Shown piece after piece: positions 1 through 64,000 of a stretch of 64,000 nt of DNA. The first letter of the stretch is position 1, and every line of letters begins with the position of its first letter. The notes under the pieces are model-generated. The model was not told the origin of the DNA. It saw only the letters and a program-made list of their open reading frames with translations, and did not search any database. The position numbers and the translations under genes are program-made. Where the stretch lies: contig JAQGDQ010000055.1 of the NCBI GenBank assembly GCA_030141605.1, forward strand, positions 124,001-188,000. The letters are read 5' to 3'. The stretch is from Tubiluchus corallicola. Taxonomy: Eukaryota > Animalia > Priapulida.

Positions 1-214
1 GAATGCCGGGAAAACTTTGTTGGTGAGAACTGTGATTCCTGCAATGCTGGATATTATGGTTATCCGGACTGCTGGCCCTGTGACTGCAACTCTTACGGGA
101 CTCTTGGAGACGTGTGCCATGCTGGCGGCGGTAACTGCCCTTGCAAATACAACTTCGACGGGCCTCAGTGTGACCAATGCGCGGCGGGTTTCTATCAATT
201 TCCAGATTGTCTGC
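1..214 (+). CDS. LanA: laminin alpha exon 1 (5' truncated; LE repeats)
   Basis: ECRENFVGENCDSCNAGYYGYPDCWPCDC...FYQFPDCL; donor GTAAGT at 215. Confidence 0.9.
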
Positions 215-3200
215 GTAAGTCCGTAATTTATTTGTTGTGAGACAAAGCTCAGCTATTGACAACTACTAGAGAACAGTATTGATGTGTACTTTACATACAC
301 ACAGTTTTAGGTAGTTCTATTGTTTTGTAACTATCGATTGTAACTGTAGTAATGTAAACACAACTCAAATATCTAAATGAAAAGTGGATAGAACGATAGT
401 ATATATCATTTTTATTCACATATCGAAATGCAATACATCGACAAGTTAGTATAATAGTAGCAATATAAATAACTAAAAAATTAAAAGTGTTAGTAACATA
501 GTTTCAAATTCATCATACACAAATCCAGTTATTAATATCTTGCTGTTCAACATCCAATAAAGTTCATATGCTATCCAATCATTAAAACTATAATTATCAT
601 TGTAATAATGTACAAAAATGTTATTTTTTTCCAACGTTGTTAAGCTACTGTGAGTATTTTAGATTGACAATGTACTCAAGTGTTCATTATTGGAGTTTAT
701 GCTCACGAATAGAATTTTTACAAAAACTTAATACTTTTTTGTTAATCATAATTGGTTGCATTACCTGTGCTGATATGGCATAGAACAGTACTACTTAAAC
801 AGTAGCTGACAGCCTTAATATTACTTCTTACACCAGCCTGTTATCTTAACCTGCTTAGCATGTTGCAAAATTATAACCTGGTTGGCCCTGGTTAGGGTCA
901 GCCTTGCAATGTTTCATCAAACTCTTTTATAGCTAATGTTTCTGGGACATTTTCTAAGTGATTCATCAATGTCAACAGTTTGTTGAAGTGCACTGATTTT
1001 CTATTTTTCATGAGTTTGTAAGAAAAACAGTCAGCTGGGTTTATGGTGAAAAACGCTAAGAACTTTTTTATTTTAGCCTGCAACTGTTCCCAATATGGTG
1101 CTATAAATCAGGTATGCGACCTCGAAACTGGACAGTGTCCTTGCGATAACCGCTACACGGAGAGAGCTTGTGATGCGTGTCGACCAGGCACCTGGAATTA
1201 TCCTAATTGTGATTGTAAGTAATATAGCTGTCAGTTTTTCTTATAATTTTTTATACAGATTATTTCTGGGCTGCATACTGTTATGTTTTTGCTGTACGCG
1301 ATAATTAAGATAGAGTGTGTGGTGGCTGACTAGGTGGCTGACCCTGATAAGTTTTCAGTTCTTTCACCACCTACTCACCAACCAGCATTATATTTTATCA
1401 TTACACTCACATCTCGGTTAACCGAACCTCACTCTTACAGATATGGGAAAAATTTGACAAAATCTGTAGACCGTTACTATGGACACAGTCCGTTGTTTCG
1501 CGAACTAACTGCTAGTTACTTATTTACATCATTACATCAGTGTTACCACATGTGTATGTCTATGTACAAAAATATATAATCAACTATGTGGAATTATTTG
1601 AGTCAATTGCTGACAGTTTTTATATACTTTTGCATAGGAGCGGCCCGTACTAGACATTTTTGGCACAATTAGGCCATTGATTCTACATTACCGTGAGTCT
1701 AATACATGGCGCCTACTCTGTTAGCTTAGTATCAGTAAATATGGATGATCGTCAAATTTGAACCGACGTCTTCCCGCTTTTGACCGGCAAACCGAGCTAT
1801 GATTGTATATTTTTCTATATAAATCATCACTGACCCTCGTATTTAATTATCTTATTGTTACATGCTCTGTATTTTGTAAAAGGTGATAAATAACTTACTA
1901 TGTTACTTACTGCATGAGTAAGGCTAGTTTTGCGTTTTTCTATGCAGTTATGGATTTTTAGCTGTAATACTTAGCTTTGTTAAATAAACTATTAACAAGA
2001 AGTGTACCTTTTCACTTTGTTACTTATTTAACGAAGAATTGGCATGTTTTTTTAAAAAATTTTACACCTTAAAAACATGCAGTTTGTTTTCCTTATTATA
2101 ACTCATCTCTTACTGAAGAAGAGTTTTGTGCCTTACTCTTTTTGTGAAAATTGCTAGTACTTCTCAAAAATGCATTACCGCCTGTCATTCAAAGTATCTG
2201 TTTTGGCTTTTTTCAAACTCTTATGTAAAAGTATGATCAGCATAATCGTAAAAAAGATAAAGTATCCATTAAGTCTCAGAAAATTTTATTTTTCACCATT
2301 TTTGTTCTTCAGGTGAATTTTTGAGAATTTTTTAACAAAATTTTTGAGTACTATTTTATTTTCAAGCTATGATCAGCATACTGTAGCTTTAGTATACCTA
2401 TAAAAGTGACTCGTATTTTTTGTTTAAGTTTGCCAGTGTGATCTTGCTGGAGTTACACATGAGGTGTGCGACGTCCATTCTGGCTGGTGTATTTGTAAAG
2501 ATGGGTACACAGGAAGTAACTGTGAACGATGTGATTATGGATATTTCGGATTTCCTGAGTGTGTTGGTAAGTTCATCTTATTTTCGTAATTAAACATCGT
2601 TTCCAAGGAAATGTTGAGGTTGCGATAACATTGTGCAAAATTCTCTTATGTGGTACCAGAAACTGATGTCAATTGTAATTATGTTAATTAATTATACTAA
2701 GTAATAATATTATTTGTTAAGTAATAGTGCACAAACAGTTAGACACTATTACAGCATAGTTTTGTTTAAAAACGTGGTTATGTTTTTAATTAAGCTATGT
2801 AAGAATAGTGTCTAACTTTTATAATCCGTATTATATTAAAACTATTTGCTACTAATGTCTCATTTTTTATGGACTGTCATTTAACATATCAAATTATGTA
2901 GACTGTAGATGTCTTTCTTTCATTGTGGTTAAACCACTTTGAAGTGAGGCCTTTCGTGAATGGCTTTTTTTATGAAGTCCAAATGACTTCATTTTGGTAA
3001 ACACTAGTGGTATGAAAAATGCAAAAACAATTATAAATGCTAAGTGCACTTTTTCTGCCCGAAATTTTCTGTTTATATTTGGAAAACTCTCTTTTGAGTG
3101 TGCTTCTCTTGTGTCTGCATTTCTCTTGTGTGTGTCTCTCTTGTGCATGTGTCTCTCTCATGTGCATCTCTTGGTCACGTGTCTCTCTTATGTGCGTCTC

Positions 3201-3371
3201 TTGTGCATGTGTCTCTTTCGTGTGCATCTCTTGTGCATGTGTCTCTCATGTGTGCGTCATTTGTGCATGTGTCTCTCTCGTGTGCGTCATTTGTGCATGT
3301 ATGTCTTTCGTGTGAATCTCTTGTGCATGTGTCTCTCTCATGTGTGTCTGTTGTGCATGTTTCTCTTGCAT

Positions 3372-3415
<44 letters not shown>

Positions 3416-6400
3416 ATGCATGCGTGTCCTTTAATTCATATGTTGATGTATTTCCATTTTTATTTTAACTATTTTCAGAATGTGGTTGTGATCCGGAAGG
3501 ATCCGAAGGAGAGGCGTGCAATGTAGTCGGACAGTGTCGCTGCAAAGTAAACTTTTCCGGAGAGAAATGTGATCGCTGCGCTTCTGGCTTCTACGACTTT
3601 CCAAGCTGCACAGGTATTTTTTATTTGGCAGTGATAAGACAAAATTGTTTTCTTGCAACCAAGTTTTTGGAATTCATTCAATTCTTTATAAACATATAAA
3701 TCTAAAGCACTACTAGAAAAGACCTGGAAGACCAAATGGGCAGATTTTAATGAAACAAATTTGTTTACTTAGTCAGTCCATATTTACAAAGAATGAAAAA
3801 TTCTTATTCAGCAACAAATGGTAAAGTTATGTTGCTACAGCTTAGATAGATAACTAAAGAAAGGAATCAAATTTTGTCTTGTACCAAATAATTATTTAAA
3901 AAGTACATACAACATGTTTCATGTGAACTTCTACTTCCTTACATTCATTTTCTTTGAAAAGAACTCTGAATTTGTTTTATTTGAAAAGAACTCTAAATTT
4001 TTTAGTAAACTTTGTACGGCAACCGTTGTTGTATATTCAAGAAAACTTAGCCAAACATAGTATCAAAATTAGGAGTTCTCATCCTTTAAGTTTCTAGTTT
4101 CCATTGTTTTGAACAAATCGTTTTAATCAGTAATTGTCAAAAATTTATTCTGACTGTGCTATTATTATGTTCTTGATTTGGTCTGAAGTGTTTTGTATAA
4201 CAAAATTAATTTTGTTTAAAATGGGACGTACAGGGCTTTGAACCCGTTGCTTATGTCACTTGTTCTTGAGTGTAATCAACGAATGTGTTAATTATTTTCT
4301 TTCAGCATGCAATTGTGATCTGCATGGATCCTGGGGTTCTTCATGTAATGATGCTGGCCAGTGCACATGCCGCTACAATTTTGCTGGTTTACAGTGCAAT
4401 TCATGCAAAGATGGCTTCTATAATTATCCACTTTGTGAAGGTATGGCTTGGTTTTGTAAGTGGTTAAAAATCTTTGCTTTATTATTTTTCTTTTAATTTA
4501 TGATATTTCTGTGAATATTTGAAATTAACCTTTTTATTAGAATTTAAAAAATCAAAAGCAGTTCACTTTTCTGAGTGTAAAAGATTGACTCTTTATGAAT
4601 TTGTATTTATCTTTAAATATAATAGTTTTCTCAGTGGTACAGCGTATAACTTATGACTGTTAACAGTATTGTTTAGGAAAATCTGTGTGATACACTTTTT
4701 GATGTACTTATACTATGTATTATTACCACATGGCACTAAAATAAAACTTATTATGTCTTAATTGTTTTAGAGTGCAATTGTGATCCAGCTGGCGTGTCGG
4801 CTACATTTGAAGGGTGTGACTCGGTTGCCCCTGGACAGCTCTGCGAATGCAAAGAAAGGGTAACAGGTATCAAAATTTATTGATTAGTTTGTCTATTGAT
4901 TGCAAGAAATTGGCTTTTGCTAAACAAATTATTTTATTTGAAGTAATTTTTATTGCATTTTTACTCGTAAGATATTTTAATTCTTTAAAACTTTAGTGCT
5001 TTGTAAGAAAGTCCGATGTTAGTACAGTAGGTGCCGCTTATTAGACCCACGGTAAATAGGAAGTCGCCAATGGACTCAAAAATGTCTGGAATGGGCCGCT
5101 CCTGTTCAAATGTACATAAAAGCTGTCAGTAATTGGCTGAAATATCTCCGCATAATTGACTCGATATTTTTCCTTCACATACTTCAAATAAGACACTTGT
5201 GTGTACTCAAAGAGCTTTTACTGCTCTTATGTTTTTTATGCCGATTTTTTCCACTATAATATACGTAGAAACAGTCATGTTAAGTATAGCTTTGTTTGTA
5301 AGCAGGTACAGTACGTTTATCGTATGTGCTAATATCTTAGCCTAGTGATTTTGCTTTGAATCTGGCACCCCCTTGTCCACTGCTGTTAACCTTGTTGTTT
5401 CTAGAAGCTAAACATTTAATCATTTGCCCAGAAGCTGTTTGCTTTTAAAGCTCCTGCTACTTTTCACAATGTCATCACCAACTGCGTGAACATGTACAGC
5501 ATACAGCAACAGATTTTGAACGTTTTTATCTTGTAATATTAACTTCTTGTGAAGAAATGAAGCAACCGACTTCTCATGAATTTTTGTAATATTTGCTTTT
5601 AATAATCGGATTTGTGCGATTTATTATTTCTTTTTTTTATTGATGCACTTACGTAAATTAGTATTCTTAAATAATTACAAATGGGTATTTTTGACATTAA
5701 TTCGTTTCTAAAATTCATATAAAGCCTTTGCTAAGGTGATTAATACTAAGGTGATGAGTGATGACTTATACTTGCACAGTAGTAATATACTAAACCGGTC
5801 GGCTAATTGAATCAGTCGGTTAATTGGGTCAAAACACTTCCATCCCGAAGTAAGCTTATTAAGCGGTGCCTGCTGTATTATGAATTAATTTTCACACATC
5901 AAAAATACATCATCAGACACATCAATAAATTTAAAATAAAACAATTTGAGTAGGGCGAGGTGACTGTATGACCATTTGGTCATTAACAATTTTAAGTGAG
6001 CCATGAAGAGTGAAAAAAATTTAAACAGTTACGAATTCGAAATATCTGTCAGCACAGCAACAAGCAGTAATGTAACTACATATATGTATGTGTGTACGTA
6101 ATGTAACTACATATATGTATGTGTGTACGTAATGTAACTACACATATGTATGTGTGTACATAACATATACTGTTAATTGCTCATAATAGTACCATAATTA
6201 TGATATTTTTTCAGGCCGCATTTGTGATCAATGCAAACCATTGTACTGGAATCTCCGTGCGAATAATCCAGATGGTTGCCAAGGTAAGCTGTAGTTGAAA
6301 TGTCCTTGTTTATGATACAGTATCTTTAAAGACGCAGATTTCAATTTGCATGTGATAAATACATGGAGAACGATTTCTTTGTTTTTGGATAAGTTTCCAG

Positions 6401-9400
6401 TAATTTTCTTGCTTTAGTGGAAGTGGTATGTTTATCACCATCATTTAAGTTTTGAGATAAACTAACCTTTTTAAAATTTCTGTAAGACATCTGATTCAGC
6501 CTGTTTATGTCACGAGAAATGATGTCACGACTTATTTACGTCTACGGCCATATCACATTGAAAACACCGGTTCTCGTCTGATCACCGAACTTAAGCAACG
6601 TAGAGCCTGGTTAGTACTTGGATGGGTGACCACCTAGGAAAACCAGGTGCTGTTGGCTTGCGGGATGCCCACACTGTATCTCGACACTAGGCAGAGGAGC
6701 TGCACAAGCAGCCAACGGCTAGAGGGCGGAGGAGGTCAAGTGACCCAGCAGCCATGTGTAGAGGAGTAAACCTTCCAAATCAGGAGTGGAGCCTGAAATT
6801 TTACATGCTTTTTTATGCTGTATTTGATAATTAAAATTAATTTTAGTTGGAAGACATTCACACATTTTCTTAAATTCTCAAAAGGTGCCATCTTAGCACT
6901 CATGTTTTTTTACAGAATGTGACTGTTGGCTGCCAGGTACTCTGTCCGGCTACAATGTTTGTAGTGGGTCAACTGGGCAGTGTCTGTGTAAACCATACGT
7001 AACATCACGCCGCTGTGATCAGTGTATGCCAGGAACTTACAGCTTGGAAGAAAGCAACTTGTTCGGTTGCCAGCGTGAGTCTCTGAGAGTCTTTATAACT
7101 ATAAAGAAATATGTTTTTGTAGAAATATATAGAATATTAGCTAATGTCATCATTTGAAGTGTTATGCAGTGTTTCCTTACATGTTTCTGTATAGCAAAGC
7201 AGTAGCAGTGTAACTGTGTGTTATTCACGAAAAATGTTGTAAATTCCTCACACTTGTCACTAGTGTAGCTATCTTATAATAGCATTAGATTATTGTAGTT
7301 GTCTCAATAGAGTTTTATCTATTTTTGTCTACAACAAAATGCGTTGCATAAAATGATGCACAGTAACACAGCCAGGTTGTAGAAACAGTTGTGAAATGCC
7401 TGCGAGGAGAAGCATAGCTATGCTATTAAGCTAGAGGGACACTTGTACCTGTTTGGAAGACTTATGTAACAAGAAAAGACTGTTCCTAGTAATTTCAAAT
7501 GCTCGTGCAAACTGCTAAAATGTCACTGCATCACCTCCCCAGCGTGCCCCATTTACTTACCAAAAAACGTATTTTTAATCTTACTAACTAAATACAGAAA
7601 TCTGCGCTTTTGCTTTAGCGAAAAGTGCGTTACGAATGCTCTGATTATTTTTTCAAGCTTTACACAATGTTAACTAAGCATGGTTCATCCCAAGAGTTTA
7701 AATTTTCAAGTTTTATTCAGCGTTGCAGATTAATGCAAAATCTGTGTACAATAAGGCAGTATGTAGGTGATAGAAAATTTCAAAATATTTTTTTGGCTTT
7801 ATGTAAAGCTGTGAATGTTAAGAAAAGAGTTTGCTTTTGCTTAAGTTAAAGAAATAGTCATGAAATGCCTGCACAAATTTGCTGAAAGCCAGTACAGAGC
7901 TTGTTTTTTATTGATGTGTCTTTCGTGCTGCTGTTTTAAAGAAAAATCTGTAACTTGCTTTAAATGACTTCTTTTTCCTTCACATTTAGCCTGTGAATGT
8001 GACATTGGTGGGTCTGACGGTACAGAGTGTGACATCGTCACGGGTCAGTGCCGTTGTCGACCACGTGTGGACGGCAGAGCATGTGACTACCCCATGACCA
8101 ATCACTACTTTCCAACATTATTTCAACATCAGTATGAGATTGAAGATGGGAAAACACCTAGTGGTAGTAGTGCTAGATTTGCTTACTACGAGGATGTATT
8201 TCCGGATTATTCCTGGAGAGGATATGCTATATTCTCTAGAACACAGGTTTGATCCCAACATTTTGTAGTCTTTTAAATTATCAGTTTTGCATCAAATCAT
8301 GTAGTTATATGGTGTCTAAGTCATATTAAGTGATATAGATTTGTTAACAAAACTGACATTGTCAAAAAGGCAGATAAACTTAGATATACATATATTATTT
8401 TAAAACTATTAGTTCTCTAATGCGAACACTATTAACACTGATTTTTGTCTGAAAAGATGCTTGACTCACTGGAGTGCTAATTTGTCCCAAATAAACATTG
8501 CACCAGGTTGTTTCTACTGCTCATAAATCTTGCAAATAAAACAGTCTTTGTTTTTAGCACTATCATTCATTCATCTTTTGCCATAGTTTATTCATTCATC
8601 TTTTGCCATAGTTTATATTGGGTGTAGAATCATTCAACAGCACAAGTCATGGTACACAGAAATGCTTATGCAAAATCCTATTGAAGTCAAAAATTTCTTT
8701 TTAAACTCTGTTCTCTTACCTGCTTTTTAAAACGGTCTCTTATGTGTTTACTAAAAATAAAAAAAATAAAATTACGATAAATGGTAAAGCTCTTCCGTTC
8801 TCAGGTTGAGAACAGACTGATGAGTTGCAAGTTAACCTTGTCTGTCTGCGTAACTGTCAAAATTAACAGTCACACTTAAAAATATCAGTTGCTAATTTAC
8901 ACTTTTTGAAGTGTGTTTGTGCATCAACATCATGCATGAATGTCAATTACAGGGCTGCTTATTAATTTTAAAAAAACACAACAATTTATTAAATACTTTA
9001 GGCCAGAATTGAACCAGGGAGTTTTGAATTACACTCTCAGAGCTGTAGAACATTTGAGCCTTTCTCTTGCAATTAGGATAGGTTCTTATTTAATCCTAGA
9101 ACTTTGCTTATCCTATCAACATTTTTAAGGGTCGGCGCATGGATTTATTTTATTGATTTTTATTACTTAAAATGCTAATGTTAAAGTTATGTCAACTAGT
9201 TTGCCCCCACAACCTGATTTTTATCTTTTAGCCTGAAGTGTTACTGGATTTGTCATTGGAGAAACCTAACATTTACCTTTTGCTGTATCGTTATGTGAAC
9301 CGCGGATTCAACACTATTAAAGCAGTTACTGAAGTAGCTTCAGATACAGAAGGTAGGTTGTTATCAGTATTTTTTTTATTTTTTAGAACTCACTTGATAC

Positions 9401-12400
9401 GTCATTTATTAGGACATTGATTCCTGCATTAAAAGTATTTTCTCGATCTTTTTTTTAATGTAAGTAAATAATGCCATTAAAATAAAATTCCTCTGCAATA
9501 ATTATTCTTTTCTAAAATAATCATCTTTGTTAATTGCTTGTCCCATGATTTGTTTGCTGTGGTTAGCTTGGTAGTATTGATGAACGCTTCCTGTTTATTA
9601 ATAAAAGGGGAGGTCAGATATATTTAAATGTAAAATGTCAGGAAAAATAAATAATAAATCTGTTTTGTGTACATATTTTGTTTATAAATAGATGAAAAAC
9701 ATAGCTTAATAATATAGAACTCAAAATGGTGTCAGTGAATAAAGTTATAAATTATAGTTATTTGTCATAAAATTTACTTATTTCTAATGTTTTAATATTT
9801 TTTCAGGGGCTCAGAAGGGTTATTTGGATCTTCGGCCAGCTTCGTATCCAACATTTGGAATAGTTTCCACTTCCGATGGAGATCCTTATCTATTTGTGTT
9901 GAATGCTGGGGAGTGGACCGTCAGTACGATGATACCGGATCTACTTGATCCTGTCTTTGTGGTTTGTATTAAGTAACAATGTATTGTGGTCTATATTGTT
10001 AAATAAAAATGCGTTTACTGTCTTACGTTTAAACTATAAGATCGCAGCATGTAAAGATTGCGGTGCTGATTGATGTGCTAAACAGCATTTATAGATTGCA
10101 ACATTACAAACTTTTTATTTGCTATTCTACATAAAGATTATTTTTTAACACAGATTATAATACGTTCTCATTACTGCATAAGTACTTTACTCTGAATGTT
10201 CACGTGATATATACTCTTTTTCATATGATATTATCATCTTTATGTACAAATGTAAATGTTTAATGCTAATTTTTTACCATTAGATATTAGTATGTATTGC
10301 GGCAGATCCACGTTTGCTTTTGTAAAGTATCTGCTTTTATTCAAAGAAAGACAAAATTTTCTGGTAATTTTTTTGCAAAGTTGTGAATTTGTCAGCTATG
10401 GTTTTGATTTTTGTTAACAACTTTTTTGCATCAAAGGTTATTTCTTGACATATCTATGTAGTAAGTCCTCACTTAACGATGCTAATGCGTTCCAGCAGAA
10501 TGCACCATTAAGCGAAACGTCGTTAAAGGAAAGCAAGATTTCTGCAGAAAGTAATGTAATAGAACTGAGATACATTACAGAAGAAAAAATATCAATGCTG
10601 CTTAAATCATATAAATTAAACATTTTATAAGTTTTATTCATATTTCTACTGATTAATTTTTTTCGGTTTGCTTGAAACCACCTATCTTTTTTACCAATAT
10701 CTAGTTAGACTTGCTAACAGTTTCTCTTTCCTTAAGGTTGAAGCCTATAAATAGTCAATTAGGGGTTAAACTCTGCGTAGTAAAAGCCAAGCCCTGTATG
10801 GAGCGACCTTGAGACAATTTCATGTTAGTGGCTGTTATAGCAATATGTTGCAAACAAAATTCGTTGGCATGAAGTTTAAACTTTGTTGCCTGGAGGCGTA
10901 TAACTCGGCAAATATGTGTATAGATCTCGCTTGATGCAAACGGCTAGAATTTAGTAGGTAGTCACAGGGAAGCAAAAACATCATAATAATTGGACTGTTT
11001 AGGCTACTAATACATTTCTGGAACAGAATCATTTTTAATGCTTCAAATTAGGTAAAAAAAAGTTGTTGATAAAATAAGAAATGGCTGTGGGCAAAGTAAA
11101 AAAATCGTTGTTAAAATGAAATTTGCGTCGTGAAGTGAGAAAGGGGTGTCAAGTATTCAGCGTCGTTGAGACGAAATGTCGCTAAGTGGGGAGTCATTAA
11201 GCGAGGACTTACTGTATCTATACAACGACGAACTTAATAATCACTGTTTGTAGGATTACTTTGTGCTATTGCCGTCTGATTACTTCGAAGCCAGAATGCT
11301 CAGACAGGATGTGCTTGAACCATGTTCCGTGGAAAACTCTGAGAGCTGCCGAATGTTTGTGTATCCACGCACAACTCAATTCTCGATTGCTCGCGGCGAG
11401 ACGGGATACGTGGGAGTAAATAACGAGAGGATGAGAGTTGCCTTGTATCCGGATACGGAAGTCTTGGAAATTCTGGATAGTTCCGGAATGGCTTGGCTAA
11501 ATGAGAATCAGGTATTTGATGTTTTGGTAGCACGAGATAAATCTGTACCAGACTAATAAGCTTATACTCGTTCCCATATTTAGACATTCATTTATTTTAA
11601 AGTAAAGTTCAAAGCAATTGTTTAAAGGTCAAAGACATTGTTTAGTGCTAAATATATAATTGCCATTTGCTGATTGATGATGCATTATCATTGCCAATCA
11701 CAACACAAAAGCTAACTATAGAAGTGTTGTTTTAACTTCATGTGTCATGAAGATAATTGATTGAATTGTAGTAAATAGGTTTAGGGAGAATTTTTCTAAC
11801 CGATTTGTGTTTTCTTATAATCGAAGATATGGTTAAATAGTATCTTCAAAAAAGACCAATGTTCACTGTTGCTTATTAGATTTTTCTAAAGCATTTGACA
11901 GAGTAAAAATCACAACTTTACTGTCTAAATTGAAAAACCAGTGCAAATTACCTCAACCAATATTAACATTTTTACGTTATGTGTTTACAAATCAGGAAAT
12001 ATGTGTACAATTGAACGGTTGTAAATCATATAAATTTTCTGCCACTAATGGTATAAGGCAGGTACTATCTGGTATTCCATTTACAATTTATGCTAATGAC
12101 CGTTTAGTCTTCAAAAATCTAAGTATGATTGTCATCTGCTAAATGTGTTTTTTGGAGGCGTTGGATTATGCAGATGACATAACTCTCCTTTCCCTGTCTA
12201 CAACCGTCTTAGGAAAATACTTAATATCTGTGCAGTATATACAAAAAGTTGTGATATGTGCTTCAATATTGCAAAATCCAAAGGGATAATATTTGGAAAA
12301 TATAATCGTGTCGACGTGCCTGAAATATATATTAGTGGGAAAAAGCTAAAATGACACAGTAGTGTCACTCATTTAGGGAACAAGTTAACTAACAATCTCG

Positions 12401-15400
12401 ATCAACAGCCTGCTATAGCTAGATGTAAGAATGATTTTATCAAATCAGTAAATTCCCTTGTGTGCTTCTTCAGATCGGTTAAAAAAGTGTGATTCTCAAG
12501 CTGTTTTGGTCATTCTGTTGCTTGTTCTATGGCAGCTCTATGCTTCAGTTATCTGGCAAGAGTGTTAAATCTCTAGCTGTTGAATTAAGGAAGGCTTTGC
12601 GTGGGATTTGGCATTCCACTAATTGATTGATGAGTTCTGCTTTCAGACATCTATGTACCTGGACTTGGTGACAGCTGGATCCGGAACATACATTCTGATG
12701 GTGAATTATTATATGCCAGACAACGAAAGAACTGACACTTTGTCCGTCGACGTCACCACTGCCTTTGGAACGCAAGCAGGAAAAGCGGTTCTCTATGACT
12801 GCAAGTACAGGTAAAAGCTAGCATACTTTGCATCTTTAGCTAATAAATTCTAGTATAGTGCTAAAGTAACACTATCACTCCTAAGAATGATACATAAAAA
12901 TGTTGTATAGTCAAACCTCTTTGTATCGCCTGCTTTAAAACTGTTGTGGAGATCGCTGGCATCTATTAAATTACATAGAACTTTGTAGAATGTTATGTTA
13001 GAATAATCGTCTTACCGTGTAGAATGTTCTGGAACAAAACTTCTAGAAGCTTCTCGGGCACGCTGTATAAGGTGAAACAGGCCGCTGAGAGACACACGCA
13101 AATTTTGCACCCACGTACACTTACACATTCTCTTGCATACTTGTAATTTCAGATACACTTAAACGTTTTCCAGATTTTCACGTTTAGTGTAATCATTTCG
13201 TGTTCCTTCATACTTTTGTGTTGTAGAATTCTCGCTTAATAAACTAGTTTAGTGTTTTCTGGTTTTCTCTACGAGCCTTCCGAGAGAAACAAAACAATAA
13301 AAACTGCAAAAAAGTTCGCGTTAGCTCCTTCAGGACCGTAAGCGTTTCCTGCATTTTGCATGGATTCATGGAAAACTGCTCTCACTAAGCAATGATTATG
13401 TTATATTTGATAATTTTTATAGATTTCTGCTCCTCATACAATGAATTTTCTTACAAAATTGATTATGAAATGCATTTGCTTACCTTAGACAAATGAATAA
13501 ATTGAAAGAAACTTTCAGTAACTGTAGTGTTTGCACTGTAACAATATACAGTATCGCTTGGGTGAAATTTGCTAATGCAGAAAATTTCAACTATCCGGAA
13601 GCAGCATTCTGATTCACTTTGGCCTCAAGTCTACTCTATTCTCAAGGAGAAATTCCTAATAAAAAAAAGATGAAACAACCTTAATTTGTCCTTGGCTGAT
13701 CGGTTGCTTTTTCCTGGAATAGCAACTGAACACTGTAAAAGGAGCTGCTCAATAGGCTAAGTTGGAGTGCCTGAAAAGGGCACGTTTTTCTTAATTTTGT
13801 CATTAATATCTTAATTATAAATGTTTAAGCAAATAGTATAATTGGGCGGGCAAGATTCTCCTGAATAGCACAGTACCTAATTTGTAATCATTTAGTTATG
13901 TCTGTGCTCATACAGTAGCAAAAATGTCATAGAGAACTATTTTGAATGGTGTGGTCCTGCAAAAGTTAAGCGAATTTGGCATTATAAGAAGGTTCATTAA
14001 TACATGCATGTCTGTGCTATTATAGACATTTGGCCTACGCAAAACTTTGGGTGTTAAGCGAGGTTGGCATTTTTAGTGGGGGGAGCATTATAACAAGGTT
14101 TGATTATACTTCTAAAGGTGAGGTATATCCTGTAGCGGATAGCCGTATAGGCTGAATAGGCTGAAGCCTAAGGTCCGGGATCAAAAGGGGCCCGGCAAAA
14201 TAAAACGAAAAAATTTTTTTTTTGTAAAAAAAAATAAATTGACAAAACAGCAAGGGGCACGCCAAAATAAAATATAGAAAAAAGTTTTTTTTTCAAAAGT
14301 CAGTCACTATATTTCAAATCGGGTTTACAATGCGTTTATCTAATGCAGCACATAGTTGATCTATGATAGAAATAGTCCTAGAAATAGTTTATATAGTCCT
14401 AGTCCACATCTCAAGGATCAAGAAGATATAATTTTTATCACAATCGGTGGGCAAAAACTCACAAAATTAAACAAACTTACAAACGACGAGAGCTCCACAA
14501 AAACACGTCAGCTCAGCAGTGTAGCAACATTTAAAAGGCCCCCGTTCCAAGCTCAAGCCTAAGGCCCATAAAATCATAATCCGCCGCTGGGTATATCTGT
14601 TATTTTGTGCTAAAACTAAACACAAAAACTAAAAAAACTTTAGTTAATGTGATCTGTGATGGAAGAATTAAACACATGTAGATTCTTATTGCTGCTGTCC
14701 AAGTCAAGATTGAATGAACGTCTTTTTCAGGACTCTGTGTCGAGCTGTTGTACTGGACATGGACGGCAAAGCTGCAGAGTACGATGTAACTGCTGACTAC
14801 ATCAGTCTGACATTGCAGGGTTCTGCTGATGTCAATGCTGCTATTGTATGTTGTAACTTGTTTTTACAGTAAACTCCGCATAACTCAAAATCGCATAACT
14901 CAAAGAATTTCAGCGGAACAGATGAAATCCTTCATTTTTCCCACAAATAAACATCACTTAACTCTAAATATATAACTCAAAATTTCACCTAACTCACATA
15001 AAAAATTATGGTCCATTTAATAAAAATACATGTTATTTACTCTAGAAAAGTATAAGAAAAATACAACGCAAAAGCAGTATCAGTTTCTGGGAAAATTCTG
15101 ATGTCTTACAAGTCACGCCCCGATTATTTTCTCCAGGATTGATCTTTCAGTGCTTTCAATACAATCAGTTCTGATGAAACGGGCACAGGATTGGTGCAGA
15201 TTAAGATAACTTAATACTAGACGGAGAGTGCGTAAATAATCGAACTACGCTGTACGTAAGACATTGGTAGCCCCACCGTCATATTGAATGTAATTGTCAT
15301 CAAATCTTGTCTTTTATGTATAGAAGGGTTGAGTTTCTGCTTTCCATTTAGCTTGCTGTCTGGAGGACTGGAGAAGAGGTTTAGAGTTTCTTTGCTGAAA

Positions 15401-18400
15401 AATGATCAACATTGCCTAACTCAGAGTTTTTTCAGTCCGGTTGGATTTGGGTTATGCGGAGTTTACTGTATTATCTGATAGAAGTATTCATTATTGCCTT
15501 TTAACTAAATCACATCATTAAAATGCCCTATTTACTCACCGTCTGATGTCTTTAGTCAGACCCTTACTTATGACATTGTATATCGTGAAACAGTCTGTAT
15601 GTCATCATTCACTCTGTTGCTGTTATGGACACTTTGTTTCGATGATCCACTAACCTTTCTGTGGTTCTCAGCCCCATGGCTTCCGCCTTCACAGTAGGAT
15701 GAGTGCTGATTAATTGAAGCCATACTCTCTCTTTTTAGGATTCTGTTGTTGCCATACCTCTAGATGATTGGAGTTTGGATTACCTGAAGCCACACTTTCA
15801 ATGTATTAAAGGAGCAGACGGCTTGTAAGTGGGGAAGAAGCGATATGGTGTAACTAGCTGTTTATTAATAAAATATCATTTGATATCAAATGATATTAAT
15901 TTAATATCATTTGGCGTTATAAAAATGGCAAATAGCTAATGAAAGTGATTCTGTACTTAAACCATGATAGAATTACTAACACTAATTTCTAGACTAGCTG
16001 TTCATCTACCTCCATTATTTTTCTATGTATACGTTAATTTTCTATTCATATAGAAGTTCTTAGCTAATTAGTCATATCATTTTGAAATTAGAGTGATACT
16101 GGTATTATTTCTAGTAGTATAATTCCCCTATGCTTCATTAAAGGTATTTGTAGTTTAAACGCTTAACTAACAATCCAACTTTTCCATTTCAAACCAAATA
16201 CGTTTTTTCTATACATATCTTCTGGTCTGGAACAATCCCCTGTTTTATATGCGTATATTGCCCCACAGCAACATTTCTGACTGCAAAAATTTCGTTTTTT
16301 GAAAACTTGACTGTGAAGATCTACAAGTCACATTTACTTTATTTCTCATGCTTAAAACAAGTATTAGAAGCTATAATTTTTTATATTTTAGTATAATCGT
16401 CATAGCGCCTAACAACGTGCTTCCCGTTTTTAGCTAACCGTGCCTTTGCAGGTGTCAGGGAAATAACTTCCGATCATTTCCGAGTTCTTAGCTAATTAGT
16501 CATATCATTTTGAAATTAGAGTGATACTGGTATTATTTCTAGTAGTATAATTCCCCTATGCTTCATTAAAGGTATTTGTAGTTTAAACGCTTAACTAACA
16601 ATCCAACTTTTCCATTTCAAACCAAATACGTTTTTTCTATACATATCTTCTGGTCTGGAACAATCTCCTGTTTTATATGCGTATATTGCCCCACAGCAAC
16701 ATTTCTGACTGCAAAAATTTCGTTTTTTGAAAACTTGACTGTGAAGATGCTACACAAGTCACATTTACTTTATTTCTCATGCTTAAAACAAGTATTAGAA
16801 GCTATAATTTTTTATATTTTAGTATAATCGTCATAGCGCCTAACAACGTGCTTCCCGTTTTTAGCTAACTGTGCCTTTGCAGGTGTCAGGGAAATAACTT
16901 CCGATCATTTCCGAGTTCTTACAAGTTTGAAGTTGAAGCTGGTTACAATGCGGAACGGAAACTACCCATTTCAGACTATCCCGGGGAAGTCTTTGATCTA
17001 GATACCGGCCTTATTTACTTGGATGCAGACCAGGTGGGTTTAAGTCTACCTTTCTAACTGACGTTGATGCACCAACTTAACCATAATTGACACCCAAAGT
17101 GTTATATTTAGTTTTATTTTTAAAACAAAACTGTCATATCCTGGTTTTTTCATATCCCTACCCCATTTTGAAGTACAGTAAAATGTATACATTTTAATAA
17201 ATATAATAATGCCAAAGCATTCTGATAATTAAATAATAGGTTAAAAATTTAACTAACAGTGGGCAAGCCCACCTAGTGATGACGTCACAAACTAACATAA
17301 TTTTCAACAGCACAAACATTCCGTGAGCGACTTGAACACGTTTGTGAAAGCAAAAATTGATGTACAGTGCTACTGTAGAACATTTAGTGTAATATACAAA
17401 AACTCCACAAATTTTAAGATAAAAATTTAAATTTACCACTGTGCTCACGCATCATCTCTCGAACATGTGTAGTTTGTCACAAGCTAACACATCTGAACTG
17501 AGAAGTACATCACCTGTTTTTTGTGCAAAGTGTTTCTGAATTGCAAGCGCTAGTGCCCAGAAACGAATGGCAGAATGCATGTAACAGCAAAGAATAATAC
17601 AATTTAGGATTGGGTCCGGTTTTCCTTTAAGCTTTAATGTTTTTTGAAAATTATTGTATTTCGAGTATTATACAAGCAAAGATGTGCTTAGTAAACATCT
17701 GTCTATAGTTTCAACAGATTTATACTAAGCAATTAATGGCACAAATATCAACATTTTTTTGTGGTTTACATCTCAGTTTGCAATGAAAAAATATAATTTC
17801 TGTTAGTTTTCTTTTACTAAACTGACACATTTGAGATTCAGACCTGGGTTACAAACAGCACTGCAAGTTTTTCCATATTTTCTGCACAGGAACCGTTGGA
17901 CGTGACGGGAACTGTTACAAAGCGAGGCACATACAACTTCATTGTTCACTTCTATCAACCCAAATATCCTACGTTTGACGTTGATGTCACTGTTAACATC
18001 GGCGATGGCATTAGCATTCACGAAGGTATCAGTTTGAAAGCTTGTGTAGAAGCAGTAGAACTTTTGTTGTTTGTGATGCTTTAGGCGTATTTTCCACATT
18101 AATTTTCTGTACAAACTTCCTATGATAATTTTCATTTAAATTATCAATTATTGTGTAATGAATTGTTAGTTACTAAATTGTCAAAAATTATGGTTTTACC
18201 TTCTGGTTTTTGCAAAGGGTTTTCACAATTATCTTTACCTATTCACTTTCTGAAAATTCCAGCTTTCCTGCCCACACCGTTTTGCTCCGCTGAATCCGGT
18301 TGCCGAGCGATCATTGAGATGCCAAATGGAGAATTTGAGTTTGACATTGATGCCAACTTTACATTGACCTTCCTGGTGCCTGGAGAGAAAAGCATTTTCA

Positions 18401-21400
18401 TAGTATGTTTCATTTAAGATCAGCTTGTTTACTTTAACTCAATGCATTCTTTCAAATTTTTAGTTAATACATGTAATATTTTGATGCAATGATTCCAGTG
18501 GCGGCTCACAGCTAAAATTAGTGGGTGTGTTGCTTCAGAAAATGTTTAGCCGTTGTTTTGATACTGTGTAAAACAAAACAAATGTATGTAATTTTAATTT
18601 TATAATTTGTGATTATAATTTTAAACAAACAAACATACAAAAATTTATACATAAACTTAATAAAATCCTAAACAAAAAATTATTTTTTGCTTACTGATAG
18701 CCTAAATTGTCGCAGTTCAAGCTTGATCCATTCACAGTAAGCACATGACAACTAACAACAAACTTTGTGAGAGACAGTGCTTTCTCTGTCTGGGCTCAGA
18801 CATGTATGCATGGCCGCATGCGCACAACAGTCATACACTGCGTTGCTGGAGTGCACTGTGCTGGACTGTAAAGCAAACAGTACTACTCTCACATGCTCTG
18901 TTTCCATACAAGTATGAAAAAGAACTAAAGAAAAAAGACTTATTATATTGAATATTATCGATAATATCAAAAGAAAATATAGTGATATCTCAAGATACGA
19001 AATTAATTCGTTCAGAAGGGACTTTCGTATCTTAGAATTTTTGTGTTATAGATTTACCCTATAAGTGGCGTAATCCGTTCTAGTTCCCCCCTCGAAAACA
19101 GTCGTATAAAGTTACATGCTGTACCGACCCGAAAGAAATATGTTCGTTAATGACCAATCGTCGAAAGATTTCGCTCATACTCCTTTGTGATAGCACTTAA
19201 ACGCATGCCACTTTCATATTTAGCTATAATTTCAGGCTTTGTTTCCTTCGATATCATACTTTTCTTCTTATAATTACCACTGGCACTTGCTTTTTTCGGA
19301 CTCATGGTTATTGAATGCGTTCACGTGAGATAAGAGTACAACAAAGCATTCACGTGATGCTATGAAGTGCATTCTCGGAGGACCGCTGTCGGGCGGCACT
19401 TTCGATTTTCGTTTTCGCATCTTGAATATTTTTTCGTTAAATGGGAAGTAAATTTCTTCTAAGCCAGATTCGTATTAAGCATTTTTCGTATAATAGGGTT
19501 TTCATAAGTCAAGGTCCACTATAGGGGGTGCTGCAGTTCCATAGTACTTGAGCCGCCATTAAATGATTCGTAAAACCGTACAAGCCATTATACTGTAAAA
19601 TATCTTTCAGGATTATGTGCTAGCAGTGCCATCTACAGGTCAAAAACCAAACTTGGAAGAAGAGGGATCTGTGGACAAAAGTGCAAGGTTTATATCAGAC
19701 TGCATTGGCAACGACGACTTCAACATTGAGTATGTGTATTATTATTGCATACTAATCTGCTGACAACATTGAGTATGTGTATTATTATTGCATACTAATC
19801 TGCTGGCAACATTGAGTATGTGTATTATTTCTGTAGCTCATTGAAGCATTCATTTTCCTTCGAGTTTTTTCTGTTGCCAAAACTAGATCTTCGTCAGGAA
19901 GAGCCCTCTAATGGATTTAAGCATTAAGCATAACTTCAAATTGCATACTAATCTGCTGACAACATTGAGTATTTGTATTATTATTGCATACTAATCTGCT
20001 GACTACATTAAGTATGTGTATTATTATTGCATACTAATCTGCTGAGAACATTGAGTATGTGTATTATTATTGCATACTAATCTGCTGAAAACATTGAGTA
20101 TGTGTATTATTATTGCTTACTAATCTGCTGACGACATTGAGTATTTGTATTATTATTATATACTAATCTGCTGACAACGTTGAGTATGTGTATTATTATT
20201 GCTTAGTAATCTAATGACAAAATGATTATGTCTAAAGAATCTCACTTTTTGCAAATTTCACAAATTTTATTTACATGTGTGTGCTTTCAGACCAAAACCG
20301 TCCATAAGTCGGCATAGTTAAAACTACGTTATGATGCTTGAAAGTAGAATGCACCAAAATTTAGTCATATGCCAATTTTTTGTTCTTAAAAACAAATGCC
20401 AAATATAATGGACTTTTATATTCTACGATCAAGTTATCAAGAAAATGTTCAAAAAATACTAAAAATCTTATTTTGTAATCCTGTACCCATTTCTCGTGCT
20501 AGAAACTAGTACTTCAATTGTCAAAAAACTTGCATTTTCAAACTTGTATCAGATAGTAAGGTTGTTGAAGTATTCATTTTCGTTTGAGTTTTCTCTGTTG
20601 CCAAGCCCAGATCTTCGTCAGGAAGAGCCATTTACTGAATTTAAGTACTAAGCATAACTTCAATCTGCTCTTGCAAAGTCTGTAGCAACCAACATTTGTG
20701 TGGTTGGTAAGTGCTTTGTAGAAATGCGACAAAAAACAATGGCGAACTTTAACAGCAATTTTCTCAAGATTATGTTTTTCAGTGCGTAGCATGCACCTCA
20801 GCTTCAACGATTATCTTAGCTTACAAATAACATAGAGTGATGTACTTGGTAGCAAAATCATCTTCATGAAATGGAGATTCAGGATATGTGAATAACTAGA
20901 AAAATTAACCGACTTATGGATGATTGTGCTATGCAAGCACACATGTATATTTTTTACCTCGAGCTTAGGCTTAGTAATTTTCTGTAAATTAAATCATTAC
21001 AATGAAAAAGGTGTCAAAATAACCAAAGTTCCTTGAAACAAGACGAAGTTGTGTAAAGATCATGGTTTTTATTCATTCTATTATGCTATTATTATTTATT
21101 ATTATTATTTGTTATATTTGTTTAATTATTCTAAGAACTTCTCGTTAGTGTGCTATGTTTGTCATTGACATTTTTTTCAGAAAAATAACTATAGTTTGTG
21201 CTTTTACTCTGCTGTTTTGATTAGCCAAGCAACGAGTCTATTGTTATTTCTACTTAACATTTTAGCAAGCATGTCGGTAGTTGCTGCTTTTTGCTAATTA
21301 AAAATTTTAATGTTATTTTTTTTTAATTGTAATATTTCGTTTTGATAATTGTAGTCCTAACGTACAAGGCTGGTGTAGGGATGCCGTGTTCTCATTGACA

Positions 21401-24400
21401 ACAGATTACAACAATGGAGCATTACAATGTGACTGTAACATTGACGGGTCGTTGAGTTTCCAGTGCGAGGAATTTGGTGGTAGATGTTTCTGTAAGGACT
21501 ACGTGATTGGGCGAACGTGCTCCCAGTGCCAGTCCGGTTACTATGGATTTCCAGATTGCCAGTGTAAGCCACTTGATGACACGCAGAATTTTTTGTTTAG
21601 GCATGAAACTTGAGCGAATTGGTTTGCGATTTCTTTTATTTTATTTGTTTTTCTTAAAAATCTGTAAAAGTTAAAAGAAACGAATGGCTGTGATCAATTT
21701 ATTCTTTGTTTCTATCAGCCAGTATTAGATTTCTGCAATTTAGCACTTTGTAAGCCAATAGCCAGCAGTCACTGGGCATGGCGTAGTTAATAGTTTCATG
21801 ATTGCAGCGGGACTGGAATCTTTCTCATTTCTCTACAAAGAGACATCCGACCAGCAGAGACGTCTTAACCTTGTTTTGAAGTGATCTTCCCTCAGTGACA
21901 CAGCCAAAGGCAGTGTATCAGATTAAAGTGTTCTGAATCACTTTTCCCAGCAGTTACCCATCCATTTACTAACCAGGACTGATGTTATGTAACTTTTTAG
22001 GCTGGTACACCATGGCAGCCCAGCTATTTTTCTTCTCTCTTTCTCTCTCTCTCTCAAATAATGCATAAAAATCCTGTTGAACGTTTTGTTAAGGTGTTAT
22101 AGCTATCGGCCAGGCTATGTAATGATAAAATTATTATTATTAAAATAATATGATTAAGATAAGATTAAGATTAATGAACTTGTGCCATGGTTACAATCTG
22201 TGCACAAACTAAGTGTCATCCATAAGTGATTTTACAGGTTGTATGAATTAACACCTTGCGATAGTTTCGGCACTTTTGAGTCTGTATCGAAACCTTGCTT
22301 ATTTTTAAAAAGGTTTGCATAATTTTCAGAAACTGTTTTAAATTTTAATTTTGTTTTGTTTATTTTAATGTTTATATAACAATAGTAAAGTGTTCTACAG
22401 CATATAGACAGAGCAATATTAGTAGTGCTTTATAACTGTACTATAGTAAAGTAAAAAATTTAAAGTTGACTTAAAACTTCGGGGAATTAAACACAAATAG
22501 TGAACATTAGAGATGCAGTTAGTTATTTTCTTTAGCTTGTGACTGTCCAAATGGTGTCTGTGAGGAGACGACGGGAGCCTGCATTTGTCCTCCACATGTA
22601 ACAGGTGAACAATGCAACATATGTTTACCGGAAACCTTCGGTTACGATCCATTCATCGGGTGTGAAGAGTGCAAATGTGAGTTCTACGGAGTTGTGGATG
22701 GAAACATGGAGTGCGACCTCATTACAGGACAGTGCAAGTATGTACATTGATTTGTATGCTGACATTGCGATCCTTTAATCTCATTTGTTTAATCGTTGCT
22801 GTAGCAACCAGTTCTCGGTAAAATTGAGTAATACATAATTTTATGACACTTTTGAAGAAAAACCTGATGGGTGTTGCTGCAAAAAGGCATCCACTCATGT
22901 TCAAAATTTCAAATATTCCATTTTACAACTTCTTATATAGCAACGACTTATTTCAAATATGACAAACTTCTGTTTCTTTTTCACCTAATGACGCATGTCT
23001 CATTTATTGCATTTTATGCTCTAAGTCCCGAAATTTTGTTTGGTGCAAGTTCACATTTTGTAAAGAAGTCGCTACTAACGTCACAATGTAAGTATATGCT
23101 GTTGATTACAGGAGACTGTAAAATTTAATTCATTGTTAGTGCTTGCTTAAGTACCGTATATACTCGCATATAAGCCAAATTTAGAACTATAAAATACAAT
23201 ACTGAAATCAGGGGGTCAACTTATATGCGCATGAAACAAAATGAACACAAGGACAGACACATAATTAAACAGAAATGTTATAATTTTTTGTGAATAAATA
23301 GAAAACAAAATATTTTCTTCTTTATTCATATCAAAATGTATAATTTCTTCTATTTCTTCTAGTATGTAACATAAAAGTAAGCATTTTACATCTTTATAGT
23401 AAAAAATTTCCATGAACCAAAAATACCCAATTAACAAAATGTGACAAAAAGGGATCAATTTTGTTGATTGGTTATGGAGTAAAATTAGACAAGTTGATGG
23501 TCGGCTTATATACGGGTTTTTGCAAAAACTGGCCATTTTAAAGCAGTTTTAGGGGGTCGGCTTATATGCGATGTAGGCTTATATGCGAGTATATACAGTA
23601 GATGATTTGTCTTGTTTTTTGACCATTAGAATTTGATTATCTAATGTGTAGAAGAAGAAGAAAGACCCACATGCCCGATGAGTTTAGCATTGGAATAGAT
23701 GAATATGGCATCTATTTATGTTCCCTCAACACACAAGGATAGGTGGCTGGTCATCGCCCAGCCACCTTTCTTTCCCCAGTACATTACCGGGCACTTAACT
23801 GAGGTTGAGATGAGCTAGGAAGGTAGCCAGAGAGTCTCATATAAAAGTCCTATCACTAGAAACCTTTGGGTTGGCTTAAAACTCCATATACCACTAGGCC
23901 ACTGCTTTTAATATGTAGAAGTGGAGTTAACTGCATTCACTTACTTCTTCATAAATTGTATTCATGCTGTTGGAAAAACAATTCTGTATTATAAAAAAGT
24001 TTCTCAGCAAAATTACATGACTAGCATGAAACAGAGAAGAGAATCTTTCGTAAGAAATGAAATTATATATTTTAAAATTACTTAATGCTAGCAAAAGAGA
24101 GCAATATTTGTCTTAACTTATCCCAGGTAATAATAAAGACAGTTCAAAATTTTTTGTACAAGCTTCATAACATTTAAATAAAAATCCAAAACATGCAAAA
24201 TTACATTCACCCATAACTTCTGTTTTTAATTCTTCAACCAGAAGTCACTACACAAAAACACTCAATCTTATTAATTATGCGAACGGTCAATTTCGAATGA
24301 CCATCAACACATTACAAGAATGCAAAAAAACTAATCCAAGTAAGAAAGTGCAACACCAGCAAGCTCTTTTGCCGCCAGACTTAGTCAGAGCAAGTTGAAA

Positions 24401-27400
24401 GTTAATTAGCAAAAGGTTAGTTAATTAGCTGATTAATTTTTAAAAGCCTATATTTTTGAAGTTATTTGTGACTAGTGTTTCTAATTCATTATATGTGATC
24501 TACAAATGTATACCTATCAATTATCTGAGCAGCTTTTGTCACATTATTGGCTTTAATGAGTGAAAGTTTATCAATGCGCAATTGATTTTCAAAAGACTAA
24601 AATTTTGAAGCTATTCAGTTCTAATTCAGTGTACAACTTCTGTATTAATTTTTGCCTGAGTGATTGCAGACATATGAGAGAAAAACTAATTGTGTGGACA
24701 CTGGATGATGAATGTAAGATTCCGGAATGACATCTACTGTGACTGTATTTTTATTTTTGTGTTATCAGCTTTTACATTTATAACTCATCTCCATACATTA
24801 CATTATTTCTTATGAGAGGCGTGGCTTCATTTAAGAAGAGTTTGCTTAATAGTTCTTTTGCAGTAGGTGTATTAGCCACCGACCAAGCCAGGATTTACTG
24901 TGGTAGTTGTCAGAATCAAAGACTGGAGACATTGAGTTCATTTTAATGGAATAATGGCCAGATAGAGTAGAATAGCATAGAGTCCAGCAAGACCAAATAC
25001 TAGACGATAAATCGGACACTGTCTTGGTATAGAAATCATTATGTTTTATTCCTATGTTGCCACATTCCCACAACAGATGGCGTAGTTGTCAATGTTTTTT
25101 TGTAGCACAAAACGTTGTACCTATGCAGATGAATGCTTGTACCAACAGTGGTAAGCAGCAGTGCTGGCACTCCCACATATAAAGGAAGCCGCTTGTTAAC
25201 AATTATGCCAGTTAGCTGACATAACCTCCCAGTTAGTCTCCCACGACATATTCCATTATATGATGCATAATTATTGACGAAGACGCTGCATTGATATGCT
25301 TCTAGTATCATGAGCATATTGATTTCTGATCGTCTTTCGTGTAACCGATTAGATGTTAGCTTTACTTGGCCAGTGTAGAATCAGCTTAAGCAATACGCTC
25401 CCTTGCTAATTGTCTTAAGAAGTAGGACACTATTGGATAATATAGTCCCTTCGTTTGAAGCATTTTGTTTTTTGCCGTCTGTTAAAAGCACGAAATAATT
25501 CACTGAAATGGTACTGTTTTTCTGTCTCTTTTATAGTCGGTAATCTGCTTAGATATGTTGCTTTTAATGTGAAACTATAAGACAGGTGCTGCCCTCTCTG
25601 TATGCAGTGATTAGAGCATCACTATGAAAGGTGCTGATTCCATGGCTAGCTTTAGTGGATTTGTGTTAAGATTGTCACTATTTGATAAGCGCACATTCTT
25701 AACCCTTGCTTACTTTTCACGAATACATTAATGAGAAAATTGATTTCTTTGTATTAATTGAAGAAGAAATACTTTTCGCTGTTTTAAGCCTATAAACTCT
25801 ATAAATTTACGTTTGCAACCGTATAAAACAGTAAACATGATAAATGTTATTAGACATATAATCCCAATGGCAAATAGCAGTAATGCGCAAAAATTCCACA
25901 CAATGCCTTCGTAGCAAAATTTAATGATGTAAGAGAATGAAGACATCTTGGTTATTTCTTTATGATCCCAACACTGGAAGGTGAGGATTAAGCAACTAAA
26001 ATTTCTTCCATTTTTTAGTTCGTGCGTAAGATGTGATAATGTAGTTTTTAAATTTAATTACCAGCTAAAAGCCTGTAAATGTGCGAAAGATGCGGTTTAG
26101 TGCAAAAATGTCAAGATTGCATTTATGAGAATTTTGTGGATTAATTTAATGCTTAAACATATTATTAGCTGGAAAAATATAAGTTGGAACCTGTTACTAT
26201 TTTGTGTAGTAGCATGCCATGAGAATGCTACACAAACATTCTTGAGATACAATTAAATTCCATTGCTAGCGGCGTTACATTTCCATCGTTTCTCGTTCTC
26301 ATGAGTCTTCTTCAGGTCTGCTTCTCTGTGGAAGTCACTGATTGCTAGAGCATCGTTTTTTCTCGTTTGCAGTAGTAAATGTTGTGTGTATTTATTTATT
26401 TCGTCTTTATGCATGTGCAATGGGTGGATGAACGTTTCAGTTTCTGAAATATTACAAATTTAGCAATAACTAATCAATAAAAGTCGCAGGTGCATTTAAC
26501 TTTGTAATTTATATTCCTCCTTCAAGGTTCACCTGCTGATTACATAATTCACTGACAATTGATCCACGCTTCATTACCAAATGCAGATTTATTGTGCTGG
26601 CTAGCTAATAATACAATAACATCTCACAATAGCATAACTAGCTGGCTACATTTGGTTAATTCCTTGCAAAGTACTTAATTAGTGCTTGTGTTGATTGCGT
26701 GACTAAATTACGCCTCAGTAGCTGAACTGCATACATAATGTCCCATGCAAGTATGCATGAGAACAGTTTATATGCTGAAAATTACAGTCATTCTCAATCT
26801 AGTAATATACGTATTGGCATAATATGTATTTTAACACAAGTTTTTTTCAAATATTTTGTTATATAATACGTTTTTGAACCTGTGATGTTTAATAAATTAA
26901 AGCTTTTAAGCCACCACATTTTTCAATCAATGAAATTTTTTTGGAATAAAAGTCAGTGAATTCACTTGTTACTGGTTACATGAAAATTACAAATGTTGAT
27001 TCCACTGAAACAAGCATGAGTCACACGTGTGATTTTAGTGAGTTCATTTGCAGTTGTGTTAGACTAGTGTCTTTCGTATGCAGAGTATTTGCAGTTACAC
27101 TTCTGCGGACTAAAACAGCTTGTGAAGAGTAGTTTGAAGATTGTTGAAACCCTTTCTACTCCTTGGCTATAATCGAGTTATCTATTCTTGGCTTCATTTC
27201 ATACTGAATGGTCTTACAGTTGGTGTAATAACAAGCGCCAAGTGAGATTCTTATCAGCTGTTCTGGAATTAGCCTATTAATTTTGATGAAGTGACAATGA
27301 TACTCACTTTAAAGTTAATTAATCTTTTATTTTAAAAGCTCACACTTCCCATGGCAGTTTTAAGACATGTAGCAGCTAGTGGTGAGCAGTCTGCACCAGA

Positions 27401-29828
27401 AAGTGAATTTGAATCGAATCGAATTTGTGACTTTTAAATTTGAATCGAATTCGGATTGAGTTTGAAAGATTTTCAAACAAGTTTTCGAGCCACTAGTAAA
27501 AAGTGGCCTTACAAAGATCATGCATAGTACTTGATTTAGTTCTGCAGTAAAACCACTATAGTTTATTAAAAATTTTGCACAGAAACTGCAGCTAAATTGT
27601 GCTAATTGCATTCCGTTTCAAACATTTTAATGATAAAGAACTTATGTGGCTGAAGTGTTGAATTACTCGAATCTGTAAATTTAGGTTCGAATCGAATTTG
27701 AACGTTCGATGCTCACCCCTAGTAGCAGCCCAGTTCAGTGTTAGAGATGTTCTACTTCTCTCATAATGGCACTTCTTCACTTCTTGTCATAAATGAGTTT
27801 AAAGTCAACAAAATCATTTTGTCAATTTCTGTTCTTCAACTTTTATTGAAAGCAAAAACTGGCAAAATAATACTGAAAATTCACCAATAAATACATATGA
27901 ATCTTCAAAATAAAACGTAAGTTCGATTTGGTGGATTCTTGAACATAACATTAAAAAAAGCAAAATTTGCACAACTTGCTAAGATTAGCCAGTGGAGTAT
28001 TTAAAATGTTAGGCAAGATATTTATTGTAGAATTTCGTCAAACATTTAACAAAGCATGAAATATAGTTAACAACACACCTACTATATCATACTAATCATA
28101 AGCCACTTAAATGCCATGTATGAGAGCTTCACTGGCTAGAGATGATGAAAAGGTATTTCTGAGATTTTTAATACAACGATTTTCTATAATTATGGTAGTT
28201 TTTCTTTGTTATTTGTGCCTACCTTTTAGCCAGGTAAAATTGCACTTGCTAACACAAACACAGACACTTCGCAGTTTTGTTGAATGAATACATGTACAGC
28301 TTACGTTAATTTTGACTTTATGATTTCCCACTTAAGTGCTAGATCATTTTCACTTCAGTATACTTAATTTTTGTTTTTATGACACATTTTTTTACAAAAA
28401 TAATTTTTTCAATGCAGTTTGAAATAAATTTTGTTTGTTTGTTACTTTTTCTTACTGTCTCACTTCCTTCGATCAGCACGTTGGAGATTTTAGTAGCGCC
28501 GAATACTTCCTTTATTTTGCCAATGCCTCTCCTTTCTTTGCTCTTCATTTGTGCATCATATCTTGTTTTTACCATTTGAACTTTTATTTTGTAGATCGTA
28601 ATTTTTAGCGGTAGTAGTTGCCGTTTTTGAAAGTTCCTGGCTTTTACATTTTACAAGTCTTAATTTTACATACAGTACGCAAAAATTTCTCTGATATCGC
28701 AAGGTTTTGCACAGCACTCGTCGTATGCTCCACGGGTCACGCGCACCATCCCTGTACTCCGTCCTACCCTAAGAAAACTAAGCGCTGAGGGTCGATCTAG
28801 GAACGGTACCATGTTGTTCTGGTCGAACGCGTCAGTATCTTCGCCCCCTGGTTGATACCAGTCGTACGTGTCCCTGCTTTGAACATCATACACGTTTTTG
28901 CTACCTCCGTCATCTGCCAGGGAACGCTTGCCCTGATTGTTGAACTTCCCCCTGCAGACGAAACTGAACATTTGTGGTAACTTCTGACCGCACAACCGTG
29001 ACCGCGACGCGTGCACCTCGGCGATGACGACGATCATCATCAACAGCACACAACAACAGCCTGATTTTTGGCCACTCATATTTGGTCAGCCAAGTGATGA
29101 AATTTGTAGGTATTTGGCGGTACACGCGTCAGCGATGTGTGCCCAGAGGTTTGCTTGCTGCACACTTTTATGCAAGCTTTGTAAGTTTGTCAGATAGCAG
29201 CAGGAATTGAGCGCTACCACGCACAGAGGTAGTCATACTCATTGATTGATACATGTGTCGTAATGAAACTGAATACCAACAAGTACTAATTGCTTTGTCT
29301 AATATCCGCCCAATGTTCTTTGTCGGTAGCGCATCTGAATACGTCATTCCCTAAACTCAGCTATTTGCTTGGTTTGGCTTCTACGCATCATACATGCGTA
29401 ATCTATGTCTATGACAGGATGAAACCCTCGTGATTTGCTGGATTGCAAAGAATTGGAACTAGATTGGATTTTGTATTCAATGTTTTTTGTAATTCTAAAT
29501 TGCATATGATTTTTGGTGGTTTCTAGTAATTGCCTTGTTGTTCATCAGGGATCTTTCAAGCACAGTTATTTTTTTCAAGCTTCTTCCTTTTTTCATTTGA
29601 TATTTATTCAATGTCCATTTGTCTTACATTATTAAACTTTTTTGCAAGACTTTGGTCATTGTTACATCTCTCTTGTCATCATTTGCCCTTGTTTTTTATT
29701 TCGTTTCATCTTATCCTACCTTCTCTGTCTTCTCTTCACTTTTTTGTGTTTCTCTGTCTGTTCTTTCTCCTTTCCTTCTCTCCCTCCTGTCTCTCTCTCT
29801 ACTTCACTCCCTTCCTCCTCTCCCTTGC

Positions 29829-29883
<55 letters not shown>

Positions 29884-30070
29884 CTCTCTCTGTCTCTTTC
29901 TCTCTTTCTTTCTCACCCTCACTTTCTCTCACCCTCTCTTTTTCACCTTCACTCTCTCTCACCCTCTCTTTCTCACCCTCACTCTCTCATCCCTCTTTCT
30001 CACCCTCACTCTCTCTCTCTCTCTCTCACTCTGTCTCTCTTTCTTTCTCCCCCCTCTCTCTCTCTCTCTT

Positions 30071-30112
<42 letters not shown>

Positions 30113-31257
30113 CTCTCTCCTTTCTCTTTCTCTCTCTCTCTCTCGCAAATAAAAATTTTATACAAAACCTTTTTCGAAGGAAGCCACTTGCAAAGTAGAA
30201 ATTTTGACCAGGAATGGTTTTACAATGTGGAACGTGAAGTACAGAGTTTTCATATGAATGAAGTGACAGATAATGCTTTTAATCAACCATTTACTATGGC
30301 AGATGTAAAATTGGCTATTAAAAGATGAGAACTGTGTAATAAGGCTCTAGATAATGACGGTTGTCATCCTGCTTGTGCTAAAACATATGGGATTTTGGGC
30401 TAAAAGTCTGGTGATCAGTTTAGCAAATTTGTGCCTAGAATTGGGTGTATGGCCATGGCAAAAAACAAAAATTTCCTTTATTTGCAAATTCAAAAAGTAA
30501 TTTGAGAAATGTAGCATTAAGTGATTTTTCTTTTGAATATCTTACTGACAGCAAATTAGAAATAGAAAAATTTGTCAAAACTGTGTGGAAGAAAAAGACT
30601 CAATATTCAGAATAGATTGATGGTACGTCTGCAGATGTCATTTCACCTGAATTATCACCTCTAAACTTAGGGTTAAATAATCATGAACGTGATGCAGAAA
30701 TGACTGCACTTAATTTGTTGTTAAAAAGAGGCACACGCAGCCGACACGCTCTTTTCTGTATGTAGTTGGTGAAAGCAATACTGATTGTTGTAGTTGCGAT
30801 AATATATCTGTTCAAAAACCAGAACATCTAATTTACGTTAGTAAATGAAATAGATAGAAGGAATCTCATAATAATATTGCCAGCTATGGATTTGGGAACA
30901 ATCTTTACTGTAAGAGATAGGGGCACCAGCGACTTGTTTGGAAAAGTTGTACGAAATATTGTAAATACACAGATTTTGTCAAATTATCTCGTTTGTGGAT
31001 TTAAATTTTTTTTTATATTATGAATATAAAATACTTAATTTCGTTTTAATACTAGTGTTGTCATGTATGATCTTTAACAACTTTGTTTATCTGTCAGCTC
31101 ACATGTAAGAAATATCATATTATGTATATTTGTACATTAACTAGAACTGCTTTGAACTCTTGTCTTGTTATGATAACTTGCTTTGAAAATTATGTACATT
31201 TAATGTAAAATGTTATGTACTGCCTGCAAAATGAGGTATTTTTTTAAATAAAAGAGT

Positions 31258-31293
<36 letters not shown>

Positions 31294-34200
31294 CTCTCTC
31301 TTGTCTCCCCCCTGTCTCTTTCATGCCTTCCGTCTCTCATTCTCTCTGGAAACTTTAAACAGTCAACTCACTCTCCCGCCTACTCTCAGGCAATAACCTT
31401 TGATGATAGCTTAAGCACTTATAAGGTGTCTTGGTGCGGATTGTGCAACATTAACTAAGCTCATGAATCATACTGTTAATTACTCAGCTTGTAGCTACTA
31501 ACTACTACAATTTTCAGCAGTCCTATTATTATTTATAAGTAGGTTTTCAGTTATATAAAATAAAAATATTTTGCTCTGTCTATATGTACATATATACCAA
31601 GATGCTGTTGACGACCGTTATTGTTCATTTGAATTTGAGATAAAACCTAATAGTTAAACATGAAAGCAAAGCAACTATACAATGTGGAGATAGTCTGAGA
31701 TATTTTAAAGTGAAATGATGAGTCGATTGATGGCTTTTCATTTCTGTCCAGGCTTTTGATCTTTGGCATTATCTGGGTCTTAATTTAGTGCATTACAATG
31801 TTTTTACACACATTATATCCAAGATTTTGCATTTTCGCAGAGACCTCTTGACCACTTCCATCTCAGGTCTTAGATTTTTCCTGCATTAGTTTAATGTACT
31901 TGATACCAGGATGGTCAAAATTACAGCTTTGCTCAGTCCAAATAGCAGTAGGAATGACCTTGGCGTAAGGCCTAGGCCTGAGATCTTGACTTTTTCAATA
32001 AACTTGACTTTTTGTTCACAGCTATGTGAAATTTTAGATTAAATTCAATGCTAAAAAAGCAACCCTAACAATGATGATAATGACAACAATAATGACAACA
32101 GTTTGTGGCAACAATGATGAATAAGTTTTTATGATTTGCTATCATAATGGTGCTTTAAAAGGATGGCTTTGCTTTTTAGACAAATATGGTAATTTATAAA
32201 TAGTAAAATAGTAAACAACAAATAAGTAAATAAGTGTGTTGAAGTGAAGACTTCATTTAAACTTGCATATTCTCTGGAAGTTTTTTTGGACATTGAATAC
32301 TGATATCTTAAATTGTATCGTATTATACAGTCAGTTTATTGCTAAACGAATTTTTTGAAATTTTGGCAATTTACATTTTGAATCTTTTGAAAATCTGTCA
32401 AACATTTTTTCTTTCAGTTGTAAAGATCATGTTGTTGGTCGACAGTGTGACACTTGTGAGATAGGATTCTATGCTTACCCACACTGTGTTGAATGCTCGT
32501 GTAACTTGCAGGGCGTAACAGAGGAAATATGTGAGCAGGGAGATGGATCCTGTATATGTAAGGTGAGGACAAACAATGAATTTTTTGTTTTGAACTGAGT
32601 TTTAGTGCAAGGTCAGTGCTATATATAGTCGAGCAGCCGGTAACTTAGGTTCTAACCTATCTAGGTTGGTGACTAACTTAAAATAATGTTTTTTTTAATT
32701 TCCAGTTCGTTACTTTTAGCGTAATAATATGTCGAGCAGCAGGAGACTTGATTTCTATCTAGGTTGGTGACTAACTTAAAATAATGTTTTTTTTAATTTC
32801 CAGTTCGTTACTTTTAGCGTAATAATATGTCGAGCAGCAGGAGACTTGATTTCTATCTAGGTTGGTGACTAACTTAAAATAATGTTTTTTTTAATTTCCA
32901 GTTCGTTACTTTTAGCGTAATAATATGTCGAGCAGCAGGAGACTTGATTTCTATCTAGGTTGGTGACTAACTTAAAATAATGTTTTTTTTAATTTCCAGT
33001 TTGTTACTTTTAACGTAATAATATGTCGAGCAGCAGGTGACTTGATTTCTATCTAGCTGAATTAATGTGCTAAATAATGCACTTAATCTGTGATGGTGTA
33101 AGTGGGATGTGCGCTGTTGATCTGGTGAACATCCTGTTTTATCCCTAATAAAAATTTCGTAGAAGCTGACAATGTCACCCTTCTAAATTTGTATGGGTGA
33201 GAGCAAACAACAATGAAAAACTACGAAAATTATAACATTAGATAATAAGTTTTTAATGTAAATCGTTTAGAAAATACCTTCACTTCGTATATTTTATACG
33301 TAGATTATTTTGTACTATGGTTGAAAATTGGATACAGTTTTTGTTTAAACCAGCCCAGCTTTGCTGTTACATTCTACCACTGTAGTTCGTGTACTCAAAT
33401 GAATTTCTCTTGTTGCTAATTACACTGTCTAGCTAACTTTTTGATTACACCGGCTTGTGTAGAATTCCTGCGAAGCTTTTCTATGTGCCTTGATCAAGCT
33501 AATTTGTTTTTTATGGACCATTGTATCCTAAAAGCCGCTTGAGACTCGTTCATTCATTCAGACTAGTGTAAGAACAGCTATGTCAATACGACAATGCTGC
33601 AGCAGTGCTACATGCAAATAGCGCCTTTGTAAACACCATACCTTTGTGTTGACAAGTTGACAAAATATCAGGAAATGAATATCAAGTGATGCAGAAACAG
33701 ATTTCCTGTTACCTAGTGATACGGTTTCATACGGTTAATGTTGTGCAGTAGTATGTAGTCTCATTACTTCTTCGGGTGGTCTGTATTATGCTGAGTTTAT
33801 TTATAATTATAGCCACTCGTATGTGCCTTTTCATGGTGTATCATGCACAGGAATTGCCCTACTCATTATTTGCATATGGCAAAATTGACAGTTAATGTTC
33901 TAGCAAAAGCATAGTAATTGAAACCGAAATTAATATTGCAGCATTAAAGATAAAATAGGTTCTATATAAAATAGCAAATTCAGTTAACTCAATTTAAATG
34001 AGCAATATTAATTTGTGGCTTCATGTACCCCTGATGCCCAGTTTCACATGAAGCCAAGGACAACATTTGCATGAATTTCAAACGAGCTAATAAAATTTAC
34101 TTTCCAAACAAGACGAGGTCTCCGGACTTATTATTCTGAAACATAGTTAAGATCATAATGTTTGGCAGAGAAAATAACATCATAACCTGGCTTTCAAAGT

Positions 34201-37200
34201 GTTGATAACTAAATATAAAAAAAATCATTAGTATACATTACAAGTTTGCCACATTTCTATAACATATTATTATCTGTAAGAGTTATTCTTGTAGTTTTGT
34301 TGTATAGTGATTGTAAATTAGTAATAATCATCAGAAATGATTTTGTGAAGTTCATATACAATATGCTTTGATCCTATTGAATCATAATGCTAAAACAAAA
34401 TATTATTTAACATTTCTGTGTTTTTAATAGTAAAAACGTCATATCTTCTACAAAATAAAGTTTTTGCTATAATGAGTAATGGGCGTGAAGCAAACATTTA
34501 CAGTTAGTACTTACAAACTATGAAAAAGTCATACGTGTCTAATTGGCTGGATTTTCTTAGAGTTGCTCGTATTTTTAGACAGGCATACTGTTGCAATAGT
34601 TGCGAGGAGCTAATTTAGTGTCAAATGATTGCAATATTACATGTTAAGTAATGTGTTATTCTTTTCTTAAAGTTTTGCTGAGGTTAGCAACATTGTTGTT
34701 AGCTTGCTTCTGTTAAAGTTTTGCATATTTGTTTTATTAAGGAAAACGTGGAGGGTGAACGGTGTGATGCTTGCACTGCTGGCTCTTATAATCTCGAGGA
34801 AGACAACTTCAAAGGCTGCACCAGCTGCTTCTGTTTTGGAATAACAAAGTCCTGTTCCAGTTCTGATTGGGCTTTGGTCGAGGTAATTACCTGCTGCAAA
34901 GTCTGTGCGTTTAGCTATATATCTTATGCATTTTAAACCATCACTAGCTGAGTCCATCCACACTGTGGGTGTTATTTTGAATGCCACCGTGTGGTGTGTC
35001 ATATTCGGATAGAGTTGGAATGTTGATATTTGAACTTGAGACCCCCTAAAATTTCTGAAAAAACCTTTGATGACTATATCCAGTGGAATATCCTATAAAG
35101 TTGATATTTTGGGTGCAATTTTGACCACCATATTAAAGGGGACAGTCCAAGTGGTGAAGTCAACATTCGAAACCGGGAACACCTCTAAACACGACATTTT
35201 GGCACTATATATATATATATATATATATATATGGTAGAGTGTCCTAAAAATGCTATTTGAGTGCCATGTTTGCTGGGATGACCTACATTGATAGTAGCTT
35301 AAACACTTCTGGTACACTGCATTTGGGGGGTCTGCTGCTGGGGACTATTTTGATGTGTATAAATCAAACAGAAACACAGAGCCATTCATCTTTGTGCATT
35401 TACGAATACTAGACAACTTATTTCTTTGCCTGAAATTTTGTAAGTTATATGTTAGCCAACAAAGTGGTCGAAAGTGGTATTTTATTTTTGCATCCTTTGC
35501 AAATCTTATTTTATTTTTGCAAATCTTATAATTTTATTTTTTTGCTTCATTTATATCTGTGTAGAGAGACACTATTTTTGTACAAGTAGTATGCTCATTG
35601 CTATAGAATATGCTCAGGTAACATTTTTTCACAAACTAATTTCATTTCTAAAGGCAGCAGCACTATATATGCATGCTTCAAAGTTATTTCAATCTTTTAA
35701 GTTTAAAGTTTATTAAAACTCTTGTAACCTGAAGGGTAAATTACATTGCATTAATTAAGATAAACTGAGGTTTAACAATTAAATTACACTTAAAAGATAA
35801 TAATTTATGTTAAAAATAATTTTATTAAAACTCATTATTATAATATCTCGTGTCACAGTGTACACTTGTAGTAATGAACTTACTGATAATTAAAAAGTGC
35901 ATATGGTATAAAACTACTTTTAAAACATTCAGTACGGCAAAGAGGTAAAGGGTGCATCAGTTGTTTATGAAGATTGTGCTTAAGGGGGTTGAGTTTAGGT
36001 AATAAATAACGGAGTCTACTGTCTTGGTTTTGAATTGATTTAAAAAATTTCTTACAAAATTCATTTCTACATACAGATAAATTTTCAATTTTTGATAGCT
36101 GCAAAGCATCTACGTAAGGTGTGCAGGGGAAAATTAACTTCAAAATACGTTTTTGAATTGACTCTAGTAACTTTGTCTGTTCTAATGTTAAAGAAGTATG
36201 CCATGCAGGACAAATGTACTCCAATATTGGTCTTATTAAAGTACAATAAATAGCATTCATGTCTTTCTGAGAAATACCTGCTCTCGTTAAGTTTTATTAA
36301 GTAAATACGTTTGCAGGCTTTTTTGTGTACCTCTTCAAATCTTATAGTGTCAAACACAATCTTTTTTCAGATAATAGACATGGAAGGTTGGAATGTGACC
36401 AATCTTGTTGACCCTAGAGTAGATAACTATGGTGAAATGATTAGGGTACTCGTGTTGAATGCAGGTATTGATGTTCCCGAGGAAGCGTCATACTGGGTTG
36501 CTCCGGAAAGCTACCTTGGCAACAAGGTATTAAATGTTGCCTTACCGTATCTTTTATAGCATATAAATAAAAAAATAATTTAGTGTTGATGTTGTGTAGA
36601 TTTACTGTTCATCAAGCAAATATGCTAATGTTAACTGTTGAGTGAGTTTTGCATTAATTTGGAAATTTCTTGCTTTGGCTAGCTGAATATTCTGACCAAT
36701 GCGCGTTTATCAGCCGAGCAGCAGTGCACAGTTTTGTCCATTTTGTATTCTTGCCCCCAAGGAACATTACTTGTAAGATTATGGAAATGGCATGTATCTA
36801 ATAACGTCTAGCATCTTGTTGTCAACACATGAAACTAATGAACAAGTTAATTAAACGTTCTGTGCTTACCACGAATTTTACGTTCAAGTTATCATAAGCT
36901 AATATGCTCATGTATACTTAATTGCCTTGTTGTACTTGAAAATCAGTACCTAAACCATTGCGTTTTTTAAAACTTTTGAAAATACTTTGCTTGATTTTGC
37001 CGTTTTTTAATGTTTTTGTCATATTATTGCTTAGCATAGCAGGCCAAAAGTAGGAGTTTTTGGGTTCGAATCCCAGTCGCAGTGCAGAATTTTTGAAACT
37101 TGCTAATTTAGTATTGCTTGTTTCACGTTTATTGGATCGCTAATCATTGATACCTGCATGAATAGTAGAAAATTTAACACCTTGAACTCTTTTCTACATT

Positions 37201-40200
37201 ACATTGTTTACCTAGGTCACTTCCTACGGAACAAGGTTAACTTACACCATTCTACACATGCTGCCTGAGGACATGGATACATATAGAGTCATCACCGCTG
37301 ATGTCATACTTACAGTAAGTTTTCGTGTGTGAAGTTCAAATTTTAAGTTACACTAAGCAATTACTCTTATAGGGATAAACAATTTGTATCAGTGATTTGA
37401 ATAGCCTGTGGTCATGTGAAGACACTGTTTATCACATGTCTTAAAGTAAAAGCCCAGAAATTAATCGATTTTGCTTACGCCAATTGCTTTATATATGCAA
37501 TTCAGCGATCGTGCTGTCATTCACTGGTGACGTCATGGCAGGACTCTTGAAAAGACTGCCACCACTGCTTGTTGCTTTAGTACATCTATCTGCTACACAA
37601 ATTACACAACACAAAAACACACTTCTGTACTTCCAAAAAGTTTAACGTGCGACAGCTCGTCGGCCTGATGGGATAAGTAAACAAAACACAGGTGCAGACA
37701 TCCCTTAATGCTTTTCGGACTGTCATCCTTATCCTGCCAGGACATCACTCACTACATGTAACCGAAGTTTGGCGAGTGCAGATACAACACCGCAAATGCT
37801 CAAATTGATGAGATGTAACATGTTTTATTAATTAATTCATGTAGTTGCACGCATAAAAACTGGTGTATTCGATTTAATTATTTCTTTTCTGCTTAAGTTG
37901 TTGGTTTTCATATTTATAAAAATGACTCGGCATTTACTTTATAATCCTAGTATATGTTCAACTTGTCTTGTTGCATAGATTGAACAGTAGCAATTTTGTT
38001 ATTGTTATCATTCGATTCCTGTAGGATGAACATTAGCTTGTATATTTTTTTGTCATTTGTGGCTGTGTTTTATGCAGGGTCGCAACATGTCGCTGTTTTT
38101 TACGAATTTCGACCAACCAGAGCCGAATAAGGAAATGGAACTTGGCGTAAAGCTTGTTGAGGTGGGTTTCTATGATTTTTTCATTTGCAGAGATACACAT
38201 GTAGCATTCTACTGCAGGACTAGAGTTATTACTTTCTTTATAATTGTCTTATTTTAAAGCAAAACCGGACCCAATGTTAAACTGTAGGTCAAAACAACCT
38301 GTTATTTAAAATATTGAAAGTAAACATACTATTTTTTAAAGAATGACTTACGTTTAAGAATTACCACTCAAATGCAATTTCGCGTTCGTGCCACTAGTTC
38401 TTGCTGTTACATGCATTTCGCCATGGGCACTAGCGCCTGCATTTCGGAAAGTGTTGCACAAAAACAGGTGCTGTACTCTCAGTGCAGATATGTTAGTTTG
38501 TGATGAACTGCACACATTCTGCAGGTCATCCATGCACACAGCGGTAATTTAAAAATTCAATTTTTATCTTAAAACTTGCAGGGTTTTTTAAACAACACAG
38601 TGAATGTCTTACAGTACCACTGTACTCCAAGTTTCGCTTTCACAAACACATGCAACACGCTCGTGGAATATTTTTGCTGTTGAAAATTATGTTAGTTGTC
38701 ATCAATAGTTGGGCTCATCTGCCATCAATTAAGTTTTTAATCTATTATTTGATTATCAGAAATGCTTTTGCAGTATTTATTGTGTTAAAATGTATACTAT
38801 TTAGCGTACTTGAAAATGGGGTAGTATATGAAAAATCGTCCTGTCTTCCTTTAAGTTTAAATTTATGGTAATGCAGCAGTGTCTTGTGTTACTGATGCAC
38901 TTCTTGTGATGGCTTCCTTAATCAGACTTCACTGTTTCTACATTAGTCCAATGTAATCACGGTCGAAGCTTGTTAAAACGCCAGGTCTGAGACACCACTA
39001 TATATGGCGGGGTTGGCGGTAAGGCGAGCTTCATCAACTGTCAAAGCGTAGTGTTGTGCAAGTCGATTTTGTTTCCTAAGCAATTTTTATATGTGATAAA
39101 TAGGTGGAGTGTAGAGTATTATTATACCTATGTGTTACACTACACTGTTTTGCTGCGTTAACAATGCAGGTGTAGTTTTCGATACCTTGCAAAACCTTTA
39201 CATGACACAACATGGAGAAGCACTCTTGTGAAATGCTAATAATTAGCCTACTGCTGATAAGAGAAATATGCAGCCAGGTGACCCACCCATAACGTAACAT
39301 TACTGCACAATTAGACTATAAATAGCTGCCGCTAACTTGACATTGAGCCATAACTTGACATTGAATGCCGCACGTAACCTGACCTTGAACAAACAGCAGT
39401 TTTAACAACTTTTAAATTCACATCAGTTCAGTACTAAAGCTTACATACACAACTCTTGTACTCTTAAAACGCATGCTCCTTGCTCAAAACCTTAATATTC
39501 ACTTTCATACAGTCACTTGGTATGAAACCTAAATCTTAACTTAAACACCATAATTGCTTTGCTGTTCAGAGGTCATTGTTTTTACAACACATTGGCTGTT
39601 TTTCAGCTGTAATTCATTGTGCTTTATCTTGGCTGGCATTACAACGGGGCGGGGGGAGGGAGGTATAATGAAATTCGACTGTAAATAGTTAAGTTATAAT
39701 TTATAAAGATAAATAGAGATAAAAGATAAATAACAAAATACGTGTTTCTTTCGCCCTGATGAGGAGAAATTATTCCAATGGTAATTTGGAAATAAACTGT
39801 TTAATTATTAACCATATGTGATAGATGAGGCCTTGGTTCCTTGTAGGCATCAAGTCCCAGTTTGCCGTTCAATTTTTTCACTGTTTTTGTTCCATTCAAT
39901 TCAATTCAAAAGGGTTTATTTATCTCGAATATAATATTTATGGTGCAAATGCAACAAATTATGTAAAGTGTGTAGAGATTATTCAATTATGGAAGTTCTA
40001 TGTCTTTCTTAGAACTTAATGAAACATATTATTAATAAAGTGTATGCACTTACGCATCCGTAGTAGGTTCAAATGGTGTTCACTGAATTGTATTTTACAG
40101 ACTAACTTTGTACACGCTGATGGTACTGAAGCTACGAGAGAACAGTTGATGATGGTCCTGTCTCATCTGGATGCTTTGCTGATCCGTGCCACATATTATA

Positions 40201-43200
40201 CCATTACACTGGAAACTAGGTAGTTTGTTCCCATTTTCAAAGTTTTATGAATAAATTCTACTGTTTTTAATAACATATTACTGGCAGTTACCACTTTTTA
40301 ACTGTTGCAAAGTGGAATATCACGACAAATGGCACATTTCTGTAGATTAATGTAAACACTCAAATCTCGGTTTGCTAGACAAAAGCGGCAAGAAGTCGGT
40401 CCGTATTTCCTGATGCTAAGCTAATATAGTAGGCGCCGTATATTAAACTCACGGTAATGTAGAATCAGTCACCTAATTGTCTCAAAAACGTCTAGTACAG
40501 GCCGCTCCTATGCAAAAGTATATAAAAACTGTCGGCAATTGACTCAAATAACTCTGCATAATTGACTCTTAAACATGCTGACACACATGTCTTTACATGC
40601 TGCTTGAATGTAAACAAAGTGACGGCCCGCCAACTAGCAGTCAGCCCGCGAAACAACGGACTGTGTCCATAGTATGCGGGACTTTGTTCAGATTTTGCCC
40701 GAATTTTTCGATATCTGTAAAAGCGAAGTCCGGCAAACTGAGGTTTGAGTGTATTATTGTTTGTAATGTGCTCAAGTTGTTGTAAATTGTGAGTTCTTTT
40801 GTATGTTTTGTAGTCATGTTTGCATGTCAAATTCTTTTTTTATACCTTTGCTTTATAATTAGCAGGACTGCAATGAGTCACCGTGCCATTTCTACATAGT
40901 TCAACATTTGTCCATTAGCTAGGAGATTTTTTTATTGTTTTTTTAGAATGACAAATGTGTCACTGCCCCTAGCAATGGAGGATGTTATATCAGTAGAGCA
41001 GGCTGTGTCAGTTGAAAAATGCCAGTGCCCACACAACTACATTGGAAGTTCATGTGAGGTGAGCTTGCACAAATTTCTGTAACAAGTACATGTGCTTTTG
41101 CTCGAACACCAGAAACTAAACTTTCTTTTAGATCTATTTGTGACACATTAATGTTTTTAACTTCATCGATATTAAATTAGTAGATTAAAATCATCAGGTT
41201 AATGGGAGAAGTGGATTTATGTGTTTCTATCATAGCTATTCAGAAAGAATTTGGAAATACTATGATACTTTACTTTCTAGTGTTGTTACTGTGTTAACTG
41301 TGTTACTATATTTTTGGATTTTTTGTGATAGGCATGTGCCCCTGGCTACTATCGCATCAAAGAGGGTCCGTATCTAGGCGTGTGCGTACCTTGTATCTGC
41401 CATGGACATGCCAGCACTTGTGATCCTGAGACAGGCCAGTGTATCGTAAGTAGAAATTCTGGCTTTTCTTCTCTTCCTATGTATTTGTGCTGTCACTTTG
41501 TTCACAACTTGACAGATGCTGTGTAATAATATGAATATGTATTTATGTTCAAACCATGAAATAACACCAAGAAAATCGATTTGCTATTTGTAGTTTGTCT
41601 GTTAAGTGTCATTTTTATGTATACAGTGGCCGCCGCTTATTATGGACACGGTTATTGTGGACAGCCGGTTATTGTGGACAACTCGCGAGGGACGGAATTT
41701 TCCCCTAATAAAATCCGCCGGTTAATATGGACAACCGCCGCTTAATATGGACAGCGAACCTATAACGTAAGGTCATATAACGTGAACCAGCCGTGCCAAC
41801 CACGGCCTGCGCGCGTGATTGAAAAGAGCTTCCCGCTCTGCTGCCTGTGTGAGTCATTGCATCAGTCAGTTCGCCGTTTGCCGTGGCCTTGAGAGCTTCG
41901 AAACTGTGATAACTTCCTTCCGTTCAAGGTTGAGAGAAAAGTTTCCTGCCAAACAAACTCGTCTGACTTCTTTTTTTCAATAAAACATGAGACGAGTTGA
42001 TACAGACAGTTTTTTGCCTTTTTTAATGAAGGGGAAGGGTCTTCATGGGTCACTTCGCTTAATATGGACAGCCGCTTAATATGGACATACACTGCTGGCC
42101 CGAGGTGTCCACAATAAGCGGCGGCCACTGTAATTGACTTTAGCTATATATGGTTTGCAATGGTCAAAGTTAGTCCATCAATTTTTGCTTGTGCAGTTTA
42201 TGTAAGCTTCTCATGGCTTAAATTTTTAGTTACAAGTCTGTTTTTTGGATGCCGTTGCATCCATTTTTCCTTTTGTATGTTGTGCGAATATGTTATAATA
42301 AGATTAACGTTGCGTTTTTGTTTTTTTATTAATTCACTTACCGTGATGGTATAGCTTGCATCAAACGTATACGAATGAATGTTGAATAAATATTTAATTC
42401 ATTGCTCAGGACTGCAGGAACAATACTCGTGGACACCAGTGTGAACTGTGCGCAGTCGGCTATTATGGTGACGCCACCTATGGAACCGAATATGACTGTG
42501 CCATCTGCTCCTGCCCTCTGCCGACAATTTCTAACAATTTTGCCGCAACGTGTACCCCCATCAATGGCGCAGGATTTACTGATTTAGAGTGCGAATGCAT
42601 AGAAGGCTACAAAGGATTCAATTGTGAAGAGTAAATATTCAATTCAATTTATTCATTTATCTGTTTTATATGTTATAACAGAATATCATTAATAACAGGA
42701 ACAATAGGTTAGTCATGAAAAATTGCAGATACTACAGGACCTTGGACAAATTTGTATGTGCTAGAAATCTCTTGTACTAAAGCCCAATCTAGTGTATAAA
42801 GGGGGTAAATCGTTTCCTCAAATAAACTATACTCATATCTCGGTTTGCCAGACAAAAGCGGGGAGACGTCGGTCCAAATTTGTCGATTGTCCGTATTTAC
42901 CTATACCAAGCTAATACAGTAGGTGCCGTGTTTTAGGCTCACAGTAATGTAGAACCAGTCGTCTAATTGTCTCTAAAACGTCTAGTATGGACCGCTCCTA
43001 TGCAAAAGTATATAAAAATTGTCAAATAACTCCGCATAATTGATTCTATATTTTTATATATAGAGATATACACGTGGTTACACTGATGTAATGATCCGCC
43101 AACTAGCGGTCCGCTCGCGATGGCCCGCCAACTAACAGGCAGCTCTCGAAACAACAGACTGTGTCCGTAGTATGCAGGACTTTTAACGGTGCAGATTTTG

Positions 43201-46200
43201 TCCGATTCTTACCCGTAAAAGCGAGGTCCGGCAAACCGAGATATGAGTGTATGCTCAACAAATAAGAAGATAAATTGATTAGAATGCAACAACTTATCAG
43301 TTGGCTAACAGTCACCATTTGGTAGAGACTAATTAAGAAGGGGTTTGTAAATGGAAATGCGCTCCATCAGGTGAGCAAATCGGGTCAGCTAAATTGTTAC
43401 AACAATTAGTTAAAAAGCTAGAGACGAGAGCAAAAAGACTGCAAGAGTCATTTCTAGTCTGCTATCCTTTACCAAGTATAGAAAATGGTAATTAGGCACT
43501 GTTTATAATCCATTTCGACTTTTTTTTCAAGAAATTTTATTGTGTTTTGTAATCAAAGTAAGTTTATTCCTAAAATTTGCGTAACTTTTTACTATTCGCG
43601 CTTTTTATTGCTAATTTGATCGTTAAGAATCAGACACCTAAATCATTTGTGGCAGACTTGCCGAAATATTAGGCCTGCTGATATGCTAAACAGGATTTTT
43701 CATCAACGTTTCAGAGGAGCAGCTGAGCTGTGTAACTGCAGCAAACACATGCCTGATTTATTTACTTTAAAAACTAAAATTTCTATAATGAAGCATATTT
43801 GTTTGATTTCATATTATAATGAAGCGATATTGTGTGTTTAAATTTATGTTGCCGTGTGCAGTGGAATACATTTTGCAATATGGTTAATACACAGACTGAT
43901 ATTTAAGAATGTAGGCTGCTGCAGATTGTATTACGTTGAAAGGTCACCAAAATAATGTGGAAATTCCTTGTGATTTCTAGGTGTGCACCGGGTTACTATG
44001 GTGAACCCACCATACCTGGTGGTAATTGTACGATGTGTGAGTGCAATGATAACTTAGACATGAGTGCACCAGTGCCTTGCAACCCAAGAACTGGTGAATG
44101 TATAGCTTGTGCTAACAACAGTTATGGACCAGCCTGCAGCCGCTGCGAACCTGGTTACTATGGAGATGCCATAATTGCGAAGAACTGTAAACGTATGTAT
44201 CTAATTTCTAATATATATATATATATGGGTGTATATGTAATGATACTTAATTAAAAGTTAAAACTTAAGTTATTATGTCATTCATAATGTCATTATGGCT
44301 GAACATTTACATCTAAGGCTGTACATCATTTCCTTTTCGTTTATTCATTTATATATTATTTATTTGAAGAACTCACTTGGTTGGTTAAATCTCAAAGTTT
44401 TTTGTATTTGAATTAACTGTCGATTGAAAAGCTTGCTGAACCAACAGGTGACAAATTCTCCAAGTGAGCTCGGAAGGGATTTTGGAAATTTGTTTTTTTG
44501 CTGGATCAAAAAAGTTGTGAATCAATGAAATTTTTGGATTGCTTAATCATCAAAAGCTGAAAAACAATATGATTAACGGCACCTTTGTAGTAATGTCACA
44601 GGTAACAGTGGAACTGCAGCACCTCCTATTTTCAGTCAATACTATCAATAATATTCAATATATGTCGGGAACCAGAGCATGTGAGGGTAGTATTGTTTGT
44701 TTCACAGCCCAGCACAGTGGTGTGTTTGGATGTTGTGCGCATGCGGCCATGTGCACATGTCTGAGATAACATGCTATATGCTGCACTGCTAGCATCTGCT
44801 GCTCGCTAGAGGAAGTACTGTCGCTCACACAGTTTCTTGTCAGTTGTCATGTGCTTAAAACAGTGTACCAGCATATTTTTGAACTGCAGCAATTTAGGCA
44901 ATTCGTAAGCAAAAATATGTTGTTTAGGATTTTATCAAGTTTATATATAAATTTTTGTATGTTTGTTTAAAATTACAATTACAAATTATAGCATTAAATT
45001 TACATATGTTTGTTTCGTTTTACACAGTATTAATACAATGGCTAAGAATTTTCTGAAAGCGGCACCCTCACTAGTTTTAGCTACGATGCAATTTTGTCTT
45101 CCATGGTGCGTTCTTACTGCTTAACAAGTCACTTTATAAATTTAAGTGTTATTGTGACTTTGCTTTGCAGAATGTTCTTGTGATATGTGTGGTACTATTG
45201 AATGCAACTTTGAGAACGGCTTGTGCGAGTGTCAGCCTGGCGTTACCGGAGCAAACTGTGACAGGTGTGAGCGAAACATGTACGGATTTCACAGGTAAAG
45301 GATTAGTGTCAGGTGTATCGTTACATTTGCACTGTAATGTTGCCAATTTGGAGTTTAGTAAATATAATCGCAATTTAGTTATTTAAATGCTTTGACATAA
45401 TGATGCTTGTTCTTTAGAAAATTGCAATAACTGTGAAGACCTGTTAGCAAAAACTAATCTAAATTTGTAATATCATATTTTAAGAGCTTCGTTTAGCAAA
45501 AAATGAAGGAGTTAACCCTAAAGTCACCAGAAATGTGGTGCAAAAACACCCCAACGTTAATTTGGTTATATCGTTTTGCCACGTAACAGCCAGTACATGT
45601 CGTCTGTATTGAAACGATTTTCTGTCCACTATATGTAGATGTGGTGCTTTTTCAACTTATCTCTGATATTGCTGTGGTATTGACTTTCTCCATTATTTAG
45701 TATAGGCAAAAAGGAGAAAGTTACAAATGCTAAATATTTTTATAGTGTGTGTTATCTAGCATTGAAATTTACCATTATTGCAGAACTATGGCTTATAATA
45801 TTATTATTATGGCTTAGGGACGTAATGTTAATCATTAAATAAAAACATGCTTTCTGCCAATTTTCTTATAATTTTTCATGTGTAAGCAATGCAGCATGAT
45901 AGTAAAAGTAGCAAAAAAATACAGCAAAGTTGTAAAAAATATGGGTTAGGTTTAATGACAAATGGAAGAGGTACATTTGCTTTTTTCTGTATTTTTATGT
46001 ACTAGCTGGCATTTTATGTGACCACAAGATATATTTCCAGTGGCCTAGAGTTGATTTATCTAAATGAATATGATTAAAGCAAAACTGGACCCAATCTTAA
46101 ACTGTAGGTCAAAACAACCTATTCTTTAGAATATTAAAAGGAAACCTACTATTTTTTAAAAAAATGACTTACGTGAAAGTATTATTACCACACAAACACA

Positions 46201-49200
46201 ATTTCACGTTTGCGCCACTAGTTCTTGGCTGTTACATGCAATTCGCCATTGGCCAATCAGACGGCCACAAGCGCCTGTACTTCGTAAATGCATTGCGCAA
46301 AAAAAGTGCTGTACTTCTCAGTTCAGATGTGCTAATTTCTGACTGCACTTCTCGAGTCAGATGTGTTAGTTTGTGATGAACTACACACATTCGACTGTTC
46401 ATAGCGGTAGCGGTAAATCTTAAATTTGAATTTTTATCTTAAAACTTCCCGAATTCTAATACAACACACTGAATATCTTGCAGTAGCACTGCACTTAAAT
46501 TTTCGCTTTCACAAACACGTGCAACACGCTCGTGGAATATTTTTGCTAATAAAAATTATGTTAGTTTGTGATGTCATCAATAGTTGGGCTCATCTGCCAT
46601 TAATTAAGTTTTTATAATATTATTTAATTATCAGAAATGCTTTTGCACTATTTATTGTATTAAAATGTATACTTTTTATTGGACTTGAAAATGGGGTAGT
46701 ATATGAAAAATCATCCTGTCTTCCTTTAAGATGCAATGTAATTTTTCAGTTGTCAGGGTTGTATGGACTGCAATTGTTCAGTAGCTTCAGTCAGTAATCA
46801 ATGTAATATGACGTCTGGTGAGTGCGAGTGCCAGCCGGGTGTTACCGGAAGAACGTGCGATCGTTGCATGAACGGTTTCTGGAACTACAGTCCTTACGGA
46901 TGTCAGAGTATGTATTTATAAAGAAAACAGTTCTGCCACAATAGGTGCCAACTGGCTGATTAGGGTGTGATGCAATTGCGCACAGCATAGTGCTTTTTAA
47001 TGCTGTACTGATGGTTTTAGTTTGCAATTATGCCTTGTATTGTGTCAGAAAATAATGCTAGTAATAAATTTTGCAAATTACTCTTGAGGTAGGTTAAGAC
47101 TTCATGTACACATAATGTGTGAGCTGTAATGCTTGGTGCACATATTATAATTTGTATTTAAATATGTGGAAGTATTTCCATGTGCACAATAGTGCGTGTT
47201 GTCTGGTCCACATTCACTCAAACGTGATCACTATCATCCGAATATGCATTGCTCAGTAATATGCAGATGGGAAGCCTCCACTGTCTAGGTGACTTTGCAA
47301 ATTTTCAAATTTCCGTTGACCATTTTCGCTGATTAGCTTCCTGGTCAGGTGAGTTTTGGTCACTTCAGGACCTGTACACAGTAAGAGTTTGTTCTGTTTG
47401 AGTTTCTGAGAGGTGGCAGATGCGCGTCGCAGTTCCTTCACTGAGTGATGATACATGTCACGTTGCTCTCTCTCCCCTGCAAAACGTTGTGCATGCAAAA
47501 AAGACTTTTTTTTTGTTTTCTTTTTCATTTTTCTGTCTTATAATGTAATGATAAACTAATGCCACCGCTGCAATTATTCCTTGATCACTGTTGCGCTGAA
47601 ACCTCGACAGAGATATGGCTTTCAAAAATCCAGTTTTCACGTACAGCAACCAAAAATGGCGGCAAGGGTGCTCAGAGCTTTATGAATATGCATGGCGGTC
47701 ACTGACACATTGAAATAGTGAAAACACATCTTATATTACGTATGGATCATGGTCACGCATTACTTGCTTATGGAGTCCGTACTTTTAAGTTGTAATCAGT
47801 GAAAAGTGTGCTTTAATTCTTTACATTATCTTTATGCAGTTATATTTACACTTCACGAATTTTCACTCTCTATGGGCCAGTGTAATCTCTTTCAACATTG
47901 TGACATGACCCGATTGTAGCTCAATAACAAGAACAAGTGCTTAAGAGACACGCTAAACTTAGCAGAGCTATCTTACCTATATTCTGCTGGGTAAATGCTG
48001 TACACCTTCCCTAAAAGAGAGAAATAATAGGTGAAACTGACCAGAAGCATTTCTCTGTTGGTCACCCAACCAGATACTGACAAGGTTATAAAAAATATAA
48101 AAAATAGTCAAGCGGACAGTATGATTTGACATCTTCAATATGAACATTACTACTAAATCACTTAATTGATGATTTCCTCCGTTTGTTTGTTTAGAATGTG
48201 ATTGTGACAACTTTGTTGATTCTGGCACCATCTGTGACCAGGAGACGGGACAATGCCGCTGTCTTCCTGGCGTCATCGGAGAGAAGTGCGACATGTGCGA
48301 CGAAAAGTGGGTGTTCATCGACAACGTCGGCTGTCAGCCGTGCGACGTATGTACGCACGTGTTGATTGATGATATTTCCTGGCTGGAAGACAACGTCACC
48401 GGCATTTTGACTGAAATTGAAGACATCTCCATTGGGGTGTATGCTCAGCAGCGTTTGAGAAGGGCAGAGGAACGCGCCACACAACTCAGAGTAGGTTACA
48501 TTATTCTTATACATTTTGTTTCGGATTTCCCTTAGAATCTGTCTGTAATAAATAAGAAGTTTGGTATACCAGTATAAACTGTATGAGATTTTTTTTGTTT
48601 TGACCTTGTTACTTTTGCTTTTCTAGCCCCTAGTTGATGGAATAGTGACAGATCCGACACAGGTGGATCTTTATCCACTGCAACATCAGCTGACATTCTT
48701 GGATGACAAGTCAAAGAGCGTGAAACTTAAAGCTGATGGTAAATATGTTTGCTACCTAATTTCTAGCATGAATTTTTTGCTTTGTTTGATTTAAAGGAAA
48801 ACTGGTCTCATACTTAAACTATAGCTTCAAACAATGTAAAATTTTGAAAGGGAACATATTATTTTTTCCAAATTAATTACCACAGAATCGTAAAACTACA
48901 CATTCTCGCGGCTAGTTCTTCGCTGTTACATTTCGCCATTAGATGGGTACTAACACCTATGTGTCGGAAATGTGTAGCTTTTGCTGTACCTCCTCAGCTC
49001 AGACATGTTCTGTTGTGACCTAGTGCACATGTTCGAGAGCTCATAAGTGAGTACAGCGTTAAATTTGAAATTTGAATTTTGAACTTGAAATTTACCGTGT
49101 TTTTGTTCTTCACACTGAATGTTGTACAGTAGTGCTGTACTTCAATTTTGGCTTTCACAAACTAGTGCAACACGCTATTTGAAAGTTTGTGCTACTGAAA

Positions 49201-52200
49201 ATTATGTTCATTTGTGATGTCATAACTAGTTGGGCCTGACTGGTGTGAATTAAGTTTTTAACCTATTATTTAATTATCAGAAATGTTTCGGCGTTATTAT
49301 GGGTGTTAAAATGTATACATTTTACTGTATTTTAACATGGGGTAGAATCTGAAAAATCATCCTGTTTTCTTATAAAAGTAGTTTGCCTAACTTTTAATGT
49401 GTAAATTTCTTATCATTACTTACTAATGAATTTAGTATACGTTTTTCATTTGCAATTATACCTTTTGTACCTTTTATTTCATTTGTACCTTTTTTATTAT
49501 TTGATAGTAAAAATAACTGTTTGTTTGTCTGTGTGTGTTTTGCATTTGTGTCTGTCTGTGTGTTTGTTTGTTCATTATCCCTTTTGTTTCTTTATTTGCT
49601 CCTTTACTGGTTTGTTTTTTCTAGTTTAGCATTGTTTTCATGAAAATTACTTGGCATTTTTAAAGTAAATTTGTAGTTAGTTGTTTAATTTATTTATTTT
49701 TAATCTTTTCAAGTTAATTGATTAATAGTGCAATAAACGTACCTTTATTAAAGTTTTGACACCAAACTTAATCAAATGGAATAAAGTATCGGGCCTGAAA
49801 CTGAAGGGAAGCTTTGGAGTATTTGATATCCATTCTGGTTTTAGGTACCTTAGCTGAGATGGACGACTCTAATTCACATGCTGCCAGTATGAAAATAAAA
49901 GCTAGAGAGATGGAAAGAAATTCTAGTTATCTTATACCAACTGTTAATAGTAAGTGAAGATTCATTATTTAACTATTATAATAATTCTTCACTGACAAAG
50001 AAAACAATAATGAATAAATACTGGTTTTGTTAGAATTCGATACTTATGGAAACCCAAATCTTGGATACATAAATTGTATTTTTCTGTTTGTGACCTTCGA
50101 ATGATTTCTGTCGTTGCACTGTTCGACTCATCTCTGACCTGTGCTTTGACCTTTGACTCCGACTTGCCTGTCCGAGGTAAGCTACTTTTTCCCATGTTGT
50201 GCTAAGTTTGCTCGTAGTACACCCAACCGCCTACAGCCTACAGATGAATGCTGCTGCCAGGAAACTTGCGCGAAATGAAGGAATTGCTAATTTTAGGCAA
50301 TAGCTCAAAATGAAAATTAGTGTGAAATATCTTAAGGGCAAGTATATTAACAGAAGGGCTTGTATTCAAATATGATGCATTGATAGTCTGAATATGTATT
50401 GCATGAAAACTTTGCTGTGCTGATTAGTGAAACTAGAGTTGTGAATACGCCAGTCAGTGTATATGCACTATAGCAGCACTGTATTGCAAACATATGTGAG
50501 GCTCACTTGTCATAGGAAAATTGTATTCAAGGGTAACAGCACTGATGTGTCATTCATGAATGAGGTAATATGTAAAAATATGAAACATTTTGGTAGATAA
50601 ATAATGAAATGAATATTTAAAGGCCACATGTCAGTGTCATCAAAGTCAGTTAAAATACTGCATTTTAATCAGCGTGTAACACGTATATTTTGCTCTAGAT
50701 TAATCTTGATTAATTGAACAACCGTCGAATTGAATTCGATTAGTGATGGGCGATTAATTCGATTAATATCTTAATCACCCATCACTTCGTCTGACGATGT
50801 CGCTTTTTGCCTTTCAGATGCAGTAGTTTATGTACAGCAGCTCCGCTACGGTATCATTGCTGGTACGTTGGAATTGAACGCAGATGCATTCATTGCGGAA
50901 GCTGAAAATATGTTGAATGAAATAAAAGCAAGAAGTTTTGATTCTGCCAGAAATCAAACTAACGACGAACTAGACATGTGTGAAGAAGGTACTTATAAAA
51001 TAGTGGATACTGCTTTTAAAGCACAAGAAAACATTCTTCATAAATAAAGCTTAAAAAATTCATCTTGAAATTTGTGTCACTCATATGCTGTCTTGTTGGA
51101 TACAGAACTTGTGTTGACAATAATGCTGTATAAAACTTGCAAATTTAAACATTCGTGATGACGTCAGTTGCAGCCATTTTAACAGGTACGTTGTTTGAAA
51201 CAAGCTTAGATAATTTAGCGTAAAGTTTGAAAAAATAATCCCAGCTAAAGCAAAATCTAAGCTAAGCAAAATACATCTTGTCAGTAAGGTTAATAATAAG
51301 GTGTTTTTTGGTGAATCAGTGGTGCACACTGGGATGGCGAAGCAGTGCCGATTTACCAGGTGGCACGAATATTTTAACTTATTGAGAATGTTCTTTTCCA
51401 ATTACATAAGTCCTTCAAACAACTAAGCATAATGCTAAGTAATATAACTTTGTGTAGAAAGTTTTTTGAGACATACTTTGAAATTCCCTTTTCCTTTGAG
51501 CAAATAAATAAACAAATAATGTAGATTTAGTTGGTTATGTGTGGTTGTTCAGATTAGCTGGTTGTTTGTTATGGGTCACTCTTGTACTATAATAATTGTC
51601 CTTTGTTTTTACTTAAAGAAGTTCGGATTGGTTTACAGCTTCTTTGCACAGAGATGTAACTGTTCTATAATAACTTCCATAAATAAATGAACATTTCCTA
51701 AGAAATTTAATTGTCTTTAGTGTACATATTTCTTCTCTAGAAATGTAATTCTTTGTAGATACTGAGTGACTGTGTTTCAACACAAAGAAACAAACTTTTG
51801 GGTTCATTGGTTTAAGCAATACTCGGTCAGTAATCGTTAGTCAAAAGCATGTCTTTATTATTTTAAACTAGTTGTTATAGGTTCGTTTAAATGATAATTA
51901 CTTTCATTCTCCACCAGCGGTGAACAAGTCAAGTGAGTTGGTTGCTAAGACATCCGACTTGGATGAGAGGATTGCTGCTGATGCTGAAGAGCTAGCAGGA
52001 CATGCTGGAAGTTTCAGGGAAATGATGAACATCACGCTGTATGCTAACGAGCAGATTCGCACAGCCCAAATCACCAATCAGCGTAATATGGAGAACCCAG
52101 TCTATGTATGTGCTTGTGTTGTTGTATCTGTCTGCATAAATACAAACTGATAAATTGAAAAAATGGAAAGATTTTCAAAAGTTGTCGGATTCTGAGTAGT

Positions 52201-55200
52201 TTTATTATGCATTGGTGTCCTCCGCTTTTAGAGCAACTGTTTTGATCTGACTCTAATAAGAAATACATTTTTAAACATAATTGTGATAGACTCAAAATTG
52301 AGCATGATTCACTTTAAGGAAAACTGAAAATCATTTGACTTTTTAGTTTTTTTCTATATGCTTGCAGGGAAGTGTGGCTAGTTATATGATCTGGCAATTT
52401 GTTGTTTTATATATATTTGATGTTTTGACTTGTGGCTAATTTTACAGTTCCCACATTCAAGAAATTAGTTCGTTTAGTGGATTAGGATTAGGATTAGGGT
52501 TAGCATTAGGGTTAGAGTATTCGAACTATGTAGTGAATTGTAAACTCCTTCCGTACATATTTATTGCATTAGGTTTAACAGATTTAAATATTTTTTTAGG
52601 AAAAGATGACGATGATTGAAGAAACAGTAGAAGACATAGAAGCAAAGATTCCGGAAGCTGAAGAAACTTTAGATGAAGCCAGAAACTTGTTAGAGAATGC
52701 TACTACTCAGTACGAGGTACGTTCTTACGTTGACATAAACTTTTTTTACAAAACATCGCAGTCTTCTTCTGAAACTTGGACAGTAAATATCAAACCTTCA
52801 TGTCGACTCGAAAACATTTTTCTGTCTCCTGATGTGGTTCATGCTATCGTTAAGCGTAGTTTAGCTGATAGATAAATAGATGTATGTATGTAAAATGTTT
52901 TATCACATTTTAGGGTGTGGCTTCACTGAAGCCAGAATTAGATGGGCAGACAGAAGAACTTGGTGAAAAAGCCGATAGTCTGAATGACACCGTGCCTGAC
53001 TCTACAGTTGAGGAAGCTCAAGCTCGTGCAGATGAGCTGTCGGAACAAGCGCAGCAGCTGTCAGAGTCAGTCTTAATTAGATACCACGTTGCTTTTTACT
53101 TTAAAAGATTTTAGAAGTTTCTAGAGAACCTTTTTTGTTTCCGTCATTGCAAATTTCTATGTTTGTAAGCAGGCAATTTAGTAAAAATGCAAGAAGATGA
53201 GTACAAAAAAAGTACAAACTTCCAAGTGTCAGCAGTCAAATATTTAGTGAGGTAGTCAAATAAAAAACGAAATTAAATAAGAAATCATTTTGGTGTAGTG
53301 TATGCTGGTCAGTGTAAATTACACATTAATGCCGAGTGAGAATATAGCTGAATAGCCACAGTGTGTGTGTGTGTGTGTGTTTTCAGCTATGAAGTTAAGC
53401 AGCAAATGGGTAGCTAGTAAATGGATGTTGATCAGACGGAAAACAGCTTCAGATTAGTTTCAAACTTTGACACTGTACTCACTGCACTGATTATTTTCTC
53501 ATTAAACGACTTGTAAGAGCATAGCTAAGCCATGTCTTAGACCTGGTTTAGATCTAATTTTAATGGTTTTTACTGTTTTAGTGATTAGTGAAGTACCAGT
53601 ACTGCCACACCTGTCTGTTAAGTGTTAGATGATTGCTTGCAGCGTGTTAGAAATGTTAGCAAATTTTTGTTATTGTTATACAATCAAGAAGAAAAAACTT
53701 TTCTTTGTAAAAATTGAACTGTGAAACCATTACTTATTACACTTGATTGACTGTTTCTGGATTTTTTGGTAATTTGTTGTTCTATTTAGGTTGTCAGCAA
53801 AAGCTACTGATCCAGCTAGTGATGCTATCAAAGCTGCAGAAGCAAACTTGGACATTGTGGCAACAATTGAAGCAGCGATGCTTGCTGCTGATGAGGGAAT
53901 TGCGTCTTCACAGAACGCGACCGCACTTTCTGATGGATTATCGGAAGAAGCTGAGGTGAGACATGGAGTTTTTTTATGATTCCAAAAGTAAAGGACCAAA
54001 GTGTGTTGGACAAACAGACTACCTTCTTTATCATGGCTTTACACATTTTCTTTTGTTTTATGCCAGGCCATTATAAGATGTAATTTGCCGTTTTCTGACA
54101 ACTTAAACATGAATGAAAAAACGCGATCTGAGACTCACACATGACACAGTTCTTGCACGGCATAAATTTTGTTAGAACAAGCTTATGTTGTATTTACTTG
54201 GAAAACGTGCAGTTGTATCATGCAGCAGAATCTTCGTGGTGAAATATGTATGTTCAGCACTTGAATTACAAAAAATAGATCCAAAAGCAATTGTGGGCAG
54301 CTGATTTTTTGTTACTAGCATTTTTTTTTATAATTTGTCAATACAACAGAAATGAAACGGTGCTTTACTTTAACTCATAATTCCTTGTTGAAACAAATCA
54401 TATGTCCTTAAGTGGAAAAGTGGGAGTCAAAATTTCATCAAGTGGTTAGTGTTTAACATTTTCACTGCATAGTTGCTTTTTAACTGGGTCACGTTGACTT
54501 TTGCACATTTGATATTAGCTTCTTGTGGTGTGTTACTAAAACAGAATCTTGTAAATAAACAAATACTTGTTCGTTATTGAGTACTAACATTAAATATTAG
54601 TTTTATTTCTACACGTGCACACACACAAACGAGCACACATACCTGCACACACACACACGTGCACACTTGCACACCCTCATAAGTAAGCATGTGTTTATAT
54701 TTAGAAGCCAGTTTTCACAAAAGGCACAATACTAATCCATAATATGCAATCATTTTATAAGAATGCAGAACAATCAACTAAACATAACACGTAGGTGGAA
54801 GGGTGCCACCTTCTGTAGTGAAAGTTAAGCAAGGCCTTACTTTGCTAGTAATGCAGCTAGTTTCCTTACACGGTACTGACTCTGTAGTACTCTAATCTGT
54901 TGAACAGTGTCACTGTCTGATTTGGAAGTGTGTTTTTCAGTAACAAATAATTTCATTTATTAATACATTGTGTTTTTAGGAATCAAATGCCCGTAGCAGC
55001 AACTTGCTGGCAAATGCTACAGACGTGCAGGAAAGGGCCAATAGTGGATTCAGTGACAAAGTAAAAAATGCAAATAATGAACTGGATCAAGTAGAGAAAA
55101 CTTACACAGAACTAAGTCCAACAATGGAAGACATAAAGAGCACAACTGCTACCTTTGAATCGGGTAAATTGTGCAATTTTTTTGAATGGAAACCTTCTAA

Positions 55201-58200
55201 CAACTTAGCAAATGCTTTCAAAAAACAAATATTAATATGTAACCGATTGATATGTGTAATAACATTTAGATTTCTAGTCTTTTTTTGCATATTTTGCAAA
55301 CACATGAAACATGGATTTTTACATCAATTTTTCTTCTTTATTGTCACTGTGAGAATATATCAAGTGAGGAGTTGTTTTGTTGCTTATTGTCATCACCTAT
55401 TAAACCCAACTTGTTAACATCTTGCAATAGTCTTATAAGTCATCATTTCATCATCTTGTTATTTTGATATAAACAGTATGAAAACTGTTAAAGATTCATT
55501 TATGTCTCTTAACCTTAAAGTCATTCATACTTCGATAAAAAATATATTGAAAAGCTCTGCTTCAGTTTTTTAACTATAATTTTCTCCTAAAAAGCAAAAA
55601 AGCGCAAACGTACAATGTACATTTTCAAAGCCGGTGTGCAATTAATGGATAAAATACCCAAGTCTTAAACCTTACGATGTGGCAAGATAATACCATCATG
55701 AACACACTTCTAGGCCATTGCACTTGAAGAATGTAGTGAGGGTTTAGCCTCGCTTAAAGACTACCCGTTTAGCGAAGTTTTGATTTAACAATGCTGATCA
55801 TTTGACATCATTTTTCACTTAACGACGCACATTTCACTTTAACGACAATTTTTTTGTTTTACTCAAGGCAAATTTTTATTTTATCAATAACGTTTTTACC
55901 TGATTTGGTGCTTTAAAACAACATCTTGCATTGTTGTGTTCTAAAAACACACTAGTGATGTAAACAATGCATTTATCATACATATTTTTGCTTCCTGACT
56001 GACTATTGACGCTCGAGTGATCAGCGAGTAAACTTATGCAAGGCATTTTGCCTGCAACCTGTTGCTATAGCAACCAAATTAAGTATGTAGATAAAATTCC
56101 CAGGGTCGACCCAGAGCTTGGCTTTGACTCTGCACTGTTTATTGTTTAACCGCTGACTAGGCTTAAACGTTAATAAACGAGAAGCCGCTATAGCTAGGTA
56201 TGGACAAGTAAAATATATATATAAGTGGTTTCAGTCAAGCAGAAAGACATTAATCATCAGACATATGAATTGAACTCATAGAATGTTAAACTTATGTGAT
56301 TTAAGCAGTATTAATTTTTGTTTCTGCAATGTATCTCAATTTTTTTACATTATGTTCTATGGAGATTTTGTCTTTGTTTAACGACATTTCGCTTAATGTC
56401 GCATTTTGCTGGAACACATTAGCATCGTTAAGTGAAGACTTATTGTACTCAAGTTACATGGTTACTGAATGGTTTAAGTCGTATTTTTGTGCTTTAGACG
56501 AAGTAACAAAGCAAGCTAATGAAGCTGATGCTACCTCCAGCAAAGCTTTCGAGCAACTGAATGAAACGACAAACAATATCCACGATACTGTCGATGAGGT
56601 ACCAGCAGAGAAGGAAAGAGCAGAAAAGATTACCAAGGAGATAACTGAAGCTGACATTGCCGTTGCTCGTGCCAAAGTGCAAGGTGAGATGTTTGTTTTT
56701 TGCTTGTGTCTTATTTGGTTGACTTTTATTCGCTTTAAACTGTGCTGCCATCTCCACACATGCTATCCCGTATGCTGAATTGCCCTGTTGCAATTTCATA
56801 GACACTATTTTGTGATGTGATATCCAGTTTGCTAAGTTGCCAACTTTATATATTTGTTGATAAATTTATTAATATATGCTTTCTTAAATCACTGTACACT
56901 TTAATTTCTAATTTTCTTTTTAATTTTTTTTCTAATCTCAGCAGGCTCTTACGTGAATCAAACGAGACCCTTTGGCAATTCTTTTCATTTATTTTTTAAC
57001 TGGAACTTGGTTGCTATGGTGATGACAGTAATATTAGACAGTAAGGTGCAAAATCAGCCTTAGCTGAGGTCCTTCGATCACCAACTGAAGTTCAGCAGAA
57101 ATTCGGAGCACCATATGGACCACACTATTAACAATGTAGTTTTGCAGCAAAGTGCAGAGCTGTGAGAGACTTTTTAAGTCAAAGTTGCCCGACTTGCCAT
57201 TGGATTGGGCTCTTAAGCTCTTAAGGTCTCTGAAGAAGGTAGCAAAAACAGCAAAGCCTACTGGTGCAGTAGTTCTTTTCAGATTTCTAACTTGCGACTA
57301 AAAGGATTGCTCGGGGTTTTAAGTCATCTGTGCCAATTTTCAAACATTTTGCTTTCTTTGGATAATTTTTCAATGGATAATTTGTTTTCAGTTGACCAGG
57401 TAAAGAGGATAGTTCCGGAATCGGAAGTTATCATCGATGACATCTGGATGCGGAAGGAAGTGGTGGTACAGCTAGGAAAAGATCTTGCTGATAAAATAGC
57501 TCAGCTAAGAGACAAGGTTGATATGGCTCGCGAGAAAGCTAACAGCATCAAAGTCGGAATGAAGTACGATCTGTTGTTAATTTAATGAAGAAATATCAAA
57601 CTCGTACTTTCTTTTGTGGTAAATGAATTGAATTAAGTTGTATTGAGTAACAAAAACTTTTGGTAACATGATACTTGTGTTATAAACTTTTCAAAACATT
57701 TCCAACTTTTGTCAATATGTATCAAGTGGCACAGAAAAGATGCGCTGAAGTTTAGACTGCAATAATATTAGCAGTAAGTGTTCTGCAGAAATGAAATTTA
57801 ATAGTATGGTATTAAAATGCATTAGCTTTTGGCTGCGAAAGTTACAAGTTCATAGTTTTAAAGCAAAACCAAACCCAGTATTAAACTGTAGGTCAAAACA
57901 ACCCATTCTTTAAAATATTGAAACGAAACATACTATTTTTTAAAGAATGACTTACATAAAACAATTATTACCACTCAAATGCAATTTCGCATTTCGCGCC
58001 GTTACATGCATTTCGTCATTTGCTAGTTGGACAGGCACTAGCGCCTGCATTTCGGAAAGTGTTGCACATAAAACAGGTGTTGTACCTCTCAGTCCAGATG
58101 TGTTGGTTTGTGATGAACTGCACGTGTTCGACAGCTCATGCGTGAGTACAGCGGTAAATGTGCAATTTGAATTTTTATCTTAAAACTTGCCGGATTTTAT

Positions 58201-61200
58201 TACAACAGACCGAATCTCTTTCAGTAGCACTACACTTCAATTTTCCCTTTCGCAAATACGTGCAACACACCTATGAAATGCTTTTGATTTTGAAAATCAT
58301 GTTTGTTTGTGATGTCATCACTAGTTGGGCTCTCCCAACGTTAATTAAGATTTTAATCTATTATTTAATGATCAGAAACACTTTTACAGTATTATTGATG
58401 TTAAAATGTATACTTTTTATTGGACTTGAAAATGAGGCAGTATAGGAAAAATCATCCTGTATTCCTTTAAATTATGGATGAAAAGCTTTTACATGTTAAA
58501 CATTTAAATGCCAGAACAACGTGAGTTAATCATCAGTTGAAAATAGCCACGTTGTTGTATAAACAATAAATGGCATCAATTAATAAAGAAATAATTCAGT
58601 TAGGTTGTAGTCTTTACCAAAAAAACTAAAGCACTGATAAAAATTTGGTACCAAGAGAAATATAGGTCTTCATCATCTAGCTACAGTATCTGGAATTCAC
58701 TTGAAGAGAAGGCGTATGACGACCATATAGGGCCATTTGCTGAGGCGAAATTGTTGACTGCTGGTACCAAACACCCCTTAAAGAAATAAGAAACTATATC
58801 AGCTGTTGGAACAAATGCTTTCATCTAGTTTACGGTGAAAATGGTGGACACATAGTGCACTTGCTGTAAATTTTAACAATAGTGACACTGGAAATTTTCC
58901 AGCATTTATTTTTTTTGAGTCATTTATTAAAAATTCTGTTCTGTAAAAATATAAAAAAACGACCTAAAATTTTTGAAATTTATAATAGTAAGACATAAGT
59001 ATATGCCATATGAGTGTATCGATTTTCAAGAGATTCGATTATCTTCTTATAATATCATAATCAAAACGTTGGTGCAGTTTTTGCTCCACCTGATATAAGC
59101 TGCAGAAAATTGGAACCTTAGCTAAAGAACATAAGAAAACTAGCAATAAAAGCAGAGTGATGAAATGTTTCATTTCAAACTTGATTAATCTAATAATGCT
59201 TTTTGAATACTTCTCCATTACAGGTTCTTTGCAAACACCACATTGGAAGTGAGCAATCCTGAGCAGTTGGTTGAGTCTGTCACCCACAGTCAGGTCAGCA
59301 TGTATTTCAAGTCAGCTGAAAGCAATGCTTTATTGGTCTACATTGGCAACGAGGCTTCAGAGGCAAGGGTAAGAATGCTTTATTGTGTATACAGGTAAAG
59401 ATTATAATATTTGGTTTTATGTTAAAGCACAAGAAAATCCTTTACTTACATAAAGCTTGAAAATTTGTCTCGAAATTTTGTATCACCTACATAATGCCTG
59501 ATTAGCAACAACGCTGTATAAAATTTGAGCATTTAAATTGCCCGTTAGTTACAATCATTTTGAATGTAAGTCATTTGAAACAAGTTTAGATAACATTGCG
59601 TAAAGTTTGAAAAAGTCATCAGAGCATTCGTACTACATGCCTCACTAACTGAGTAAAATGTTAAATTACTGTATCTTGTCAATATGGTTAAAAATACGTT
59701 TTTTTAGTGAGTCAGTGGTGCACACTGGGAAGGTGAGTCAGTGACATCTTATCAGTAGGCATTTTTTAAATTACTAAGAATTTTATTTTTTAGTTACTTA
59801 AGTTTTTCTAGCAAGCAAGCATAAAGCTAAGTAATATATAACATTGTGTCATGGTTTTTTGGGACATACTTGAAAATTGCCTTTTCTTCCCCCTTCAGAT
59901 AACAATTATCAGTTTCAGATAACAATTTTTGTGAGGTTTAATCAGGACATTGTTTATTTTGCGAGATTTAGGCAGGACATGTTTATTTTGCAGAGGTTTA
60001 AGCGGGAGGCTGGAGTGATAACTAACGACTTCATGTCCATTGAGATCATCAACGGTAAATGTGTGCTGAAGTATGAACTAGGATCAGGCGTAACTGAAGT
60101 CATCAATGACAAACTGGTCAATGACAATCAATGGCATTTAGTTGTAGCTGAAAGGTAACCTCATTTCTACTGTCTGCTTGCTTCTCTATTCTGCAGAAAA
60201 GAGACGTAAATGCTGATATTGCTTGTATTTTTCTCTCTAGCAAGAGTAATTTTTGATTGAAGAAATTTTCTTGATACACTTATAAAACACTTCTCAGTAG
60301 ATTTTGGCAATTTTTTTCTATTTTGGACTGATTTGGTTCAGCACGGTTTGCCATTGTAACTGGTTCACTTCAGTAAGCAGCTGTCTGATATTTTTTTGAA
60401 GGTTCCTAAAACAATTGATCATCTTTCTTTTTCTTTTGAAGAATTAATTCTGCTTCATTGTATAAAGGTAAAACAATTGTTTTTTGTTTCACTTTTTGGC
60501 TTGGAAATAGTGGACAGCAGGAAAAGCATTTTGCTGTGGAATTACACTAATTCACAAGGTTTTATCAGCCTGCCATTAAGGTTCGATACAGCTTGGACAT
60601 GCAGAGTTTTCAATTTATGTTTACCATGTGATAATTTTCTTAACAAGACTTATCTTATCTGGTATGTTTAGAAATGGTAAAATGGCTACATTAACCGTTC
60701 ACACCGAAGATGAGCCGGAAGTGACCGTAGAAGGAGCTTCGGAGGGGCAGTTTACTTCTCTTAATTTTAACCTCGATACTGCTCACATGTACGTAGGTGG
60801 TGCTCCAGCGGATGCAAAACTACAGAGAGAGGTTAGCTGGCGGTTTTTCCTATTTTAAGACATCGATAACATGCACAATTTTACCAAGTTGTTGCCTTTC
60901 AAACAATTGTTTTAATTTTGCAAAAACCTGTTAAAGACCAGCATGAAATAATGACATTTACTTCTGTGCATTTCAGTTGGTAAATCGAAGGTTTGTTGGC
61001 TGCGTTGAAGGTGTTTCTTACAACAATGAGCCCGTTGGACTGTGGAATTTCAGACGAGCTGAAAATATAGACGGCTGTATGGAAAGGTACGTCTTGCATG
61101 AGATGTCAGACTAGCACGAAAAGCATCCTTGAAAATTTGTCTCATAGTCGTGGCTTGAAAGTTAAACATAGCAAGACCTGTTTAGTAGTTTGTACTGATT

Positions 61201-63331
61201 CTGTCGCTCCATGTCTTAAGCTTGGTAGGACAGAAATTTTCTGCATCTTACGTATTTAACTATTTTTTATTTTTTGATTTTTGTTTAGTGACAATTAATT
61301 ATTATGGTTTTGTTGTGTTTTTTCTTTATTGTTTTTTGTCTTGCATCATCACTGTCGAATGTTGTTTGTTTTTATTAAACCCGTCATCTGTATGAAAGGA
61401 CAGGAGATTAGATTTGGTCTCCCCCTCCCTGTCCTGCTCTGTAATTGTATTAATTTAATATTGAACTAACATTATTACTGTAAGTGACATTGGAGAAAAT
61501 AAAATACACCATGTTCTACATACTTTGTAAATACTAAATGGACGAAACATCAGCTATTTTGCCTACACTACATCTATGTTGCAGTATTTTTTCTGTCTGT
61601 AAAAATTATACGCTTATGTGCAAATTGTGTTCTGTTGATTTATTCCTGTTTCTTTACTGTAAATATCCAATGTTTCTAACGAAAATTATAATTATATTAT
61701 TGGGAGTTACTAATTAAAGCTTACTACACTTTGATTCATTGTTGAGTAATTCCTTGTTTATTTTATTAATGATTTAATATTTTTATTTATTTTTAGAGAC
61801 CAGCTGAAAACCTTACAGACAGGTGCAGGATATAAATTTGATGGCAGTGGATACCTGGTTATTAGCCGCGGAAGTTTCAACCCGGAAGATCGGTCGACTA
61901 TTTCATTTTCTTTCAAGACGTTTGCTGAGAATGGAATTCTCTTTTATGCTGGAAAAGAGGTGAGGATATTTGTGAGATAATAGCCAGCATCAGCACTTGA
62001 GTATACTTCTCATCATTACTGTATTTAAACTGTTTCAAAATTAACTTCTCTAGCTGTCAGATATCAAAACTTAGATTTTTGATCATAAAATTGTGTTTTG
62101 CCAGTTCAATATGTGTTGAATGTGGCCAATACATTAAACTATGTGCAACAATGTGGTAATAATATATGATGATAATCGGAACCTGTTTGCTAAGTTTATG
62201 TGAAAGAGTATATGACACAGTGGTCCATTGGAGGCTTAAGACTTGGAGGACTTGGATATGATTTTGACTAGATTTTCAAAACTAATGATTATGACTTGAA
62301 CCTAATTGGACCCCAGTGGAACTTGACTTGTCTCAAACTGAAAGTAAATTTGTGAACAAATGATTGGAAGGTAGACATTATATTTGTTGTTGTTGTTGTT
62401 TTGAATTTACGATTTATGCAGAATGAAACACATGGACTTCGTAATTCAGGTTAAAAAGGCGTGAACCTCTTAAATTACAGCTACCATTATGCAAACATTT
62501 GTTCATAAAATTCTTAGTGTTCATAACTTAGATTGGATGACTTAGTTATTTGTTAATGTATTCTATAACTATGATGCGATTCAGAAACTCATTTTGGTTT
62601 TATTTAAATATTCGTTAAATATAAACTTAAATTTTATAATAAGTTTATTTATCATCATTACAAGCAAAAGTTATGCTGAATTACAGTACAGCATAAATAT
62701 ACAAAATATAAAATTTTTTAGAAGAATAAGCAAGATAGAATATATTCGCGACAAGCAATATTACTTTTTATAAGATACATGAACGAAAAAAATTAAATTG
62801 AGTCAAAACTCAAGTTTTGAAGTTAAATGAGCCATCTGAGATAAAACTGTTCTTGAATTTCTCTGTTCTACATCTAGGTAAGGGGTATTTCAGATGGTGA
62901 TGAATGCTGAATCTATGAGTATGGGCATCTGGCAATAGAGTGGAGATTTTATTATTAGGATTTTGAATTGATGAAAGCAATTTTAAGCAAGAATTTTCGC
63001 GACTGTTAAATAAAGGTTGAAGATCTGCCGAAATTAGAGGATTTGCATAGTTTTCATTTGGAAAAATTATTTTCAACGAGTGTTTTTGAACTGTTTCTAA
63101 CAAATTGGAGAGATTTTGGGAAAGAGATGAGTGACTAATGTTACATACAAACTTTGCAGAGAGATTTCCTGTCCGTGGAAGTTCAAGATGGGAGGGTGTT
63201 GTTTCAGTATGATATGGGCGGAGGTCGAGCCCAGTTAGAAACTCAGGACATGTACAATGATGGCAAGTGGTATACGGTAGAAGCCAGCCGCTTCCATCAG
63301 GAGGGTCTCTTGAAAATTGATGGCATTGAGG
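1..63331 (+). CDS. LanA: Laminin alpha chain, alpha3/5 (LanA-like); partial multi-exon gene, 50 exons in window, incomplete at both ends
   Basis: Phase-compatible GT-AG exons encode laminin EGF-like (LE) Cys repeats, a long alpha3/5-type L4a/LF region (HYFPTLFQHQYEIEDG...YSWRGYA), L4b (YWVAPESYLGNKVTSYG), a heptad-rich coiled coil and LG modules (FVGCVEG, YKFDGSGY). Confidence 0.95.
1077..1214 (+). CDS. LanA: laminin alpha exon 2 (LE)
   Basis: ttttag|CNCSQYGAINQVCDLETGQCPC...WNYPNCD|gtaagt. Confidence 0.9.
1402..1807. mobile_element. TA-flanked MITE family C copy 1 (Tc1/mariner/pogo-like)
   Basis: TIRs CACTCACATCTCGGTT / AACCGAGCTATGATTG; inverted homologues at 40355 and 42828. Confidence 0.8.
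2429..2566 (+). CDS. LanA: laminin alpha exon 3 (LE)
   Basis: tttaag|CQCDLAGVTHEVCDVHSGWCICKDGY...FPECV|gtaagt; phase requires the AAG acceptor. Confidence 0.85.
3100..3425. repeat. About 30-bp minisatellite followed by (GT)n
   Basis: Unit CTCTTGTGCATGTGTCTCTCTCATGTGCAT about 9 times; (GT)n at 3374-3414. Confidence 0.9.
3479..3613 (+). CDS. LanA: laminin alpha exon 4 (LE)
   Basis: ttcag|CGCDPEGSEGEACNVVGQCRCKVNF...FPSCT|gtattt. Confidence 0.9.
4306..4440 (+). CDS. LanA: laminin alpha exon 5 (LE)
   Basis: ttcag|CNCDLHGSWGSSCNDAGQCTC...YPLCE|gtatgg. Confidence 0.9.
4771..4866 (+). CDS. LanA: laminin alpha exon 6 (LE)
   Basis: tttag|CNCDPAGVSATFEGCDSVAPGQLCECKERVT|gtatca. Confidence 0.9.
5025..5875. 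mobile_element. pogo/Tigger-like non-autonomous DNA transposon
   Basis: TA+CAGTAGGTGCCGCTTA ... TAAGCGGTGCCTGCTG+TA. Confidence 0.7.
6066..6160. repeat. 31-bp tandem repeat x3
   Basis: GTAATGTAACTACATATATGTATGTGTGTAC. Confidence 0.85.
6215..6283 (+). CDS. LanA: laminin alpha exon 7 (LE)
   Basis: ttcag|RICDQCKPLYWNLRANNPDGCQ|gtaagc. Confidence 0.9.
6540..6659 (+). pseudogene. Full-length 5S rRNA-like sequence; orphan pseudogene or head of a 5S-derived SINE
   Basis: GTCTACGGCCAT...GATCACCGAACTTAAGC...GGTTAGTACTTGGATGGGTGACC...GCTGTTGGCTT, 120 nt, with internal A and C boxes; no oligo-T terminator directly after it. Confidence 0.85.
6916..7074 (+). CDS. LanA: laminin alpha exon 8 (LE)
   Basis: tacag|CDCWLPGTLSGYNVC...ESNLFGCQ|gtgagt. 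Confidence 0.9.
7990..8246 (+). CDS. LanA: laminin alpha exon 9 (LE into L4a/LF)
   Basis: tttag|CECDIGGSDG...HYFPTLFQHQYEIEDG...IFSRTQ|gtttga. Confidence 0.9.
9232..9352 (+). CDS. LanA: laminin alpha exon 10
   Basis: tttag|PEVLLDLSLEKPNIYLLLYRYVN...DTE|gtaggt. Confidence 0.85.
9807..9961 (+). CDS. LanA: laminin alpha exon 11
   Basis: ttcag|AQKGYLDLRPASYPTF...LNAGEWTV...DPVFV|gtttgt. Confidence 0.85.
10459..11214. mobile_element. pogo/Tigger-like MITE family F copy 1
   Basis: TAGTAAGTCCTCACTTAA ... TTAAGCGAGGACTTACTG+TA; inverted relative at about 55748-56445. Confidence 0.75.
11254..11511 (+). CDS. LanA: laminin alpha exon 12
   Basis: tgtag|DYFVLLPSDYFEA...MAWLNENQ|gtattt. Confidence 0.9.
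11790..12620 (+). mobile_element. Degenerate LINE reverse-transcriptase fragment
   Basis: Frameshifted motifs LLDFSKAFDRV, NGIRQ, YADDITLL, HLGN. Confidence 0.8.
12647..12810 (+). CDS. LanA: laminin alpha exon 13
   Basis: ttcag|TSMYLDLVTAGSGTYILMVNYY...LYDCKY|gtaaaa. Confidence 0.88.
12908..14106. mobile_element. pogo-like non-autonomous element carrying a nested insertion
   Basis: TA+TAGTCAAACCT ... AGGTTTGATTA+TA. Confidence 0.55.
12942..13299 (+). mobile_element. Probable solo LTR
   Basis: TGTTGT...ACAATA termini, 5-bp direct repeat AAAAC on both sides, TATAA near 13066 and AATAAA near 13238. Confidence 0.55.
14130..14589. mobile_element. hAT-like MITE
   Basis: 8-bp TSD GGTATATC at 14122-14129 and 14590-14597; termini CTGTAGCGGAT / ATCCGCCGCTG. 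Confidence 0.8.
14731..14845 (+). CDS. LanA: laminin alpha exon 14
   Basis: ttcag|TLCRAVVLDMDGKAAEY...VNAAI|gtatgt. Confidence 0.88.
14867..15468. mobile_element. pogo/Tigger-like MITE
   Basis: TA+CAGTAAACTCCGCATAACTCAAA ... TTTGGGTTATGCGGAGTTTACTG+TA. Confidence 0.85.
15739..15824 (+). CDS. LanA: laminin alpha exon 15
   Basis: tttag|DSVVAIPLDDWSLDYLKPHFQCIKGADG|gtaagt. Confidence 0.88.
16055..16921. repeat. Near-identical tandem duplication of about 430 bp
   Basis: 16055-16482 versus 16483-16913, AGTTCTTA at all junctions. Confidence 0.95.
16883..17033 (+). CDS. LanA: laminin alpha exon 16
   Basis: tgcag|CQGNNFRSFPSSYKFEVEAG...LIYLDADQ|gtgggt. Confidence 0.85.
17120..17630 (-). mobile_element. 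TTAA-flanked (Kolobok/T2-like) MITE family A, inverted and internally deleted copy
   Basis: Ends GGGTCCGGTTTTCCTTTAA; internal sequence is the reverse complement of the copies at 38254, 46074 and 57858. Confidence 0.75.
17890..18025 (+). CDS. LanA: laminin alpha exon 17
   Basis: cacag|EPLDVTGTVTKRGTYNFIVHFYQPKYPTF...IHE|gtatca. Confidence 0.88.
18263..18402 (+). CDS. LanA: laminin alpha exon 18
   Basis: tccag|FLPTPFCSAESGCRA...PGEKSIFI|gtatgt. Confidence 0.88.
18496..19561. mobile_element. hAT-like non-autonomous element (family B) containing a nested MITE
   Basis: 8-bp TSD AATGATTC at 18488-18495 and 19562-19569; TIRs CAGTGGCGGCTCA / TGAGCCGCCATTA. Confidence 0.85.
18980..19521. mobile_element. 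Tigger-like MITE nested in the hAT element
   Basis: TA+TAGTGATATCTCAAGATACGAA ... TTCATAAGTCAAGGTCCACTA+TA; absent from the sister copy at 44608. Confidence 0.75.
19611..19729 (+). CDS. LanA: laminin alpha exon 19
   Basis: ttcag|DYVLAVPS...DKSARFISDCIGNDDFNI|gtatgt. Confidence 0.88.
19721..20218. repeat. 43-bp tandem array containing the exon-19 splice donor
   Basis: Unit CAACATTGAGTATGTGTATTATTATTGCATACTAATCTGCTGA about 9 times, interrupted at about 19830-19940. Confidence 0.95.
20272..20947. mobile_element. TIR element with TA flanks
   Basis: TACATGTGT..GCTT...TCCATAAGTCGG versus CCGACTTATGGA...AAGCACACATGTA. Confidence 0.6.
21355..21563 (+). CDS. LanA: laminin alpha exon 20 (end of L4a, LE)
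   Basis: tgtag|PNVQGWCRDAVFSLTTDYNNGALQCDC...GFPDCQ|gtaagc. Confidence 0.9.
21760..22010 (-). mobile_element. Degenerate 5S-derived SINE-like fragment
   Basis: Reverse complement of 21942-21996 reads AAGTTACATAACATCAGTCCTGGTTAGTAAATGGATGGGTAACTGCTGGGAAAA, matching the 5S internal control region; outer boundaries approximate. Confidence 0.5.
22536..22737 (+). CDS. LanA: laminin alpha exon 21 (LE)
   Basis: tttag|CDCPNGVCEETTGACICPPHVTG...ITGQC|gtatgt. Confidence 0.9.
23154..23598. mobile_element. Tc1/mariner/pogo-type MITE with CCGTA termini
   Basis: TA+CCGTATATACTCGCATATAAGCC ... GGCTTATATGCGAGTATATACAG+TA. Confidence 0.85.
23655..23908 (-). mobile_element. SINE-like retroposon
   Basis: Flanking near-direct repeat TAATGTGTAGAAG / TAATATGTAGAAG, short (TTC)n tail, tRNA A-box-like GCAGTGGCCTAGTGG at the - strand 5' end. 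Confidence 0.5.
27377..27721. mobile_element. hAT (Ac-like) MITE
   Basis: 8-bp TSD GTAGCAGC on both sides; TIRs TAGTGGTGAGCA / TGCTCACCCCTA; subterminal GAATC repeats. Confidence 0.85.
28021..28026 (-). terminator. Candidate ILP polyadenylation signal
   Basis: AATAAA on - strand with a U-rich tract downstream; alternative AATAAA at 28583-28588, 28511-28516 and 27842-27847. Confidence 0.35.
28666..29079 (-). CDS. Insulin-like peptide precursor (LIRP/bombyxin-type IRP), 137 aa, single coding exon, nested antisense in the laminin intron after exon 21
   Basis: Hydrophobic signal peptide ending VHA; B chain LCGQKLPQMFSFVC (C-X11-C); KR site; about 60-aa C peptide; RVTR site; 21-aa A chain GAYDECCAKPCDIREIFAYCM (CC-X3-C-X8-C); locally raised GC. 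Confidence 0.95.
   Translation of the reverse strand: MSGQKSGCCCVLLMMIVVIAEVHASRSRLCGQKLPQMFSFVCRGKFNNQGKRSLADDGGSKNVYDVQSRDTYDWYQPGGEDTDAFDQNNMVPFLDRPSALSFLRVGRSTGMVRVTRGAYDECCAKPCDIREIFAYCM
29140..29350 (-). promoter_or_regulatory. Putative ILP core promoter
   Basis: On - strand CATAAAA (29166-29172) about 90 nt upstream of the ATG; CRE-like TGACGTA (29340-29346) next to E-box CAGATG (29332-29337). Confidence 0.45.
29750..30145. repeat. (CT)n-rich polypyrimidine microsatellite
   Basis: Long CT dinucleotide and CACCCTCACTCT tracts. Confidence 0.95.
30146..31293 (+). mobile_element. Degenerate LINE-like remnant with (AAT)n tail inserted in a CT tract
   Basis: Pre-RT-like text FNQPFTMADVKLAIKR..NKALDNDGCHP; AATAAA plus (AAT)n at about 31247-31293; CT-rich sequence resumes afterwards. 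May be a composite. Confidence 0.5.
32418..32562 (+). CDS. LanA: laminin alpha exon 22 (LE)
   Basis: ttcag|CKDHVVGRQCDTC...DGSCICK|gtgagg; phase 2 matches exon 21 across a 9.7-kb intron. Confidence 0.9.
32627..33056. repeat. 98-bp tandem repeat, about 4.4 copies
   Basis: GACTAAC recurs at 32671, 32769, 32867 and 32965. Confidence 0.95.
34742..34882 (+). CDS. LanA: laminin alpha exon 23 (LE into L4b)
   Basis: attaag|ENVEGERCDAC...GCTSCFCFGITKSCSSSDWALVE|gtaatt. Confidence 0.88.
35790..36340 (-). mobile_element. 5'-truncated LINE (CR1/L2-group-like) ORF2 C-terminal fragment
   Basis: KKACKRIY...YCTLIRPILEYICPAWHTSLT...LESIQKR...PLCRTECFKSSFIPY; boundaries approximate. Confidence 0.85.
36371..36526 (+). 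CDS. LanA: laminin alpha exon 24 (L4b)
   Basis: ttcag|IIDMEGWNV...YWVAPESYLGNK|gtatta. Confidence 0.9.
37216..37314 (+). CDS. LanA: laminin alpha exon 25 (L4b)
   Basis: cctag|VTSYGTRLTYTI...ADVILT|gtaagt. Confidence 0.9.
38078..38161 (+). CDS. LanA: laminin alpha exon 26 (L4b)
   Basis: tgcag|GRNMSLFFTNFDQP...VKLVE|gtgggt. Confidence 0.88.
38254..38854 (+). mobile_element. TTAA-flanked MITE family A
   Basis: TTAA-AGCAAAACCGGA ... TCCTGTCTTCCT-TTAA. Confidence 0.85.
38960..39681. mobile_element. Old pogo-like MITE
   Basis: Imperfect TIRs CGGTCGAAGCTTGTTAAAAC / GTATAATGAAATTCGACTG+TA. Confidence 0.45.
40101..40219 (+). CDS. LanA: laminin alpha exon 27 (L4b)
   Basis: tacag|TNFVHADGTEATREQLMMVLSHLDALLIRATYY|gtagtt. 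Confidence 0.9.
40355..40753. mobile_element. MITE family C copy 2
   Basis: CACTCAAATCTCGGTTTGC ... GCAAACTGAGGTTTGAGTG+TA; internal match to copies 1 and 3. Confidence 0.8.
40947..41058 (+). CDS. LanA: laminin alpha exon 28
   Basis: tttag|MTNVSLPLA...VEKCQCPHNYIGSSCE|gtgagc. Confidence 0.9.
41332..41445 (+). CDS. LanA: laminin alpha exon 29 (LE)
   Basis: gatag|[26 protein letters not shown]...GQCI|gtaagt. Confidence 0.9.
41624..42130. mobile_element. Young pogo/Tigger-like MITE
   Basis: TA+CAGTGGCCGCCGCTTATTATGGACAC ... GTGTCCACAATAAGCGGCGGCCACTG+TA (25/26 match); CpG-rich. Confidence 0.9.
42410..42630 (+). CDS. LanA: laminin alpha exon 30 (LE)
   Basis: ctcag|DCRNNTRGHQCELC...CPLPTISNNFA...GFNCE|gtaaat. 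Confidence 0.9.
42828..43251. mobile_element. MITE family C copy 3
   Basis: TA+TACTCATATCTCGGTTTGCC ... GGCAAACCGAGATATGAGTG+TA. Confidence 0.85.
43981..44192 (+). CDS. LanA: laminin alpha exon 31 (LE)
   Basis: tctag|CAPGYYGEPTIPGGNC...GDAIIAKNCK|gtatgt. Confidence 0.9.
44608..45082 (-). mobile_element. Family B copy 2, inverted, without the nested insertion
   Basis: Reverse-complement similarity to 18510-18979 joined directly to 19524-19542. Confidence 0.75.
45171..45294 (+). CDS. LanA: laminin alpha exon 32 (LE)
   Basis: tgcag|CSCDMCGTIECNFENGLCEC...MYGFH|gtaaag. Confidence 0.9.
46074..46729 (+). mobile_element. TTAA-flanked MITE family A
   Basis: TTAA-AGCAAAACTGGA ... TCCTGTCTTCCT-TTAA; ends 20 nt before exon 33. 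Confidence 0.85.
46750..46907 (+). CDS. LanA: laminin alpha exon 33 (LE)
   Basis: ttcag|CQGCMDCNCSVAS...WNYSPYGCQ|gtatgt. Confidence 0.9.
48195..48490 (+). CDS. LanA: laminin alpha exon 34 (last LE, start of coiled coil)
   Basis: tttag|CDCDNF...GCQPCDVCTHVLIDDI...ATQLR|gtaggt. Confidence 0.9.
48627..48738 (+). CDS. LanA: laminin alpha exon 35 (coiled coil)
   Basis: tctag|PLVDGIVTDPTQVDL...VKLKAD|gtaaat. Confidence 0.8.
48791..49375 (+). mobile_element. TTAA-flanked MITE family A (diverged)
   Basis: TTAA-AGGAAAACTGG ... TCCTGTTTTCTTATAA. Confidence 0.8.
49845..49949 (+). CDS. LanA: laminin alpha exon 36 (coiled coil)
   Basis: tttag|TLAEMDDSNSHAASMKIKAREME...TVN|gtaagt. Confidence 0.8.
50818..50988 (+). 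CDS. LanA: laminin alpha exon 37 (coiled coil)
   Basis: ttcag|AVVYVQQL...AEAENMLNEIKARSF...MCEE|gtactt. Confidence 0.85.
51016..51499 (+). mobile_element. Second TTAA-type MITE family E copy 1
   Basis: TTAA-AGCACAAGAAAA ... CCCTTTTCCTTTGA; homologous to 59422-59896. Confidence 0.7.
51918..52105 (+). CDS. LanA: laminin alpha exon 38 (coiled coil)
   Basis: accag|VNKSSELVAK...NMENPVY|gtatgt. Confidence 0.83.
52600..52716 (+). CDS. LanA: laminin alpha exon 39 (coiled coil)
   Basis: tttag|EKMTMIEETVEDIE...ATTQYE|gtacgt. Confidence 0.85.
52914..53065 (+). CDS. LanA: laminin alpha exon 40 (coiled coil)
   Basis: tttag|GVASLKPEL...EAQARADELSEQAQQLS|gtcagt. Confidence 0.83.
53790..53955 (+). CDS. 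LanA: laminin alpha exon 41 (coiled coil)
   Basis: tttag|LSAKATDPASDAIKAAEANLDIVATIEAA...EEAE|gtgaga. Confidence 0.85.
54980..55163 (+). CDS. LanA: laminin alpha exon 42 (coiled coil)
   Basis: tttag|ESNARSSNLLANA...TFES|gtaaat. Confidence 0.85.
55748..56445. mobile_element. pogo/Tigger-like MITE family F copy 2
   Basis: CCTCGCTTAA ... TTAAGTGAAGACTTATTG+TA; shares the translated text CWNxLASLSEDLL with copy 1. Confidence 0.7.
56498..56683 (+). CDS. LanA: laminin alpha exon 43 (coiled coil)
   Basis: tttag|EVTKQANEADA...ARAKVQ|gtgaga. Confidence 0.85.
57392..57563 (+). CDS. LanA: laminin alpha exon 44 (end of coiled coil)
   Basis: ttcag|DQVKRIVP...KIAQLRDKVDMAREKANSIKVGM|gtacga. Confidence 0.85.
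57858..58470 (+). mobile_element. TTAA-flanked MITE family A
   Basis: TTAA-AGCAAAACC ... TCCTGTATTCCT-TTAA. Confidence 0.85.
59224..59368 (+). CDS. LanA: laminin alpha exon 45 (LG1)
   Basis: tacag|FFANTTLEVSNP...SMYFKS...LLVYIGNEASEAR|gtaaga. Confidence 0.88.
59422..59896 (+). mobile_element. MITE family E copy 2
   Basis: TTAA-AGCACAAGAAAA start and shared core GTGGTGCACACTGGGA. Confidence 0.7.
59994..60154 (+). CDS. LanA: laminin alpha exon 46 (LG1)
   Basis: tgcag|RFKREAGVITNDFMSIEIING...DNQWHLVVAE|gtaacc. Confidence 0.88.
60672..60831 (+). CDS. LanA: laminin alpha exon 47 (LG1)
   Basis: tttag|NGKMATLTV...MYVGGAP...LQRE|gttagc. Confidence 0.88.
60977..61086 (+). CDS. LanA: laminin alpha exon 48 (LG1 end)
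   Basis: ttcag|LVNRRFVGCVEGVSYNNEPVGLWNF...GCME|gtacgt. Confidence 0.9.
61797..61959 (+). CDS. LanA: laminin alpha exon 49 (LG2)
   Basis: tttag|DQLKTLQTGAGYKFDGSGY...FKTFAENGILFYAGKE|gtgagg. Confidence 0.9.
62620..63110 (-). mobile_element. 5'-truncated LINE ORF2 C-terminal fragment, same group as 35790-36340
   Basis: LETVQKHSLKIIFP...YPLPRCRTEKFKNSFI; boundaries approximate. Confidence 0.8.
63160..63331 (+). CDS. LanA: laminin alpha exon 50 (LG2)
   Basis: tgcag|RDFLSVEVQDGRVLFQYDMGGG...YNDGKWY...KIDGIE|gtatgt. Confidence 0.9.
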
Positions 63332-63523
63332 GTATGTAGTCTTCTTATTAACTCTTACAGTATTAATTTATATAGCTTAAGTAGCTAGATTCTTATAATT
63401 GTAGATTTGACATTAGATTTGCAAATTAAATTACTTGTGTTTGAGTAAGAGTCTTTGAGTTTGAGTGTGTTAGCAATAACGGTGTGCTGTTGGCTATGTA
63501 TAATTTTGTGTATTGTTATATCT

Positions 63524-64000
63524 TTAAAGGAAAACCGACCCAAACTTAAACTGTAGCTGAAAACAACCTACCCAATAAGATATTGAAAGGAAACATACTA
63601 TTTTTTCAAAAATAACTTATGCGGAAGAATTATTACAGAAACATAATTTTGCCTTCGTGCTGCTAGTTCCTCGCTGTTGCATGCACTTCACCATTCATTA
63701 GTTAGATGGACACTAGTGCCTGCATTTTGGAAAGTGTTGCACATAAAACAGGTGCTGTATCTCTTAGTTCAGATGTGTTAGTTTGTGAAGAATGTTTGAT
63801 GGCTCATGGGTGAGTACAGCAGGTTTTGTGTATCACTGTGAATGTTGCACAGTAGCACTGTAATTCAATTTTCTCGCATGAAATGCTTGTGTTGTTGAAA
63901 ATTATGTTCATTTGTGATGTCATCACTAGTTGGACTCGACTGCTGTTAAACAGGTTTTTAACCTATCATTTAAGTACCAGAAATGCTTTGTGATTATCAG
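63524..64000 (+). mobile_element. TTAA-flanked MITE family A, runs off the window end
   Basis: TTAA-AGGAAAACCGACCC start and internal similarity to the other copies. Confidence 0.8.

What the first reader, a model, noticed from the sequence alone, without database searches (positions are those of the whole stretch)
28666..29079. Complete insulin-like peptide gene nested antisense in the largest intron of laminin alpha
Seen: an intact 137-aa prepropeptide with signal peptide, B chain (C-X11-C), KR and RVTR cleavage sites and a 21-aa A chain (CC-X3-C-X8-C). It lies on the strand opposite laminin, inside the 9.7-kb intron 22738-32417, several times longer than any other intron here. Established: this is the six-cysteine insulin-superfamily signature, and VCRGKFN plus R-x-T-R-G-x-[YF]-DECC resemble locust LIRP and related arthropod neuroendocrine IRPs. 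Inference: a growth/metabolic hormone gene hosted by a basement-membrane gene, with possible co-regulation or transcriptional interference. Nested ILPs are known in other hosts, but I do not know of a described laminin-alpha/ILP pair. Such small nested genes are easily missed in annotation.
Basis: partly seen in the sequence, partly recalled or inferred. Interest (0 to 1): 0.9.

Follow-up and report, generated by a model that had tools for sequence, protein, structure and literature searches.

The report
Intronless insulin gene inside laminin intron
An intact insulin-like hormone reading frame with no intron in its coding part sits backwards inside the longest intron of a laminin gene, likely in a little-studied moulting invertebrate outside the arthropods; it is likely a relocated passenger copy of an ordinary kind, not a partner of laminin.

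Summary
Window 28666-29079(-) is an intact 137-aa insulin-family precursor (Pfam PF00049, E 9e-8). It lies in a 9,680-nt GT-AG intron of a laminin alpha (alpha3/5, LanA type) gene, 4.4 times the next-longest of 48 introns. A contig from another run carries the spliced join across this intron.

(1) The coding sequence lacks the phase-1 C-peptide intron typical of insulin-family genes, so this is probably a derived, relocated copy. (2) The laminin tree puts the host outside crown arthropods, most likely in another ecdysozoan lineage, so 'LIRP-like' is a generic resemblance to short neuroendocrine peptides, not orthology.

Best reading: a secreted two-chain growth hormone-like peptide acting on an insulin receptor kinase, hosted by laminin as a passenger. 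Expression, conservation of the nesting and any co-regulation were not shown. Nested (dilp5) and intronless (bombyxin) insulin-like genes are both in print; my searches found no laminin-alpha pairing. Verdict: new member of a known kind, modest interest.

The parts
28666..29079 (-). Insulin-like prepropeptide coding sequence, 137 aa, single coding exon
   Evidence: no in-frame phase-1 donor/acceptor pair inside it among scored sites
29008..29079 (-). Predicted signal peptide, residues 1-24
   Evidence: hydropathy peak 3.4 at residues 10-20; helix 7-24 in the model; cleavage point inferred
28930..29007 (-). B chain, residues 25-50 (C30, C42), ending in Gly before KR, a possible amidation signal
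   Evidence: amidation inferred from the general Gly-Lys-Arg rule (recalled)
28924..28929 (-). KR convertase site, residues 51-52
   Evidence: consensus from PMC8286064 passages
28744..28923 (-). C peptide, residues 53-112, with a conserved Pro-Phe tail (P92) and a second R-x-x-R site (RVGR, 104-107)
   Evidence: P92 present in at least 90% of 56 aligned sequences; helix 96-101
28732..28743 (-). RVTR cleavage site before the A chain, residues 113-116
   Evidence: several homologues have the same motif; it is R-x-x-R, not the strict K/R-x-K/R-R furin consensus
28669..28731 (-). A chain, residues 117-137 (CC-X3-C-X8-C, Y135)
29165..29172 (-). TATA-like box (CATAAAAG) about 90 nt upstream of the ATG; no other ATG lies between it and the start
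   Evidence: seen; upstream ATG list; promoter role inferred, untested
28021..28026 (-). One of three AATAAA candidates within 650 nt downstream of the stop (others start at 28588 and 28516)
   Evidence: which is used, if any, is unknown
28339..28650 (-). 103-codon Lys/Ile-rich open frame in the same frame as the peptide, behind three stop codons; relic C-terminal extension or chance
22738..32417 (+). Host intron, 9,680 nt, GT-AG, phase 2
22536..22737 (+). Laminin alpha exon upstream of the intron (laminin EGF repeats)
   Evidence: 8 of 8 listed X2 differences are synonymous third positions
32418..32562 (+). Laminin alpha exon downstream of the intron
1..63331 (+). Laminin alpha (alpha3/5, LanA type) gene, 49 exons in the window, running off both ends
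   Evidence: colinear with a profile of 18 laminin alphas; Pfam EGF_laminin, Laminin_II, Laminin_G

Best explanation
This is an intact, single-coding-exon gene for a short insulin-like peptide that is likely secreted as a cleaved two-chain hormone and likely sits in the laminin intron as an independently transcribed passenger. Shown: the open frame, the six-cysteine signature, the cleavage motifs, the lack of a coding intron and the antisense intronic position. Inferred by family rules: the signal peptide is removed; three disulfides form (C30-C123, C42-C136, C122-C127); convertases cut at KR and RVTR and release the 60-aa C peptide; the A/B dimer leaves neuroendocrine cells and activates the insulin receptor tyrosine kinase to promote growth or reproduction. 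Inferred origin: a copy that lost the ancestral C-peptide intron, most simply through an mRNA intermediate, and became fixed in this intron with its own promoter. The intron is long because it holds this gene and several repeats.
For: Family: Pfam hit above cut-off. All 64 hits except two unrelated long proteins (P0012, P0052) are insulin-like by their sequences. Six Cys and Y135 are invariant, and G31, P92, G117 and E121 nearly so, in 56 aligned sequences. The model has the B helix and two A helices; all 19 listed Foldseek rows are insulin/IGF chains but weak (best E 0.95), best VIA Z 5.7. Short neuroendocrine type: KR site, long C peptide, one residue after the last Cys, no F domain, six Cys in the mature chains. 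Not decayed: no stop or frameshift; G+C 0.51 against 0.32-0.34 in the intron flanks; CpG o/e 1.17 against 0.73 in laminin exons and 0.43-0.58 in the intron; 31 CpG, more than in any of 636 sliding 414-nt windows. An X1 contig spanning 27979-29812 has 5 substitutions and 1 gap, none in the coding part (about 1 in 5 by chance, so weak, and X1 may be the source sample). Derived state: PMC8286064 says all insulin genes it examined have a phase-1 C-domain intron; PMC11863921 shows the same intron across relaxin/dilp8 and dilp7 genes. Passenger status: dilp5 lies in an intron of CG33205 (PMC2829060); host and nested expression is often uncorrelated (PMC3240667).
Against: No transcript or peptide evidence for this gene was obtained. 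No orthologous locus was found, so neither dN/dS nor conservation of the nesting was tested. Retrocopy hallmarks are missing: no A-run of 8 or more in 26500-30200 and only 9-10 nt chance-level direct repeats across the flanks, so intron loss in place followed by a DNA-level move fits as well. No parent gene could be sought because no genome is held. The receptor is assumed; relaxin-type peptides with the same layout use GPCRs (PMC8286064 abstract). Two core positions differ from most homologues (Ala after the A-chain Gly; Phe in the B helix where most have Leu/Met). The in-frame downstream open stretch is unexplained.
Confidence: 0.7

Rival explanations
1. IGF-type gene: the insulin core is one exon and a basic C-terminal extension is added by splicing or read-through, or was cut off recently; the 103-codon frame behind the stop is its trace.
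For: PMC7357564 (section read) warns that ignoring a donor after the A chain makes aIGFs look like short peptides, and notes that Apis and Aedes aIGF lost the core intron. A GTATGT donor word lies in the last Cys codon (28673), the commonest host donor (8 of 47). The in-frame 103-codon stretch has 27 K+R and two Cys, and 11 of 20,000 shuffles give one as long in that frame (post hoc).
Against: The 28673 donor scores 4.4, below all 47 host donors (lowest 5.0) and matched by 346 of 3,334 background GT sites. None of the 9 downstream acceptors scoring 6 or more keeps the Cys. No GTVxPxF/Y motif on the - strand of the window. The K+R share (0.26) equals what composition gives (0.27). No Pfam family reached its cut-off on the stretch. 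A long C peptide with a KR site is unlike aIGF.
Confidence: 0.1
2. Recent, silent retrocopy or duplicate (young pseudogene) that has not yet decayed.
For: No coding intron; no expression shown; a decayed LINE-like piece lies in the same intron (by eye).
Against: No poly(A) tract or target-site duplication, which a young retrocopy should keep. CpG-rich coding part inside a CpG-poor gene body. TATA-like box and AATAAA sites at sensible distances.
Confidence: 0.1
3. Functional pairing: the hormone gene and laminin are co-regulated or interfere by convergent transcription, coupling growth signalling to basement-membrane synthesis.
For: Only the antisense nesting itself.
Against: Nesting of insulin-like genes in unrelated hosts is known (dilp5); host and nested expression is often uncorrelated; the missing intron points to a lineage-specific arrival.
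Confidence: 0.07
4. Relaxin/gonadulin/dilp8-type ligand acting on a leucine-rich-repeat GPCR.
For: The B chain follows the signal peptide directly, as in relaxin/dilp8 precursors. Two of the three best Atlas feature hits are chordate INSL5 and INSL3 clusters (0.94). The tree weakly joins it to two annelid 8-Cys peptides (98/75, unstarred).
Against: Sequence hits are mostly insect and chelicerate short insulin-type peptides. The best PDB sequence match is the DILP1 A chain (E 9e-4). The first Atlas hit is an arthropod ILP5-type cluster (0.95).
Confidence: 0.08

Closest known systems
Short neuroendocrine insulin-like peptides of arthropods (sirps: cockroach ILP2, LIRP-like, DILP1/2/5)
   Same: Signal-B-C-A layout, six Cys, dibasic site after B, R-x-x-R before A, conserved Pro-Phe C-peptide tail; 34% identity over 110 columns to Blattella ILP2.
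   Different: Only 28-46% identical to any hit; no resolved orthology; host likely not an arthropod; no C-peptide intron.
Bombyxin genes of Bombyx mori
   Same: Insulin-like genes mostly without introns (PMC8276055 passage).
   Different: Bombyxins form clusters of pairs and triplets; here one copy in 64 kb (one A-chain pattern in six frames), inside a host intron.
Drosophila dilp5 in an intron of CG33205
   Same: Insulin-like gene nested in an unrelated host gene (PMC2829060 figure legend).
   Different: Different host gene; no laminin pairing found in my searches.
Priapulus caudatus insulin-like genes (LOC106807820, LOC106810466, LOC106810835)
   Same: Insulin-family genes of a non-arthropod ecdysozoan, listed in a supplement of PMC11863921.
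   Different: They span 3.4-8.4 kb, so probably hold introns; their sequences were not readable here and were not compared.
Arthropod IGF (aIGF, dilp6 type)
   Same: Insulin core; core intron lost in Apis and Aedes.
   Different: No short C domain, no supported extension exons, no GTVxPxF/Y motif.

Membership tests
Insulin/IGF/relaxin superfamily | Six Cys: B C-X11-C, A CC-X3-C-X8-C | tested here: met
Insulin/IGF/relaxin superfamily | PF00049 above gathering cut-off | tested here: met
   33.4 against 23 bits
Insulin/IGF/relaxin superfamily | Insulin fold (B helix plus two A helices) | tested here: met
   helices 33-42, 118-124, 129-133; fold matches all insulin/IGF but weak: E 0.95 or worse, Z 5.7, rmsd 3.4 over 57 residues
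Insulin/IGF/relaxin superfamily | N-terminal signal peptide | tested here: met
   hydropathy and predicted helix only; no SignalP
Insulin/IGF/relaxin superfamily (gene structure) | Phase-1 intron in the C domain (typical; absent in most bombyxins) | tested here: not met
   continuous ORF; the only phase-1 donor in the C domain (28904) has no in-frame acceptor scoring 3 or more. A derived loss with precedent, not a bar to membership
Short neuroendocrine ILPs (sirps) | Convertase sites around a long C peptide | tested here: met
   KR 51-52, RVTR 113-116, 60-aa C peptide
Short neuroendocrine ILPs (sirps) | No D/E extension after the sixth Cys | tested here: met
   one residue then stop; no supported splice to an extension; caveat
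Short neuroendocrine ILPs (sirps) | Expression in neuroendocrine cells | not testable with these tools
   no tissue data
Short neuroendocrine ILPs (sirps) | Signals through the insulin receptor tyrosine kinase | not testable with these tools
   needs a receptor assay
LIRP orthologue | Groups with LIRP-type peptides in a tree | tested here: inconclusive
   61 rows, 105 columns, no starred set holds it; locust LIRP itself was not among the named rows
aIGF / IGF | Short uncleaved C domain | tested here: not met
   against PMC7357564
aIGF / IGF | Basic extension and GTVxPxF/Y exon | tested here: not met
   exons beyond the window not excluded
dilp7 orthologues | F domain and phase-2 intron between signal peptide and B chain | tested here: not met
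   first Cys 5 residues after the predicted cleavage; no intron
Octinsulin / 8-Cys IRPs | Eight Cys in the mature chains | tested here: not met
   six; the three other Cys lie in the signal peptide
Retrogene | Loss of the parental coding intron | tested here: met
Retrogene | Poly(A) remnant and target-site duplication | tested here: not met
   these decay in old retrogenes (recalled)
Retrogene | Intron-bearing parent elsewhere in the genome | not testable with these tools
   no genome held

The most novel reading that the evidence does not exclude
A short neuroendocrine insulin in an early-branching ecdysozoan that arose from an IGF gene by retroposition and truncation, with the old basic E-domain still readable as the in-frame 103-codon stretch behind its stop. 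That would be a direct snapshot of the proposed repeated origin of short insulins from IGF.
Probability: 0.08. Interest if true: 0.65.

Novelty: new member of a known kind. Interest (0 to 1): 0.3.

Why it matters
It adds an easily missed hormone gene from what is likely a poorly sampled ecdysozoan lineage. Short neuroendocrine insulins are proposed to have arisen independently from IGF in several lineages (PMC8286064; bioRxiv 10.1101/2022.12.10.519892). An arthropod-like short peptide with the same C-peptide tail outside arthropods bears on whether they are older than arthropods. The laminin host is probably incidental, but gives a handy syntenic marker for finding and dating orthologues.

Tried and rejected
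Expression: no RNA holder listed for 28300-29400. Run X2 (RNA is a guess; 7% divergent in the laminin exon) gave no cover of the peptide gene at 90% likeness; this is no evidence either way. A closer look at the reads over the gene at lower likeness was not obtained, so expression, paralogues and dN/dS stay open. No genome is held. Word-based homologue search with the peptide: 6 candidates, none significant. Metagenome scan: 1 locus from 50 stretches, L001, a chance match in bacterial-looking DNA with no insulin ORF; rejected. Sea-spider host, my first guess from the Tachypleus hit, which is biased by a 2,000-aa cap: rejected by the tree. Hidden C-domain intron: the strong acceptor at 28768 is out of frame with the phase-1 donor at 28904; in frame only with phase-2 donors that would delete the conserved Pro-Phe motif. 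A 33-nt mini-intron joining the A chain to the downstream frame: donor score 1.4, no pyrimidine tract, shortest host intron 136 nt. Other coding genes in the intron: 0 of 14 frames reached a Pfam cut-off. tRNA: none. The bootstrap laminin tree did not finish; one search is the quick mixture-model tree. The Atlas did not answer for the downstream frame. Print searches for a laminin/ILP pair: 0 papers; one listed, none mentioning laminin; one listed, unrelated by title and abstract. The library lacks most subscription papers, and bioRxiv supplements and two FASTA supplements of PMC11863921 could not be read. Earlier scan notes: nothing.

Full report
Observation. The - strand frame 29079-28666 gives an unbroken 137-aa protein. 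It has a hydrophobic N-terminus, B-chain Cys 30 and 42, KR at 51-52, RVTR at 113-116 and a 21-aa A chain with CC-X3-C-X8-C. It matches Pfam Insulin above the curated cut-off (33.4 against 23 bits, E 9.3e-8). None of 500 dinucleotide shuffles of the intron gave the full pattern. It is the only A-chain pattern in the six frames of the window.

Host gene. A profile of 18 laminin alphas aligns colinearly along the + strand over the whole window. My model has 49 exons and 48 introns; 46 of 48 are GT-AG and two boundaries are approximate. The joined exons read open for 1,970 codons, well past the intron in question. Intron 22738-32417 is 9,680 nt; the next longest is 2,179 and the median 947. No profile positions are skipped across it. 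A contig of run X2 covers exon 22569-22737 at about 93% identity and continues with the first 14 letters of the exon at 32418. All 8 listed differences (of 12) are synonymous third positions. So the intron is real and the peptide gene is nested antisense in it.

What kind of peptide. HMMER over 1.84 billion representatives gave 64 hits at 28-46% identity; all but two long unrelated proteins are insulin-like. I looked up 30 of the 64; 21 carry species names: 14 insects, 4 chelicerates, 2 annelids, 1 starfish. In an alignment of the query with 55 of the hits, the six Cys and Y135 are invariant, and G31, P92, G117 and E121 nearly so. P92 lies in the C-peptide tail, so the resemblance extends beyond the mature chains. 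The predicted model has the B helix and both A helices (mean pLDDT 70, pTM 0.41). Its fold matches are all insulin/IGF chains but weak. The layout fits short neuroendocrine peptides. It fails the tests for aIGF (short C domain, extension), dilp7 (F domain, phase-2 intron) and octinsulin (eight Cys), as described in PMC7357564 (passages and one section), PMC8286064 (passages) and PMC11863921 (passages). A tree of 61 rows (four of the 65 left out: two unrelated, one tandem, one long) resolves nothing for it; the nearest join is to two annelid peptides, unstarred. LIRP orthology is therefore not shown.

Host animal. The window's laminin is 35-48% identical to 46 panel sequences (43 chosen from the 120 listed, plus three), with no close relative. 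In 24-row IQ-TREE runs, arthropods (SH-aLRT 99-100) and lophotrochozoans (99) form clades without it. It joins nematodes plus arthropods at 95 under LG+G4 and 99 under the mixture model, where it is sister to both (93; quick search, no bootstrap). AU tests reject a place with chelicerates (p 4e-5), mandibulates (8e-5), nematodes (0.012) and, weakly, lophotrochozoans (0.041). They do not reject sister to all arthropods (0.32) or deuterostomes (0.073). The host is most likely a non-arthropod ecdysozoan, such as a priapulid-grade animal or an onychophoran. The panel held no named member of those groups, nor annelids or chaetognaths, so this is an inference from one gene.

The missed feature. The coding sequence has no intron. 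PMC8286064 states that all insulin genes it examined have a phase-1 intron in the C domain, and PMC11863921 shows the same intron in relaxin/dilp8 and dilp7 genes. A splice-site scan trained on the host's own introns finds no in-frame phase-1 pair in the C domain. The host keeps a dense intron set in laminin, so the loss is specific to this gene. Retroposition is the simplest cause, but no poly(A) tract or target-site duplication remains and no parent could be sought. Precedents exist: most bombyxin genes lack introns (PMC8276055 passage), and Apis and Aedes aIGF lost the core intron.

Is it alive? Indirect signs only. The frame is intact. G+C is 0.51 and CpG o/e 1.17, against 0.73 in laminin exons and 0.43-0.58 in the intron flanks, and its 31 CpG exceed every one of 636 sliding windows. 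That suggests an unmethylated island in a methylated gene body (inference). A TATA-like box and AATAAA sites flank it. One X1 contig spans the locus with six differences, none in the coding part; chance gives this about one time in five, and X1 may be the source sample. No transcript evidence was obtained.

Mechanism. Shown: the anatomy. Inferred from family knowledge: signal removal, three disulfides, cleavage at KR and RVTR, possible amidation at the Gly before KR, release of an A/B dimer and action on the insulin receptor kinase in growth or reproduction. The last step follows what is described for insect short peptides (bioRxiv 10.1101/2022.12.10.519892, passages). The laminin link is probably incidental: dilp5 is nested in an unrelated gene (PMC2829060, passages), and host and nested genes often show inverse or no correlation (PMC3240667, passages).

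Loose end. A 103-codon Lys/Ile-rich open stretch starts 15 nt after the stop in the same frame, behind three stops. Eleven of 20,000 shuffles give one so long in that frame, and 14 of 7,131 intronic stop-bounded segments are as long; the test is post hoc. Its K+R share is what composition predicts, Pfam gives nothing above cut-off and no credible splice joins it. It may be chance or a relic IGF-type extension; this is the novel case.

Novelty. Three print searches found no laminin-alpha/insulin-like pair (listings only; most subscription papers are not held). Three Priapulus caudatus insulin-family genes are listed in a supplement of PMC11863921 (file 1, part 4 read); their sequences were not readable. 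A priapulid neuropeptide survey (bioRxiv 10.1101/2024.07.20.604414, passages) showed no passage on priapulid insulins; its tables are images and its supplements are closed. Each ingredient (short peptide, intron loss, nesting) is known; the combination and the host group are new as far as I could check. Verdict: new member of a known kind, interest 0.3.

Noticed in passing
window 6540-6658 (+): Full-length 5S rRNA match (Rfam RF00001, 104 bits, E 9e-22) inside laminin intron 6284-6915, same strand as laminin; a single copy, gene or pseudogene unknown.
   Followed up: partly
window 23152-23600: MITE-like element with 25-nt terminal inverted repeats (96% complementary); very high contig depth in X1, so probably high-copy.
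   Followed up: partly
window about 30150-31292 (+): Decayed, truncated LINE-like piece ending in a (TAA)n run, next to the GA microsatellite at about 29790-30145; judged by eye from recalled motifs, no Pfam hit.
   Followed up: partly
window 27979-29812: One X1 contig spans the peptide locus at mean depth 57, against 12-13 for contigs over laminin exons and 4-6 for several intronic ones; it ends 42 nt after an AATAAA. X1's kind is unknown and contig depth cannot show expression or copy number, so this is unexplained.
   Followed up: partly
window 28339-28650 (-): 103-codon Lys/Ile-rich open frame in frame with the peptide, behind three stops.
   Followed up: partly
window 11837-12142 (+), 35880-36293 (-), 62810-63367 (-): Further retroelement-like fragments in laminin introns; the first has a weak RVT_1 match (E 1.4e-4, below cut-off), the other two resemble each other by eye.
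   Followed up: no
window 27400-27722: High-copy repeat just beyond the 3' end of the peptide gene (many X1 contigs with loose ends).
   Followed up: no
window 41500-42100, 19000-19500, 11000-11500: Other CpG-rich patches, partly intronic; not identified.
   Followed up: no
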